Assembly (NCBI GenBank): GCA_007116105.1
Contig: SKJA01000163.1
Span: 1-27,477, forward strand
Reading direction: 5' to 3'
DNA: 27,477 bases
Source of the DNA: Candidatus Izemoplasma sp.
GTDB lineage: Bacteria; Bacillota_I; Bacilli_A; Izemoplasmatales; Izemoplasmataceae
Position numbers and translations under genes: made by a program. Positions 1-27,477 of the stretch are shown here, in pieces (within the stretch, counting starts at the first letter, position 1; each line of letters opens with the position of its first letter). The notes below the pieces were generated by a model that did no database searches, had not been told where the DNA came from, and saw only the letters and a list, made by a program, of their open reading frames with translations.

Positions 1-744
1 AACTCAAACTTGCCACCAGGTCAAGAAGGCCACTTAGTGGATTATCAGTATTTGATTGACAACCGTGTCAACTTTGCCTACAACAACCGTCTTGACCGTT
101 CGGATGGCTTTCGTGTAGGAGAATTGGTGCCCTATACGAATTACCGTGGTGAGACCGTCTTGCCCACCGATGTACAATGCCCATCATCCGTGACGAATCG
201 GGACGAAGAAGTCTTCTTAATCACCACCATCGAAGCGTTGATTCGAGCCTTTCCGAATCAATTGTTCACGCTTGAAATTAAGCAATCTGGTGACCTTGGT
301 GGTGAAGCGTTCGAGACGCTGCTGACGTTACTTGACACCTTAAACGAAGAGATTGAAGGCGATTTGTATGGTCGGATTCTCTTGGGAACCTTCCACCGCG
401 ACATCTACGATCGTTTCGTTGAAGCGAAACGCACCACGCACCCTAACTTGCTCTTTTCGCCACAAGAAGATGTCGTCTATCAATACTTCATCTTGCACCA
501 TTTACGTTTGACCCAGTTTTTCAGAGCACCCGTGGCTGCTTTGCAAGTGCCCCAAGCGTCGGGAGGGTTCACCCTTAACACCCCCTTATTTGTGCGCACC
601 GCTCAACGTCACAACATCGCTGTCCAATATTGGACCATCAACCGTGAAGAAGACATGCGCACCTTGATTGAGCTAGGTGTGGATGGCATCATCACAGACC
701 GTGTTGACCTTTTAAGACAAATACTGGATGAATTTGAAGATTAG
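1..744 (+). CDS. Glycerophosphodiester phosphodiesterase (GDPD family), 5'-truncated by the window edge; paralog of 906..1940
   Basis: Frame is open from base 1 (aac tca aac ttg = NSNL, matching NSDL in the paralog). LEIK metal-ligand strand and C-terminal YWTIN...LGVDGIITDR are GDPD motifs. Confidence 0.9.
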   Translation, partial: NSNLPPGQEGHLVDYQYLIDNRVNFAYNNRLDRSDGFRVGELVPYTNYRGETVLPTDVQCPSSVTNRDEEVFLITTIEALIRAFPNQLFTLEIKQSGDLGGEAFETLLTLLDTLNEEIEGDLYGRILLGTFHRDIYDRFVEAKRTTHPNLLFSPQEDVVYQYFILHHLRLTQFFRAPVAALQVPQASGGFTLNTPLFVRTAQRHNIAVQYWTINREEDMRTLIELGVDGIITDRVDLLRQILDEFED

Positions 745-763
745 CCGCGTTGCGGCTTTTTTT
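743..763 (+). terminator. Intrinsic terminator of the first GDPD gene
   Basis: AGCCGC-gtt-GCGGCT followed by a T run, overlapping the TAG stop. Confidence 0.85.
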
Positions 764-870
764 CTGGTTAGTCCTGTATTCATGTTCCGTCGTGGCAACA
801 TAAAGAACCCGGTCAAAGTGGGTTTGCGATGAAAAAAGTCGTGTTCAATCCATCTTCACATAACATCGAG

Positions 871-876
871 TATAAT
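871..876 (+). promoter_or_regulatory. Possible -10 element for the second GDPD gene
   Basis: TATAAT ~30 nt upstream of ATG 906; SD-like GAGGTG precedes the ATG; no well-spaced -35. Confidence 0.4.
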
Positions 877-905
877 GGTGTCAACAACATAAAAGAGGTG
901 AAGAC

Positions 906-1940
906 ATGACCTTACTCAAACGCATCGGGTTAGGATTTTTGATTTTATTTGTGCTTTGGGCCTTGATCGCCATCCTTCCATTGCCCCAGCAAGTGCAAGG
1001 CGATAATGCCTTTCGAGCATCCCATCAAGGACCCCTAAACATTGCGCATGGAGGCAGCCACCATTTGTTTCCTGAATCAACGATGGAAGCCTACTGTAAT
1101 GCATTTAACATCGACCCTGATGTCGTCTTTGAAGCCGACTTAGTGCTCACGCGCGACAAGGTTCTCGTCATCAGTCATGACCGAACCTTTGATCGCAATT
1201 CAGACTTGCCTCCGGGACAAGAAGCGCATTTAGTAGACTATCAGTTCTTGATTGAGAACCGTGTCAATTTTGCTTTCAACAGCCCGCTGGATGGTCCCAA
1301 TGGGTTTCGCATCGGTGACCTTGTGCCCTACACCAATCACCTTGGCGAAACCGTTAACCCCACCGACGTTGCTTGTCCATCTTCCGTCACATCTCGGGAT
1401 GATGAGGTTTTTTTAATCACCACCATCGAAGAACTTGTGCGTGCCTTTCCAACCCAACGTTATGTGCTCGAAATTAAGCAGTTCGGAGACCTTGGCGCAG
1501 AAGCACTCGCAACCTTACTGACATTGTTTGATGCGTTGAACGAAGAGATGGAGGATGACCTATACAGCCGCGTCCTTTTAAGTTCGTTCCACCGCGACAT
1601 CTATGATTTGTTGGTCGAAGCGAAACAAACCACCCACCCAAATCTTTTGTTTTCCCCACAAGAAGATGGGGTGTATCAATACTTCATTTTGCACCATTTG
1701 CGTTTGACCCAATTTTTTAGAGCGCCGATTGCGGCTTTGCAAGTCCCGCAGTCCTCTGGAGGCTTTACACTCAACACCCGCTTATTTGTGCGTACAGCAC
1801 AGCGTCACAACATCGCGGTACACTACTGGACCGTGAACGACGAAGACCAAATGAGACAACTCATTGCCTTAGGCGTGGACGGCATCATCACCGACCGTGT
1901 CGACCTGTTAAGACAAATCCTCGATGAACTTGAAGATTAG
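906..1940 (+). CDS. Membrane-anchored extracellular glycerophosphodiester phosphodiesterase (GDPD family)
   Basis: N-terminal basic + hydrophobic anchor (MTLLKRIGLGFLILFVLWALIAIL). Motifs IAHGG..PEST, FEADLVLTRDKVLVISHD.T.DR, LEIK, YWTVN, GVDGIITDR. Confidence 0.92.
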   Translation: MTLLKRIGLGFLILFVLWALIAILPLPQQVQGDNAFRASHQGPLNIAHGGSHHLFPESTMEAYCNAFNIDPDVVFEADLVLTRDKVLVISHDRTFDRNSDLPPGQEAHLVDYQFLIENRVNFAFNSPLDGPNGFRIGDLVPYTNHLGETVNPTDVACPSSVTSRDDEVFLITTIEELVRAFPTQRYVLEIKQFGDLGAEALATLLTLFDALNEEMEDDLYSRVLLSSFHRDIYDLLVEAKQTTHPNLLFSPQEDGVYQYFILHHLRLTQFFRAPIAALQVPQSSGGFTLNTRLFVRTAQRHNIAVHYWTVNDEDQMRQLIALGVDGIITDRVDLLRQILDELED

Positions 1941-1959
1941 CCGCATTGCGGCTTTTTTT
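1939..1959 (+). terminator. Intrinsic terminator of the second GDPD gene
   Basis: AGCCGC-att-GCGGCT plus T run; near-identical to 743..763. Confidence 0.85.
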
Positions 1960-1998
1960 CTGCGCCAAGATACGCTATAATGAAACCCGGTGATTTTT

Positions 1999-3552
1999 AT
2001 GAGTTATATGGATGTCAAAGCACTCTCGTTTAGCTATCAAGACAATCCCTTATTAGAAGACGCCTCGGTGCGTTTATTTGAGGGTGAACATGTGGTTTTA
2101 GTGGGGCCAAATGGAACCGGTAAAACGACCTTTTTAAAGCTGCTTTCAAGGCAGTTAAAACCCGATCAAGGCACTGTTGAGACACTGCCTAAGCTTTCAC
2201 TGGGTTACTTAGATCAATACGCGACGTTGCCTAAAGCCCACACCGTCATGAGTTATATGGCTGAGGCCTATGCCGCTTTATTTGAAAAAGAAGCACAAAT
2301 GGAAGAACTTTACGTCCAAGCTGCGAACGCAGAAGAGACGGTTCAAATGAAACTGCTTAACCGTGCCGCAACGCTGGGGGAAGAGCTTCTCGCCACCAAT
2401 TTTTACGCTTTCAAAAGCAACATTCTTAAGTTTTTACAGGGGCTTGGTATGGATGAGAGCACCTTACAGCTTCCCCTCGAGAAGTGTTCGGGTGGGATGC
2501 GCGCGAAAGTGATGCTCGCCAAACTTTTGTTAGAAGAACACGACGTTTTATTGTTGGATGAGCCCACCAACTTCTTGGATGCTGAGCATGTCGCATGGTT
2601 GAGTAAGTTTCTACAAAGCTACAGCAAAACGTTCGTAGTGATTTCCCATGATCAAGCCTTTTTAGCCGAAATCGCGACGGTGGTTTGGGCGCTTGAGCGA
2701 CGCCAAATTGAACGTTACAAAGGATCGTTTGAGACGTATTTAGCGACCGCTCAGCTCCGTCAAGAACAACACCAAAAAGCGTTTGTGACACAACAAAAGT
2801 TCATCAAAAAAACGGAAGCTTTCATTGCCAAAAACATTGCCCGTGCGACCACCACGAAGCGGGCTCAGTCCAGACGTAAAATGTTGGCTAAAACGCAACG
2901 CATTGCGCCCCCTTTAAAGACTCGAACGTATGTCTTTGCCTTTCCTTTTAGTACCCCCACAGGACGTGATGTGTTAAAGGTCAAACATTTAGAAATCGGC
3001 TATCACGAGCCATTGGTTGAACCGCTAGATTTTATTCTTCGCAAAGGAGAAAAAGTGGTCATCACTGGTGAGAATGGGATTGGAAAAACCACCCTTATCA
3101 AGACCCTAACCCAGCAGTTAAGTCCCTTACAAGGCTCCTATGAGTGGATTGACACGGCTCAAGTCTCCTATTTTGCTCAAGACAGTGATTTAGACGATCG
3201 TTTCACGCCTTTTCAAACCATTCATGAAGCTTATCCTCAGTTTGATCGTCGCCAAGTCTTTACCCTGTTAGCCCAGCACGGCTTAGATGCTGATTTGGCG
3301 TTACGTCCTTTAAAGACGCTTTCAGGTGGTGAGAAAACCAAGGTGCGTTTAGCGTTACTAAAACATCAAAAAAGTAATGTGTTGATCATGGACGAACCAA
3401 CCAATCACTTAGATCAAGCGGCGAAAGAAGCACTTCTAGATGCCTTGATTGAGTATCCAGGGACACTCTTGTTGGTCTCACATGAACGCCGGTTTTACGA
3501 AGCTGTTTGTGAGAGTGAAATCAGTCTATATGAAGCACAAAATGAGCGTTAA
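1999..3552 (+). CDS. ABC-F family ATPase (ribosome-associated, YfmM/YkpA-like)
   Basis: Two NBDs and no TM segments: GPNGTGKT and GENGIGKT Walker A, CSGGM and LSGGE signatures, two DEPTN Walker B, inter-domain linker FIAKNIARATTTKRAQSR. Start placed at ATG 1999 (GGTGA SD at 1989-1993) rather than GTG 1990. Confidence 0.9.
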   Translation: MSYMDVKALSFSYQDNPLLEDASVRLFEGEHVVLVGPNGTGKTTFLKLLSRQLKPDQGTVETLPKLSLGYLDQYATLPKAHTVMSYMAEAYAALFEKEAQMEELYVQAANAEETVQMKLLNRAATLGEELLATNFYAFKSNILKFLQGLGMDESTLQLPLEKCSGGMRAKVMLAKLLLEEHDVLLLDEPTNFLDAEHVAWLSKFLQSYSKTFVVISHDQAFLAEIATVVWALERRQIERYKGSFETYLATAQLRQEQHQKAFVTQQKFIKKTEAFIAKNIARATTTKRAQSRRKMLAKTQRIAPPLKTRTYVFAFPFSTPTGRDVLKVKHLEIGYHEPLVEPLDFILRKGEKVVITGENGIGKTTLIKTLTQQLSPLQGSYEWIDTAQVSYFAQDSDLDDRFTPFQTIHEAYPQFDRRQVFTLLAQHGLDADLALRPLKTLSGGEKTKVRLALLKHQKSNVLIMDEPTNHLDQAAKEALLDALIEYPGTLLLVSHERRFYEAVCESEISLYEAQNER

Positions 3553-3622
3553 AAACATAAAAAAATAAAGCGCGAAAGACCCTCCACAACGGAAGGTTTG
3601 ATATGCTAGAAGAGGTGATGGT

Positions 3623-4096
3623 ATGGAAGAAGCATTTTTGTGGTACATTCTCATGTTTTCCGCCTACATGATTTTCACATTGAACACAACGTACACATTC
3701 ATAGCCTTAAGGAACCGATTTTCCTGGTTGTTGGACGCTCGCTTAGCCGATCGCTTTTGGACACTGTTGAACTGGTTGGTTTACACGAGCATGGCCTTAA
3801 CAGGGGTTGTCCTTGTTGTGTGGCTCATCATGCTTATCTTAGTGCCCTTTGAAGCGGTAGCTTTCGGCATTTCTTTGGCAGTTTCAACTGTCTTAGGCGT
3901 GGGATTTTATGCCTCTGCCAAACAGTTAAAGACACGACTTTTTGTTCGTTTAAACCTACCTGAAGAACAGAAAAAATTCAATCAAACGTTGATTGCACCG
4001 AAACTCAGAGGTTTGGTGTTGACGTATGTTTTCATGAGTGCTGCAATCACCTACGGGCTGTTACATTTTTGGTTCACCAATCAAATCTTGCCTTGA
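3623..4096 (+). CDS. Hypothetical membrane protein (~4 TM), family not recognised
   Basis: 157-aa ORF with GAGGTG SD and four hydrophobic stretches. Confidence 0.75.
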   Translation: MEEAFLWYILMFSAYMIFTLNTTYTFIALRNRFSWLLDARLADRFWTLLNWLVYTSMALTGVVLVVWLIMLILVPFEAVAFGISLAVSTVLGVGFYASAKQLKTRLFVRLNLPEEQKKFNQTLIAPKLRGLVLTYVFMSAAITYGLLHFWFTNQILP

Positions 4097-4141
4097 TTGT
4101 CAAAAAAGTTACTTTTCCAACGGCTTATTGCGAGTACATTA

Positions 4142-4150
4142 TGATATAAT
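4142..4150 (+). promoter_or_regulatory. Extended -10 promoter (TGnTATAAT) of the nqr/rnf-like operon
   Basis: TGATATAAT ~67 nt upstream of ATG 4218. Confidence 0.6.
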
Positions 4151-4163
4151 CTAAGTATTAAAT

Positions 4164-4193
4164 AAGCATTTTTGCGATGAGCAAGATGCTTTT
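4164..4193 (+). other. Stem-loop in the nqr 5' leader (or terminator of the upstream gene)
   Basis: AAGCATTTTTGC-gatga-GCAAGATGCTT (11 pairs with one G-U and one bulge) followed by TTCAATTT. Confidence 0.5.
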
Positions 4194-4217
4194 CAATTTA
4201 AAGAAAGTGGTGACTTC

Positions 4218-5159
4218 ATGTCAACTAAAATTCAGGCGACACCCAATGTAAAACATTTGTGGATTTTATTTGGGGCGCTGTTCGTCTTACTGCTTGGTGC
4301 AGTTTTCCGTTATGGCCCTTACATTCTCGCCATCGCAGCGGTAGCCTACGGTGTCAGCTTATCGTTTGAGGTTTTGATTGCCAAAGCGCGAAAAAAAACA
4401 CTCGATCCAAGCTGGATGATTACGCCACTCATCCTCACCATGCTCGTCCCTCCCACGGCCCCTTTGTGGATGGTTGGTGTGGGCGCAGGCTTTGGTATTT
4501 TCTTTGGTAAATTGATTTTTGGTGGCTATGGAAACAATGTGTTCAACCCAGCTGCGGTAGGCGCTTTGTTTTTAACCGTCTCCTTCCCTGTTCTTATGGC
4601 CACACGTTGGTATTCGCCAGTGAATGGTTGGTTTAACCCAGGCAGTCAAGCCTCGCTCGATGCGATCGCCTCAGCGACGCCACTCATTCAACTGAACGCA
4701 GGGACGTTTAACAGTTCTTTGGTTGATTTATTGCTTGGAGGCACCGCCGGCAGCGTCGGTGACGCGTTTCGTCTTGGCGCCATCATTTTAGGCATCGCTT
4801 TGATTGTGCTTAAAGTCATTGATTGGCGTATTCCAGTTGCCATCATCGGTAGTTTTTTCCTCTTTACGGTACTGGGAAGCTTCATCACCGATCGGGTCGC
4901 AGATCCCATCAACTCCCTTTTCGTGGGTGGGTTAATCTTTGGGGCTTTCTTTATGGCGACAGAACCCGTGACGGCTCCGAAGCTGGCTAAGAGTAAAGTG
5001 TTTTATGGGATTGGGATTGCCTTCATTGTGTTCTTGATTCGTAATTTTGGCGCTTTTCCTGAAGGTGTAATTTTTGCCATCATCATCATGAACGCTGTGG
5101 GGACATTGTTTGATGGCTGGTTTGCTAAACCTAATTTAGATAAGGAGGTGAGCGCATGA
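4218..5159 (+). CDS. nqrB: NqrB/RnfD-family integral membrane subunit (covalent FMN carrier)
   Basis: PPTAPLW, FGKLIFGGYGNNVFNPA, FMN site SATPL, FFMATEPVT, PEGV..AI..MN...LFD. At 313 aa it has RnfD-like length. Confidence 0.9.
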   Translation: MSTKIQATPNVKHLWILFGALFVLLLGAVFRYGPYILAIAAVAYGVSLSFEVLIAKARKKTLDPSWMITPLILTMLVPPTAPLWMVGVGAGFGIFFGKLIFGGYGNNVFNPAAVGALFLTVSFPVLMATRWYSPVNGWFNPGSQASLDAIASATPLIQLNAGTFNSSLVDLLLGGTAGSVGDAFRLGAIILGIALIVLKVIDWRIPVAIIGSFFLFTVLGSFITDRVADPINSLFVGGLIFGAFFMATEPVTAPKLAKSKVFYGIGIAFIVFLIRNFGAFPEGVIFAIIIMNAVGTLFDGWFAKPNLDKEVSA

Positions 5160-5764
5160 ATAAGACAAAACAAATGCTTGTCTTTGTCCTAGCGATGGGC
5201 TTAATTACCTCGTTTTTACTGGTGGGTGTCAGTTTGTTAACCCGTGAACGTATTTTAGCCAACCAACAAGCTGCGCTTCAATCCGCTATTTTACAAGCCA
5301 ATGACATTGCTTTTACGGCGGGTGAAGTCAATGAAATCTTTAATGATCGTATTGAAGTGATTGAGCTTGAAGAAGAAGGTTCAGACACGCCGCTCGTCTT
5401 TTTCCGTCATCCAGCTTCAGGAAACATCAGTTTTCAATTTGAAGGTGGCGGTGTTTGGGGTCCAATCATTGGGGTGATTACCCTTGAAGATGATTTTAAA
5501 ACCATTGTTGAAATCACGATTTTAGAACAAGAAGAGACGCCAGGACTTGGTGGCATCATCACCGAGCGAGCGTACTTAAATAATTATGTGGGAGCACATC
5601 TGTCAGAGTCCATCACCATTTCGCACGATTCTGTGCCGGGTGACCCCAATTACGTCGATGCAATCACTGGTGGAACACGCACCAGTGAACGTTTTGAAAC
5701 CATCTTAAGAACAGCTTATCAGCGCCGCGCCGATGTTTGGCGTACGTTCGCTGAGGAAGAATAG
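5156..5764 (+). CDS. nqrC: NqrC/RnfG-family FMN-binding subunit with N-terminal TM anchor
   Basis: G.GVWGPI.G, EQEETPGLGG, flavinylation-type motif VDAITGGTRTS; ATGA overlap with the nqrB stop. Confidence 0.9.
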   Translation: MNKTKQMLVFVLAMGLITSFLLVGVSLLTRERILANQQAALQSAILQANDIAFTAGEVNEIFNDRIEVIELEEEGSDTPLVFFRHPASGNISFQFEGGGVWGPIIGVITLEDDFKTIVEITILEQEETPGLGGIITERAYLNNYVGAHLSESITISHDSVPGDPNYVDAITGGTRTSERFETILRTAYQRRADVWRTFAEEE

Positions 5765-5773
5765 GAGGGCCAC

Positions 5774-6403
5774 ATGAAACTGATACGCTTACGCTATAAA
5801 AAATGGTATAACATCAGCCGTGATGGCCTCACGACGAACAATCCAATCGCGATTGCGGTGTTAGGGATTTGTTCGGCTTTAGCGGTCACGAACCGCGTTG
5901 ATAATGCCATTGCGATGGGACTTGCGGTGGTGTTCGTGGTGACCATGAGTTCATTGACGGTCTCACTGATTCGAAACTTTATCCCAAGCCGTGTCCGCAT
6001 GGTGACGTATATGGTTATTATTTCTTCGTTTGTGATCATGGTGCAACTGTTTTTAGAAGCGTTTTTCCCACTCATTGCGGCAGCCCTTGGTGCGTTCTTA
6101 GGGTTGATCATCACCAACTGTATTGTCATGGGACGAGCAGAAGCCTTTGCGGTGAAAAATCCCTTGCGCTATACCTTCTTTGATGGGATTGCCAATGGCT
6201 TAGGATACACCTATGTCCTTGTCATCGTCGCGGTGGTTCGTGAACTTCTAGCGTTTGGCACCATCCTCGATGTGCGCATCATGCCTGACACTTGGACAAA
6301 CTGGGTGGCCATGGCACTTGCACCTGGTGGTTTCTTTGTTTTAGGGCTGCTCATTTGGGCTTTAAGAGAACTCACCAACAATTTCGAAACGGTGTCAGAA
6401 TAG
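5774..6403 (+). CDS. nqrD: NqrD (RnfE homolog) membrane subunit
   Basis: NNPIAIAVLGICSALAVT (NqrD-type CSALAVT rather than RnfE CP.LAVT) and LIITNCIVMGRAEAFA; both Fe-S Cys present. Confidence 0.9.
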   Translation: MKLIRLRYKKWYNISRDGLTTNNPIAIAVLGICSALAVTNRVDNAIAMGLAVVFVVTMSSLTVSLIRNFIPSRVRMVTYMVIISSFVIMVQLFLEAFFPLIAAALGAFLGLIITNCIVMGRAEAFAVKNPLRYTFFDGIANGLGYTYVLVIVAVVRELLAFGTILDVRIMPDTWTNWVAMALAPGGFFVLGLLIWALRELTNNFETVSE

Positions 6404-6410
6404 GAGGCTT

Positions 6411-6995
6411 ATGATGGTAGATATCTTTGATCTTTTTATTACCTCGGTACTGACGCAAAACATCGCTTTAACGTTTATCTTAGGGATGTGTCCTTTAATT
6501 GCCATTTCGACCAATGTGAAAAACGCCAAGGGCATGGGGATTGCGGTCATTTTTGTGGTCACCTTAACCGGCATCATCAACTACCCGATTTACCTTCTTT
6601 TAAGGGCGACGGGGACCGAAACGCTTTCCTTGCTTGTGTTCATCACCACGATTGCTGCAACAGTGCAATTTTTAGAGCTCTTTATTGAAAAATATTTCCC
6701 CAAAATGTACAACAGTTTCGGCCTATTTTTACCTTTGATTACGGTAAACTGCGTGGTCTTAGCGGTCTCACTGTTCTTTGTGAATCGTGACTACAACTTC
6801 ATTCAAACCGCGACCTTTTCTTTCGGTGCCGGGATTGGTTGGTTTCTGGCGATTGTCCTTGTGGCGGGCATTCGTGAAAAACTCGCTCAAAACACAGGCA
6901 TTCCACGTGGCTTAGCTGGCCGTGGCATTGTCTTCATTATCTTAGGCATCTTATCGCTTGCGTTTATCGGCTTTACAGGACTTTCAATCTTTTAA
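6411..6995 (+). CDS. nqrE: NqrE (RnfA homolog) membrane subunit
   Basis: QNIALTFILGMCP, FLPLITVNC (NqrE-type TVNC), GIGWFLAIVLVAGIREKL; both Fe-S Cys present. Confidence 0.9.
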   Translation: MMVDIFDLFITSVLTQNIALTFILGMCPLIAISTNVKNAKGMGIAVIFVVTLTGIINYPIYLLLRATGTETLSLLVFITTIAATVQFLELFIEKYFPKMYNSFGLFLPLITVNCVVLAVSLFFVNRDYNFIQTATFSFGAGIGWFLAIVLVAGIREKLAQNTGIPRGLAGRGIVFIILGILSLAFIGFTGLSIF

Positions 6996-7010
6996 GAAGG
7001 ACGTGATCCC

Positions 7011-8096
7011 ATGGATTTACTCTTTATACCTATTATTCTCGTTTCGGTTTTAGTGGTGATCACTTTAATCATTGTGTGGGCTGACAATTTTTTTGGTACG
7101 GCAGGCGAGCGCACGCTTCTTGTCAACAACGAAAAAGAAATTAAAGTCACCGACAGTGACACCGTACTAAACCTACTTACGAAAGAAAAAATCTTCATTC
7201 CTTCCGCCTGTGGTGGAAAGGCAACGTGTGGCTTTTGTAAGGTCCGCGTCACAGAAGGCGGGGGCGACGTTCGCCCGACTGAAGAACCGTTTTTAGATAA
7301 AGAACAAAAAGCGAACAACGTACGTCTGTCTTGCCAAGTTAAAGTACGTGAAAACATTAAGGTTGAGATTCCGAAAAGTCTTCTAGGTGCTTTGGAGTAC
7401 AAAGCGAAAGCCATCAAAGTAGAAGACCTAACCTACGATACGAAGTTGGTGCGCTTTAAACTCATCGAACCCGATACCATGGAGTTCAAACCTGGTCAGT
7501 ATGCGCAAATCAAAGTCCCAGGCATTGAAATCATTCGTGCATACTCCATTGCTTCAGACCCGAACGATCCTCATCACATTGAGTTTATCATCCGTTTAGT
7601 GCCTGGCGGTTTAGCAACCACCTTTGTTCACAAAGCGTTACTTGCGGGTGATGACATCATCATCACAGGACCTTATGGTGATTTCTTCTTAAGAGAAGAG
7701 AGTAAGCGTGACATGGTCTGCATCGCCGGGGGATCAGGTAAAGCGCCCATTCGTTCCATTCTATACCGTCTTCAAGACATGGGGATGCCAAGAAAAGTTC
7801 GCTATTTCTTTGGTGCGAAAGCTGTACGTGACTTGTACTATACGGAAGAGATGCAAGCCATTGCTAAAGCGTTTCCGAACTTTGAGTACATTCCCGCGCT
7901 CTCACATCCGGAAGACACCGACGATTGGAAAGGTGAAACTGGTCTGATTACTGACGTCCTCGACCGCATGACAGGGGATTTAAGTGAAAGTGAAGCCTAC
8001 TTATGTGGCTCACCAGGGATGATTGATGCGTGTATTAAAGTTCTAAAAAAACACGACATAAAAGATGAAAATGTGTTATACGACAAATTTGGTTAA
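7011..8096 (+). CDS. nqrF: NqrF-like NAD(P)H:acceptor oxidoreductase (TM anchor + 2Fe-2S ferredoxin + FAD/NAD FNR domains)
   Basis: N-terminal TM helix; SACGGKATCGFC...RLSCQ; RAYSIAS; GPYGDF; IAGGSGKAPIRS; YLCGSPGM; C-terminal YDKFG. Confidence 0.88.
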   Translation: MDLLFIPIILVSVLVVITLIIVWADNFFGTAGERTLLVNNEKEIKVTDSDTVLNLLTKEKIFIPSACGGKATCGFCKVRVTEGGGDVRPTEEPFLDKEQKANNVRLSCQVKVRENIKVEIPKSLLGALEYKAKAIKVEDLTYDTKLVRFKLIEPDTMEFKPGQYAQIKVPGIEIIRAYSIASDPNDPHHIEFIIRLVPGGLATTFVHKALLAGDDIIITGPYGDFFLREESKRDMVCIAGGSGKAPIRSILYRLQDMGMPRKVRYFFGAKAVRDLYYTEEMQAIAKAFPNFEYIPALSHPEDTDDWKGETGLITDVLDRMTGDLSESEAYLCGSPGMIDACIKVLKKHDIKDENVLYDKFG

Positions 8097-8102
8097 AAAA
8101 AT

Positions 8103-8127
8103 AAGCCACCGCTTGCGGTGGCTTTTT
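8103..8127 (+). terminator. Intrinsic terminator of the nqr-like operon
   Basis: AAGCCACCGC-tt-GCGGTGGCTT plus TTT, 7 nt after the nqrF stop; preceded by an A-rich stretch. Confidence 0.88.
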
Positions 8128-8143
8128 GAGAGGAGCTTTTTGA

Positions 8144-8557
8144 ATGAAACGACTGACCATGATTTTGATGATGCTGTTTGTTTTAATCGTTTCGGGGTGT
8201 ACGCGTCCATCGTCGTTTGAACGGCGCATGGACGATCGTTGGGATGCCATTGAGACTTACATACTGACCGCCGATGGAAACCGTGAAGGGGCTCAGATTA
8301 CGCGCTTTGATTACTTATGTTATACCTTTGAGCTTGAAGGGTTTTTGCCAACGGATATCTGTATGTATTTTGTGAGTGTGACACACCCTATTGACCGAAA
8401 TCGCTTTTGGGTTGTTTCGCATCGTTTTGATGAGGATGACGATAGCTTTGCCCACGATGAACTGGTATCACAAAGCCATTTAGACGCTGAACGTCAAGTG
8501 TTTATGGATTTTCTTGAAGAAAATGACACCGTCTTTATTGCAGGAACAAGAGATTGA
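8144..8557 (+). CDS. Hypothetical lipoprotein
   Basis: GAGAGGAG SD; signal MKRLTMILMMLFVLIVSG-C with lipobox VSGC; acidic mature part with no lysine. Confidence 0.8.
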   Translation: MKRLTMILMMLFVLIVSGCTRPSSFERRMDDRWDAIETYILTADGNREGAQITRFDYLCYTFELEGFLPTDICMYFVSVTHPIDRNRFWVVSHRFDEDDDSFAHDELVSQSHLDAERQVFMDFLEENDTVFIAGTRD

Positions 8558-8574
8558 AAAATTTACATTTTCTC

Positions 8575-8603
8575 TTCACATCGTTTTCAAAGTAAGGTAT
8601 AAT
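8575..8603 (+). promoter_or_regulatory. oppA promoter P1 (sigma70-type)
   Basis: TTCACA (8575-8580), 17-bp spacer, TATAAT (8598-8603). Confidence 0.7.
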
Positions 8604-8612
8604 AGAAAAAAA

Positions 8613-8664
8613 TTCACAAGTTCCACAACTTTTTCAATCAAAATGTTCACAAATTCCACAACTT
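8613..8664 (+). repeat. 19-bp direct repeat x2 with 33-bp period; candidate operator
   Basis: TTCACAAGTTCCACAACTT (8613-8631) and TTCACAAATTCCACAACTT (8646-8664), one mismatch. Confidence 0.8.
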
Positions 8665-8674
8665 GTGGTATAGT
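8646..8674 (+). promoter_or_regulatory. oppA promoter P2 (sigma70-type with extended -10)
   Basis: TTCACA (8646-8651), 17-bp spacer, TATAGT (8669-8674) preceded by TG. Confidence 0.65.
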
Positions 8675-8680
8675 ATCTAT

Positions 8681-8771
8681 AACATCCTTATATAATAGGA
8701 TGTGCTCCTGAGAAGGAGTTTCAACGTTGGTATAAACTGCATAGGTTTTAGAGCGCTAAAAACTTATGTGG
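8681..8771 (+). other. Structured 5' leader of oppA (three consecutive hairpins); possible cis-regulatory RNA
   Basis: ACATCCT/AGGATGT (8682-8703); GCTCCT-GAGA-AGGAGT (8704-8719, GNRA loop); CATAGGTTTTAG/CTAAAAACTTATG (8740-8768). Confidence 0.55.
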
Positions 8772-8818
8772 AATATATAAAAAAACTTGTATTCAATAAA
8801 TGAGAGGAGAAACAAGTA

Positions 8819-11122
8819 ATGAAAAAATTATTATTAGCTTTATCGTTTCTTGTGCTAGTCTTTGGTCTTGCAGCTTGTGGCGAAGATACACCCCCAAGCG
8901 TACCGACTTTATCTGGCGTAGGAAATGCAACTATCACTGTTGGTCAATCATTTGACCCACTCGCGGGTGTCAGTGCCAATGACGCGACAGATGGTAGCTT
9001 AACGTCAGCGATCACTGTAACTGGAACTGTTAACACTGCAGTTGCTGGTACATATACTTTAACGTATAGTGTAACCAACAGTGCAGGGGAAACTCGTACT
9101 GCAACGCGTACGATTACAGTTCAAGCTGTACAGCCTGATCCAGACCCAGACCCAGATCCGGACCCAGATCCAGATCCAGTTGGCGACTTTGTACTCGCCC
9201 AAGGATTCTACGATTTCAAGTTCGCTCCGGTCGATGTTAAGAATGCTTTCTTTGGTGCCGCTGAACGCTGGTTGCTTCAAACAGGCGCAGGGGGAATTCC
9301 GATTTTCGCGAACTCTACCTTCAGCTTATTTAGCTCCCGTATTCAGTTACCAGTAGAAAACTTCGTACCAGTCATGGGCTTTGGTACTGGCTTTGCTACC
9401 ATGAGTGCTGATGACTCAACTGTTCGTATGGACGATGGTCGTCCAGGTAATGCAGGCGAATACACCTACCGTGGTGCATTCATCTTCTCACCTACGACTT
9501 TCAACCAATGGATCGCAGATGACTCAGTAAGTTCTGACGTAAACGTATGGTTCTTAGATTCTTTATATTACTTCGCGTTTAATGATGAGTTCACTGGATT
9601 CGATTTATTACCTTCAATGGCTGCTAGCATGCCTATCCCAATTGACAGTGAAGTCATTCTTGGTACTGTTGCTGCAAACACTTGGCGTATTGAACTCCGT
9701 GAAGATTTAGAGTGGTTCTACCACCCAAGCATTAACACTTCAGCCTTCCCAGAAGGTCATGAACGTATTACTGCTGAAGACTTCATTGGAACGTATCGTT
9801 TAGCGTTAGAAGAAGGTTGGTTCCGTGCGATTTCAGGCGGCGGCGACTTCTTAAATGCTGCACAACGTATCGTGGGTGCTCGTGAGTTCGTAGACGGCGA
9901 AGTCGAGTTCGACGAAGTTGGTTTACGTGTCATTGATGAGTTCACGATTGAATTCGAATTTGTTCCTCTAATGTCTGAATGGGACGTATCTTACTGGTTA
10001 TCAAGTATGGTTATGTCTCCAATTAACTTACACCTTCATGAAGTTGTAGGCGCAAGCTATGGTACTTCTCATACAACAATCGCTGCTCACGGCCGTATGT
10101 TTATTGATTTCTATGAGCCAGACAGCATCGTTCGTTTAAGAGAAAATCCAAACTTCCACAGCCCAAATAGAACGTTCTTCACAGGCTTAAACTTCCAAAT
10201 TTTACCAGATCCAGACTTTGCCTTTGAAACATTCTTAGCCGGTGGTCTTGACATCGGTGGCGTACCAACTGCGCGTTTTGATGAGTTCTCATCTCACCCA
10301 GAGTTACGCTTTACACCAGGTGCTACTACGTTCCGTATGAACTTGAACGCATTAAAAACACCTGAAGCTCAAGAAGCAGCATTCCCAGGTTCTGGTTTCA
10401 CTCCTGAGCCAATCATTGGTTACCAAGATTTCCGTTTAGCAATGTACTTTGCCTTAGACCGTGAAGAAATTGCAAGAGATCTTATGAGAACTGCTGAACC
10501 ACAAATGTTCCACTTCACTCCTGCTTACTTAGTAGATCCACAAGGTGGTATCTCCTTCCGTGACACTGAGTTTGGTCCACTTGTTGGTGAAGGCTTCTCA
10601 AGATCAACCTTCGGATTCAACGAAGATGCTGCACGTGCACTTTGGATGCAAGCTATTAATCAAGCTGTTGCTGATGGCTTCTACAGCCCAGGCGATGTCA
10701 TTGAAATTGAACTTGTCATTCAAGCCGCTTCACCTGCTCAAGCATTGCTTGGCGACTGGGTTGAAGCACAGTTCGAAAGACTCTTTGTGGACACTGCCCG
10801 CAACATTCGCGTTGAAATCACCGTGACTGCTGCACCGTTCCCACAAAACTACTTTAACTACATCCTTCCAGGTACATTTGACCTTGGAATGGGCGGTATT
10901 TCTGGTGGTACATTAGACGCAGCTGGCTTCTTATCACAATACCGTGCTGATAACGCTGGTGGCTTCACCCTTAACTGGGGTCTTGACACTAACGTCGCGG
11001 AAATCCCTGTAACGTATACCATTGCAGGCGAAACCTTCCACGAAATTTGGTCATTTGATGCGATTCACCGTGCATTAACTGCTGGTGTCAACGTTGTTGA
11101 TGGCCGCGAAGTAGTCGAATAA
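8819..11122 (+). CDS. oppA: OppA-like (SBP family 5) substrate-binding lipoprotein with N-terminal Ig-like (DUF5011-type) domain and Pro-Asp linker; apparently circularly permuted
   Basis: Lipobox LAAC; Ig-like PTLSGV...FDPLAGVSANDATDG...GTYTLTYSVTNSAG...ATRTITV; SBP5 motifs WRIELREDLEWF, ITAEDF, RVIDEFTIEF, RENPNF, DFRLAMYFALDREEI; first gene of a BCDF operon. Confidence 0.9.
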   Translation: MKKLLLALSFLVLVFGLAACGEDTPPSVPTLSGVGNATITVGQSFDPLAGVSANDATDGSLTSAITVTGTVNTAVAGTYTLTYSVTNSAGETRTATRTITVQAVQPDPDPDPDPDPDPDPVGDFVLAQGFYDFKFAPVDVKNAFFGAAERWLLQTGAGGIPIFANSTFSLFSSRIQLPVENFVPVMGFGTGFATMSADDSTVRMDDGRPGNAGEYTYRGAFIFSPTTFNQWIADDSVSSDVNVWFLDSLYYFAFNDEFTGFDLLPSMAASMPIPIDSEVILGTVAANTWRIELREDLEWFYHPSINTSAFPEGHERITAEDFIGTYRLALEEGWFRAISGGGDFLNAAQRIVGAREFVDGEVEFDEVGLRVIDEFTIEFEFVPLMSEWDVSYWLSSMVMSPINLHLHEVVGASYGTSHTTIAAHGRMFIDFYEPDSIVRLRENPNFHSPNRTFFTGLNFQILPDPDFAFETFLAGGLDIGGVPTARFDEFSSHPELRFTPGATTFRMNLNALKTPEAQEAAFPGSGFTPEPIIGYQDFRLAMYFALDREEIARDLMRTAEPQMFHFTPAYLVDPQGGISFRDTEFGPLVGEGFSRSTFGFNEDAARALWMQAINQAVADGFYSPGDVIEIELVIQAASPAQALLGDWVEAQFERLFVDTARNIRVEITVTAAPFPQNYFNYILPGTFDLGMGGISGGTLDAAGFLSQYRADNAGGFTLNWGLDTNVAEIPVTYTIAGETFHEIWSFDAIHRALTAGVNVVDGREVVE
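9134..9178 (+). repeat. Coding hexamer repeat CCN-GAY x7, encoding the (Pro-Asp)7-Pro linker
   Basis: cct gat cca gac cca gac cca gat ccg gac cca gat cca gat cca. Confidence 0.95.
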
Positions 11123-11141
11123 TTTCCTGATTTAAGTTAAC

Positions 11142-11190
11142 AATGCTTTTAGAGCCACTCAAGACTCTTGGGTGGCTCTATATAAGCATT
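11142..11190 (+). other. Long intercistronic stem-loop 1 (oppA-oppB)
   Basis: TAGAGCCACTCAAG-act-CTTGGGTGGCTCTA (14 pairs incl. one G-U), extended by AATGCTT/AAGCATT. Confidence 0.85.
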
Positions 11191-11194
11191 TAAT

Positions 11195-11249
11195 TTAGGT
11201 TATTTGCTAAAATAAGTCATCACGGCTTATTTTAGCGAATTGAACTTAA
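11195..11249 (+). other. Long intercistronic stem-loop 2 (oppA-oppB)
   Basis: TTGCTAAAATAAGTC-atcac-GGCTTATTTTAGCGA (15 pairs incl. G-U), extended by TTAGGTT/AACTTAA. Confidence 0.85.
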
Positions 11250-11272
11250 TAAAAAAATAAAGAGGTGTTTTT

Positions 11273-12355
11273 ATGATTCGTTACTCCTTGATTAGAACCT
11301 TGTGGGTGTTCATCATTCTCGCGACGGTTTTATCGATCAACTTTATACTCCTTAAAAACGCACCACAACTACCCCCACCAACGGAAGAAGGACGCTCCAT
11401 TTATTATTCGCGTCAAGTTTCTGATGGGTTTATGACAGTGCGTATCGAACGCGATCCAGATTTAGTACGTGAAGCTCGTGAAAGTAGACCTACCTTCTTA
11501 AATCGACTTCCAAGAAATTCGGATTTTTTCCATGAAGGTGATCAAATCCGCATTTTTGAACCCGTTCCATTGATTCAACAATATTTTAGTTGGGTCAACA
11601 ACATTGTGACTGAATGGAACTGGGGTGTTTCTACGTGGGTTCAACCCAACGTTGAAGTGTTCGAGATTCTCATGTCCCGTATTCCGGTTACCATAAGGCT
11701 CAATCTTGTGGCTTTATTTTTCTATATTCCTATTGGATTTGCTTTAGGAATTCTAGCCGCATTAAGAAAGAATACATTGGTTGATAACTTTATATCAGTC
11801 TTTGTTATGGTTATGATTTCACTGCCAAGTTTCGTTATTATGACATTCTTGGTGTTGATTTTCGCCTTTGGACTTGGCTGGCTGCCCACATCCTTCCCCT
11901 CGAGTGACGTCACGGGTGCTGTCCAGTATACGGCCTTAGTATTACCCGTTTTAGGGCTGTCTTTTGGGGCGATTGCTTCACTCACACGGACCTCACGGGC
12001 AGAGTTAACGGAAGTTTTAACTTCAGAGTTTCTCTTGCTTGCAAGAACGAAGGGACTCTCACAAACTCAAGCTGTCTTGAGACATGCTTTGAGAAACTCC
12101 ATGGTTCCACTTGTACCCGGAATTATTGGTTCATTCGTTGGTTTACTGAGTGGTTCGGTCATCATTGAGTTAATTTATGCCATTCCTGGCACAGGGCGTA
12201 TTTTTATTCGTGCGATGACTCAAAACCAATACGACTTTAACCTAATTCTCGCGATTACCGCTTTCTATACCGTGGTTGGCTTATTCGCCATTTTATTGGT
12301 TGACTTATCGTATGGATTCGTAGATCCGCGTATTCGAATGGGGGCTAGAAAATAA
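11273..12355 (+). CDS. oppB: Oligopeptide-type ABC permease OppB
   Basis: RIPVTIRL, GILAALRKNT..D, SLPSFV, EAA loop EFLLLARTKGL....LRHALRNS..P, GSVIIELIYAIPGTG; enlarged first external loop. Confidence 0.93.
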   Translation: MIRYSLIRTLWVFIILATVLSINFILLKNAPQLPPPTEEGRSIYYSRQVSDGFMTVRIERDPDLVREARESRPTFLNRLPRNSDFFHEGDQIRIFEPVPLIQQYFSWVNNIVTEWNWGVSTWVQPNVEVFEILMSRIPVTIRLNLVALFFYIPIGFALGILAALRKNTLVDNFISVFVMVMISLPSFVIMTFLVLIFAFGLGWLPTSFPSSDVTGAVQYTALVLPVLGLSFGAIASLTRTSRAELTEVLTSEFLLLARTKGLSQTQAVLRHALRNSMVPLVPGIIGSFVGLLSGSVIIELIYAIPGTGRIFIRAMTQNQYDFNLILAITAFYTVVGLFAILLVDLSYGFVDPRIRMGARK

Positions 12356-14244
12356 TGCAAATTCATCAAAAACTAGATAAAGTAGACAAGTCTTCCTTTG
12401 AGTTCGTCCAACGGGATCATAAAATCTATGATAAAAAGTTTGAAACGAAACCCATTGGGTATTTTAAAGATGCGATGATTCGTTTTACAAAAAACAAAAC
12501 AAACGTTATCGCTAGTATCATTCTCTTTACTTTGATTATGCTTTCGATTTTTATCCCAATCTTTACAAGTCGTAACTATACAACATTAGAGCCAAGACTT
12601 ACCTTGTTACCACCACGCATTCCAATCGTTGAGCGTTTTGGTATCTTTGACGGCACACGCATCATTCCAGGTCAAGAAGTCGACATTTCTACCATTGATC
12701 CTGAAACAGGCATTGGTCTTCCATTTAACACGAACTTTCCACATGAGTTCATCATTCCTGGAAGTGTCACCAATGAAAGTGTTCCATGTACCAGTACACA
12801 AGAATCTTGTTTGGGCGGGACAGTACGGATCACATTGCGTGAACAGTCTTTAACGACCTCTTACCGGACGCCAACGCTCCTTAACTTTACGCTTTCACAG
12901 GCAACTCCTCACATTTTAACCATTGATTTAAACGATATTTCTGAAACTGCAACCTTAAATGTTTTAATGCGTCGTGATTTCGTGTCTGATTATGAAGTCA
13001 TTGCAAGCATAACTGAAGCGGATGTTCACACGTTTAACTTGGTAGACCTTTTAGGTGAAAGCACCTTCTTATCCACCGAAATGAGACTCCAAGTGGTGTC
13101 AACTGAAATTGCAGGCTTTGTTGAGTTTAACAGCATTGACATTCGTCAACAAGGCGCAGAAGACCCACAACATCGTTTTGAAGGCCGTAACTTAGCACTC
13201 TTTCCACTGGTCTCAGGCGCGGGTGCCTCACGCATCACGCGAAGTGACGGTCAACTTCTTTTATCGACGTTCCGCTTCGACCCTTACGCGCGTGCGTTAG
13301 GTCCTTGGCGTCGTCCTACCTTCTCGGCTGAAGAGTTTTATGCCTTAATGGAAGCGAACGAAGCGACTTGTGGCATCGTTCCAACCAATCCAGTGGGCCA
13401 TAACTTTCCAGAAGGTTGCCCCGTCTTAGAAGTACGTGGGCGCACTGAGAGTGTTATCGTTGGTGGCATTGAGCGATACTCTTATGATTTAACCCTTGAT
13501 TTTGCGACCTTTAGAGGATTTGACACAACTCCGTTTTTCTTCTTTGGCACTACGAATGGTGGACGTGATTTATTTGCGTTAACTTGGGTCGCCTTAAGAA
13601 CCAGTTTATTGATTGGTGTTGTGGCTTCAGCCATTAACATTTCGATCGGCGTCGTTTATGGAGCCATCTCGGGGTACTATGGCGGTAAAGTTGACATCTT
13701 AATGGAACGTTTCAGTGAGATCATTGCACGGATTCCATTCCTTGTTGTCTTAGCCATCATGGTGGCCTATTTTGGACCAGGCATTACAACACTCATTGTC
13801 GTCTTGATTGTGTCGGGATGGATTGGGGTGGCCAGTGTCACCCGGACTCAGTTCTATCGCTTTAAAGGACGTGAGTATGTCTTAGCTTCAAGAACACTTG
13901 GTGCAAAAGACTCACGACTCATTTTCCGTCACATTTTACCCAACGGCATCGGAACCATCATCACCGCAAGTGTCTTGATGATTCCCCTTGTCATCTTCAC
14001 AGAATCAACCTTGTCATTCCTAGGCTTCGGTATTGGCCATGGGCAATCGTTTAGCATTGGTCCCTTTGAGTTCTCCGGCGTTTCCATTGGTGTTTTATTG
14101 GCGGATGGACGTGAAGAGATGTTAAACAACCCACATTTAACGTATTTCCCTGCGATTATTATTTCTATTTTGATGATCACATTCAACATGTTCGGTAACG
14201 CCTTACGCGATGCCTTCAATCCATCCTTAAGGGGGTCTGAATAA
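12355..14244 (+). CDS. oppC: Oligopeptide-type ABC permease OppC with a ~300-aa extracytoplasmic insertion
   Basis: KDAMIRFTKNK N-terminal helix; FGTTNGGRDLF; GAISGYYGGKVD..MER; REYVLASRTLGA...IFRHILPN; ESTLSFLGFG; NMFGNALRDAFNP; TAATG overlap with oppB. Confidence 0.93.
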   Translation: MQIHQKLDKVDKSSFEFVQRDHKIYDKKFETKPIGYFKDAMIRFTKNKTNVIASIILFTLIMLSIFIPIFTSRNYTTLEPRLTLLPPRIPIVERFGIFDGTRIIPGQEVDISTIDPETGIGLPFNTNFPHEFIIPGSVTNESVPCTSTQESCLGGTVRITLREQSLTTSYRTPTLLNFTLSQATPHILTIDLNDISETATLNVLMRRDFVSDYEVIASITEADVHTFNLVDLLGESTFLSTEMRLQVVSTEIAGFVEFNSIDIRQQGAEDPQHRFEGRNLALFPLVSGAGASRITRSDGQLLLSTFRFDPYARALGPWRRPTFSAEEFYALMEANEATCGIVPTNPVGHNFPEGCPVLEVRGRTESVIVGGIERYSYDLTLDFATFRGFDTTPFFFFGTTNGGRDLFALTWVALRTSLLIGVVASAINISIGVVYGAISGYYGGKVDILMERFSEIIARIPFLVVLAIMVAYFGPGITTLIVVLIVSGWIGVASVTRTQFYRFKGREYVLASRTLGAKDSRLIFRHILPNGIGTIITASVLMIPLVIFTESTLSFLGFGIGHGQSFSIGPFEFSGVSIGVLLADGREEMLNNPHLTYFPAIIISILMITFNMFGNALRDAFNPSLRGSE

Positions 14245-15719
14245 TGGCTGATAAAAACATTAAGTTATCGGTACAAAACTTGTCAGTATCGTTTCGGACA
14301 ACTCAAGGGTTTGTACGGGCTGTACGCGATGTAAGTTTTGACTTATATCAAGGTGAAACGCTTGCCGTGGTGGGTGAATCTGGTAGTGGGAAATCCGTAA
14401 CTTCAAGAGCCATCATGGGAATTTTAGAGAAAAACTCCGTGACGGACTCAGGAAAAATTATTTATGAAGATCAAGACATTTTAAAAATTCGTGAAGAAGA
14501 TTTCCATAAGTTACGTGGGAACAAAATAGGCATGATCTTCCAAGATCCCCTTTCAAGCTTAAACCCAATCATGCGCATTGGTAAGCAAATCACCGAAGGC
14601 ATGATCGTCAACGGTAAACATTTGAAGAACCGTAAAAAAGAACTTTCTCATGCTCAACGTCAAACCTACTTAAACCTCATTGACAATAAAGCCAAAGACG
14701 TTGCAGATTTTAAAGCAAAGAAAAAAGAACTGAAAGCATTAAAAGAAACGGAAGAACTTGCGTTACTTCAAAGTAAACACTCAGAAAAACTGGCACAATA
14801 TGCGCCCGCAATAAAAGAAGCTAGGGCGGCTTATAAAGCAGCAAAATCGAACGCTAAAAAACAAGTTGCTAAAGAATGGGCTGAAGAAAAAGCAAAATAT
14901 GCCCAAAAGATTTCAGCTGTTAAAGCCAACATGTCTTCCGCTTCACCCGATCAAAAGAAAGAACTCAAACATCAAGTTGAGGAACTTCAAGAGCAACTTC
15001 GTCGGTATAAAAAAGTCACTCAACGCGAAGCACGTGAACGCGCCGTTGAAGTTATGGCGGAGGTTGGTATTCCCGAGCCTGAAAAACGTTTACGTCAATA
15101 TCCCTTCCAGTTTTCTGGGGGCATGCGTCAACGTATCGTTATTGCCATTGCGCTGACCGCAAACCCAGACTTACTGATTTGTGATGAGCCAACAACGGCT
15201 TTAGACGTAACCATTCAAGCACAAATTCTCGAGTTGATTAAACGCTTAAAAGAAGAACGTGACTTAACCGTTATCTTCATCACCCATGACCTTGGTGTTG
15301 TGGCCAACATGGCAGATCGCGTTGCGGTCATGTATGCTGGTAAAGTGGTTGAAATTGGACGTTCAGAAGAAGTTTTCTACAATCCAAAACATCCTTACAC
15401 CTGGGCTCTCCTTTCTTCGATGCCAGACCTTTCAAGTACCTCACGTCTATCTTCGATTCCAGGAACCCCACCCAACATGTTGTTCCCACCCAAAGGCGAT
15501 GCCTTTGCGGATCGTAACCAATATGCGATGAAAATAGATTTTGAAGAGCAACCACCGTACTTTAAAGTCAGTGACACACATTATGCGGCCACGTGGTTAC
15601 TCCATGAAAATGCACCGAAAGTGACCATGCCTCAAATCATTCAAGACCGTATTGATGCCATGAAAGAACGCACCAAAGCCCGAATTGATCAACAAGATAC
15701 TGAAAGTGGGGTGACGTAA
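14244..15719 (+). CDS. oppD: Oligopeptide ABC ATPase OppD with a ~130-aa Lys-rich helical insertion
   Basis: GESGSGKS, IFQDPLSSLNP, YPFQFSGGMRQR, DEPTTALDV, ITHDLGVV, NPKHPYT, PKGDAFA.R; TAATG overlap. Confidence 0.95.
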   Translation: MADKNIKLSVQNLSVSFRTTQGFVRAVRDVSFDLYQGETLAVVGESGSGKSVTSRAIMGILEKNSVTDSGKIIYEDQDILKIREEDFHKLRGNKIGMIFQDPLSSLNPIMRIGKQITEGMIVNGKHLKNRKKELSHAQRQTYLNLIDNKAKDVADFKAKKKELKALKETEELALLQSKHSEKLAQYAPAIKEARAAYKAAKSNAKKQVAKEWAEEKAKYAQKISAVKANMSSASPDQKKELKHQVEELQEQLRRYKKVTQREARERAVEVMAEVGIPEPEKRLRQYPFQFSGGMRQRIVIAIALTANPDLLICDEPTTALDVTIQAQILELIKRLKEERDLTVIFITHDLGVVANMADRVAVMYAGKVVEIGRSEEVFYNPKHPYTWALLSSMPDLSSTSRLSSIPGTPPNMLFPPKGDAFADRNQYAMKIDFEEQPPYFKVSDTHYAATWLLHENAPKVTMPQIIQDRIDAMKERTKARIDQQDTESGVT

Positions 15720-15720
15720 A

Positions 15721-16860
15721 ATGGCAGCAACACAAGAAACTCCGATTTTAAGTGTTCGCAATTTACGTCAACACTTCAAAAGCGGATTTGGTAAGAACAA
15801 AATGGTAGTACGCGCTGTGGACGATGTCAGTTTTGACATTTACAAAGGCGAAGTCTTTGGTCTAGTAGGTGAGTCGGGTTGTGGTAAAACCACCACAGGC
15901 CGTTCAGTTATTAAACTGTATGAACCCACCGATGGTGAAGTCTATTTCATGGGCGAGCGCATCTCGGCTGGCGTTCAATCGATTAAAGACCAAATTAAAC
16001 TTGAACGCAAACAAGCAGCTGCAAAAATCAAAGAACTCTCACAACAAAAAAGTGCCGCAAGTGACTCTGAGAAGAGTGTCATTGATGAAAAGATTCAAGC
16101 AATTGAATTAGAGCGGGATGCCATCATCAAAGATTTAAAAATGGACATTCCTAAACGTAAAGCGGACACAACCAAAAACAACAAAGAACTCATGAAGCGC
16201 ATGCAAATGATTTTCCAAGATCCGATTGCGTCTTTGAACCCTCGGATGACAGTAAAAGAAATCATCGCAGAAGGCTTACGAATCGCCGGTGAAAAGAGTG
16301 ACAAGGTCATCATTGAACGTGTGAACTCTGTTCTTGAAACGGTTGGTTTATTGCCTGAGCACGCCAGTCGTTACCCACATGAGTTTAGTGGTGGACAACG
16401 TCAACGTATCGGAATTGCCCGTGCGCTTGTCGTAAACCCTGAGTTTATCATTGCCGATGAGCCCATCAGTGCGCTCGACGTTTCCATTCAAGCGCAAGTC
16501 ATTAACTTACTCAACGATTTACGTCAAGAGTTTGGTATTACGATTATGTTCATTGCGCATGACTTATCGGTTGTTAAGTACTTCTCAGACCGTATTGGTG
16601 TTATGTATTATGGCAAACTGGTCGAGTTGGCAGATAAAGACGAGCTCTTTAAAAACCCACTGCATCCTTATACGAAGTCCTTACTTTCAGCGGTACCTTT
16701 ACCAGATCCGCAGTATGAAAAAGGCCGTAAACGGATTAAGTACGACCCATCGATTCATGATTATTCACAACATTTACCAGAACTTCATGAAATTAAGCCC
16801 GGACACTTCATTTACGCAAACGACGCCGAAGTAGAGCAGTATAAGAAAGAAATAAAATAA
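15721..16860 (+). CDS. oppF: Oligopeptide ABC ATPase OppF with a ~70-aa helical insertion
   Basis: [66 protein letters not shown]. Confidence 0.95.
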
Positions 16861-17210
16861 TGCGTTTAGGACGTCGTCTCTTAACCACTGTGTTGATTAG
16901 TTTTTCACTGGTCATCGTAGTGATTGTAATCATGGGCCGAAACTTTACACTCAGAGGCTTCTCAGATGGACTCTTTGTGGTGGGCTTGGCAATGTTCTTC
17001 TTTGCCCTCATCACGCTCACACATGCCGCCGATTTCTTTTCGACCACGAGCTTTGTGTTTAAGAGTATCTTTCGCCGCGGCACCAACCCAGTTGGCTCTT
17101 ACCATCAATATTTAGAGCGACGTAATGTCAACTACGATTCTGTCGCTGGTCTCATTCGTTTGAGCGTCAGCCTTGTTTACATTCTTATAGCATGGTTATT
17201 AGTCACTTAA
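16860..17210 (+). CDS. Small membrane protein, probable DUF3899 family, last gene of the opp operon
   Basis: 116 aa, 3 hydrophobic segments, FSDGLF..G..G/A.F..F pattern, TAATG-coupled to oppF. DUF3899 genes are commonly seen next to Firmicutes opp operons. Confidence 0.65.
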   Translation: MRLGRRLLTTVLISFSLVIVVIVIMGRNFTLRGFSDGLFVVGLAMFFFALITLTHAADFFSTTSFVFKSIFRRGTNPVGSYHQYLERRNVNYDSVAGLIRLSVSLVYILIAWLLVT

Positions 17211-17236
17211 AGAGTCTCTTCGGAGACTCTTTTTTT
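17209..17236 (+). terminator. Intrinsic terminator of the opp operon
   Basis: AAAGAGTCTC-TTCG-GAGACTCTTT plus T run (cUUCGg tetraloop). Confidence 0.92.
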
Positions 17237-17246
17237 GTCTTTACAT

Positions 17247-17276
17247 AAAAAAAAGTAGACAAATCGTCTACTTTTT
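17247..17276 (-). terminator. Intrinsic terminator of the DUF2177-DUF1295 operon
   Basis: On the minus strand AAAAAGTAGAC-gattt-GTCTACTTTTT then more T; overlaps the TAG stop. Confidence 0.8.
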
Positions 17277-18068
17277 GGCTCTTTTAAACCATGGGAAGAA
17301 AGCATTGGTTGTTTTCTTATACGCTTCAAACGCTTCATTTCCAGCGTATCGTTTTTCAAGAAGCGGAATGCCAGAAACATAAAGCAACAACCAAGTGATG
17401 ATCAATGGACTTAACACGCCAATCAAACCAATGAGAGGTGAAATACTTAAAATCACCAACCACAGTCCCCACCATACCGCGACTTCACCGAAATAGTTGG
17501 GATGACGAGTGTAGGCCCAAACGCCATGTGTCAACACTTTCCCTTTATTTTGAGGATCTGCTTTAAAGCGTTGGAGTTGATAATCCCCGAGCGTTTCAAA
17601 CACCCATCCAATCAAGAAGATTAAGGCGCCACTGGCGAAAAACACCGCTCTTAACACAGAAAACCCCGTGCTAGGGAAACTAAAGGCAAGAATGAAGCCC
17701 GTCGCGATCAAAAGTTGAAAGAAGCCTTGGGTCATATAAACTTTGAGATAGGCTTTCAATTTTTGAAGCTTTGGTCCCCATTTTTCACGCATCGCAACAT
17801 AACGATAATCTTCACTTTTCGACCAGTTTCGCTTGCCTAAATACAACGTTAAACGCAAACCCCATAAGGCCACAAAACCCCATAGAGCATACTCTGTCCA
17901 GGCTAATGATTCGCCTCTGGTTAACCTCAACACATTCAACACCGTCGCCAAGACGACAAACGAAGACCCCCAAAAAATATCAACCACTGAGTAATCATCG
18001 CGAAGAAGAGCCAACCCATAGATTAGGGTAAAAAAGACCCAGGCTGTTAAGATGCTTTCAAGAAACAT
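17268..18068 (-). CDS. DUF1295 family membrane protein (steroid 5-alpha-reductase/ICMT-like superfamily)
   Basis: DYSVVDIFWG, WGLRLTLYL..R....EDYRY, GDYQLQRFK, GVWAYTRHPNYFGE..VWWG, SGIPLLEK. Start at ATG 18068, TAATG-coupled to DUF2177. Confidence 0.9.
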   Translation of the reverse strand: MFLESILTAWVFFTLIYGLALLRDDYSVVDIFWGSSFVVLATVLNVLRLTRGESLAWTEYALWGFVALWGLRLTLYLGKRNWSKSEDYRYVAMREKWGPKLQKLKAYLKVYMTQGFFQLLIATGFILAFSFPSTGFSVLRAVFFASGALIFLIGWVFETLGDYQLQRFKADPQNKGKVLTHGVWAYTRHPNYFGEVAVWWGLWLVILSISPLIGLIGVLSPLIITWLLLYVSGIPLLEKRYAGNEAFEAYKKTTNAFFPWFKRAKK

Positions 18069-18472
18069 TAAGAAACCCCCAACAGAAGCAGAATCCATAC
18101 GGTGAGTCCGCTAGTGAGTGCCCCTAAGGAAGCACCCCAAACTAAATCAATCAGCGTCATTTTTAAGGGCCAGTCTTTCAGGGTGGCCAAGTTCGTCAAA
18201 TCATAGGTGGCATACATAAGAAAACTCACAAAGCCCCCCATTAAAAACGCGGTGAGCACGGACTGCGCATCCATTGCAGGTGCAATGACAATGACGACCA
18301 ATCCAAGGACATACAGTAAGTAAAAAATGATGGCTGCGGTCCAATTGACTTTTTCCGCCATCAAGCCTTTAAGCTGTGCCGCGTAAAAATTCTTTGCGAC
18401 CACGCCTAACCACACCAAATCAATCACAATAAAGAAACTAAACGCTACTAAATACATCCAAACATAAGACAT
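18068..18472 (-). CDS. DUF2177 family membrane protein
   Basis: IDLVWLGVVAKNFY..QL, AAIIFYLLY..GL, YATYDLTNLATLKDWP...LIDLVWG; SD GAGAGGTGA. Confidence 0.9.
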   Translation of the reverse strand: MSYVWMYLVAFSFFIVIDLVWLGVVAKNFYAAQLKGLMAEKVNWTAAIIFYLLYVLGLVVIVIAPAMDAQSVLTAFLMGGFVSFLMYATYDLTNLATLKDWPLKMTLIDLVWGASLGALTSGLTVWILLLLGVS

Positions 18473-18493
18473 ACAATCACCTCTCTTAAGCCT

Positions 18494-18502
18494 ATTTTAG
18501 CA
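18494..18502 (-). promoter_or_regulatory. Extended -10 for DUF2177-DUF1295
   Basis: TGCTAAAAT on the minus strand, ~22 nt upstream of the ATG. Confidence 0.5.
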
Positions 18503-18569
18503 CGAATCAAGAACTTCCGTGAAAGTTCGCTTAGTTTTATCGCAAAGACTACCAATAGCGCCACACTTT

Positions 18570-18578
18570 TGATATAAT
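18570..18578 (+). promoter_or_regulatory. Extended -10 for DUF1576
   Basis: TGATATAAT followed by AGGAGG SD and ATG 18603. Confidence 0.6.
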
Positions 18579-18602
18579 ACGCTTAAGTCTAGGAGGCTGT
18601 TT

Positions 18603-19859
18603 ATGGCTCTTATCAAACATTTATCGAACCGCATGTTCATCCCTATAGTGAGTCTAATTCTCATTGCTTTGGCGTTTGTCTTTGATGATTGGTCCTCCAT
18701 TTGGCGAGGCTATTTGAACATTCTTCAAAGCCCGAGTGTTCTCGTGTCAGATTATGTGTACATCGGCGGCTTAGGTGCAACACTGTTTAATGTTGCGACC
18801 GTGATGATTTTCAACATCGTCATGTTACGGTCACTTAAGTTTAAGATGAGTGGACCTGTCTTTGCAGGCATTCTCACCATTGCCGGGTTCTCTTTTTTTG
18901 GCAAGAACATTTACAACTCTTTGCCCATTTATATGGGTATTTGGTTGTTTGCGAAAACGCAAAAGCTTCAATTTCGATCGTTTATGATTGTGGTTCTCTT
19001 TTCAACGGGGATCTCACCGATTGTGTCGTTTTTCATTTTTGGTACCGGCTGGCCCCTTTATGTCTCCATCCCAGCAGGCATCGCAGCGGGCATGGCAACA
19101 GGGTTTATTTTACCCGCGTTTAGTGCGCACACCATTCGCTTTCATAAAGGGTACAATTTGTATAATGTTGGCTTTGCGATGGGCATCATCTCGATGTTAT
19201 GGGCCGTAATTTTAACCAGTTTTGATGTCCCCCTAAATCTCGGTGGACCTACCAGTGAAGTTGCTCATGTCCAATTGACCGCCATTGCCTTGATTCTTTC
19301 TACCTTTTTCCTTGTCATGGCTTTCTTTGTCGATCGCAACCCTTTCAAGAGATACCCCGAATTACTGAGGAGTTCAGGACGCTTAGTCTCAGATTTTATT
19401 CGCGAGTATGGCCAAGCCGCGAGTTTATTGAATGTTGCGATTATGGGTTACATCAGTGTCTCGCTCATTTTGGTCTTAAATCTACAAATGAATGGTCCTG
19501 TGATGAGTGGGGTGTTGACCGTGATGGGCTTTGGTGCCTTCGGTAAACACCCACGCAATGCGATTCCTGTGATGTTTGGCGCCTGGTTGGCGGTAGCATT
19601 AACCAATTACACCTTAGACAGTGTCGGCATGGTGATCGCCTTACTGTTTGTGACGGCGGTCTCACCCATCGCTGGACGGTATGGACCTTTTGTTGGCATC
19701 ATCGCCGGCATGATGCACATCTTGATTACACCGTATGCGCTTCGCTTTCAAGGCGGTTTCGATTTGTATAATAATGGCTTTGCGGCAGGCTTTGCGGCGG
19801 CGTTACTGATTCCTATTGTAGAAACCATTAAACGCATTAAACCGGAGGAAAGTGAATGA
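18603..19859 (+). CDS. DUF1576 family polytopic membrane protein
   Basis: Two-fold internal repeat: SDYVYIGGLGATLFN / GPVFAGILTIAGFSFFGKN / HKGYNLYNVGFAMG versus GPVMSGVLTVMGFGAFGKHPRN / GGFDLYNNGFAAG. Confidence 0.85.
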   Translation: MALIKHLSNRMFIPIVSLILIALAFVFDDWSSIWRGYLNILQSPSVLVSDYVYIGGLGATLFNVATVMIFNIVMLRSLKFKMSGPVFAGILTIAGFSFFGKNIYNSLPIYMGIWLFAKTQKLQFRSFMIVVLFSTGISPIVSFFIFGTGWPLYVSIPAGIAAGMATGFILPAFSAHTIRFHKGYNLYNVGFAMGIISMLWAVILTSFDVPLNLGGPTSEVAHVQLTAIALILSTFFLVMAFFVDRNPFKRYPELLRSSGRLVSDFIREYGQAASLLNVAIMGYISVSLILVLNLQMNGPVMSGVLTVMGFGAFGKHPRNAIPVMFGAWLAVALTNYTLDSVGMVIALLFVTAVSPIAGRYGPFVGIIAGMMHILITPYALRFQGGFDLYNNGFAAGFAAALLIPIVETIKRIKPEESE

Positions 19860-20212
19860 ATAAGCAAGAAGTCAAAATCCTCACCAAAATCATTCGGGAA
19901 CTCAGTTTTTTCTTAATGCTTCATGGTCATAAAGATTTTATTCTAGAAACCAAAAACACCCCCAAAACCACACAGTTTTTGATCACCCTACACGATGCCA
20001 AAGAGAGTTTTTTAAAACACATGCAAGAAAAACTCAACCGGGAGCGTGAAATGGAAGTAGAAACGTATGGCTGGGAGTTGTTGGGGGACATTGATGAACA
20101 CAGTGATTTTGCGATTTTAGGCTCTTTGATTGACTCCATGGACTACACACAGCACGCCACGAAAACCGTCGTGACATTGGTCCGCAAAAATCGCTATTTA
20201 GACGAATCATAA
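19856..20212 (+). CDS. Small soluble hypothetical protein, coupled partner of DUF1576
   Basis: ATGA overlap with DUF1576; KIIRELSFFLM..G and REMEVETYGWELLGD resemble the small ORFs I recall downstream of DUF1576 genes. Confidence 0.8.
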   Translation: MNKQEVKILTKIIRELSFFLMLHGHKDFILETKNTPKTTQFLITLHDAKESFLKHMQEKLNREREMEVETYGWELLGDIDEHSDFAILGSLIDSMDYTQHATKTVVTLVRKNRYLDES

Positions 20213-20214
20213 AA

Positions 20215-20240
20215 AAATGTCTGTCGGAAGGCAGACATTT
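20215..20240. terminator. Bidirectional terminator between convergent genes
   Basis: AAATGTCTGTC-GGAA-GGCAGACATTT (11 pairs), A-rich on the left and T-rich on the right. Confidence 0.85.
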
Positions 20241-21141
20241 ATTTTATCAGTGCTTTAGCTTTGAGTGTGTTTTTGAAATGAATCTTTGCTATTGTTTTGA
20301 GTCGTCTTTCACCTAACTGTTTAATCAGCTTTGATGCGACTTCATCGACTTCATTCCCAGCGCCTTTAGGCAGTGGTGTGGCTAAGTCCTTACTGAGTTC
20401 ATCAAGTTTTTTCAAGAATGCATACCGAGCAATCATACTCGCGATGGCAACACAAGCATAAGCATTTTCTGCTTTTGTTTGGAAAATGTGAGGTCTTGGC
20501 GCGTCTTTAAACTGCTTAAGATAACTGTGATAATGCGTGGGTGAAGCAAATTGATCGACAATGATGATGGGTTCATCTTGGATTTTCTTCATCAGCATTT
20601 TATGTGCTTGAGCGTGAAGATACGCTTTGAGGCTGTTTAAATTGTATCCCTTATCAATTAAGGCGTTATACTTCAGGTTGTCTAGAACCATCAGACTGTA
20701 AGGGACGTGAGGTGTGATCAAGGGCACGATTTGTCTTATTTGGGCATCGCTTAAGGTTTTTGAATCCGCAATGTTGAGGGCTTTAATGCGGGTCAAATTC
20801 TCTTCGTTCAAGTAAGCTGCGCACACCGTAAGCGGACCGAAGTAATCCCCAGAGCCTGATTCATCACTGCCCATGGCAATTTTGTAAAAGTCATCAGGTT
20901 TTCCGGTTTTTGAAGGGAGTATTTCGGGCAATAAATGGAACGTCTCTAGCCAATGTTCATAGTGGTTTTGAGATTGTTCGCCTTGAAACATGACTTTATT
21001 GGTATGATAGACACTGATGGTGCAATGCGTCGTTTTAAAAAAAGCCTTCATATGTGGGGGAATCACATCGACTTTAGAGGCTTCGTAATAGCGTATGAGT
21101 GTTTTGACTTGGTTATCGTTTAATGTCACCGTGAAATTCAT
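20239..21141 (-). CDS. rnhC: Ribonuclease HIII
   Basis: N-terminal TBP-like domain (TISVYHTNKVMFQG); GSDESGSGDYFGPL, DSK, IIVDQF, KAE...CVAIASMIAR, LPKGAG, KIHFKNT. Confidence 0.95.
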   Translation of the reverse strand: MNFTVTLNDNQVKTLIRYYEASKVDVIPPHMKAFFKTTHCTISVYHTNKVMFQGEQSQNHYEHWLETFHLLPEILPSKTGKPDDFYKIAMGSDESGSGDYFGPLTVCAAYLNEENLTRIKALNIADSKTLSDAQIRQIVPLITPHVPYSLMVLDNLKYNALIDKGYNLNSLKAYLHAQAHKMLMKKIQDEPIIIVDQFASPTHYHSYLKQFKDAPRPHIFQTKAENAYACVAIASMIARYAFLKKLDELSKDLATPLPKGAGNEVDEVASKLIKQLGERRLKTIAKIHFKNTLKAKALIK

Positions 21142-21161
21142 GATTCCACATCCTTTTCTTT

Positions 21162-21186
21162 ATTTTATCATGAATTTTGATAAAAT
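21162..21186. promoter_or_regulatory. Palindromic bidirectional extended -10 (rnhC / mutS2)
   Basis: ATTTTATCA-tgaattt-TGATAAAAT; each arm reads TG-A-TAAAAT on its own strand, pointing at its gene's SD. Confidence 0.6.
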
Positions 21187-21210
21187 TAAAGATAGGAAAG
21201 AGGAGAAAGC

Positions 21211-23526
21211 ATGTTTGATATAAAAATACTTGAATTTGATAAGATTCTATCCTATGTTGCTCGATTAGCCCAAACCGACTTGGCTGAAAAGGCGATTTTA
21301 CAGACAAAAATCTCTACCTTAGCCTCCCATCTTGAGCAAACGCTTGAACGTGTCGACGAACTGCGCTTGGCCGAGCACTATGACCGCCGGTTCGATTTTA
21401 GTGGTGCCCACGATTTAACTTCTTTAATCAAAGATGTGCGGCTTCAGCGTCGTCTAGATGCGAAAGCTATGGTGTCAGTCAGTCAAACGCTCACCGCGGT
21501 TAACCGGGTAAAAAAACAAGCCCTGCGTTTAAGTGAAATTCTTGAACGTGATTTAAGTGTGTCTTTACTCGCGGCCCCTTTAGAGGCCATCCCGACATTA
21601 AAACACTATATTGATGCCCGCGTCGATGGGCAAGGCGAGATCAAAGATGAAGCTTCGATGACGCTTAAGACCGTGCGTCATAAGCACGCACAACTGCAAA
21701 AGAAAATCAAAGAAACACTTGACGGGTTGATGCGCAGTGAAGCGTCTAAGCTTACCGAAAGCCTATACACTCTGCGTTATGATCGTTATGTACTCCCCGT
21801 AAAACCAAGCGATAAAAACAGCGTAAAAGGCGCCATCGTCGATTACTCTCAAAGTGGTGAAACGGTCTACATTGAACCGGCCATCATGGCTCAACTGATT
21901 GCTCAAAGAAGACTTCTTGAGCAACAAGAGCTCGATGAAATTGAGCGTATTCTATGGGAAATGACCGGTGTGATTGACGAGCACAAGGACGTGCTTGAGC
22001 ACAATCAGTCCATTCTCACAGAACTTGACGTCTTAATGGCAAAAGGCATTTATGCTGAACAACTCAACGCTTCGAAACCACGCGTGAGTCAAGAACTCAA
22101 ACTCATCCGTGCTCGTCATCCTTTGTTACCACCGCATGACGTGGTTGCCAACACCATTCACCTGGCCCCACCGCATAAAATGATGGTCATCACAGGTTCA
22201 AACACCGGTGGTAAAACGGTTTTGCTCAAAACTGTGGGTCTGTTGGCCTTGATGCATCAAGCAGGGATGTTGATACCGGTTGATGAGGATAGTTCACTGC
22301 CGATTTTTAACGCCATCCGTGCAGACATTGGAGACGAACAAAGCATCGAGCAATCACTGTCAACCTTCTCCTCCCACCTCACCCATCTGATTGACATTGA
22401 GGCATCCGCGAAAGAGCAAGCGTTAATTCTGTTAGATGAAGTCGGTTCAGGCACCGACCCTCAAGAAGGGGCCGCGTTGGCGATGAGTTATTTGGATAGG
22501 TTGTTGACACGAGATGTTCTCGTGTTTGCCTCAACACACTATCCAGAACTTAAAGCCTTTGCCTATGACCGAGAAGCTGTGATGAATGCATCCGTAGCTT
22601 TCGATGTGGAGACACTCAAACCGACGTACAGACTCTTAATGCACACACCGGGAACCTCACACGCATTTCTAATCAGTGAGCGCCTAGGGCTACCTAAGGC
22701 GATCATCGAAGAAGCCAAAACCATTTACGAAAACACGCAAAGCGCCTCATCGAACATGATTCAAGTCTTGCACGATGAAAGTGTCCGTCTCGATCAGCTG
22801 ATGCAAACGTATCATGAGAAAGTCAAACACATACAGCAACAAGAACACGAGCTCACCAAACAGCTTAAAGCACTTCATGAAGAAAAAAATAGCTTCAAAG
22901 AACGACTGAATGCCAAGCAACATCAAGAGCTTAAGCAAATGCGAGAAGACATGGAAGCGTTCATCGAGTCACTAGAAGCTAAAATGGATGAACGCAGTAA
23001 ACTACCACTGTTAGCTGAAGCTAAACAAGGACTCTCAAAACTCGCCCCCAGTGTGGAAGAAGACATTCAATCACAACCTCACAACTATGCGCCAGGCGAT
23101 CGTGTGTTGGTACACAAATACAACCGTGAGGGGGACTTGGTCAAAACCTTAAAAGGGTCTTTGTGGCAAGTGAAACTGGGAGCTTTGACCATCAACTTAC
23201 ACGAGCATGAGTTTACCTTTATTGACTCACCCAAACACGCTAAGCAAAAGATTGCTTCCCACACACCCACCAAGCGTGTCGCCATGCAATGCGATTTGCG
23301 AGGTCTAAGACTGCATGAAGCTGAAGAAATGCTGGAAAAATATCTTGATGATTGTGCTGTTGCAGACGTGCCGTTCGCGACAATTGTCCATGGTTTTGGG
23401 ACTTTAGCAATCCGCAACATGGTCAAACTTCGGCTGAAAGATCATCCATTGGTGCTAAGACACCGCGATGGGTTTATGAACGAGGGTGGACAAGGGGCAA
23501 CCATTGTTTACTTTAAAGAAACGTAA
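21211..23526 (+). CDS. mutS2: Endonuclease/ribosome-splitting ATPase MutS2
   Basis: LEFDKIL N-terminus; SGETVYIEP; ITGSNTGGKT; DIGDEQSIEQSLSTFSSH; LLDEVGSGTDPQEG; STHY; coiled coil; KOW-like GDRV; SMR domain DLRG...IVHGFGT...GGQGATIV. Confidence 0.96.
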   Translation: MFDIKILEFDKILSYVARLAQTDLAEKAILQTKISTLASHLEQTLERVDELRLAEHYDRRFDFSGAHDLTSLIKDVRLQRRLDAKAMVSVSQTLTAVNRVKKQALRLSEILERDLSVSLLAAPLEAIPTLKHYIDARVDGQGEIKDEASMTLKTVRHKHAQLQKKIKETLDGLMRSEASKLTESLYTLRYDRYVLPVKPSDKNSVKGAIVDYSQSGETVYIEPAIMAQLIAQRRLLEQQELDEIERILWEMTGVIDEHKDVLEHNQSILTELDVLMAKGIYAEQLNASKPRVSQELKLIRARHPLLPPHDVVANTIHLAPPHKMMVITGSNTGGKTVLLKTVGLLALMHQAGMLIPVDEDSSLPIFNAIRADIGDEQSIEQSLSTFSSHLTHLIDIEASAKEQALILLDEVGSGTDPQEGAALAMSYLDRLLTRDVLVFASTHYPELKAFAYDREAVMNASVAFDVETLKPTYRLLMHTPGTSHAFLISERLGLPKAIIEEAKTIYENTQSASSNMIQVLHDESVRLDQLMQTYHEKVKHIQQQEHELTKQLKALHEEKNSFKERLNAKQHQELKQMREDMEAFIESLEAKMDERSKLPLLAEAKQGLSKLAPSVEEDIQSQPHNYAPGDRVLVHKYNREGDLVKTLKGSLWQVKLGALTINLHEHEFTFIDSPKHAKQKIASHTPTKRVAMQCDLRGLRLHEAEEMLEKYLDDCAVADVPFATIVHGFGTLAIRNMVKLRLKDHPLVLRHRDGFMNEGGQGATIVYFKET

Positions 23527-23552
23527 CACTTGACAAGAGCAACGCGAAATGT

Positions 23553-23581
23553 TTGAATATATGAGTCAATAACTATATAAT
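23553..23581 (+). promoter_or_regulatory. trxA promoter
   Basis: TTGAAT (23553-23558), 17-bp spacer, TATAAT (23576-23581). Confidence 0.65.
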
Positions 23582-23607
23582 GAATATAGCAAAAGGAGGT
23601 TTTGATT

Positions 23608-23916
23608 ATGGCAGTAGTATACGCAGATTCAACAAACTTAGAAGAACAAGTCAAAGACGGAATTGTCATCTTAGATTTTTACGCAGATTGGTGTGGCCCA
23701 TGCAAAATGATTGGCCCAGTGCTCGAGCAAGTCGCCAACGAAAACAGCGACGTTAAAGTGGTTAAAGTGAACGTCGATGAGAACATCGGACTTGCACAAC
23801 AATATGGTGTTCAAGGCATTCCTGCATTGTTTGTTTTAAAACAAGGTAAAGTCGTTGCTCAAAAAGCAGGCTTTATGCCCAAAGATGCCATCGTAAAATG
23901 GGTTCGTAGCGCCTAG
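23608..23916 (+). CDS. trxA: Thioredoxin
   Basis: DFYADWCGPCKM...GVQGIP; AAGGAGG SD 8 nt before ATG 23608. Confidence 0.97.
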   Translation: MAVVYADSTNLEEQVKDGIVILDFYADWCGPCKMIGPVLEQVANENSDVKVVKVNVDENIGLAQQYGVQGIPALFVLKQGKVVAQKAGFMPKDAIVKWVRSA

Positions 23917-23926
23917 TTAAAACAAT

Positions 23927-23955
23927 GCACCGGCTTTCGCCGGTGCTGTTTTTTT
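23927..23955 (+). terminator. Intrinsic terminator of mutS2-trxA
   Basis: GCACCGGC-tttc-GCCGGTGC then TGTTTTTTT. Confidence 0.92.
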
Positions 23956-23957
23956 AT

Positions 23958-23986
23958 GTGACAGAGCCTTTTAGATGCAGTATAAT
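23958..23986 (+). promoter_or_regulatory. truB-ribF promoter
   Basis: GTGACA, 17-bp spacer, TATAAT. Confidence 0.7.
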
Positions 23987-24001
23987 AACATAGGTGATGA
24001 C

Positions 24002-24847
24002 ATGAATGGTATCGTATTGGTCAATAAACCGTGTGGCCTTACCAGCCACGATGTAGTCTATCGTTTACGGAAGCAGTTACAAACCAAAAAAATCGGTCAT
24101 GCGGGCACTTTGGATCCCGATGCTGAAGGTCTTTTAGTGTGTGCTGTCAATCAAGGCACACGGTGTTTGAAGTACTTTGAAGAGGGACTCAAACATTATC
24201 AATTCGGGGTTCGCTTTGGGGTTTTAACGGACACACTTGATCATACGGGTCAAATACTCGAATCCCCACCGATGCCTACGTTGCCTCATCAGTTCGACCT
24301 AACGGCATTTGAGGGTGTTTATCCGCAAACGCCCCCAGCTTATTCCGCTGTGAAAGTTGCAGGCAAGAAACTGTATCAGTACGCGCGTGAAGGTCAAGCG
24401 ATTCCAGTGGTTGAACCACGCCTGATCACCGTACATCAGTTCAATCAACTCAGTGGGTTAAGCGACACGTTTGAAGCCGAGTTCGAGGTCCTCTCAAGTA
24501 AAGGACTGTATGTGCGTCAGTTGGCACTCGACCTTGCCAAACGGTACGGAACTGTCGCCCACACGACCTACATCAAACGGTTGGGTGTGGGAAGCTTTAA
24601 GCTTGCGGATGCCACCGCATTAGAAGCCGTCAATGAAGAAGCCGTAATGTCTTTAGAACGCGCGCTTGCGTTTCTACCCGAACACCGCCTCTCCGAAGAA
24701 GAAGCGACCAAAGTAAAGCACGGCGTCGCGCTTCATCTCAACCGCGAAGAACCACGTCTGCGCCTTATGTATCAATCAAACGTCTACGCGATTTACGAAC
24801 GTCACGAATCCACACTGTATAAAGCGGATGTCGTGTTTCCAAGGTGA
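24002..24847 (+). CDS. truB: tRNA pseudouridine(55) synthase
   Basis: NKPCGLTSHDVV, KIGHAGTLDP, QTPPAYSAVKVAGKKLYQYAREG, SKGLYVR. Start at ATG 24002 (AGGTGA SD). Confidence 0.95.
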   Translation: MNGIVLVNKPCGLTSHDVVYRLRKQLQTKKIGHAGTLDPDAEGLLVCAVNQGTRCLKYFEEGLKHYQFGVRFGVLTDTLDHTGQILESPPMPTLPHQFDLTAFEGVYPQTPPAYSAVKVAGKKLYQYAREGQAIPVVEPRLITVHQFNQLSGLSDTFEAEFEVLSSKGLYVRQLALDLAKRYGTVAHTTYIKRLGVGSFKLADATALEAVNEEAVMSLERALAFLPEHRLSEEEATKVKHGVALHLNREEPRLRLMYQSNVYAIYERHESTLYKADVVFPR

Positions 24848-24851
24848 TTGT

Positions 24852-25790
24852 ATGCCACAAATTCGAACACTTACTCCTTATACCATTCAAGAGCCACTCA
24901 TCGCTGCGATGGGCTTTTTTGATGGCATCCACCTCGCCCATCAGGCGTTGATTCAAAAAACCATCAACTTAGGTAAAACGAAAAACCTTAAAACTGCCAT
25001 CATCACGTTTGATGTCCACCCAAAAACCATCATTTTTGGTCTCGAGTATCGATACATCACGCCTTTCCAGCATAAACTAGCGATGCTTGAGCGCTTCGAT
25101 GTGGATTATATTTATGTGATCAATTTTGATCATGCGATTGCAAAAAGTGATCCCCAACAGTTTATTGATGAGTACTTGACTGCAATTGACACACTGGTAT
25201 GTGGTTTTGATTTCAAATTTGGCTATCGCGGCAGTGGAAACGCCGCATTGTTAAAGCAACAAACACGCTTTGATACCGTGGTCATTGAGCAAATGCGTTA
25301 TGAACAAGCGAAAATTGGAAGCACCCATATTCGCGATTTGATTGAAGCCGGCTATGTCGACCAAATCCCTGCGACCTTGGGTCGTTTTTACAGCATTCGT
25401 GGTGAGGTCATTCATGGCGCTAAAAAAGGTCGTTTGATTGGTTATCCTACCGCAAACATTGATGTCGATCACTTTATGGTGCCAAAGACAGGTGTATACA
25501 TCACAAAAACTTGGCATCACAATCAATGGTACGATTCCATGACGAGCGTGGGCTATAACCCTACACTCAACCGACAAAAGCAAGTCAGTGTCGAAAGTTA
25601 CTTGTTTGACTTTGATCAAACCATCTACGGTGAAGTCATCGAGACTTACTTCATCCAACGTTTACGCGATGAACTTAAATTTGATGATGTCAGTGCGCTC
25701 ATTCGCCAAATCGACGAAGATGGCAGACGTAGTCAAGAATTCTTAAAAACTCATCAGTTTCACTTGCCATTTGATAAGACTATGCTATAA
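24852..25790 (+). CDS. ribF: Bifunctional riboflavin kinase / FAD synthetase
   Basis: GFFDGIHLAH, ITFDVHP, CGFDFKFG, GSTHIR, GRLIGYPTAN, SVGYNPT, VESYLFDF..IYGE, RLRDELKF. Start at ATG 24852 (AAGGTGA SD). Confidence 0.95.
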   Translation: MPQIRTLTPYTIQEPLIAAMGFFDGIHLAHQALIQKTINLGKTKNLKTAIITFDVHPKTIIFGLEYRYITPFQHKLAMLERFDVDYIYVINFDHAIAKSDPQQFIDEYLTAIDTLVCGFDFKFGYRGSGNAALLKQQTRFDTVVIEQMRYEQAKIGSTHIRDLIEAGYVDQIPATLGRFYSIRGEVIHGAKKGRLIGYPTANIDVDHFMVPKTGVYITKTWHHNQWYDSMTSVGYNPTLNRQKQVSVESYLFDFDQTIYGEVIETYFIQRLRDELKFDDVSALIRQIDEDGRRSQEFLKTHQFHLPFDKTML

Positions 25791-25791
25791 T
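25764..25791 (+). promoter_or_regulatory. rpsO promoter inside the 3' end of ribF
   Basis: TTGCCA, 16-bp spacer, TATAAT preceded by TG; the ribF TAA stop lies inside the -10. Confidence 0.65.
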
Positions 25792-25796
25792 ATCCT

Positions 25797-25875
25797 TGCG
25801 CCTTTTTCTTGGCTTAACGTACTCCAGCGTTTTGCGACGATTAAGGTAAGACAATGTTAAAAGGAGGAAAACACT
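25797..25875 (+). ncRNA. Probable S15 autoregulatory leader (Firmicutes rpsO leader-like)
   Basis: CTTGGCT followed by a small stem AACGT-actcc-AGCGTT and TGC, resembling the Bacillota rpsO leader as I recall it; it sits between the promoter and the rpsO SD. Confidence 0.55.
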
Positions 25876-26145
25876 ATGGCACTCACTAAGGAACAAAAAT
25901 TAGAAATCGTGGAAGCGTTTCGTACCAAAGAAGGCGACACGGGTTCTCCAGAAGTTCAAGTTGCGATTTTAACGAAAGAAATCAATGACTTAAACGCGCA
26001 TCTTAAACTGCACAAGCACGATCATCACTCACGCCGTGGTCTACTTAAAAAAGTTGGTCACCGTCGTAATTTGATGAAGTACTTAGCGAAAAAAGATGTT
26101 GAACGTTACCAAACGCTCGTTAAAAAGTTAGGATTACGTCGATAA
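25876..26145 (+). CDS. rpsO: 30S ribosomal protein S15
   Basis: [38 protein letters not shown]...LGLRR. Confidence 0.99.
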
Positions 26146-26150
26146 AAGAG

Positions 26151-26178
26151 AGAACTTCTTCAAAGAAGTTCTTTTTTT
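26151..26178 (+). terminator. Intrinsic terminator of rpsO
   Basis: AGAACTTCT-tca-AGAAGTTCT plus T run. Confidence 0.9.
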
Positions 26179-26207
26179 TGATATGATAAACCATAGGTGG
26201 TGATTGT

Positions 26208-27344
26208 ATGAATCTTCAATCTCGTAAAGTGAATTGGATGGTGAATTTAACCCTCGTCCTTTTAGCGTTGGGTGTTCTTTATCTAGTTCAAGCATTGTTT
26301 GGTGATTTCATTACGCGCTTCATGAATGCATTCAATGCGATTGTGTTGCCTTTTGCGATCGCGTTGTTCATTAGTTATTTGATTGCGCCCATCTTTAGAC
26401 TGTTAGAGCGTCGCTTGAAAAGTCGAAATCAACTCTTCAATACGGTCATTGTCTTTGCCTTGATTCTTGCAGCACTGGGAACGTTTAGCGTTTTTGCAGG
26501 TGCCATCATTTATGATCAAGCGTTGTCATTCATTGAGAATGATTGGCCGAATATAATCGAAACCTTTCGGACCTTTTTAGAAAACAACCCAAGGCTCTTA
26601 AATGCCTATGAGAGTTTCATCGCGTTTTTTGAGTTGGATCGTCTGCCGACCACCAGCATCAATTTTTTAGGCATCTTTCAAACGTTGACCAACATTATCA
26701 TTACGGTTGTGCTCGTTCCGGTGTTCTTGTTCTTTATTCTCAACGATCGAAAAAGAATTTACGATGGTTTATTGGTTTTGTTTCCGAAGAAATGGCGTCA
26801 TCACGTCATTGAATTGACACAACGAGCGCATCATGTGATTGAAACATATTTTAATGGCCGCTTTCTAACGATGGCGTTCATGGCAGTCATTTTCACCATT
26901 GCCTTTTTTATCTTTGGCTTTGGTGGACGCAGCATTCTTTTTGGCTTTATGATGGGCTTTTTTGATGTCGTCCCTTATGTGGGTCCATTCATTGCCATGG
27001 TCTTGCCGGTGCTCTTTAGTCTCACCGACGATTCTTTACTGTTTGGCAACTTTGCACCACTGGCGGTCATCATCATGGTGACGGTTGGTCAGCTCATTCA
27101 AAACAATGTTGCACAACCCATCATCATGGGAAAAGAGACTAAGCTACATCCATTACTCGTCTTGAGCTCGTTTGTGTTCTTCGGCTATTTGTACGGCGTG
27201 ATTGGGATTATTTTGGCCATTCCACTGACCGGTACCATTCGCTCAACCGTTGAATACATTCATGAGTTTAGACAAAAAAAGACGTTGGACAAAGATGACA
27301 AGAAGAAGATTAAGCAGATAAAAGAAGAGGTGACGTCTTCATGA
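26208..27344 (+). CDS. AI-2E (UPF0118/PerM) family membrane transporter
   Basis: PFAIALFISYLIAP...LE, VPVFLFFILND, YFNGR, FDVVPYVGP, IQNNVAQPIIMGKETKLHPL, GVIGIILAIPL. Confidence 0.92.
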   Translation: MNLQSRKVNWMVNLTLVLLALGVLYLVQALFGDFITRFMNAFNAIVLPFAIALFISYLIAPIFRLLERRLKSRNQLFNTVIVFALILAALGTFSVFAGAIIYDQALSFIENDWPNIIETFRTFLENNPRLLNAYESFIAFFELDRLPTTSINFLGIFQTLTNIIITVVLVPVFLFFILNDRKRIYDGLLVLFPKKWRHHVIELTQRAHHVIETYFNGRFLTMAFMAVIFTIAFFIFGFGGRSILFGFMMGFFDVVPYVGPFIAMVLPVLFSLTDDSLLFGNFAPLAVIIMVTVGQLIQNNVAQPIIMGKETKLHPLLVLSSFVFFGYLYGVIGIILAIPLTGTIRSTVEYIHEFRQKKTLDKDDKKKIKQIKEEVTSS

Positions 27345-27477
27345 CTTTAATGTCTTTTTTAGACACCATACATCCCATAGCACTTTACTTCATCATTTTT
27401 GTGGTTAAGATTTTTGAAGTTGCCATCTCGACGTTCCGGATTGTCATTGTGACCAAAGGTGAACGTCTAAAAGGCGC
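27341..27477 (+). CDS. DUF2179/DUF5698 (UPF0316)-type membrane protein, 3'-truncated by the window edge
   Basis: ATGA overlap with the AI-2E stop; reads MTLMSFLDTIHPIALYFIIFVVKIFEVAISTFRIVIVTKGERLKGA, open to the window end. Not in the supplied ORF track. Confidence 0.75.
   Translation, partial: MTLMSFLDTIHPIALYFIIFVVKIFEVAISTFRIVIVTKGERLKG

Follow-up and report, generated by a model that had tools for sequence, protein, structure and literature searches.

Lysine and tyrosine titrate with pKa values of about 10.5 and about 10, respectively, and arginine stays charged. The alkaline-adapted secreted enzymes reportedly include M-protease and alkaline cellulase K of alkaliphilic Bacillus, as described by Shirai et al. 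Loss of Lys has been interpreted as alkaline adaptation in octaheme nitrite reductases of Thioalkalivibrio (PMC5433712) and in glycoside hydrolases of Alkalitalea saponilacus (PMC13591233); these enzymes have fewer Lys residues, keep or raise Arg, carry a net negative surface and work at pH 9.5-11. In Bacillus halodurans, Sec substrates likewise favour Arg over Lys outside the cell in a genome-wide comparison of secreted with cytosolic proteins, a modest reversal that was explained by the way Sec transport works when the pH gradient is inverted (Allen et al. 2022, eLife, PMC9110029). Low Lys, retained Arg and an acidic pI are also shared by the halophilic signature, which is seen in salt-in organisms and in the exported proteins of moderate halophiles. 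The principle is already published for alkaline enzymes and, at proteome scale, for B. halodurans; the Lys purge described here is an unusually complete, genome-wide form of it and reveals no new mechanism.

The window, the whole stretch of 27,477 nucleotides that was analysed, belongs to an Izemoplasmatales-type MAG. It encodes seven exterior protein pieces:

1..744, + strand: GDPD-family phosphodiesterase, partial, with its 5' end cut by the contig end (Pfam PF03009); exterior-type, 2 Lys and 19 Arg in 247 aa
906..1940, + strand: GDPD2, with an N-terminal signal/anchor (Pfam PF03009); mature part (aa 29-344) with 3 Lys, 19 Arg and 47 Asp+Glu
5156..5764, + strand: NqrC/RnfG-like FMN-binding subunit (Pfam PF04205); outer domain (aa 31-202) with 1 Lys (K115) and 10 Arg
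8144..8557, + strand: small lipoprotein of unassigned family, lipobox LIVSGC; mature part with 0 Lys, 11 Arg and 26 Asp+Glu
8819..11122, + strand: OppA lipoprotein with an Ig-like domain and SBP_bac_5 (Pfam); mature part (aa 21-767, 747 aa) with 3 Lys (K134, K141, K513), 35 Arg, 20 Tyr and 65 Phe
11354..11665, + strand: OppB loop 1, the first exterior loop (aa 28-131; PF00528), with 1 Lys (residue 28, at the membrane edge) and 10 Arg
12562..13569, + strand: OppC ectodomain (aa 70-405), with 0 Lys, 25 Arg, 7 Tyr and 26 Phe in 336 aa

Over a total of 2040 aa these pieces contain 129 Arg and only 10 Lys (0.49%), compared with 147 Lys expected at the cytoplasmic Lys frequency of the same genome (binomial P = 2e-51) and 73 expected at the lipoprotein Lys frequency of relatives with ordinary Lys content (P = 7e-21). 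Six of the exterior Lys counts had been reported in the first-pass annotation of the window, and all six were reproduced exactly. The exterior proteins are acidic (pI 4.1-4.9), and a Pfam search with the lipoprotein at 8144..8557 returned no match. With Lys reduced relative to relatives, Arg kept, the change confined to the exterior and a habitat label pointing to high pH, the exterior proteins of the window appear to fit the alkaline-adapted type.

Cytoplasmic proteins encoded in the same window, together with the cytoplasmic tail of OppC, provided controls:

7011..8096, + strand: NqrF-like cytoplasmic reductase (Pfam Fer2/FAD_binding_6/NAD_binding_1), 30 Lys and 16 Arg
12355..12504, + strand: OppC cytoplasmic N-tail (aa 1-50), an internal control in the same polypeptide as the ectodomain, 10 Lys and 2 Arg
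14244..16860, + strand: OppD and OppF cytoplasmic ATPases (Pfam), 49 Lys/28 Arg and 36 Lys/20 Arg
20239..21141, - strand: RNase HIII-type RnhC (Pfam PF01351 and PF11858), 31 Lys and 7 Arg

NqrF, OppD, OppF and RnhC are thus as rich in Lys as had been noted earlier. Within OppC, all 13 Lys residues lie on the canonical cytoplasmic side, as do three of the four in OppB, the fourth (K28) being at the membrane edge. The OppC N-tail is Lys-rich across all orthologs, the ectodomain ranges from 0 to 30 Lys among them, and K504 and K518 of the EAA loop are invariant. This switch inside one gene bears on the view that the pattern is a compositional artefact, arising from a bias in GC or codons, from surface genes gained by horizontal transfer or from faulty gene calls. 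GC3 in the window genome is indeed higher than in relatives (0.46 versus 0.15-0.29), which lowers K/(K+R) overall (cytoplasmic 0.59 versus 0.67-0.74). GC3 is equal, however, in lipoprotein genes (0.472) and cytoplasmic genes (0.459), orthologs align full-length with the window proteins, and the opp and nqr genes are matched at 99% identity by contigs of an RNA run, whose depth varies and drops to zero between one gene and the next. A GC or codon explanation is refuted by the within-gene contrast and the equal GC3 of the two classes, in agreement with what had been argued from the window alone, and we give an artefact of any of these kinds virtually no credence.

The first-pass annotation had proposed comparing K/(K+R) between secreted and cytoplasmic proteins genome-wide, and this comparison was carried out. 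Genes, lipoproteins and transmembrane (TM) segments were called with simple heuristics of our own rather than SignalP or DeepTMHMM; exported proteins were defined by a strict lipobox class and, separately, by a stricter signal class. Exterior Lys depletion was confirmed well beyond the part of the window in which it was first noticed, throughout the 1.08-Mb genome. Mature lipoproteins (n=21) contain 0.7% Lys and 5.1% Arg, with a median K/(K+R) of 0.09, and cytoplasmic proteins (n=215) contain 7.2% Lys and 5.0% Arg, with a median of 0.59 (Mann-Whitney P = 9e-14). The two classes, at K/(K+R) 0.12 versus 0.59, are separated with an AUC of 0.994; the same pipeline gave only 0.52-0.56 for two relatives, G011 and G009, which are defined here by their ordinary Lys content rather than by habitat. 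A side analysis of long non-membrane segments of membrane-attached proteins, consisting of an alternation test and a long-segment histogram, revealed a bimodal distribution of K/(K+R), with 74 of 285 segments below 0.2 compared with 2 of 211 cytoplasmic proteins; no long non-membrane segment of G011 or G009 fell below 0.3. When multi-pass proteins were oriented by Arg alone with our crude TM caller, Arg was found on both sides of the membrane in the window genome.

These values set the genome apart from the described systems. The published alkaline enzymes are single enzymes with 1.7-4.7% Lys left, whereas the whole exterior proteome retains 0.7% here, permease ectodomains and loops are included, and a Tyr-to-Phe shift runs in parallel. 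Unlike the modest reversal in B. halodurans, the depletion is near-total, occurs in a wall-less lineage, is accompanied by loss of Tyr and could be compared with relatives that lack it.

Relatives were gathered by an alignment-based scan of genome contigs for OppC, and 95-400 kb were analysed per genome; a single-protein scan of the genome contigs for MutS2 found no relatives, and OppA had no exact counterpart in the assembly collection. Lipoproteins of G011 and G009 contain 3.5-3.8% Lys and 1.6-1.9% Arg, versus 0.7% and 5.1%, respectively, in the window genome. Equal depletion in neutral-pH relatives had been named in the first-pass annotation as the finding that would count against an alkaline reading; these two relatives with ordinary Lys content showed no depletion. 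At alignment columns where orthologs with normal Lys content usually carry Lys, the window proteins have Arg at 11 of 25 and Lys at none. A Lys in the relative corresponds to Arg at 29% of positions in lipoprotein orthologs versus 9% in cytoplasmic orthologs, and a Tyr corresponds to Phe at 31% of exterior versus 10% of cytoplasmic positions. Exterior Y/(Y+F) is 0.34 in the window genome versus 0.57-0.62 in the relatives, and cytoplasmic Y/(Y+F) is 0.49-0.56 across the window genome and the same two relatives. As judged from these alignments and compositions, the commonest substitute for exterior Lys is Arg, with neutral residues making up the rest, and exterior Tyr has largely given way to Phe. 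Of the three Lys residues left in OppA, K134 and K141 occupy variable K/R/S columns of the ortholog alignment, and K513 is Gly in all aligned orthologs.

We then considered habitat. Window DNA occurs at a share of 0.76 in a run with the label 'soda lake metagenome', and also in the RNA run (metatranscriptome), whose label is 'alkali sediment metagenome'. Soda-lake MAGs from Kulunda are its nearest named relatives, and the most depleted relative tested likewise comes from soda-lake runs; the earlier guess of a soda-lake-type habitat is borne out by these labels and relatives. At Cock Soda Lake, where the nearest named relatives originate, the pH was 9.9, with salt at 55 g/L and a carbonate alkalinity of 0.62 M (PMC6704655). 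We infer that the organism lives at high pH, near 10, a value taken from the habitat label and not from a sample reading. Among 76 orthologous Opp exterior domains, in which those of the window have a K/(K+R) of 0.05, the seven Kulunda soda-lake MAGs all rank at the bottom (0.05-0.26), as does the most depleted relative tested. Rows without a known soda-lake origin span 0.05 to 0.80 and include all rows above 0.27; none of the 76 with a named other origin falls below 0.27. Every strongly depleted relative with a readable origin is from a soda lake. The sister clade of the window, the MAG series M30B/M50B/M55B, AGTU and SRR40300xx, is also poor in Lys and lies outside the rows of known origin. 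Lys was depleted further on the window genome's own branch, with soda-lake sisters at 0.20-0.27. Two soda-lake relatives, G015 and G004 (lake pH 9.9), show a far weaker proteome-wide signal; habitat pH alone thus does not fix the degree of depletion.

Soda lakes are also saline, and a salt-driven purge has to be weighed. A 'salt-out' halophile would expose to brine just its exported proteins, which would gain a halophilic signature, and fewer Lys together with more Arg has been named as a halophilic strategy as well (PMC5433712). The Lys-to-Arg shift, proposed in the first-pass annotation as a sign of alkali, was thus observed but cannot by itself tell alkali from salt (PMC5433712). The acidity of the exterior proteins would suit salt. 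Their richness in Asp/Glu had been noted in the first-pass annotation together with the Lys loss, but neither it nor a low pI belongs to the alkaline signature here. The lipoproteins of relatives are even more acidic, which rules out pI and Asp+Glu content as alkaliphile markers. Exterior Asp+Glu is 14.3% in the window genome versus 15.4-17.7% in G011 and G009, and another genome, G016, has 23% yet a lipoprotein K/(K+R) of 0.45. These same values argue against salt, in that exterior acidity is not raised. Across the 76 Opp orthologs, K/(K+R) showed no correlation with Asp+Glu (rho -0.15, P = 0.21) and tracked Y/(Y+F) (rho 0.63, P = 1e-9, the rows not being statistically independent). Large hydrophobic residues are reduced in halophilic adaptation (PMC5433712), whereas exterior Phe rises to 5.9% from 4.5% in the relatives; the halophilic signature of exported proteins (more Asp/Glu, fewer Tyr, Phe, Ile and Leu) was accordingly not seen relative to these genomes. 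Nor does the window genome show the salt-in signature of a wholly acidic proteome with low Lys: its cytoplasmic proteins have a median pI of 6.17, 35% of them lie above pI 7, and their Lys content is 7.2%. MAGs of Haloplasma contractile and Halanaerobiales keep K/(K+R) at 0.47-0.57, a comparison that goes by lineage rather than by verified habitat. High pH is the better explanation of the exterior Lys purge because Tyr gives way to Phe as well, a shift that suits a pKa of about 10, and because acidity is no higher than in relatives. Salt may contribute to the Lys loss, but as its main cause we consider halophily improbable.

We therefore regard it as highly probable that this is a wall-less Izemoplasmatales-type soda-lake bacterium whose medium-facing protein parts have been under selection against side chains with a titration point close to the outside pH. 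Its cytoplasm keeps an ordinary Lys-rich proteome. On the outside, in lipoproteins, anchored enzymes, permease ectodomains, long exterior loops and the outer FMN domain of the Nqr-like complex, Lys is exchanged mostly for Arg, which keeps its charge at ambient pH, and Tyr largely for Phe, removing a group with a pKa near the outside pH. Exterior ion pairs, solubility and fold stability would thereby be freed from groups that gain or lose charge at ambient pH. The harm of exterior Lys that drives the purge may lie in salt bridges that no longer form, in the reactivity of an uncharged amine or in a Sec 'proton ratchet' that ceases to work.

Selection could instead act at export. Arg is rate-limiting and Lys favoured in the Sec substrates of E. 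coli and B. subtilis, and the preference is reversed in the alkaliphile B. halodurans, where it was ascribed to the pH gradient (PMC9110029); with the inside acid and the outside alkaline, Lys leaving SecY would not be re-protonated and would forfeit the edge over Arg that a 'proton ratchet' is proposed to give it in neutralophiles. A lost advantage, however, predicts parity with the cytoplasm (about 0.6) rather than a ten-fold drop to about 0.1, and leaves unaccounted for both the Tyr-to-Phe shift and the 5% of Arg that remains although it is slow to export. Export is very unlikely to be the cause in its own right; its effect may add to selection against titrating side chains instead of replacing it.

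It is also conceivable, if doubtful, that exterior Lys is actively harmful and not merely useless, for instance through chemical modification of the neutral amine in 0.6 M carbonate at pH ~10. This possibility is raised by the completeness of the purge (0 Lys in 336 aa of OppC) and by the further depletion on the genome's own branch. If true, K/(K+R) with Y/(Y+F) would let genomes of uncultured organisms serve as quantitative pH meters, topology could be marked without prediction, and surviving exterior lysines would flag indispensable residues.

The genome, in which Lys is common inside and all but absent outside, is a natural case of a membrane-split proteome. With so few exterior Lys left, any long segment reveals its membrane side through K/(K+R); the topology marker suggested earlier holds for such long segments, given the AUC of 0.994 and the bimodal distribution. 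In soda-lake relatives as well as in the window genome, Lys and Arg in long segments can help to annotate unknown membrane proteins of these uncultured wall-less bacteria. The Lys/Arg and Tyr/Phe ratios of exterior parts might be developed to read habitat pH from sequence alone, independently of acidity as the salt signal, and the exterior proteins could serve as templates for alkali-stable binding proteins and phosphodiesterases. In the RNA run, the OppA region has by far the greatest contig depth of the window.

Na+-coupled energetics had been considered likely in the first-pass annotation for the adjacent Nqr-like complex. The c subunit of the ATP synthase (G000 contig C144, 1000-1254) reads GPGIGQG...AMAETTGLY, residues that we take to be the Na+-binding Gln, Glu, Ser/Thr, Thr, Tyr signature. 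Among solved structures it is matched best by the Na+ rings 4BEM, 3ZK1 and 1YCE ('sodium ion specific'). By this signature the F-type ATP synthase is predicted to be of the Na+-coupled type, which lends indirect support to Na+ energetics in the organism.

The lysine counts of the first-pass annotation were recalculated by translating every ORF of the window (GC ~44%) and counting residues, and all six matched exactly. The gene content is as follows.

3623-4096: 157-aa membrane protein, upstream of the nqr-like cluster
4218-8096: nqrBCDEF-like cluster of five genes (Pfam), comprising NqrB/RnfD, NqrC/RnfG, two Rnf-Nqr membrane subunits and an NqrF-type reductase
oppABCDF operon (Pfam), in which OppC has a 336-aa ectodomain
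Small lipoprotein (gene content)
Two GDPD phosphodiesterases (Pfam)
ABC-F ATPase (Pfam)
Housekeeping genes (Pfam)

Pooled, the seven exterior pieces encoded here (mature OppA, the OppC ectodomain, the mature lipoprotein at 8144-8557, the outer domain of the NqrC-like protein, both GDPDs and OppB loop 1) have 10 Lys among 2040 residues, against 129 Arg. The genome's own cytoplasmic Lys frequency predicts 147 Lys (binomial P 2e-51), and the lipoprotein frequency of two relatives with ordinary lysine content (G011 and G009, the K-normal relatives) predicts 73 (P 7e-21). The most telling case is OppC, where the contrast runs through one polypeptide: its 50-aa cytoplasmic N-tail has 10 Lys and 2 Arg, versus 0 Lys and 25 Arg in the ectodomain. 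The canonical cytoplasmic side holds all 13 OppC lysines and three of the four in OppB, the invariant EAA-loop lysines among them; the remaining one, OppB K28, is at the membrane edge. In Nqr, the FMN domain of NqrC lies outside and NqrF inside, and the Lys-poor FMN-binding domain (1 Lys) and Lys-rich NqrF (30 Lys) found here agree with these positions.

The same split was seen throughout the assembly to which the window belongs (G000; 1.08 Mb, 183 contigs, 71% complete). Genes were called with a codon-usage ORF caller, which gave 1102 genes and recovered the window's gene map. Mature parts of proteins with a strict lipobox (n = 21) contained 0.7% Lys and 5.1% Arg (median K/(K+R) 0.09), versus 7.2% Lys and 5.0% Arg (median 0.59) in cytoplasmic proteins, defined as lacking any hydrophobic segment (n = 215; Mann-Whitney P = 9e-14). 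A broader signal/anchor class gave the same outcome. GC3 was nearly equal in lipoprotein genes (0.472) and cytoplasmic genes (0.459); codon composition is therefore not the cause of Lys depletion, as had been proposed from the window.

The suggestion that Lys depletion is a built-in topology marker was supported for long segments. Among non-membrane segments of at least 80 aa in membrane-attached proteins of G000, K/(K+R) was two-moded, with 74 of 285 below 0.2 and the others at ~0.5-0.7; only 2 of 211 cytoplasmic proteins fell below 0.2. With crude TM calls, which permit no more than a weak statement, short loops had 2.5% Lys and 6.1% Arg on the Lys-poor side and 7.0% Lys and 6.2% Arg on the Lys-rich side, and when multi-pass proteins of G000 were oriented by Arg alone, the Lys sidedness test did not succeed.

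We applied the same pipeline to seven relatives, using 95-400 kb of each.

Table. K/(K+R) in lipoproteins and cytoplasmic proteins, and AUC for telling the two classes apart by K/(K+R)
Window genome (G000): lipoprotein 0.12; cytoplasmic 0.59; AUC 0.994
G011 (complete, 1.88 Mb): lipoprotein 0.66; cytoplasmic 0.67; AUC 0.52
G009: lipoprotein 0.69; cytoplasmic 0.74; AUC 0.56
Liberiplasma polymorphum (G003): lipoprotein 0.45; cytoplasmic 0.69; AUC 0.83
G016: lipoprotein 0.45; cytoplasmic 0.71; AUC 0.91

No long segment with K/(K+R) below 0.3 was found in G011 or G009, and segments below 0.2 were only a minority in two soda-lake relatives (G015 and G004) and a congener (G001). GC3 is ~0.46 in G000 versus 0.15-0.29 in five same-family relatives, a large GC rise on the G000 lineage, which slightly lowers cytoplasmic K/(K+R) (0.59 versus 0.67-0.74 in relatives).

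Exterior Opp domains (OppA together with the OppC ectodomain) were compared over 76 orthologs; K/(K+R) ranged from 0.05 to 0.80, with the window, at 0.05, tied for lowest. Values were 0.06-0.26 in seven of seven MAGs from Kulunda soda lakes, 0.05 in 'binchicken_co32_313', whose source runs are labelled 'soda lake metagenome', and 0.43-0.76 in named organisms from marine, gut, digester and groundwater sources. Cytoplasmic OppD at the same loci stayed at 0.56-0.77 throughout. The first-pass annotation had named equally Lys-depleted neutral relatives as one observation that would count against it; in this comparison no relative of known non-alkaline origin had a Lys-depleted exterior. On the OppD tree the window fell in an eight-row clade (SH-aLRT 99), all eight members of which were Lys-poor. 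On this single-gene tree, whose relatives are not independent, the 'low' Lys label must have changed at least four times, and the trait has thus shifted repeatedly.

OppC orthologs were present in 38 of 40 relatives, and an alignment-based scan with OppC returned 80 named loci. The nearest were MAGs of 'Candidatus Izimaplasma' and Izemoplasmataceae, several of which are named after Kulunda soda lakes (CSBr16_*, CSSed*, B1Sed10_*); Liberiplasma polymorphum, cultured from a mud volcano, is in the same family grouping. The window DNA was found in two runs of one study, a DNA run labelled 'soda lake metagenome' (word share 0.76) and a metatranscriptome labelled 'alkali sediment metagenome' (word share 0.47), labels that bear out the soda-lake-type habitat first inferred from composition. 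The CSBr16 and CSSed16 MAGs come from Cock Soda Lake, where the pH was 9.9, salt 55 g/L and carbonate alkalinity 0.62 M (PMC6704655).

Fewer Lys and more Arg are described in halophilic as well as in alkaliphilic proteins (PMC5433712), and this shift cannot by itself decide between salt and pH. Three results point to pH: a Tyr-to-Phe shift, acidity that does not track Lys, and a cytoplasm that is not acid-shifted. Lipoproteins of G000 contain 3.0% Tyr and 5.9% Phe (Y/(Y+F) 0.34), versus 6.0-7.4% Tyr and 4.5% Phe (0.57-0.62) in G011 and G009, while cytoplasmic Y/(Y+F) is 0.49-0.56 across all three. A relative's Tyr is replaced by Phe at 31% of exterior versus 10% of cytoplasmic orthologous positions, and of 51 OppA and OppC columns in which Tyr is conserved, the window carries Phe in 20 and Tyr in 17. 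Like Lys, Tyr titrates near pH 10. Phe, which rises here, falls in halophilic adaptation. Nor is the exterior unusually acidic, with D+E at 14.3% in G000, as against 15.4-17.7% in G011 and G009 and 23% in G016; the G000 cytoplasm, with a median pI of 6.2, shows no acid shift. Across the 76 orthologs, K/(K+R) was uncorrelated with D+E (rho -0.15, P = 0.21) and correlated with Y/(Y+F) (rho 0.63, P = 1e-9). The pI comparison suggested at the outset thus proved uninformative (lipoprotein pI 4.5 versus 4.05-4.25 in relatives); K/(K+R) and Y/(Y+F) do discriminate. Three soda-lake binchicken_co32 MAGs (L076/G016, L042 and L041), probably from a saltier soda brine, have Opp ectodomains that are Lys-free like the window's yet far more acidic (D+E 20-23%); the Lys and acidity signals therefore vary independently.

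At 25 alignment columns with Lys in at least 40% of K-normal orthologs, the window has Arg at 11, Lys at none, and small or acidic residues at the remainder. In lipoprotein orthologs (only five exterior pairs) a relative's Lys became Arg in 29% and Ala in 16% of cases and was kept in 11%, versus 9% Arg and 46% kept in cytoplasmic orthologs. By model pKa values, 93% of the positive charge that G000 lipoproteins carry at pH 7 is still present at pH 10, compared with 81-82% in G011 and G009.

These data show a compartment- and residue-specific purge of Lys and Tyr in a soda-lake organism. We infer selection against side chains whose charge changes at ambient pH, which would keep ion pairs and fold stability of exterior proteins; alkaline enzymes have classically been explained in this way (PMC5433712, PMC13591233). 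Neutral Lys might also be chemically harmful in carbonate brine. Lys loss could instead be driven by export kinetics: Sec substrates of neutralophiles favour Lys because it can cross SecY deprotonated and is re-protonated outside, and in Bacillus halodurans the preference runs the other way (PMC9110029). Such kinetics can take away the advantage of Lys, but leave a ten-fold depletion, the Tyr shift and the keeping of hard-to-export Arg at 5% unpredicted, and are a contributor at most. The exterior Lys/Tyr purge is a well-founded adaptation with a good explanation, and no surprise: Lys loss at high pH is known for single alkaline enzymes (PMC5433712, PMC13591233), and for B. halodurans a Lys/Arg reversal across the proteome is in print (PMC9110029). 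New elements are the wall-less Izemoplasmatales-type lineage, how nearly complete the purge is, the controlled comparison against relatives, and the separation of a pH signal (Lys, Tyr) from a salt signal (acidity).

No NqrA or RnfC gene was found in the cluster at 4218-8096. Elsewhere in G000, contig C144 (L251) encodes an F-type ATP synthase c subunit at 1000-1254 (GPGIGQG...AMAETTGLY), which among solved structures best matches the Na+-binding rings of Acetobacterium woodii (4BEM), Fusobacterium nucleatum (3ZK1) and Ilyobacter tartaricus (1YCE, 'sodium ion specific'). Its residues GQG...AETTGLY constitute the full Na+-binding signature. The ATP synthase of this cell is probably sodium-motive, and the c subunit supports Na+-coupled energetics for the cell.

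The nqr and opp genes were covered by 99%-identical contigs in the RNA run, with highly uneven depth: up to ~1770 over oppA (8884-10659), ~2-160 over oppBCDF (11104-16875), and 0 in intergenic sequence, including the upstream stretch. DNA-run depth was flat (~17). The RNA-run contigs look like real transcription, and from their depth, a poor measure of expression, oppA RNA seems far more abundant than the rest of the operon. One of three exterior lysines left in OppA, K513 (codon AAA, 10355-10357), lies at a column with Gly in 34 of 34 compared orthologs; local misalignment, strain variation or a genuine odd substitution could each account for it. Contigs of the DNA and RNA runs share a 41-base 'goes back' joint in the OppA linker after the Ig-like domain (9137-9177); loose contig ends there read as Pro-Asp/Pro-Glu repeats, which suggests that this acidic, proline-rich linker differs in length between strains. 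One base is missing from contigs of the soda-lake DNA run at 8095, the very end of nqrF, and at 17247; these gaps are strain differences or assembly slips.

Follow-up and report, generated by a model that had tools for sequence, protein, structure and literature searches.

An nqrBCDEF operon without an A-type subunit in a wall-less soda-lake bacterium: a candidate minimal NAD(P)H-driven ion pump of the Rnf/NQR superfamily

Introduction

Two members are known of a major family of redox-driven ion pumps, Rnf and NQR, the latter of which also serves as a target for antibiotics. A third form is widespread, in which NAD(P)H would be fed into an Rnf-like core that has no A or C subunit, and it has figured in the genome literature for over a decade. 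Indeed, NqrBCDEF clusters lacking NqrA occur in Pseudothermotoga thermarum and P. lettingae (PMC4148951), in Clostridium (Schnuerera) ultunense and Alkaliphilus metalliredigens (PMC5924567), and in 'Ca. Izimaplasma' ZiA1 and Acholeplasma palmae (PMC6256511). The A-less layout is thus an already known arrangement, noted in anaerobe genomes since 2014 from genes alone, which answers the question of novelty that the original prediction for this locus had left to be checked. As the flavinylation survey of Meheust et al. (2021) called NQR by the presence of NqrF alone, A-less clusters were counted there as NQR (PMC8238504). NqrA itself has no cofactor and no assigned catalytic role, quinone being reduced at NqrB (PMC12174285), so that the original prediction started from a weak premise in equating the absence of NqrA with the absence of an electron output. 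A degeneration from RnfC to NqrA has also been proposed (PMC4014512).

Here we have analysed a stretch of 27,477 nucleotides (hereafter the window), which belongs to a 71% complete MAG of an Acholeplasma-like, Acholeplasmatales-type wall-less bacterium from a soda lake and carries such a five-gene operon, together with a survey of relatives comprising 41 genomes of the same order, 26 of them with a completeness of 90% or more.

Results and Discussion

Operon organisation

The features of the locus are the following:

4141..4149 (approx.), + strand: extended -10-like promoter element TGATATAAT, read directly, about 70 nt 5' of the B start codon
4218..5159, + strand: B subunit, 313 aa, Pfam NQR2_RnfD_RnfE
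5156..5764, + strand: C subunit, 202 aa, N-terminal membrane anchor and one FMN_bind domain (Pfam)
5774..6403, + strand: D subunit, 209 aa, Pfam Rnf-Nqr, with Cys33, Cys116 and Asp137
6411..6995, + strand: E subunit, 194 aa, Pfam Rnf-Nqr, with Cys27, Cys114 and Glu89
7011..8096, + strand: F subunit, 361 aa, Pfam Fer2, FAD_binding_6 and NAD_binding_1
8103..8124, + strand: intrinsic terminator, 9-bp GC-rich stem and 4-nt loop, then a T-run

ORF calling with table 11 yields five tightly packed plus-strand ORFs within 4218-8096, in the order B-C-D-E-F and with a B of RnfD length, the B/C junction being a 4-nt overlap and those of C/D, D/E and E/F gaps of 9, 7 and 15 nt, respectively. The operon lies between the extended -10 box and a strong terminator; a consensus scan detects no full -35/-10 pair on the plus strand near 4141-4149, and TGATATAAT is to be taken as promoter-like only. 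ORF calling and Pfam analysis of the window reveal no A-type ORF upstream of B, and the operon itself contains no nqrA, rnfC or rnfB. BCDEF is conserved as a unit in all ten relatives' loci examined, across which no neighbouring gene is conserved alongside it, and the self-contained operon that had been predicted is confirmed. Contigs from an alkali-sediment metatranscriptome, at least 99% alike, cover B, C, E and F and not the flanks, the RNA-library contigs spanning the operon to about 8014 with nothing from 8208 to 8858; such coverage does not prove transcription but suggests that the operon is expressed in soda-lake sediment.

Cofactor ligands and relatedness of the subunits

Subunit B lacks the N-terminal extension of NqrB (roughly the first 90-120 residues), as it can be aligned only from about Vibrio position 46 onwards and its match to the NqrB model begins only at about model position 120 (159 bits vs a cut-off of 350). 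Its best NCBIfam model is rnfD, whose subfamily cut-off is the only one it passes (210 bits vs 207), and by phmmer it is slightly nearer to RnfD than to NqrB (134 vs 113 bits), in agreement with the short, RnfD-like B of the original prediction. Sequence identity amounts to 39-40% with the B of 'A-prime' clusters, 32-36% with the relatives' RnfD and 32% with Vibrio NqrB. The Gly-Gly pair of NqrB is missing as well, G140/G141 of Vibrio corresponding to S47/L48 in the alignment; this pair is linked to the site of quinone and korormicin. The predicted FMN-attachment residue, Thr154, lies within DAIASATPL, and both this threonine and the conserved acidic residues of B (E51, E249 and D299) are retained in all carriers.

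Subunit C bears the flavinylation motif DAITGGT with Thr174, and scores 67 bits on the Nqr model (cut-off 144) and 41 on rnfG (cut-off 102). A glycine at position -1 of this motif is also found in two relatives (L038 and L042). The four membrane cysteines, D33, D116, E27 and E114, are complete, and the two motifs quoted originally are present, CSALAVT at D33 and LITVNC at E109. Likewise, F is the NAD(P)H/FAD/2Fe-2S module that had been described, with its motifs intact: a hydrophobic N-terminus interpreted as a membrane helix, a ferredoxin domain for 2Fe-2S (Cys67/73/76/108), and domains for FAD (RAYS at 176) and NAD(P)H (GGSGKAP at 240), without the roughly 45-residue inserts of canonical NqrF. 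The best NCBIfam models of D, E and F are nqrD, nqrE and nqrF, all under cut-off (230 vs 245, 191 vs 248 and 264 vs 295 bits, respectively), and in fact all five subunits miss the Nqr equivalog cut-offs. Among the Rnf subfamily models, rnfD and the RsxE type (190 vs 184) are just above cut-off, and rnfE (180 vs 213), rnfA (173 vs 229) and rnfG are below. Overall, every cofactor ligand is intact, comprising the ligands for five cofactors and both flavinylation threonines, and the search for apbE that had been advised located a gene for this flavin transferase on another contig, C79.

Phylogenetic position and loss of the A subunit

In the concatenated B+D+E tree the cluster falls outside the canonical NQR crown, which is monophyletic at 100/100 with the window's clade excluded, and the F tree agrees; the nesting inside canonical NQR that would have spoken against the original prediction is thus not seen. 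F homologues 63-70% identical to the one in the window bear Acholeplasmataceae and Izemoplasmatales names. The sister group of the clade is formed by clusters from Pirellulales (L062) and Omnitrophica (L063), with a support of 100/99, and these keep an NqrA-like subunit with two [4Fe-4S] motifs, in which the GGAGFP FMN/NADH motif is degenerate or lost, so that the ancestral exit would not have been NAD+. Because the sister clusters retain this Fe-S-bearing subunit, the absence of A is best explained by secondary loss, and not by the primitive Rnf-Nqr intermediate initially put forward. According to the rooted tree, the A-type gene disappeared on at least two occasions, the other five genes being preserved throughout several phyla, which indicates that A is dispensable.

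Members of the other A-less clade almost without exception encode a conserved protein of about 150 aa right after F (14 loci). This sixth protein was found in none of the 41 genomes of the order, and a local profile search of the six-frame ORF set of the window's assembly likewise gave no match. What is new, as judged from the sequences, is that the Acholeplasmatales clade is also without this small protein. A 137-aa ORF at 8144-8557 is unrelated to it.

Electron entry and exit

As a member of the Rnf/NQR superfamily, the complex would be a redox pump that sits in the membrane and oxidises NAD(P)H. Electrons would pass from NAD(P)H to FAD and 2Fe-2S, all in F, then to the intramembrane 2Fe-2S held by D and E, and from there to the covalent FMN on C, at the outer face, the covalent FMN on B and the riboflavin in B. 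This flow would be coupled to Na+ export via acidic residues conserved in B, D and E, a coupling that we infer from residue conservation only. An A or RnfC-type subunit would not be required, as electrons would leave from B towards a small diffusible or membrane-soluble oxidant, e.g. an exogenous quinone-like compound or O2; such an exit parallels NQR, in which quinone is reduced by B and not by NqrA. We put forward this autonomous five-subunit Na+ pump tentatively, as a reading that is plausible yet somewhat short of probable. In its favour we have counted the intact ligands, ApbE, the fact that BCDEF is the sole conserved unit, the repeated loss of A from otherwise intact clusters, and the failure to find either NqrA or the sixth protein in any of the 41 genomes; against an exit at B we have counted that no quinone pathway was found and that cytochrome bd does not accompany F.

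The latter observations bear also on a conventional Na+-NQR in two parts, with nqrA elsewhere in the genome and a respiratory quinone as acceptor, an explanation which is close to refuted. D, E and F do score best on Nqr models and the MAG is just 71% complete; however, the nqrA model has no match in this incomplete genome, and NqrA reaches its cut-off in none of the 41 genomes of the order, those at least 90% complete included, the weak matches being all RnfC. The missed equivalog cut-offs and the position outside the canonical clade go against it too. Further, MenA and UbiA-family searches of the window's genome and the relatives found no quinone pathway: there is no bona fide MenA, a UbiA-family gene that occurs in only 10 of the 41 genomes attaining 51 bits on MenA vs a cut-off of 264, and cytochrome bd is absent from every F-carrying genome. 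The nqrA and quinone pathway that would have overturned the original prediction were therefore not encountered.

The prediction that NqrA, RnfC and RnfB are all missing holds for the operon and, as to NqrA, for the 41 genomes of the order, but as to Rnf not for the window's genome, since a canonical rnf fragment encoding RnfG, E, A and a short RnfB (101 aa) is found on contig C168. A true RnfC is encoded by 35 of the 41 relatives, the same-genus genome included, and by nine of the ten other A-less carriers tested, RnfC and RnfB being members of a separate rnf operon (that of C168 here, loci L048-L052 in relatives). Canonical Rnf co-occurs in nearly all BCDEF carriers, the published ones among them (PMC4148951, PMC5924567, PMC6256511), and a shared RnfC is therefore possible for the window's clade; indeed, without the NqrB extension and Gly-Gly pair, B looks more like an RnfD that docks RnfC. 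Electrons from NAD(P)H at F would then reach NAD(P)+ at RnfC, resulting in an ion-coupled transhydrogenase or in an alternative entry through which NADH feeds the output module of Rnf. We regard this as unlikely. Rnf is near-universal in these anaerobes with or without F, so that its co-occurrence with BCDEF carries little information, the identity of B to the relatives' RnfD is low, and the lost GGAGFP motif of the sister clusters argues against an exit to NAD+. An NADH-to-NAD+ loop would also be futile unless F were NADPH-specific. The borrowed RnfC that had been offered as one option is further weakened by a Spirochaetia genome (G043) which has BCDEF but neither another RnfA/E pair nor a true RnfC, although G043 falls in the other A-less clade and may be incomplete.

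Electrons might instead be exported outwards: the FMN of C, exposed at the surface, would pass them to flavinylated proteins outside the cell or to external acceptors, and the main role of B would be ion coupling. Since the organism is wall-less, C would lie at the cell surface, and relatives encode small stand-alone FMN_bind proteins as well as RnfG-like proteins with three FMN_bind domains (L048, L051); single-path NQR/RNF-like export systems are moreover part of the flavinylation survey (PMC8238504). Nevertheless, the flavinylation threonine and acidic residues of B, kept in all carriers, would be needless in a route that leads only outwards, the operon has no conserved neighbour encoding an extracellular reductase or an FMN_bind protein, and C is the sole FMN_bind match in the window's assembly, which is incomplete. 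These results make outward export improbable.

A dedicated partner encoded elsewhere, e.g. a rubredoxin- or ferredoxin-type carrier or an RnfC-like protein (368 aa) that is FMN-less and has two [4Fe-4S] clusters, is more doubtful still and in our view very unlikely. The sixth protein of the other A-less clade, one locus of which adjoins three rubrerythrins and a ferritin, would speak for such a partner, but this protein was found in none of the 41 genomes of the order and the operon has no conserved neighbour. The RnfC-like protein is encoded on C79, beside a divergent RnfD-like protein and ApbE, and weaker matches of its kind occur in at least seven genomes, all of them F carriers. It nonetheless has this RnfD-like partner of its own, shares with the A-type subunits the Fer4 region alone, being devoid of their insert of about 40 residues, and was undetected in eight other F-carrying genomes.

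To return to the autonomous pump with an exit at B, its minimal form would be that of the Acholeplasmatales clade in the window, a true complex of five subunits which oxidises NAD(P)H, pumps Na+, passes its electrons to an acceptor other than quinone and can do without both A/RnfC and the sixth protein. The NqrF-bearing family would then represent a living series of Rnf-to-NQR intermediates, in which some A-type subunits have lost the FMN/NADH motif but kept their two [4Fe-4S] clusters, and in which A has disappeared twice independently. This wider interpretation is possible, and we advance it with slightly more doubt than the pump itself.

Significance

If true, a five-subunit non-quinone pump would form a functional class of its own next to Rnf and NQR. 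The window assigns the Acholeplasmatales/Izemoplasmatales form of the operon to a clade by itself, which branches early and lacks the small sixth protein. The soda-lake origin fits a primary Na+ pump, which would be physiologically sensible in such sediment, and the cultivable relatives (Acholeplasma spp.) offer a route to the acceptor. In addition, the Fe-S-bearing NqrA-like subunits of the sister clusters make the proposed degeneration of RnfC to NqrA (PMC4014512) testable on extant proteins.

Comparison with known systems

The locus has what characterises the A-less group, namely the B-C-D-E-F order, an NqrF-type reductase, a short B and no nqrA found in the genome, and it shares with the published A-less clusters the gene order, the lack of nqrA and the canonical Rnf alongside. 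The Tenericutes examples most likely belong to the same clade as the window, and those from other phyla probably to the second A-less clade, where a Schnuerera sp. (L066) falls; in this second clade F is usually followed by the conserved sixth gene, of about 150 aa, which the window's clade lacks.

In respect to the Na+-NQR NqrABCDEF (Vibrio cholerae; PDB 7xk3, 8a1t), the likeness comprises the NqrF-type input with its N-terminal anchor and 2Fe-2S, FAD and NADH sites, the cysteines for the cluster that D and E hold within the membrane, both threonines for covalent FMN, and the acidic residues conserved in B, D and E. The window differs in having no NqrA, a B shorter by about 100 residues N-terminally with S-L in place of Gly-Gly, an F without about 45 residues of inserts and a C shorter by about 55 residues, as well as in subunits that score under equivalog cut-offs, lie outside the canonical clade and are accompanied by no quinone pathway found. 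With Rnf RnfCDGEAB (Clostridium tetanomorphum 7zc6, Acetobacterium woodii 9eri, Azotobacter vinelandii 8ahx; E. coli Rsx) it shares the same four-subunit membrane core and a B of RnfD length, slightly nearer to RnfD than to NqrB. Unlike Rnf, the operon is devoid of RnfC and RnfB, an FNR-type NAD(P)H reductase, F, standing in place of RnfB, and the genome encodes its canonical Rnf separately, at another locus.

The clusters that combine an Fe-S A-type gene with BCDEF (Pirellulales L062, Omnitrophica L063, Planctomycetota L096, L098 and L116), of which no description was found in the literature searched, resemble the window in that B (347-371 aa) and F (about 360 aa) are both short; their A-type gene, with two CxxCxxCxxxCP motifs, an NqrA-type insert of about 40 residues and a degenerate GGAGFP, has however no counterpart there. 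The NQR/RNF-like flavinylation systems of Meheust et al. (2021) resemble the locus in being partial Rnf/NQR machineries with ApbE, but consist of an RnfD-NAD_binding fusion and a single transmembrane path (PMC8238504), whereas here B and F are separate and the full D/E/C path is present. Indeed, the functional core of the Rnf/NQR superfamily is found in this organism: the four D/E cysteines, the threonines in B and C, the acidic residues, and ApbE in the genome.

Organization of the operon and conservation of the cofactor sites

The reading frames and signals of the window confirm a self-contained BCDEF operon with an upstream TGATATAAT element and a hairpin terminator, as originally predicted. 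The frames are already clean under translation table 11, which makes translation table 4 (TGA as Trp) unnecessary. The window has a GC content of about 45%, and the successive junctions from B/C to E/F consist of a 4-nt overlap followed by gaps of 9, 7 and 15 nt.

Genes and signals of the operon (table 11 reading frames, with Pfam families)
~4141-4149, upstream of B: TGATATAAT element
4218-5159, +, B subunit, 313 aa: NQR2_RnfD_RnfE
5156-5764, +, C subunit, 202 aa: FMN_bind
5774-6403, +, D subunit, 209 aa: Rnf-Nqr
6411-6995, +, E subunit, 194 aa: Rnf-Nqr
7011-8096, +, F subunit, 361 aa: Fer2, FAD_binding_6 and NAD_binding_1
8103-8124, 3' of F: terminator, 9-bp GC-rich hairpin with T-run

All the motifs on which the assignment had been based were found in the translated frames: CSALAVT at position 33 of D, LITVNC at position 109 of E, the membrane cysteines D33, D116, E27 and E114, and in F Cys67/73/76/108, RAYS and GGSGKAP. 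The flavinylation threonine of B, T154 (DAIASATPL), aligns with the FMN threonine of the solved RnfD and NqrB chains, and C carries the flavinylation motif DAITGGT with T174, the glycine at −1 being found also in two relatives. Positions invariant in canonical NQR are likewise kept in B (E51, K98, T154, E249, which is Asp in NQR, R275 and D299), in D (C33, C116, D137) and in E (C27, C114, E89). However, the Gly-Gly pair of NqrB corresponds to S47 and L48 in the window's B, and F is without two inserts that canonical NqrF has in its FAD domain. Among NCBIfam models, D, E and F match best nqrD (230/245, score/cut-off), nqrE (191/248) and nqrF (264/295), all below the equivalog cut-off, and the top model for B is rnfD (210/207). 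The NqrB match of B begins only at about position 120 of the model, so that the N-terminal extension of NqrB is missing. Two flanking frames of 157 aa (3623-4096) and 137 aa (8144-8557) were rejected as extra subunits, as they have no family match and are not kept beside the operon in relatives.

Occurrence in the order and transcription

The window is contig C2 of a metagenome-assembled genome of 1.08 Mb (183 contigs, 70.7% complete). Homologues of F at 63-70% identity bear the names Acholeplasmataceae, Acholeplasmatales, Izemoplasmatales and Tenericutes, and therefore the earlier attribution to Mollicutes was right. Of the 41 genomes of the order, 17, the window's own included, have an F orthologue (61-95% identity), and these belong to two of its families. 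All ten relatives' loci that were fetched have the genes in the same B-C-D-E-F order, and no further gene is kept beside BCDEF in these ten; the M3 oligopeptidase, EamA transporter and ABC-F protein that adjoin it in some relatives are occasional and uninformative. Relative to the window, D, E and F of these loci are 60-78% identical, and B and C just 38-55%. At one locus (L042 9391-10476, contig C48 of genome G014) an in-frame TAA splits the F gene into frames of 171 and 166 aa, which points to a pseudogene or else to an error of the assembly.

The window's DNA was found in a soda-lake metagenome, and a metatranscriptomic library of alkali sediment from the same study contains 41% of the window's sampled words. 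Contigs of this library at least 99% alike were found for parts of B, C, E and F and for no part of 3217-4735 or 8208-8858, which suggests in-situ transcription of the operon ending at the terminator, library coverage being by itself no proof. Word depth in the library is 3-10 over the operon and up to ~3250 at 8859-9500. This latter stretch is the start of a gene for a 767-aa SBP_bac_5/Ig-like lipoprotein (OppA-like), with a variable Pro/Asp/Glu-rich repeat at ~9137-9179, where the library contigs disagree.

Rnf, flavoprotein and quinone genes elsewhere in the genome

The original prediction had the operon without RnfC and RnfB, which does not hold at genome level. Contig C168 of the same genome encodes, in order, the C-terminus of RnfG, RnfE (251 aa), RnfA (206 aa) and a short RnfB-like protein (101 aa; 580-882, −), the contig break falling before rnfD and rnfC, and a true RnfC is found in the same-genus genome G001. 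Canonical rnf operons of relatives run RnfC-D-G-E-A-short B; the apparent absence of RnfC from one carrier (G006) was discounted, its rnf operon being cut at a contig edge with an RnfD fragment from base 3 of contig C29. The short RnfB of ~100 aa, seen also in five relatives' loci (L048-L052), combines a membrane anchor with a single Cys-rich FeS domain and is devoid of the polyferredoxin part, which poses the question of how ferredoxin docks. The near-universal co-occurrence of RnfC and BCDEF would agree with a canonical RnfC being shared with B; however, RnfC exceeds its cut-off in 35/41 genomes with or without F, so that the co-occurrence is uninformative, and we consider such sharing unlikely. 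NqrA, whose search had been proposed, exceeds its cut-off in none of the 41 genomes, each weak match being RnfC, and that the operon belongs to a split conventional NQR is extremely improbable.

Also the ApbE gene that had been sought was found, on contig C79, next to further Rnf-like genes.

C79 (locus L008), 598-3141 (−) and 3236-4141 (+): second, reduced Rnf-like cluster, divergent from ApbE

Adjoining ApbE on the opposite strand are the genes of an FMN-less RnfC-like protein of 368 aa, which has two [4Fe-4S] motifs and no GGAGFP FMN motif, of a 327-aa RnfD-like protein that has diverged strongly (27.9 bits to PF03116) and of a 146-aa NusG_II-domain protein; the cluster also encodes a DUF1146 protein. 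Weaker RnfC-like matches resembling that of C79 occur in at least 7 genomes of the order, all of which have F.

Relatives' rnf operons contain RnfG-like proteins that are 586-650 aa long and have three FMN_bind domains each (L048 3142-4902 in G035; L051 8176-10128 in G020), and several small stand-alone FMN_bind proteins (126-172 aa) are encoded outside these operons. Together these proteins make up an elaborate surface-flavoprotein set in wall-less bacteria. They would lend themselves to an exit at the surface FMN of C towards extracellular flavoproteins, an alternative to which we give a low probability.

Cytochrome bd and UbiA/MenA were looked for in the 41 genomes of the order, with no sign of a respiratory quinone system, in line with what had been anticipated. 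Cytochrome bd is confined to three relatives, none of which has F, and a quinol oxidase link was discarded. A UbiA-family gene is present in 10/41 genomes, mostly F carriers; that of the window's genome scores 51 bits against a MenA cut-off of 264 and was not accepted as MenA.

C147 (locus L046), 1423-2331, −: UbiA-family prenyltransferase, 302 aa

Related clusters and history of the A subunit

The survey of BCDEF without A was based on a pattern scan with one genome per species, in which the 80 named loci are the best 80 of at least 600 matches; the frames of sampled loci were classified with local profiles.

Cluster architectures (best 80 of at least 600 matches)
Canonical NqrABCDEF: B ~400 aa, F ~407 aa; various phyla
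A-less BCDEF: B 300-360 aa, F 360-383 aa
A-type gene with BCDEF: short B, short F; Pirellulales, Omnitrophica, other Planctomycetota

Among the matches listed, A-less BCDEF occurs in Mycoplasmatota, Bacillota (Anaerococcus, Schnuerera, Tissierellaceae), Cloacimonadota, Spirochaetota, Riflebacteria and Sedimentisphaerales, and also in Deltaproteobacteria-labelled assemblies (two 'uncultured delta proteobacterium' and one Desulfonatronovibrio).

Genes for Fe-S-bearing, NqrA-like (A-type) proteins
L062, 370-1869
L063, 4856-6352
L096, 4756-6252
L098, 4871-6244
L116, 1367-2803

The A-type proteins match the RnfC_N or the NqrA domain and always a 4Fe-4S dicluster domain. In the alignment they keep both CxxCxxCxxxCP motifs and have in common with NqrA an insert of ~40 residues that RnfC is without, and the GGAGFP motif of RnfC is degenerate. 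The C79 RnfC-like protein resembles them only in the Fer4 region and has no NqrA-type insert, and was rejected as a relocated A subunit. A degeneration of RnfC to NqrA has been proposed, without extant intermediates (PMC4014512); the A-type subunits of Planctomycetota and Omnitrophica are candidates for such intermediates, and our literature search found no description of Fe-S-bearing A-type subunits with short B and short F.

We have computed a maximum-likelihood tree of concatenated B, D and E (70 taxa, 701 columns, LG+C20; UFBoot/SH-aLRT), the loci being a sample (best 80 of at least 600 matches) and the root set on seven Rnf sets, a small outgroup of Acholeplasmatales and E. coli. The F-bearing clade (100/100) divides into two branches. 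The first (100/99) unites the A-type clusters L062 and L063 with the window's A-less clade of 15 rows (100/100). The second (98/92) unites another A-less clade of 17 rows (100/100) with a group (100/96) of the A-type clusters L087, L096 and L098 and canonical NQR (100/100). A tree of F, built by a quick method, likewise recovers a monophyletic NQR and the window's clade, and gives weak values for the grouping of the second A-less clade (SH-aLRT 56) and for placing the window's clade next to L063 (SH-aLRT 33). From these trees, the subunits of the window lie outside canonical NQR, the A-less clusters form two separate clades, and the most parsimonious scenario is two losses of an Fe-S-bearing A-type subunit that the ancestor possessed; the topology is also consistent with a single recruitment of F. 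The A-less state had been taken for an Rnf-Nqr intermediate, a view that the trees and the A-type sister clusters do not favour, secondary loss being the best reading.

The window's B shares 39-40% identity with its counterpart in the A-type clusters, 32-36% with RnfD of relatives and 32% with NqrB of Vibrio. The Acholeplasmatales clade as a whole is unlike NQR, the A-type clusters and the other A-less clade at several positions; for example, Ala116 of the window's B stands where Vibrio has an Arg at position 209. Ten loci of the second A-less clade have, directly after F, a ~150-aa protein without Pfam family, with invariant Gly-Phe-x-Gly, Pro, His and Arg positions, and a profile search raised the total to 14 loci of this clade. 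It was found neither in the window, nor in the six-frame frames of the assembly, nor in any of the 41 genomes of the order.

Sixth protein of the second A-less clade
L074, 7357-7821
L054, 9403-9861
12 further second-clade loci

Electron exit and comparison with known systems

The five-gene module is intact, conserved and probably transcribed; none of its cofactor ligands is missing, and the genome also encodes a flavin transferase. Homology with the solved NQR and Rnf complexes suggests that NAD(P)H is oxidised at F, that electrons travel via the D/E cluster to the FMN of C on the outer side and back to the FMN and riboflavin of B, and that this drives Na+ export. We tentatively favour an autonomous complex that may reduce a small acceptor directly at B, because the A-type gene was lost twice with the other five genes undecayed, because no partner gene is kept in the order, and because BCDEF occurs without any Rnf in a Spirochaetia genome that belongs to the second A-less clade. 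Another protein partner as electron acceptor is improbable. Against an exit at B stand the missing quinone pathway and the resemblance of B to RnfD, to which RnfC docks. A membrane-bound NADH oxidase is known in Acholeplasma and would fit an autonomous BCDEF complex. The exit at B is favoured further because A carries no cofactor in NQR: according to a 2025 review, NqrA has no assignable direct function, and electrons pass directly from the riboflavin of NqrB to quinone (PMC12174285).

The original prediction was correct in that this is not a conventional NQR, and did not stand as to Rnf, which is in the genome, and the loss of A, which is secondary; nor is the arrangement new. NqrBCDEF without NqrA has been described in C. 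ultunense, P. lettingae and A. metalliredigens, where the acceptor was suggested to have a lower potential than quinone (PMC5924567), and NqrBCDEF appears in a list for 'Ca. Izimaplasma' ZiA1 and for Acholeplasma palmae (PMC6256511). The main evolutionary study has nqr missing from Firmicutes and Thermotogae (PMC4014512). Searches of the literature for nqr lacking NqrA and for Rnf/Nqr hybrids returned no biochemical study. The 'NQR/RNF-like' systems of a flavinylation survey, in which NQR is defined by NqrF alone, are RnfD-NAD_binding fusions (PMC8238504) and differ from the window's cluster. The latter is a real, intact member of the published, biochemically uncharacterised NqrA-less NqrBCDEF group, within which it belongs to a distinct, early-branching clade of Acholeplasmatales and Izemoplasmatales that is also without the sixth small protein.

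What the first reader, a model, noticed from the sequence alone, without database searches (positions are those of the whole stretch)
9206..11122. OppA appears circularly permuted: the canonical C-terminal ~55 residues sit in front of the canonical N-terminus
Seen: before the usual start of the SBP5 fold (EYTYRGAFIFSPTTFNQWIADDSVSSDV...DSLY at 9458, equivalent to QTLVRNNGSEVQSLDPH...FEGL of enterobacterial OppA) lies KNAFFGAAERWLLQTGAGGIPIFANSTFSLFSSRIQLP (from 9239). This aligns by eye with the canonical C-terminal RAELYTKAEQQLDKDSAIVPVYYYVNARLVKPWVGG. The actual C-terminus (DAAGFLSQYRADN...WSFDAIHRAL...) ends without any R..y..AE..L....IP.y segment. Established: in OppA both termini lie in domain I, so joining them with a linker (here SADDSTVRMDDGRPGNAG) is feasible, and the moved segment includes one of the two hinge strands. 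Inference: a natural permutant with new termini in domain III, so the lipid/Ig tether attaches to the other lobe, which could change docking and ligand range.
Basis: partly seen in the sequence, partly recalled or inferred. Interest (0 to 1): 0.8.

Follow-up and report, generated by a model that had tools for sequence, protein, structure and literature searches.

The report
Circularly permuted OppA-type peptide-binding lipoprotein
The peptide-catching receptor of this bacterium's oligopeptide importer has the usual OppA fold, but its last ~70 residues are encoded at the front of the chain. This natural circular permutation is shared by hundreds of relatives in wall-less bacteria and some Clostridia, and I found no description of it in the papers I could search.

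Summary
The gene at 8819-11122 (767 aa) encodes a lipoprotein: signal peptide and lipobox, one Ig-like domain, a (PD)n linker, then a ~640-aa family-5 binding-protein core. It is the first gene of an oppABCDF operon.

BLASTP against a normal-order relative (P0190) gives two swapped matches. Window residues 207-756 match P0190 23-588 (E 2e-77). Window residues 132-200 match P0190 589-656 (E 3e-10).

A confident AlphaFold model (pLDDT 93) aligns with solved OppA/DppA chains only up to about OppA residue 457 of 517. Its first 72-95 residues stay unmatched. A model of a normal-order sister protein aligns to the last residue of the same chains.

The rearranged form makes up at least 119 of the best 150 clusters at 50% identity. 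Hosts include Izemoplasmatales, Acholeplasma granularum, Fusibacter and Oceanirhabdus.

The chain order has changed more than once within the family. One relative is cut at a different point, and one has moved the tail back behind a later-acquired domain.

Effects on function (tether on the other lobe, docking, ligand range) remain untested. Earlier notes of this scan report other family-5 permutations on other DNA.

The parts
8819..8878 (+). Signal peptide with lipobox (MKKLLLALSFLVLVFGLAAC; lipidated Cys20)
   Evidence: Read directly from the sequence. It is 43% identical over 30 residues to the signal peptide of the normal-order relative P0190 (third match).
8906..9121 (+). Ig-like surface domain (residues 30-101)
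   Evidence: Pfam PF16403, E 1.8e-19. It also matches the Ig-like domains of chitinase 60 and bacillolysin in the PDB.
9134..9178 (+). (PD)7P spacer between the Ig-like domain and the binding-protein core
   Evidence: Read directly from the sequence.
9212..9418 (+). Relocated tail (residues 132-200). It is homologous to the last ~65-70 residues of normal-order family-5 binding proteins: an 18-residue helix (9230-9283), a beta hairpin carrying the conserved 'IP' (9296-9331), and the following domain-I stretch.
   Evidence: BLASTP against P0190 589-656, E 3e-10. hhalign against the C-tails of normal-order relatives, E 2.8e-13, and against sister alignment A3, E 4.5e-5. AlphaFold shows H19-36, E41-45 and E48-52 with pLDDT 91-96. 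It is the best-conserved part of the protein (68% mean column identity against 54% overall).
9419..9436 (+). Joint (TVRMDD) linking the old C-terminus to the old N-terminus
   Evidence: This is the gap between the two BLASTP matches to P0190.
9437..11086 (+). Remainder of the family-5 binding-protein fold in normal order (residues 207-756). It runs from the residues that follow the lipidated Cys in normal-order relatives to the helix WSFDAIHRALTAG. The Pfam SBP_bac_5 match lies at 9680-10957.
   Evidence: BLASTP against P0190 23-588, E 2e-77. PF00496 scores 73 bits against a cut-off of 32.4. VIA-align gives Z 24-25 to DppE, OppA and MppA, with model 72/95..639 matched to chain 1..~457.
11087..11122 (+). 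New C-terminal add-on (VNVVDGREVVE) and stop codon. The 'VxVxDGxE' pattern is shared by permutants with this cut and is absent at the continuous junction of P0190.
   Evidence: Flank comparison of 41 permutants. AlphaFold predicts a strand at model residues 638-641.
11273..16860 (+). oppB (11273-12355), oppC (12355-14244, with a ~340-aa extracytoplasmic insert), oppD (14244-15719) and oppF (15721-16860): the transporter that this receptor presumably serves.
   Evidence: Pfam BPD_transp_1, OppC_N, ABC_tran and oligo_HPY. The same operon sits next to a 55%-identical relative.

Best explanation
The gene encodes the lipid-anchored substrate receptor of the OppBCDF ABC importer encoded downstream. 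It has the three-domain cluster C (family 5, OppA/DppA) fold, but the chain is circularly permuted.

The segment that normally ends the protein is an 18-residue helix in domain III, the hairpin that crosses the hinge, and the last domain-I stretch. Here it comes first, directly after the lipobox, the Ig-like domain and the PD spacer. A 6-residue joint then leads into what is normally the mature N-terminus. The chain ends in domain III, one helix before the point where it began.

The fold, the cleft and the two hinge crossings are kept. The membrane tether now enters at the domain-III lobe instead of domain I, and the hinge hairpin is made first instead of last.

Shown: the rearrangement, its conservation and its operon context. 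Inferred: peptide binding, docking on OppBC, origin by tandem duplication, in-frame fusion and loss of both outer parts, and any functional effect of the moved tether.
For: Sequence evidence:
- There are two swapped BLASTP matches to the normal-order relative P0190. They abut exactly at P0190 588/589 and use its last residue.
- The same pattern appears at 46-51% identity between P0187 and P0190.
- The N-segment HMM hits the extreme C-terminus of 17 normal-order relatives in the same class.
- hhalign of the N-segment against those C-tails gives E 2.8e-13.

Structure evidence:
- The AlphaFold model has pLDDT 93.2 and pTM 0.87, with the N-segment at pLDDT 91-96.
- VIA-align matches model 72..639 to 1ola 1..457 of 517, and model 96..639 to 1dpp 1..454 of 507.
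- The control model of the normal-order sister (L076) matches 1ola 11..517 and 1dpp 1..507, with about 50 more aligned residues.
- In the sister the order of secondary-structure elements is hairpin, 9-residue helix, 18-residue helix, hairpin. This equals the window protein's C-terminal elements followed by its N-terminal elements.

Spread:
- All 120 listed homologs cover 97-100% of the core, including the N-segment.
- 119 of the best 150 clusters at 50% identity are permuted.
- Members occur in isolate genomes: Acholeplasma granularum, Fusibacter tunisiensis, Oceanirhabdus and Liberiplasma.

Context: oppBCDF lies directly downstream.
Against: - I could not read model coordinates or run a non-sequential superposition. 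The spatial equivalence of the N-segment to OppA 458-517 therefore rests on two steps: homology to the sister's tail, and the sister's structural alignment to OppA.
- Both structures are predictions.
- No ligand or transport data exist.
- By profile alignment, the Asp that binds the peptide amino group in DppA/OppA is Gly here and Ser in the family consensus. The ligand or binding mode may therefore differ from that of enterobacterial OppA.
- No duplicated intermediate carrying both copies of the tail was found.
Confidence: 0.92

Rival explanations
1. There is no permutation. Residues ~130-200 form an extra, unrelated N-terminal domain, and the protein is a normal-order OppA that is C-terminally shortened or has a very divergent tail.
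For: Pairwise BLASTP of the segment against E. coli OppA is not significant (E 91). hmmscan against NCBIfam finds nothing.
Against: The segment matches the C-terminal tails of normal-order relatives at E 3e-10 to 4e-12 pairwise and E 2.8e-13 by profile. The protein's own C-terminus aligns only up to OppA residue 457. A normal-order sister model aligns to residue 517.
Confidence: 0.02
2. The arrangement is an assembly or binning artefact of this 70%-complete metagenome-assembled genome.
For: The genome is fragmented: 183 contigs and 70.7% completeness.
Against: The same order is found in hundreds of independent assemblies. These include closed chromosomes and isolate genomes. A 146-kb contig carries the same nqr-opp synteny. 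The ORF is uninterrupted and the N-segment is its most conserved part.
Confidence: 0.01
3. The permutation is real but functionally neutral. It would be a frozen accident of a tandem-duplication and fusion event, and the receptor would work exactly like a normal-order OppA.
For: The fold and operon are unchanged. The normal-order sister proteins also head oppABCDF operons with enlarged OppC and OppD. Both orders occur in one genome (G186).
Against: The chain order changed at least three times in the family: a different cut in P0187, and a back-permutation in P0237 behind an acquired domain. This is more than a single accident, though it could also reflect a mutational bias of tandem oppA arrays. 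No functional data exist either way.
Confidence: 0.45
4. The permuted order is ancestral for this clade. On this view the normal-order relatives nested in it (P0190, P0237) are secondary reversions, not survivors of the ancestral order.
For: All 40 permutants with this cut share the same termini, including the C-terminal 'VxVxDGxE' add-on. In P0237 the tail sits behind the C-terminal extension domain that is typical of its permuted nearest relatives (48.7% identity over core plus extension). P0190 and P0237 nest inside the permuted clade with SH-aLRT 98-99.
Against: The junction of P0190 is continuous and resembles that of the outgroup sister family (GE[FY]A.AS), so for P0190 retention cannot be told from reversion. 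Recombination between co-resident paralogs is not excluded. The tree used the quick search only.
Confidence: 0.5

Closest known systems
OppA of Salmonella/E. coli (PDB 1OLA, 1B52, 3TCF) and MppA (3O9P, 4TOZ)
   Same: It has the same three-domain cluster C fold (VIA-align Z ~24, 442-450 aligned residues) and a PF00496 match. It is the first gene of an oppABCDF operon.
   Different: The chain order differs: the equivalent of OppA ~455-517 comes first. Identity is only 14-17%. It is lipid-anchored through an Ig-like domain. The core is ~640 aa with several inserts. The position of the amino-group-binding Asp is Gly.
Bacillus subtilis DppE and OppA (PDB 8AZB, 8AY0, 8ARN, 8ARE) and pneumococcal AliD/AmiA/AliB (8QLC, 8A42, 8QLJ)
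   Same: These are the best structural matches (Z 25.1 for 8AZB; Foldseek E 1.4e-24 for 8QLC). They are Gram-positive lipoprotein receptors for peptides.
   Different: All have the normal order. Their last ~55-70 residues have no sequential counterpart in the window protein.
Normal-order sister family of ~800-830-aa lipoproteins (L076 protein; members named Anaeroplasmataceae, Clostridia, Christensenellaceae, Lachnoclostridium)
   Same: It falls in the same 100%-supported clade in the core tree. Its tail is homologous. It has the same operon type with enlarged OppC and OppD.
   Different: The tail is at the C-terminus. The model aligns end to end with OppA and DppA. There is no Ig-like domain at the N-terminus.
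Other natural family-5 permutants noted by this scan on other DNA (archaeal, Anaerolineae, Actinomycetota, Clostridia, GisD-like)
   Same: Same fold family and the same kind of rearrangement, according to AI notes that I did not verify.
   Different: They come from different lineages, and mostly have other break points according to those notes. I had no sequences with which to compare them.
Mycoplasma hominis OppA (P100), a peptide-binding lipoprotein and ecto-ATPase (PMC3179953)
   Same: It is a Mollicutes OppA lipoprotein that heads an opp operon.
   Different: I could not test whether it is permuted. The paper describes conserved regions and Walker motifs but no change of chain order. No Walker motif was looked for here.

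Membership tests
Pfam SBP_bac_5 / cluster C substrate-binding proteins (OppA/DppA type) | Significant match to PF00496 above the gathering score | tested here: met
   73 bits against a cut-off of 32.4, residues 288-713, profile positions 18-365 of 368.
Pfam SBP_bac_5 / cluster C substrate-binding proteins (OppA/DppA type) | Three-domain fold superposable on solved OppA/DppA/DppE | tested here: met
   VIA-align Z 20-25 with 420-470 aligned residues. Foldseek E down to 1.4e-24. The model has pLDDT 93.2.
Pfam SBP_bac_5 / cluster C substrate-binding proteins (OppA/DppA type) | Canonical chain order, with the domain-I strand first and the helix plus hinge strand plus domain-I tail last | tested here: not met
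   The BLASTP matches to P0190 are swapped. The structural alignment stops at OppA 457 of 517, whereas the sister control reaches 517.
Pfam SBP_bac_5 / cluster C substrate-binding proteins (OppA/DppA type) | Encoded with OppB/C permeases and OppD/F ATPases | tested here: met
   BPD_transp_1 twice, OppC_N, and ABC_tran plus oligo_HPY twice, directly downstream. The same holds in a relative.
Pfam SBP_bac_5 / cluster C substrate-binding proteins (OppA/DppA type) | Binds oligopeptides in the inter-lobe cleft | not testable with these tools
   Only inferred, from the fold and the operon.
Pfam SBP_bac_5 / cluster C substrate-binding proteins (OppA/DppA type) | Asp that salt-bridges the peptide alpha-amino group (DppA D408, OppA D419) | tested here: inconclusive
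   In the hhalign alignment, DppA precursor D436 pairs with Gly578 of the core (Ser in the family consensus). Overall identity is ~15%, so the register is uncertain.
Natural circular permutants | Two significant alignments to a homolog in swapped order that together cover both proteins, with the same fold | tested here: met
   P0001 207-756 matches P0190 23-588 (E 2e-77) and P0001 132-200 matches P0190 589-656 (E 3e-10). The fold is shared.
Bacterial lipoproteins | Signal peptide ending in a lipobox L-[AS]-[GA]-C | tested here: met
   Residues 17-20 are LAAC, after a hydrophobic stretch and MKK. No lipoprotein predictor was run.

The most novel reading that the evidence does not exclude
This OppA clade is a natural series of circular shifts. 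Tandem oppA copies would repeatedly fuse and be re-cut, giving the tail-first form seen here, a second form cut one helix earlier (P0187), and forms returned to tail-last (P0237, perhaps P0190). Selection would act on which lobe carries the membrane tether, that is, on how a surface-anchored receptor of wall-less or thin-walled bacteria is presented to OppBC and its large OppC ectodomain.
Probability: 0.3. Interest if true: 0.75.

Novelty: new variant of a known kind. Interest (0 to 1): 0.62.

Why it matters
Substrate-binding proteins are textbook examples of a conserved hinge-bending fold and are widely used as biosensor scaffolds.

- **A natural test of tolerance.** Here one of the two hinge-crossing segments and the last helix are made first, and the membrane tether enters the opposite lobe. 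This shows which connections of the OppA fold can be opened and closed.
- **Permissive sites for engineering.** The break lies in the loop at OppA ~455-458, and the joint is only 6 residues. These are ready-made sites for engineered permutants and domain insertions.
- **Annotation.** Pfam's 'Middle' model hides the rearrangement, so these proteins are filed as ordinary family-5 proteins.
- **Experimental comparison.** Both orders occur at up to 51% identity, sometimes in one genome. The effect of tether position on docking and uptake could therefore be compared directly. At least one cultured host exists (Acholeplasma granularum).

Tried and rejected
- **HMM of the family against E. coli OppA:** it finds only the middle of the protein and is too remote to see the tail.
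- **hhalign against 9 E. coli paralogs only:** it hits the right place but is not significant (E 0.49). It improved to P 0.002 with 37 sequences.
- **hmmscan of ten N-segments against NCBIfam:** no family-5 hit.
- **BLASTP of the N-segment against E. coli OppA:** nothing.
- **Search for duplication intermediates carrying the tail at both ends:** none among 120 homologs, 31 loci, 141 representatives and 120 sister proteins.
- **C-terminal extensions of longer family members:** they show only weak Ig/fn3-like hits and no second binding-protein copy.
- **Single origin of the permuted order:** the first tree supported it. It was rejected after P0190 and P0237 were added.
- **Non-sequential structure superposition:** not possible, because model coordinates are not exposed. 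I used a normal-order sister model as a control instead.
- **Literature searches for a prior description:** nothing relevant found. The M. hominis OppA paper does not mention chain order.

Full report
**The gene.** The ORF 8819..11122 (+) encodes 767 residues. It has these parts, in order:
- a signal peptide ending in the lipobox LAAC (Cys20);
- an Ig-like surface domain (PF16403, residues 30-101, E 1.8e-19);
- a (PD)7P spacer (106-120);
- a ~640-residue region with a Pfam SBP_bac_5 match at 288-713 (73 bits, cut-off 32.4).

Directly downstream lie oppB, oppC (629 aa, with ~340 extra residues between OppC_N and the permease core), oppD and oppF. The genome holds no other family-5 gene in its 1.08 Mb, at 70.7% completeness.

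**Checking the observation.** It is also not seen by hmmscan against NCBIfam or by a family HMM against E. coli OppA.

At profile level it appears and is specific. With a profile of 37 normal-order proteins (8 E. coli paralogs plus 29 from the same class), the only notable hhalign hit of the N-terminal 95 residues is the C-terminal helix plus strand. That hit covers columns 484-522 of 549 (P 0.002); the next hit has P 0.33. The protein's own last 89 residues map upstream of that region and do not cover it.

**Structure.**
- An AlphaFold2 model of residues 120-767, built on 70 family sequences, has pLDDT 93.2 and pTM 0.87. It begins with a short strand, an 18-residue helix (model 19-36) and a hairpin (41-45, 48-52), all at pLDDT 91-96.
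- VIA-align against PDB chains gives Z 20-25 to DppE, OppA, MppA, AliD and DppA. In every case the model's first 72-95 residues and the chain's last ~50-70 residues stay unaligned. Examples are model 72..639 to 1ola 1..457 of 517, and model 96..639 to 1dpp 1..454 of 507.
- As a control I modelled a normal-order sister protein (L076 ORF, 827 aa, pLDDT 89.9). It aligns with the same chains to their last residue (1ola 11..517, 1dpp 1..507), with about 50 more aligned residues.
- The sister's C-terminal elements are hairpin, 9-residue helix, 18-residue helix, hairpin. These equal the window protein's C-terminal elements followed by its N-terminal ones.

**Decisive sequence evidence.**
- An HMM of the N-terminal segment hits the extreme C-terminus of 17 family-5 proteins from genomes of the same class (domain E 3e-3 to 9e-11).
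- hhalign of the segment profile against those tails gives Prob 98%, E 2.8e-13 over 64 columns (query 17-81). Against the sister alignment A3 it gives E 4.5e-5, at columns 760-813 of 840.
- A normal-order relative found in the representative search, P0190 (656 aa, a lipoprotein), gives the textbook pattern with the window protein. Residues 207-756 match P0190 23-588 (E 2e-77), and residues 132-200 match P0190 589-656 (E 3e-10). The segment alone gives E 4e-12.
- The two matches abut at P0190 588/589 and use its last residue.
- It follows that the moved piece is residues 132-200 and the joint is TVRMDD (201-206). GRPGNAGE corresponds to the residues just after the lipidated Cys of the normal-order protein.
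- By the published OppA domain limits (established knowledge: domain III = 271-486), the break at about OppA 455-458 lies in domain III. The moved piece contains the 486/487 hinge crossing.

**Spread.**
- All 120 listed homologs cover 97-100% of the core including the N-segment, whether they have none, one or several N-terminal Ig-like domains, and some have C-terminal extensions.
- The exhaustive representative search finds 853 clusters at 50% identity with E <= 0.001. Of the 141 newly listed among the best 150, 119 are permuted, 3 have the normal order and 19 are fragments.
- Named hosts include Izemoplasmatales, Acholeplasmataceae (Acholeplasma granularum ATCC 19168), Liberiplasma polymorphum, Fusibacter tunisiensis, Oceanirhabdus, Acidaminobacter and Epulonipiscioides.
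- The N-segment HMM hits 102 of 399 genomes of the class, counting both orders. One genome (G186) holds both orders.
- A 55%-identical relative has the same nqrBCDEF-oppABCDF neighbourhood. The normal-order sister also heads an oppABCDF operon.

**History.**
- On a tree built from the core only (the moved segment left out; outgroup E. coli paralogs and normal-order Bacilli proteins), permuted and normal-order 'large' OppAs form one 100%-supported clade. In the first sample the 34 permuted rows were one clade (SH-aLRT 97).
- Adding P0190, P0237 and others changed this. P0190 and P0237 nest inside the permuted clade (98-99), and an AU test rejects permuted monophyly (p 2e-92). The group was named after seeing the tree, and the trees used the quick search.
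- Forty of 41 inspected permutants share the same cut, a conserved N-terminal 'G.Y.FKFA' and a C-terminal 'VxVxDGxE' add-on. This argues for one origin of this cut.
- P0237 consists of the core plus the C-terminal extension domain of its permuted nearest relatives (48.7% identity to L067 146-831), followed by the tail (50% identity to L067 67-135). It looks like a secondary shift back.
- P0187, 51% identical to P0190, is cut one helix earlier, so the WSYD helix has also moved to the front.
- No protein with the tail at both ends was found. Duplication and fusion is the standard model for such shifts and fits these patterns, but it is inference.

**Function.** I infer a lipid-anchored peptide receptor that closes on its ligand and docks on OppBC. 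This rests on the fold, the nearest solved structures (all peptide or peptide-like binders) and the operon.

The permutation keeps two hinge crossings. It moves the tether to the domain-III lobe and puts the hinge hairpin first in synthesis and export. Whether this matters is untested.

The moved segment and joint are the best-conserved part of the protein (68% against 54% mean column identity), with invariant E, G, P, R, DD and G positions. By profile alignment, the Asp that holds the peptide amino group in DppA is Gly here (the register is uncertain).

**Novelty.** Four full-text searches found no description of a permuted OppA or family-5 binding protein. A 2026 survey of circular permutations does not mention binding proteins. 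The M. hominis OppA paper does not discuss chain order.

Earlier notes of this scan report other family-5 permutations on other DNA. None overlaps this protein by sequence. I could not compare break points with them.

Noticed in passing
P0187 (700 aa; metagenomic relative), compared with P0190: This is a second, different circular permutation in the same clade. P0187 36-115 matches P0190 576-655 (46% identity) and P0187 99-668 matches P0190 10-569 (51%). The cut lies one helix earlier than in the window protein, so the WSYD helix has also moved to the front.
   Followed up: partly
P0237 (911 aa; locus L177 331-3066), compared with L067: This relative has a normal-like order, but its tail sits behind the ~110-150-aa C-terminal extension domain that is typical of its permuted nearest relatives. 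It looks like a secondary shift back from the permuted form. It also heads an opp operon.
   Followed up: partly
P0190 (656 aa; locus L176, a single 2.2-kb contig): This normal-order lipoprotein nests inside the permuted clade (SH-aLRT 98), and its nearest relative is a permutant (P0187, 51%). It is known from one short contig only, so whether it is a retention, a reversion or a recombinant stays open.
   Followed up: partly
window 12355-14244 (oppC) and 14244-15719 (oppD): OppC has about 340 extra residues between OppC_N (36-87) and the permease core (432-626). In OppD the 137-position ABC_tran profile spans residues 28-318, which implies a large insert. Relatives share this, with OppC of 631, 515 and 663 aa.
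   Followed up: no
window 4218-16860, compared with L174: The neighbourhood nqrB-like, FMN_bind, two Rnf-Nqr genes, NqrF-like and then oppABCDF is conserved in a relative whose OppA is 55% identical (GCA_018400875.1).
   Followed up: no
AlphaFold DB cluster hits A0A847B4Z8, M0NSV6, I3ZVB1 and A0A1M3LIY5: These ~550-650-aa family-5 proteins align with the model from residue 14-16, the start of the moved helix, rather than from ~73-97 as normal-order proteins do. They may be further permutants that begin at the same helix. TM scores are only 0.54-0.71.
   Followed up: no
window 9446-9454 and family alignments A1/A2: The moved tail and joint carry invariant residues (E30, G40, P42, R55, D79, D80, G91 in core numbering). 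By profile alignment, the canonical Asp for the peptide amino group is Gly or Ser. The invariant DD in 'MSADDS' has no assigned role.
   Followed up: no
window 8819-11122: The precursor has only 5 Lys in 767 residues, two of them in the signal peptide. This agrees with another first-stage note on Lys-poor ectodomains.
   Followed up: no
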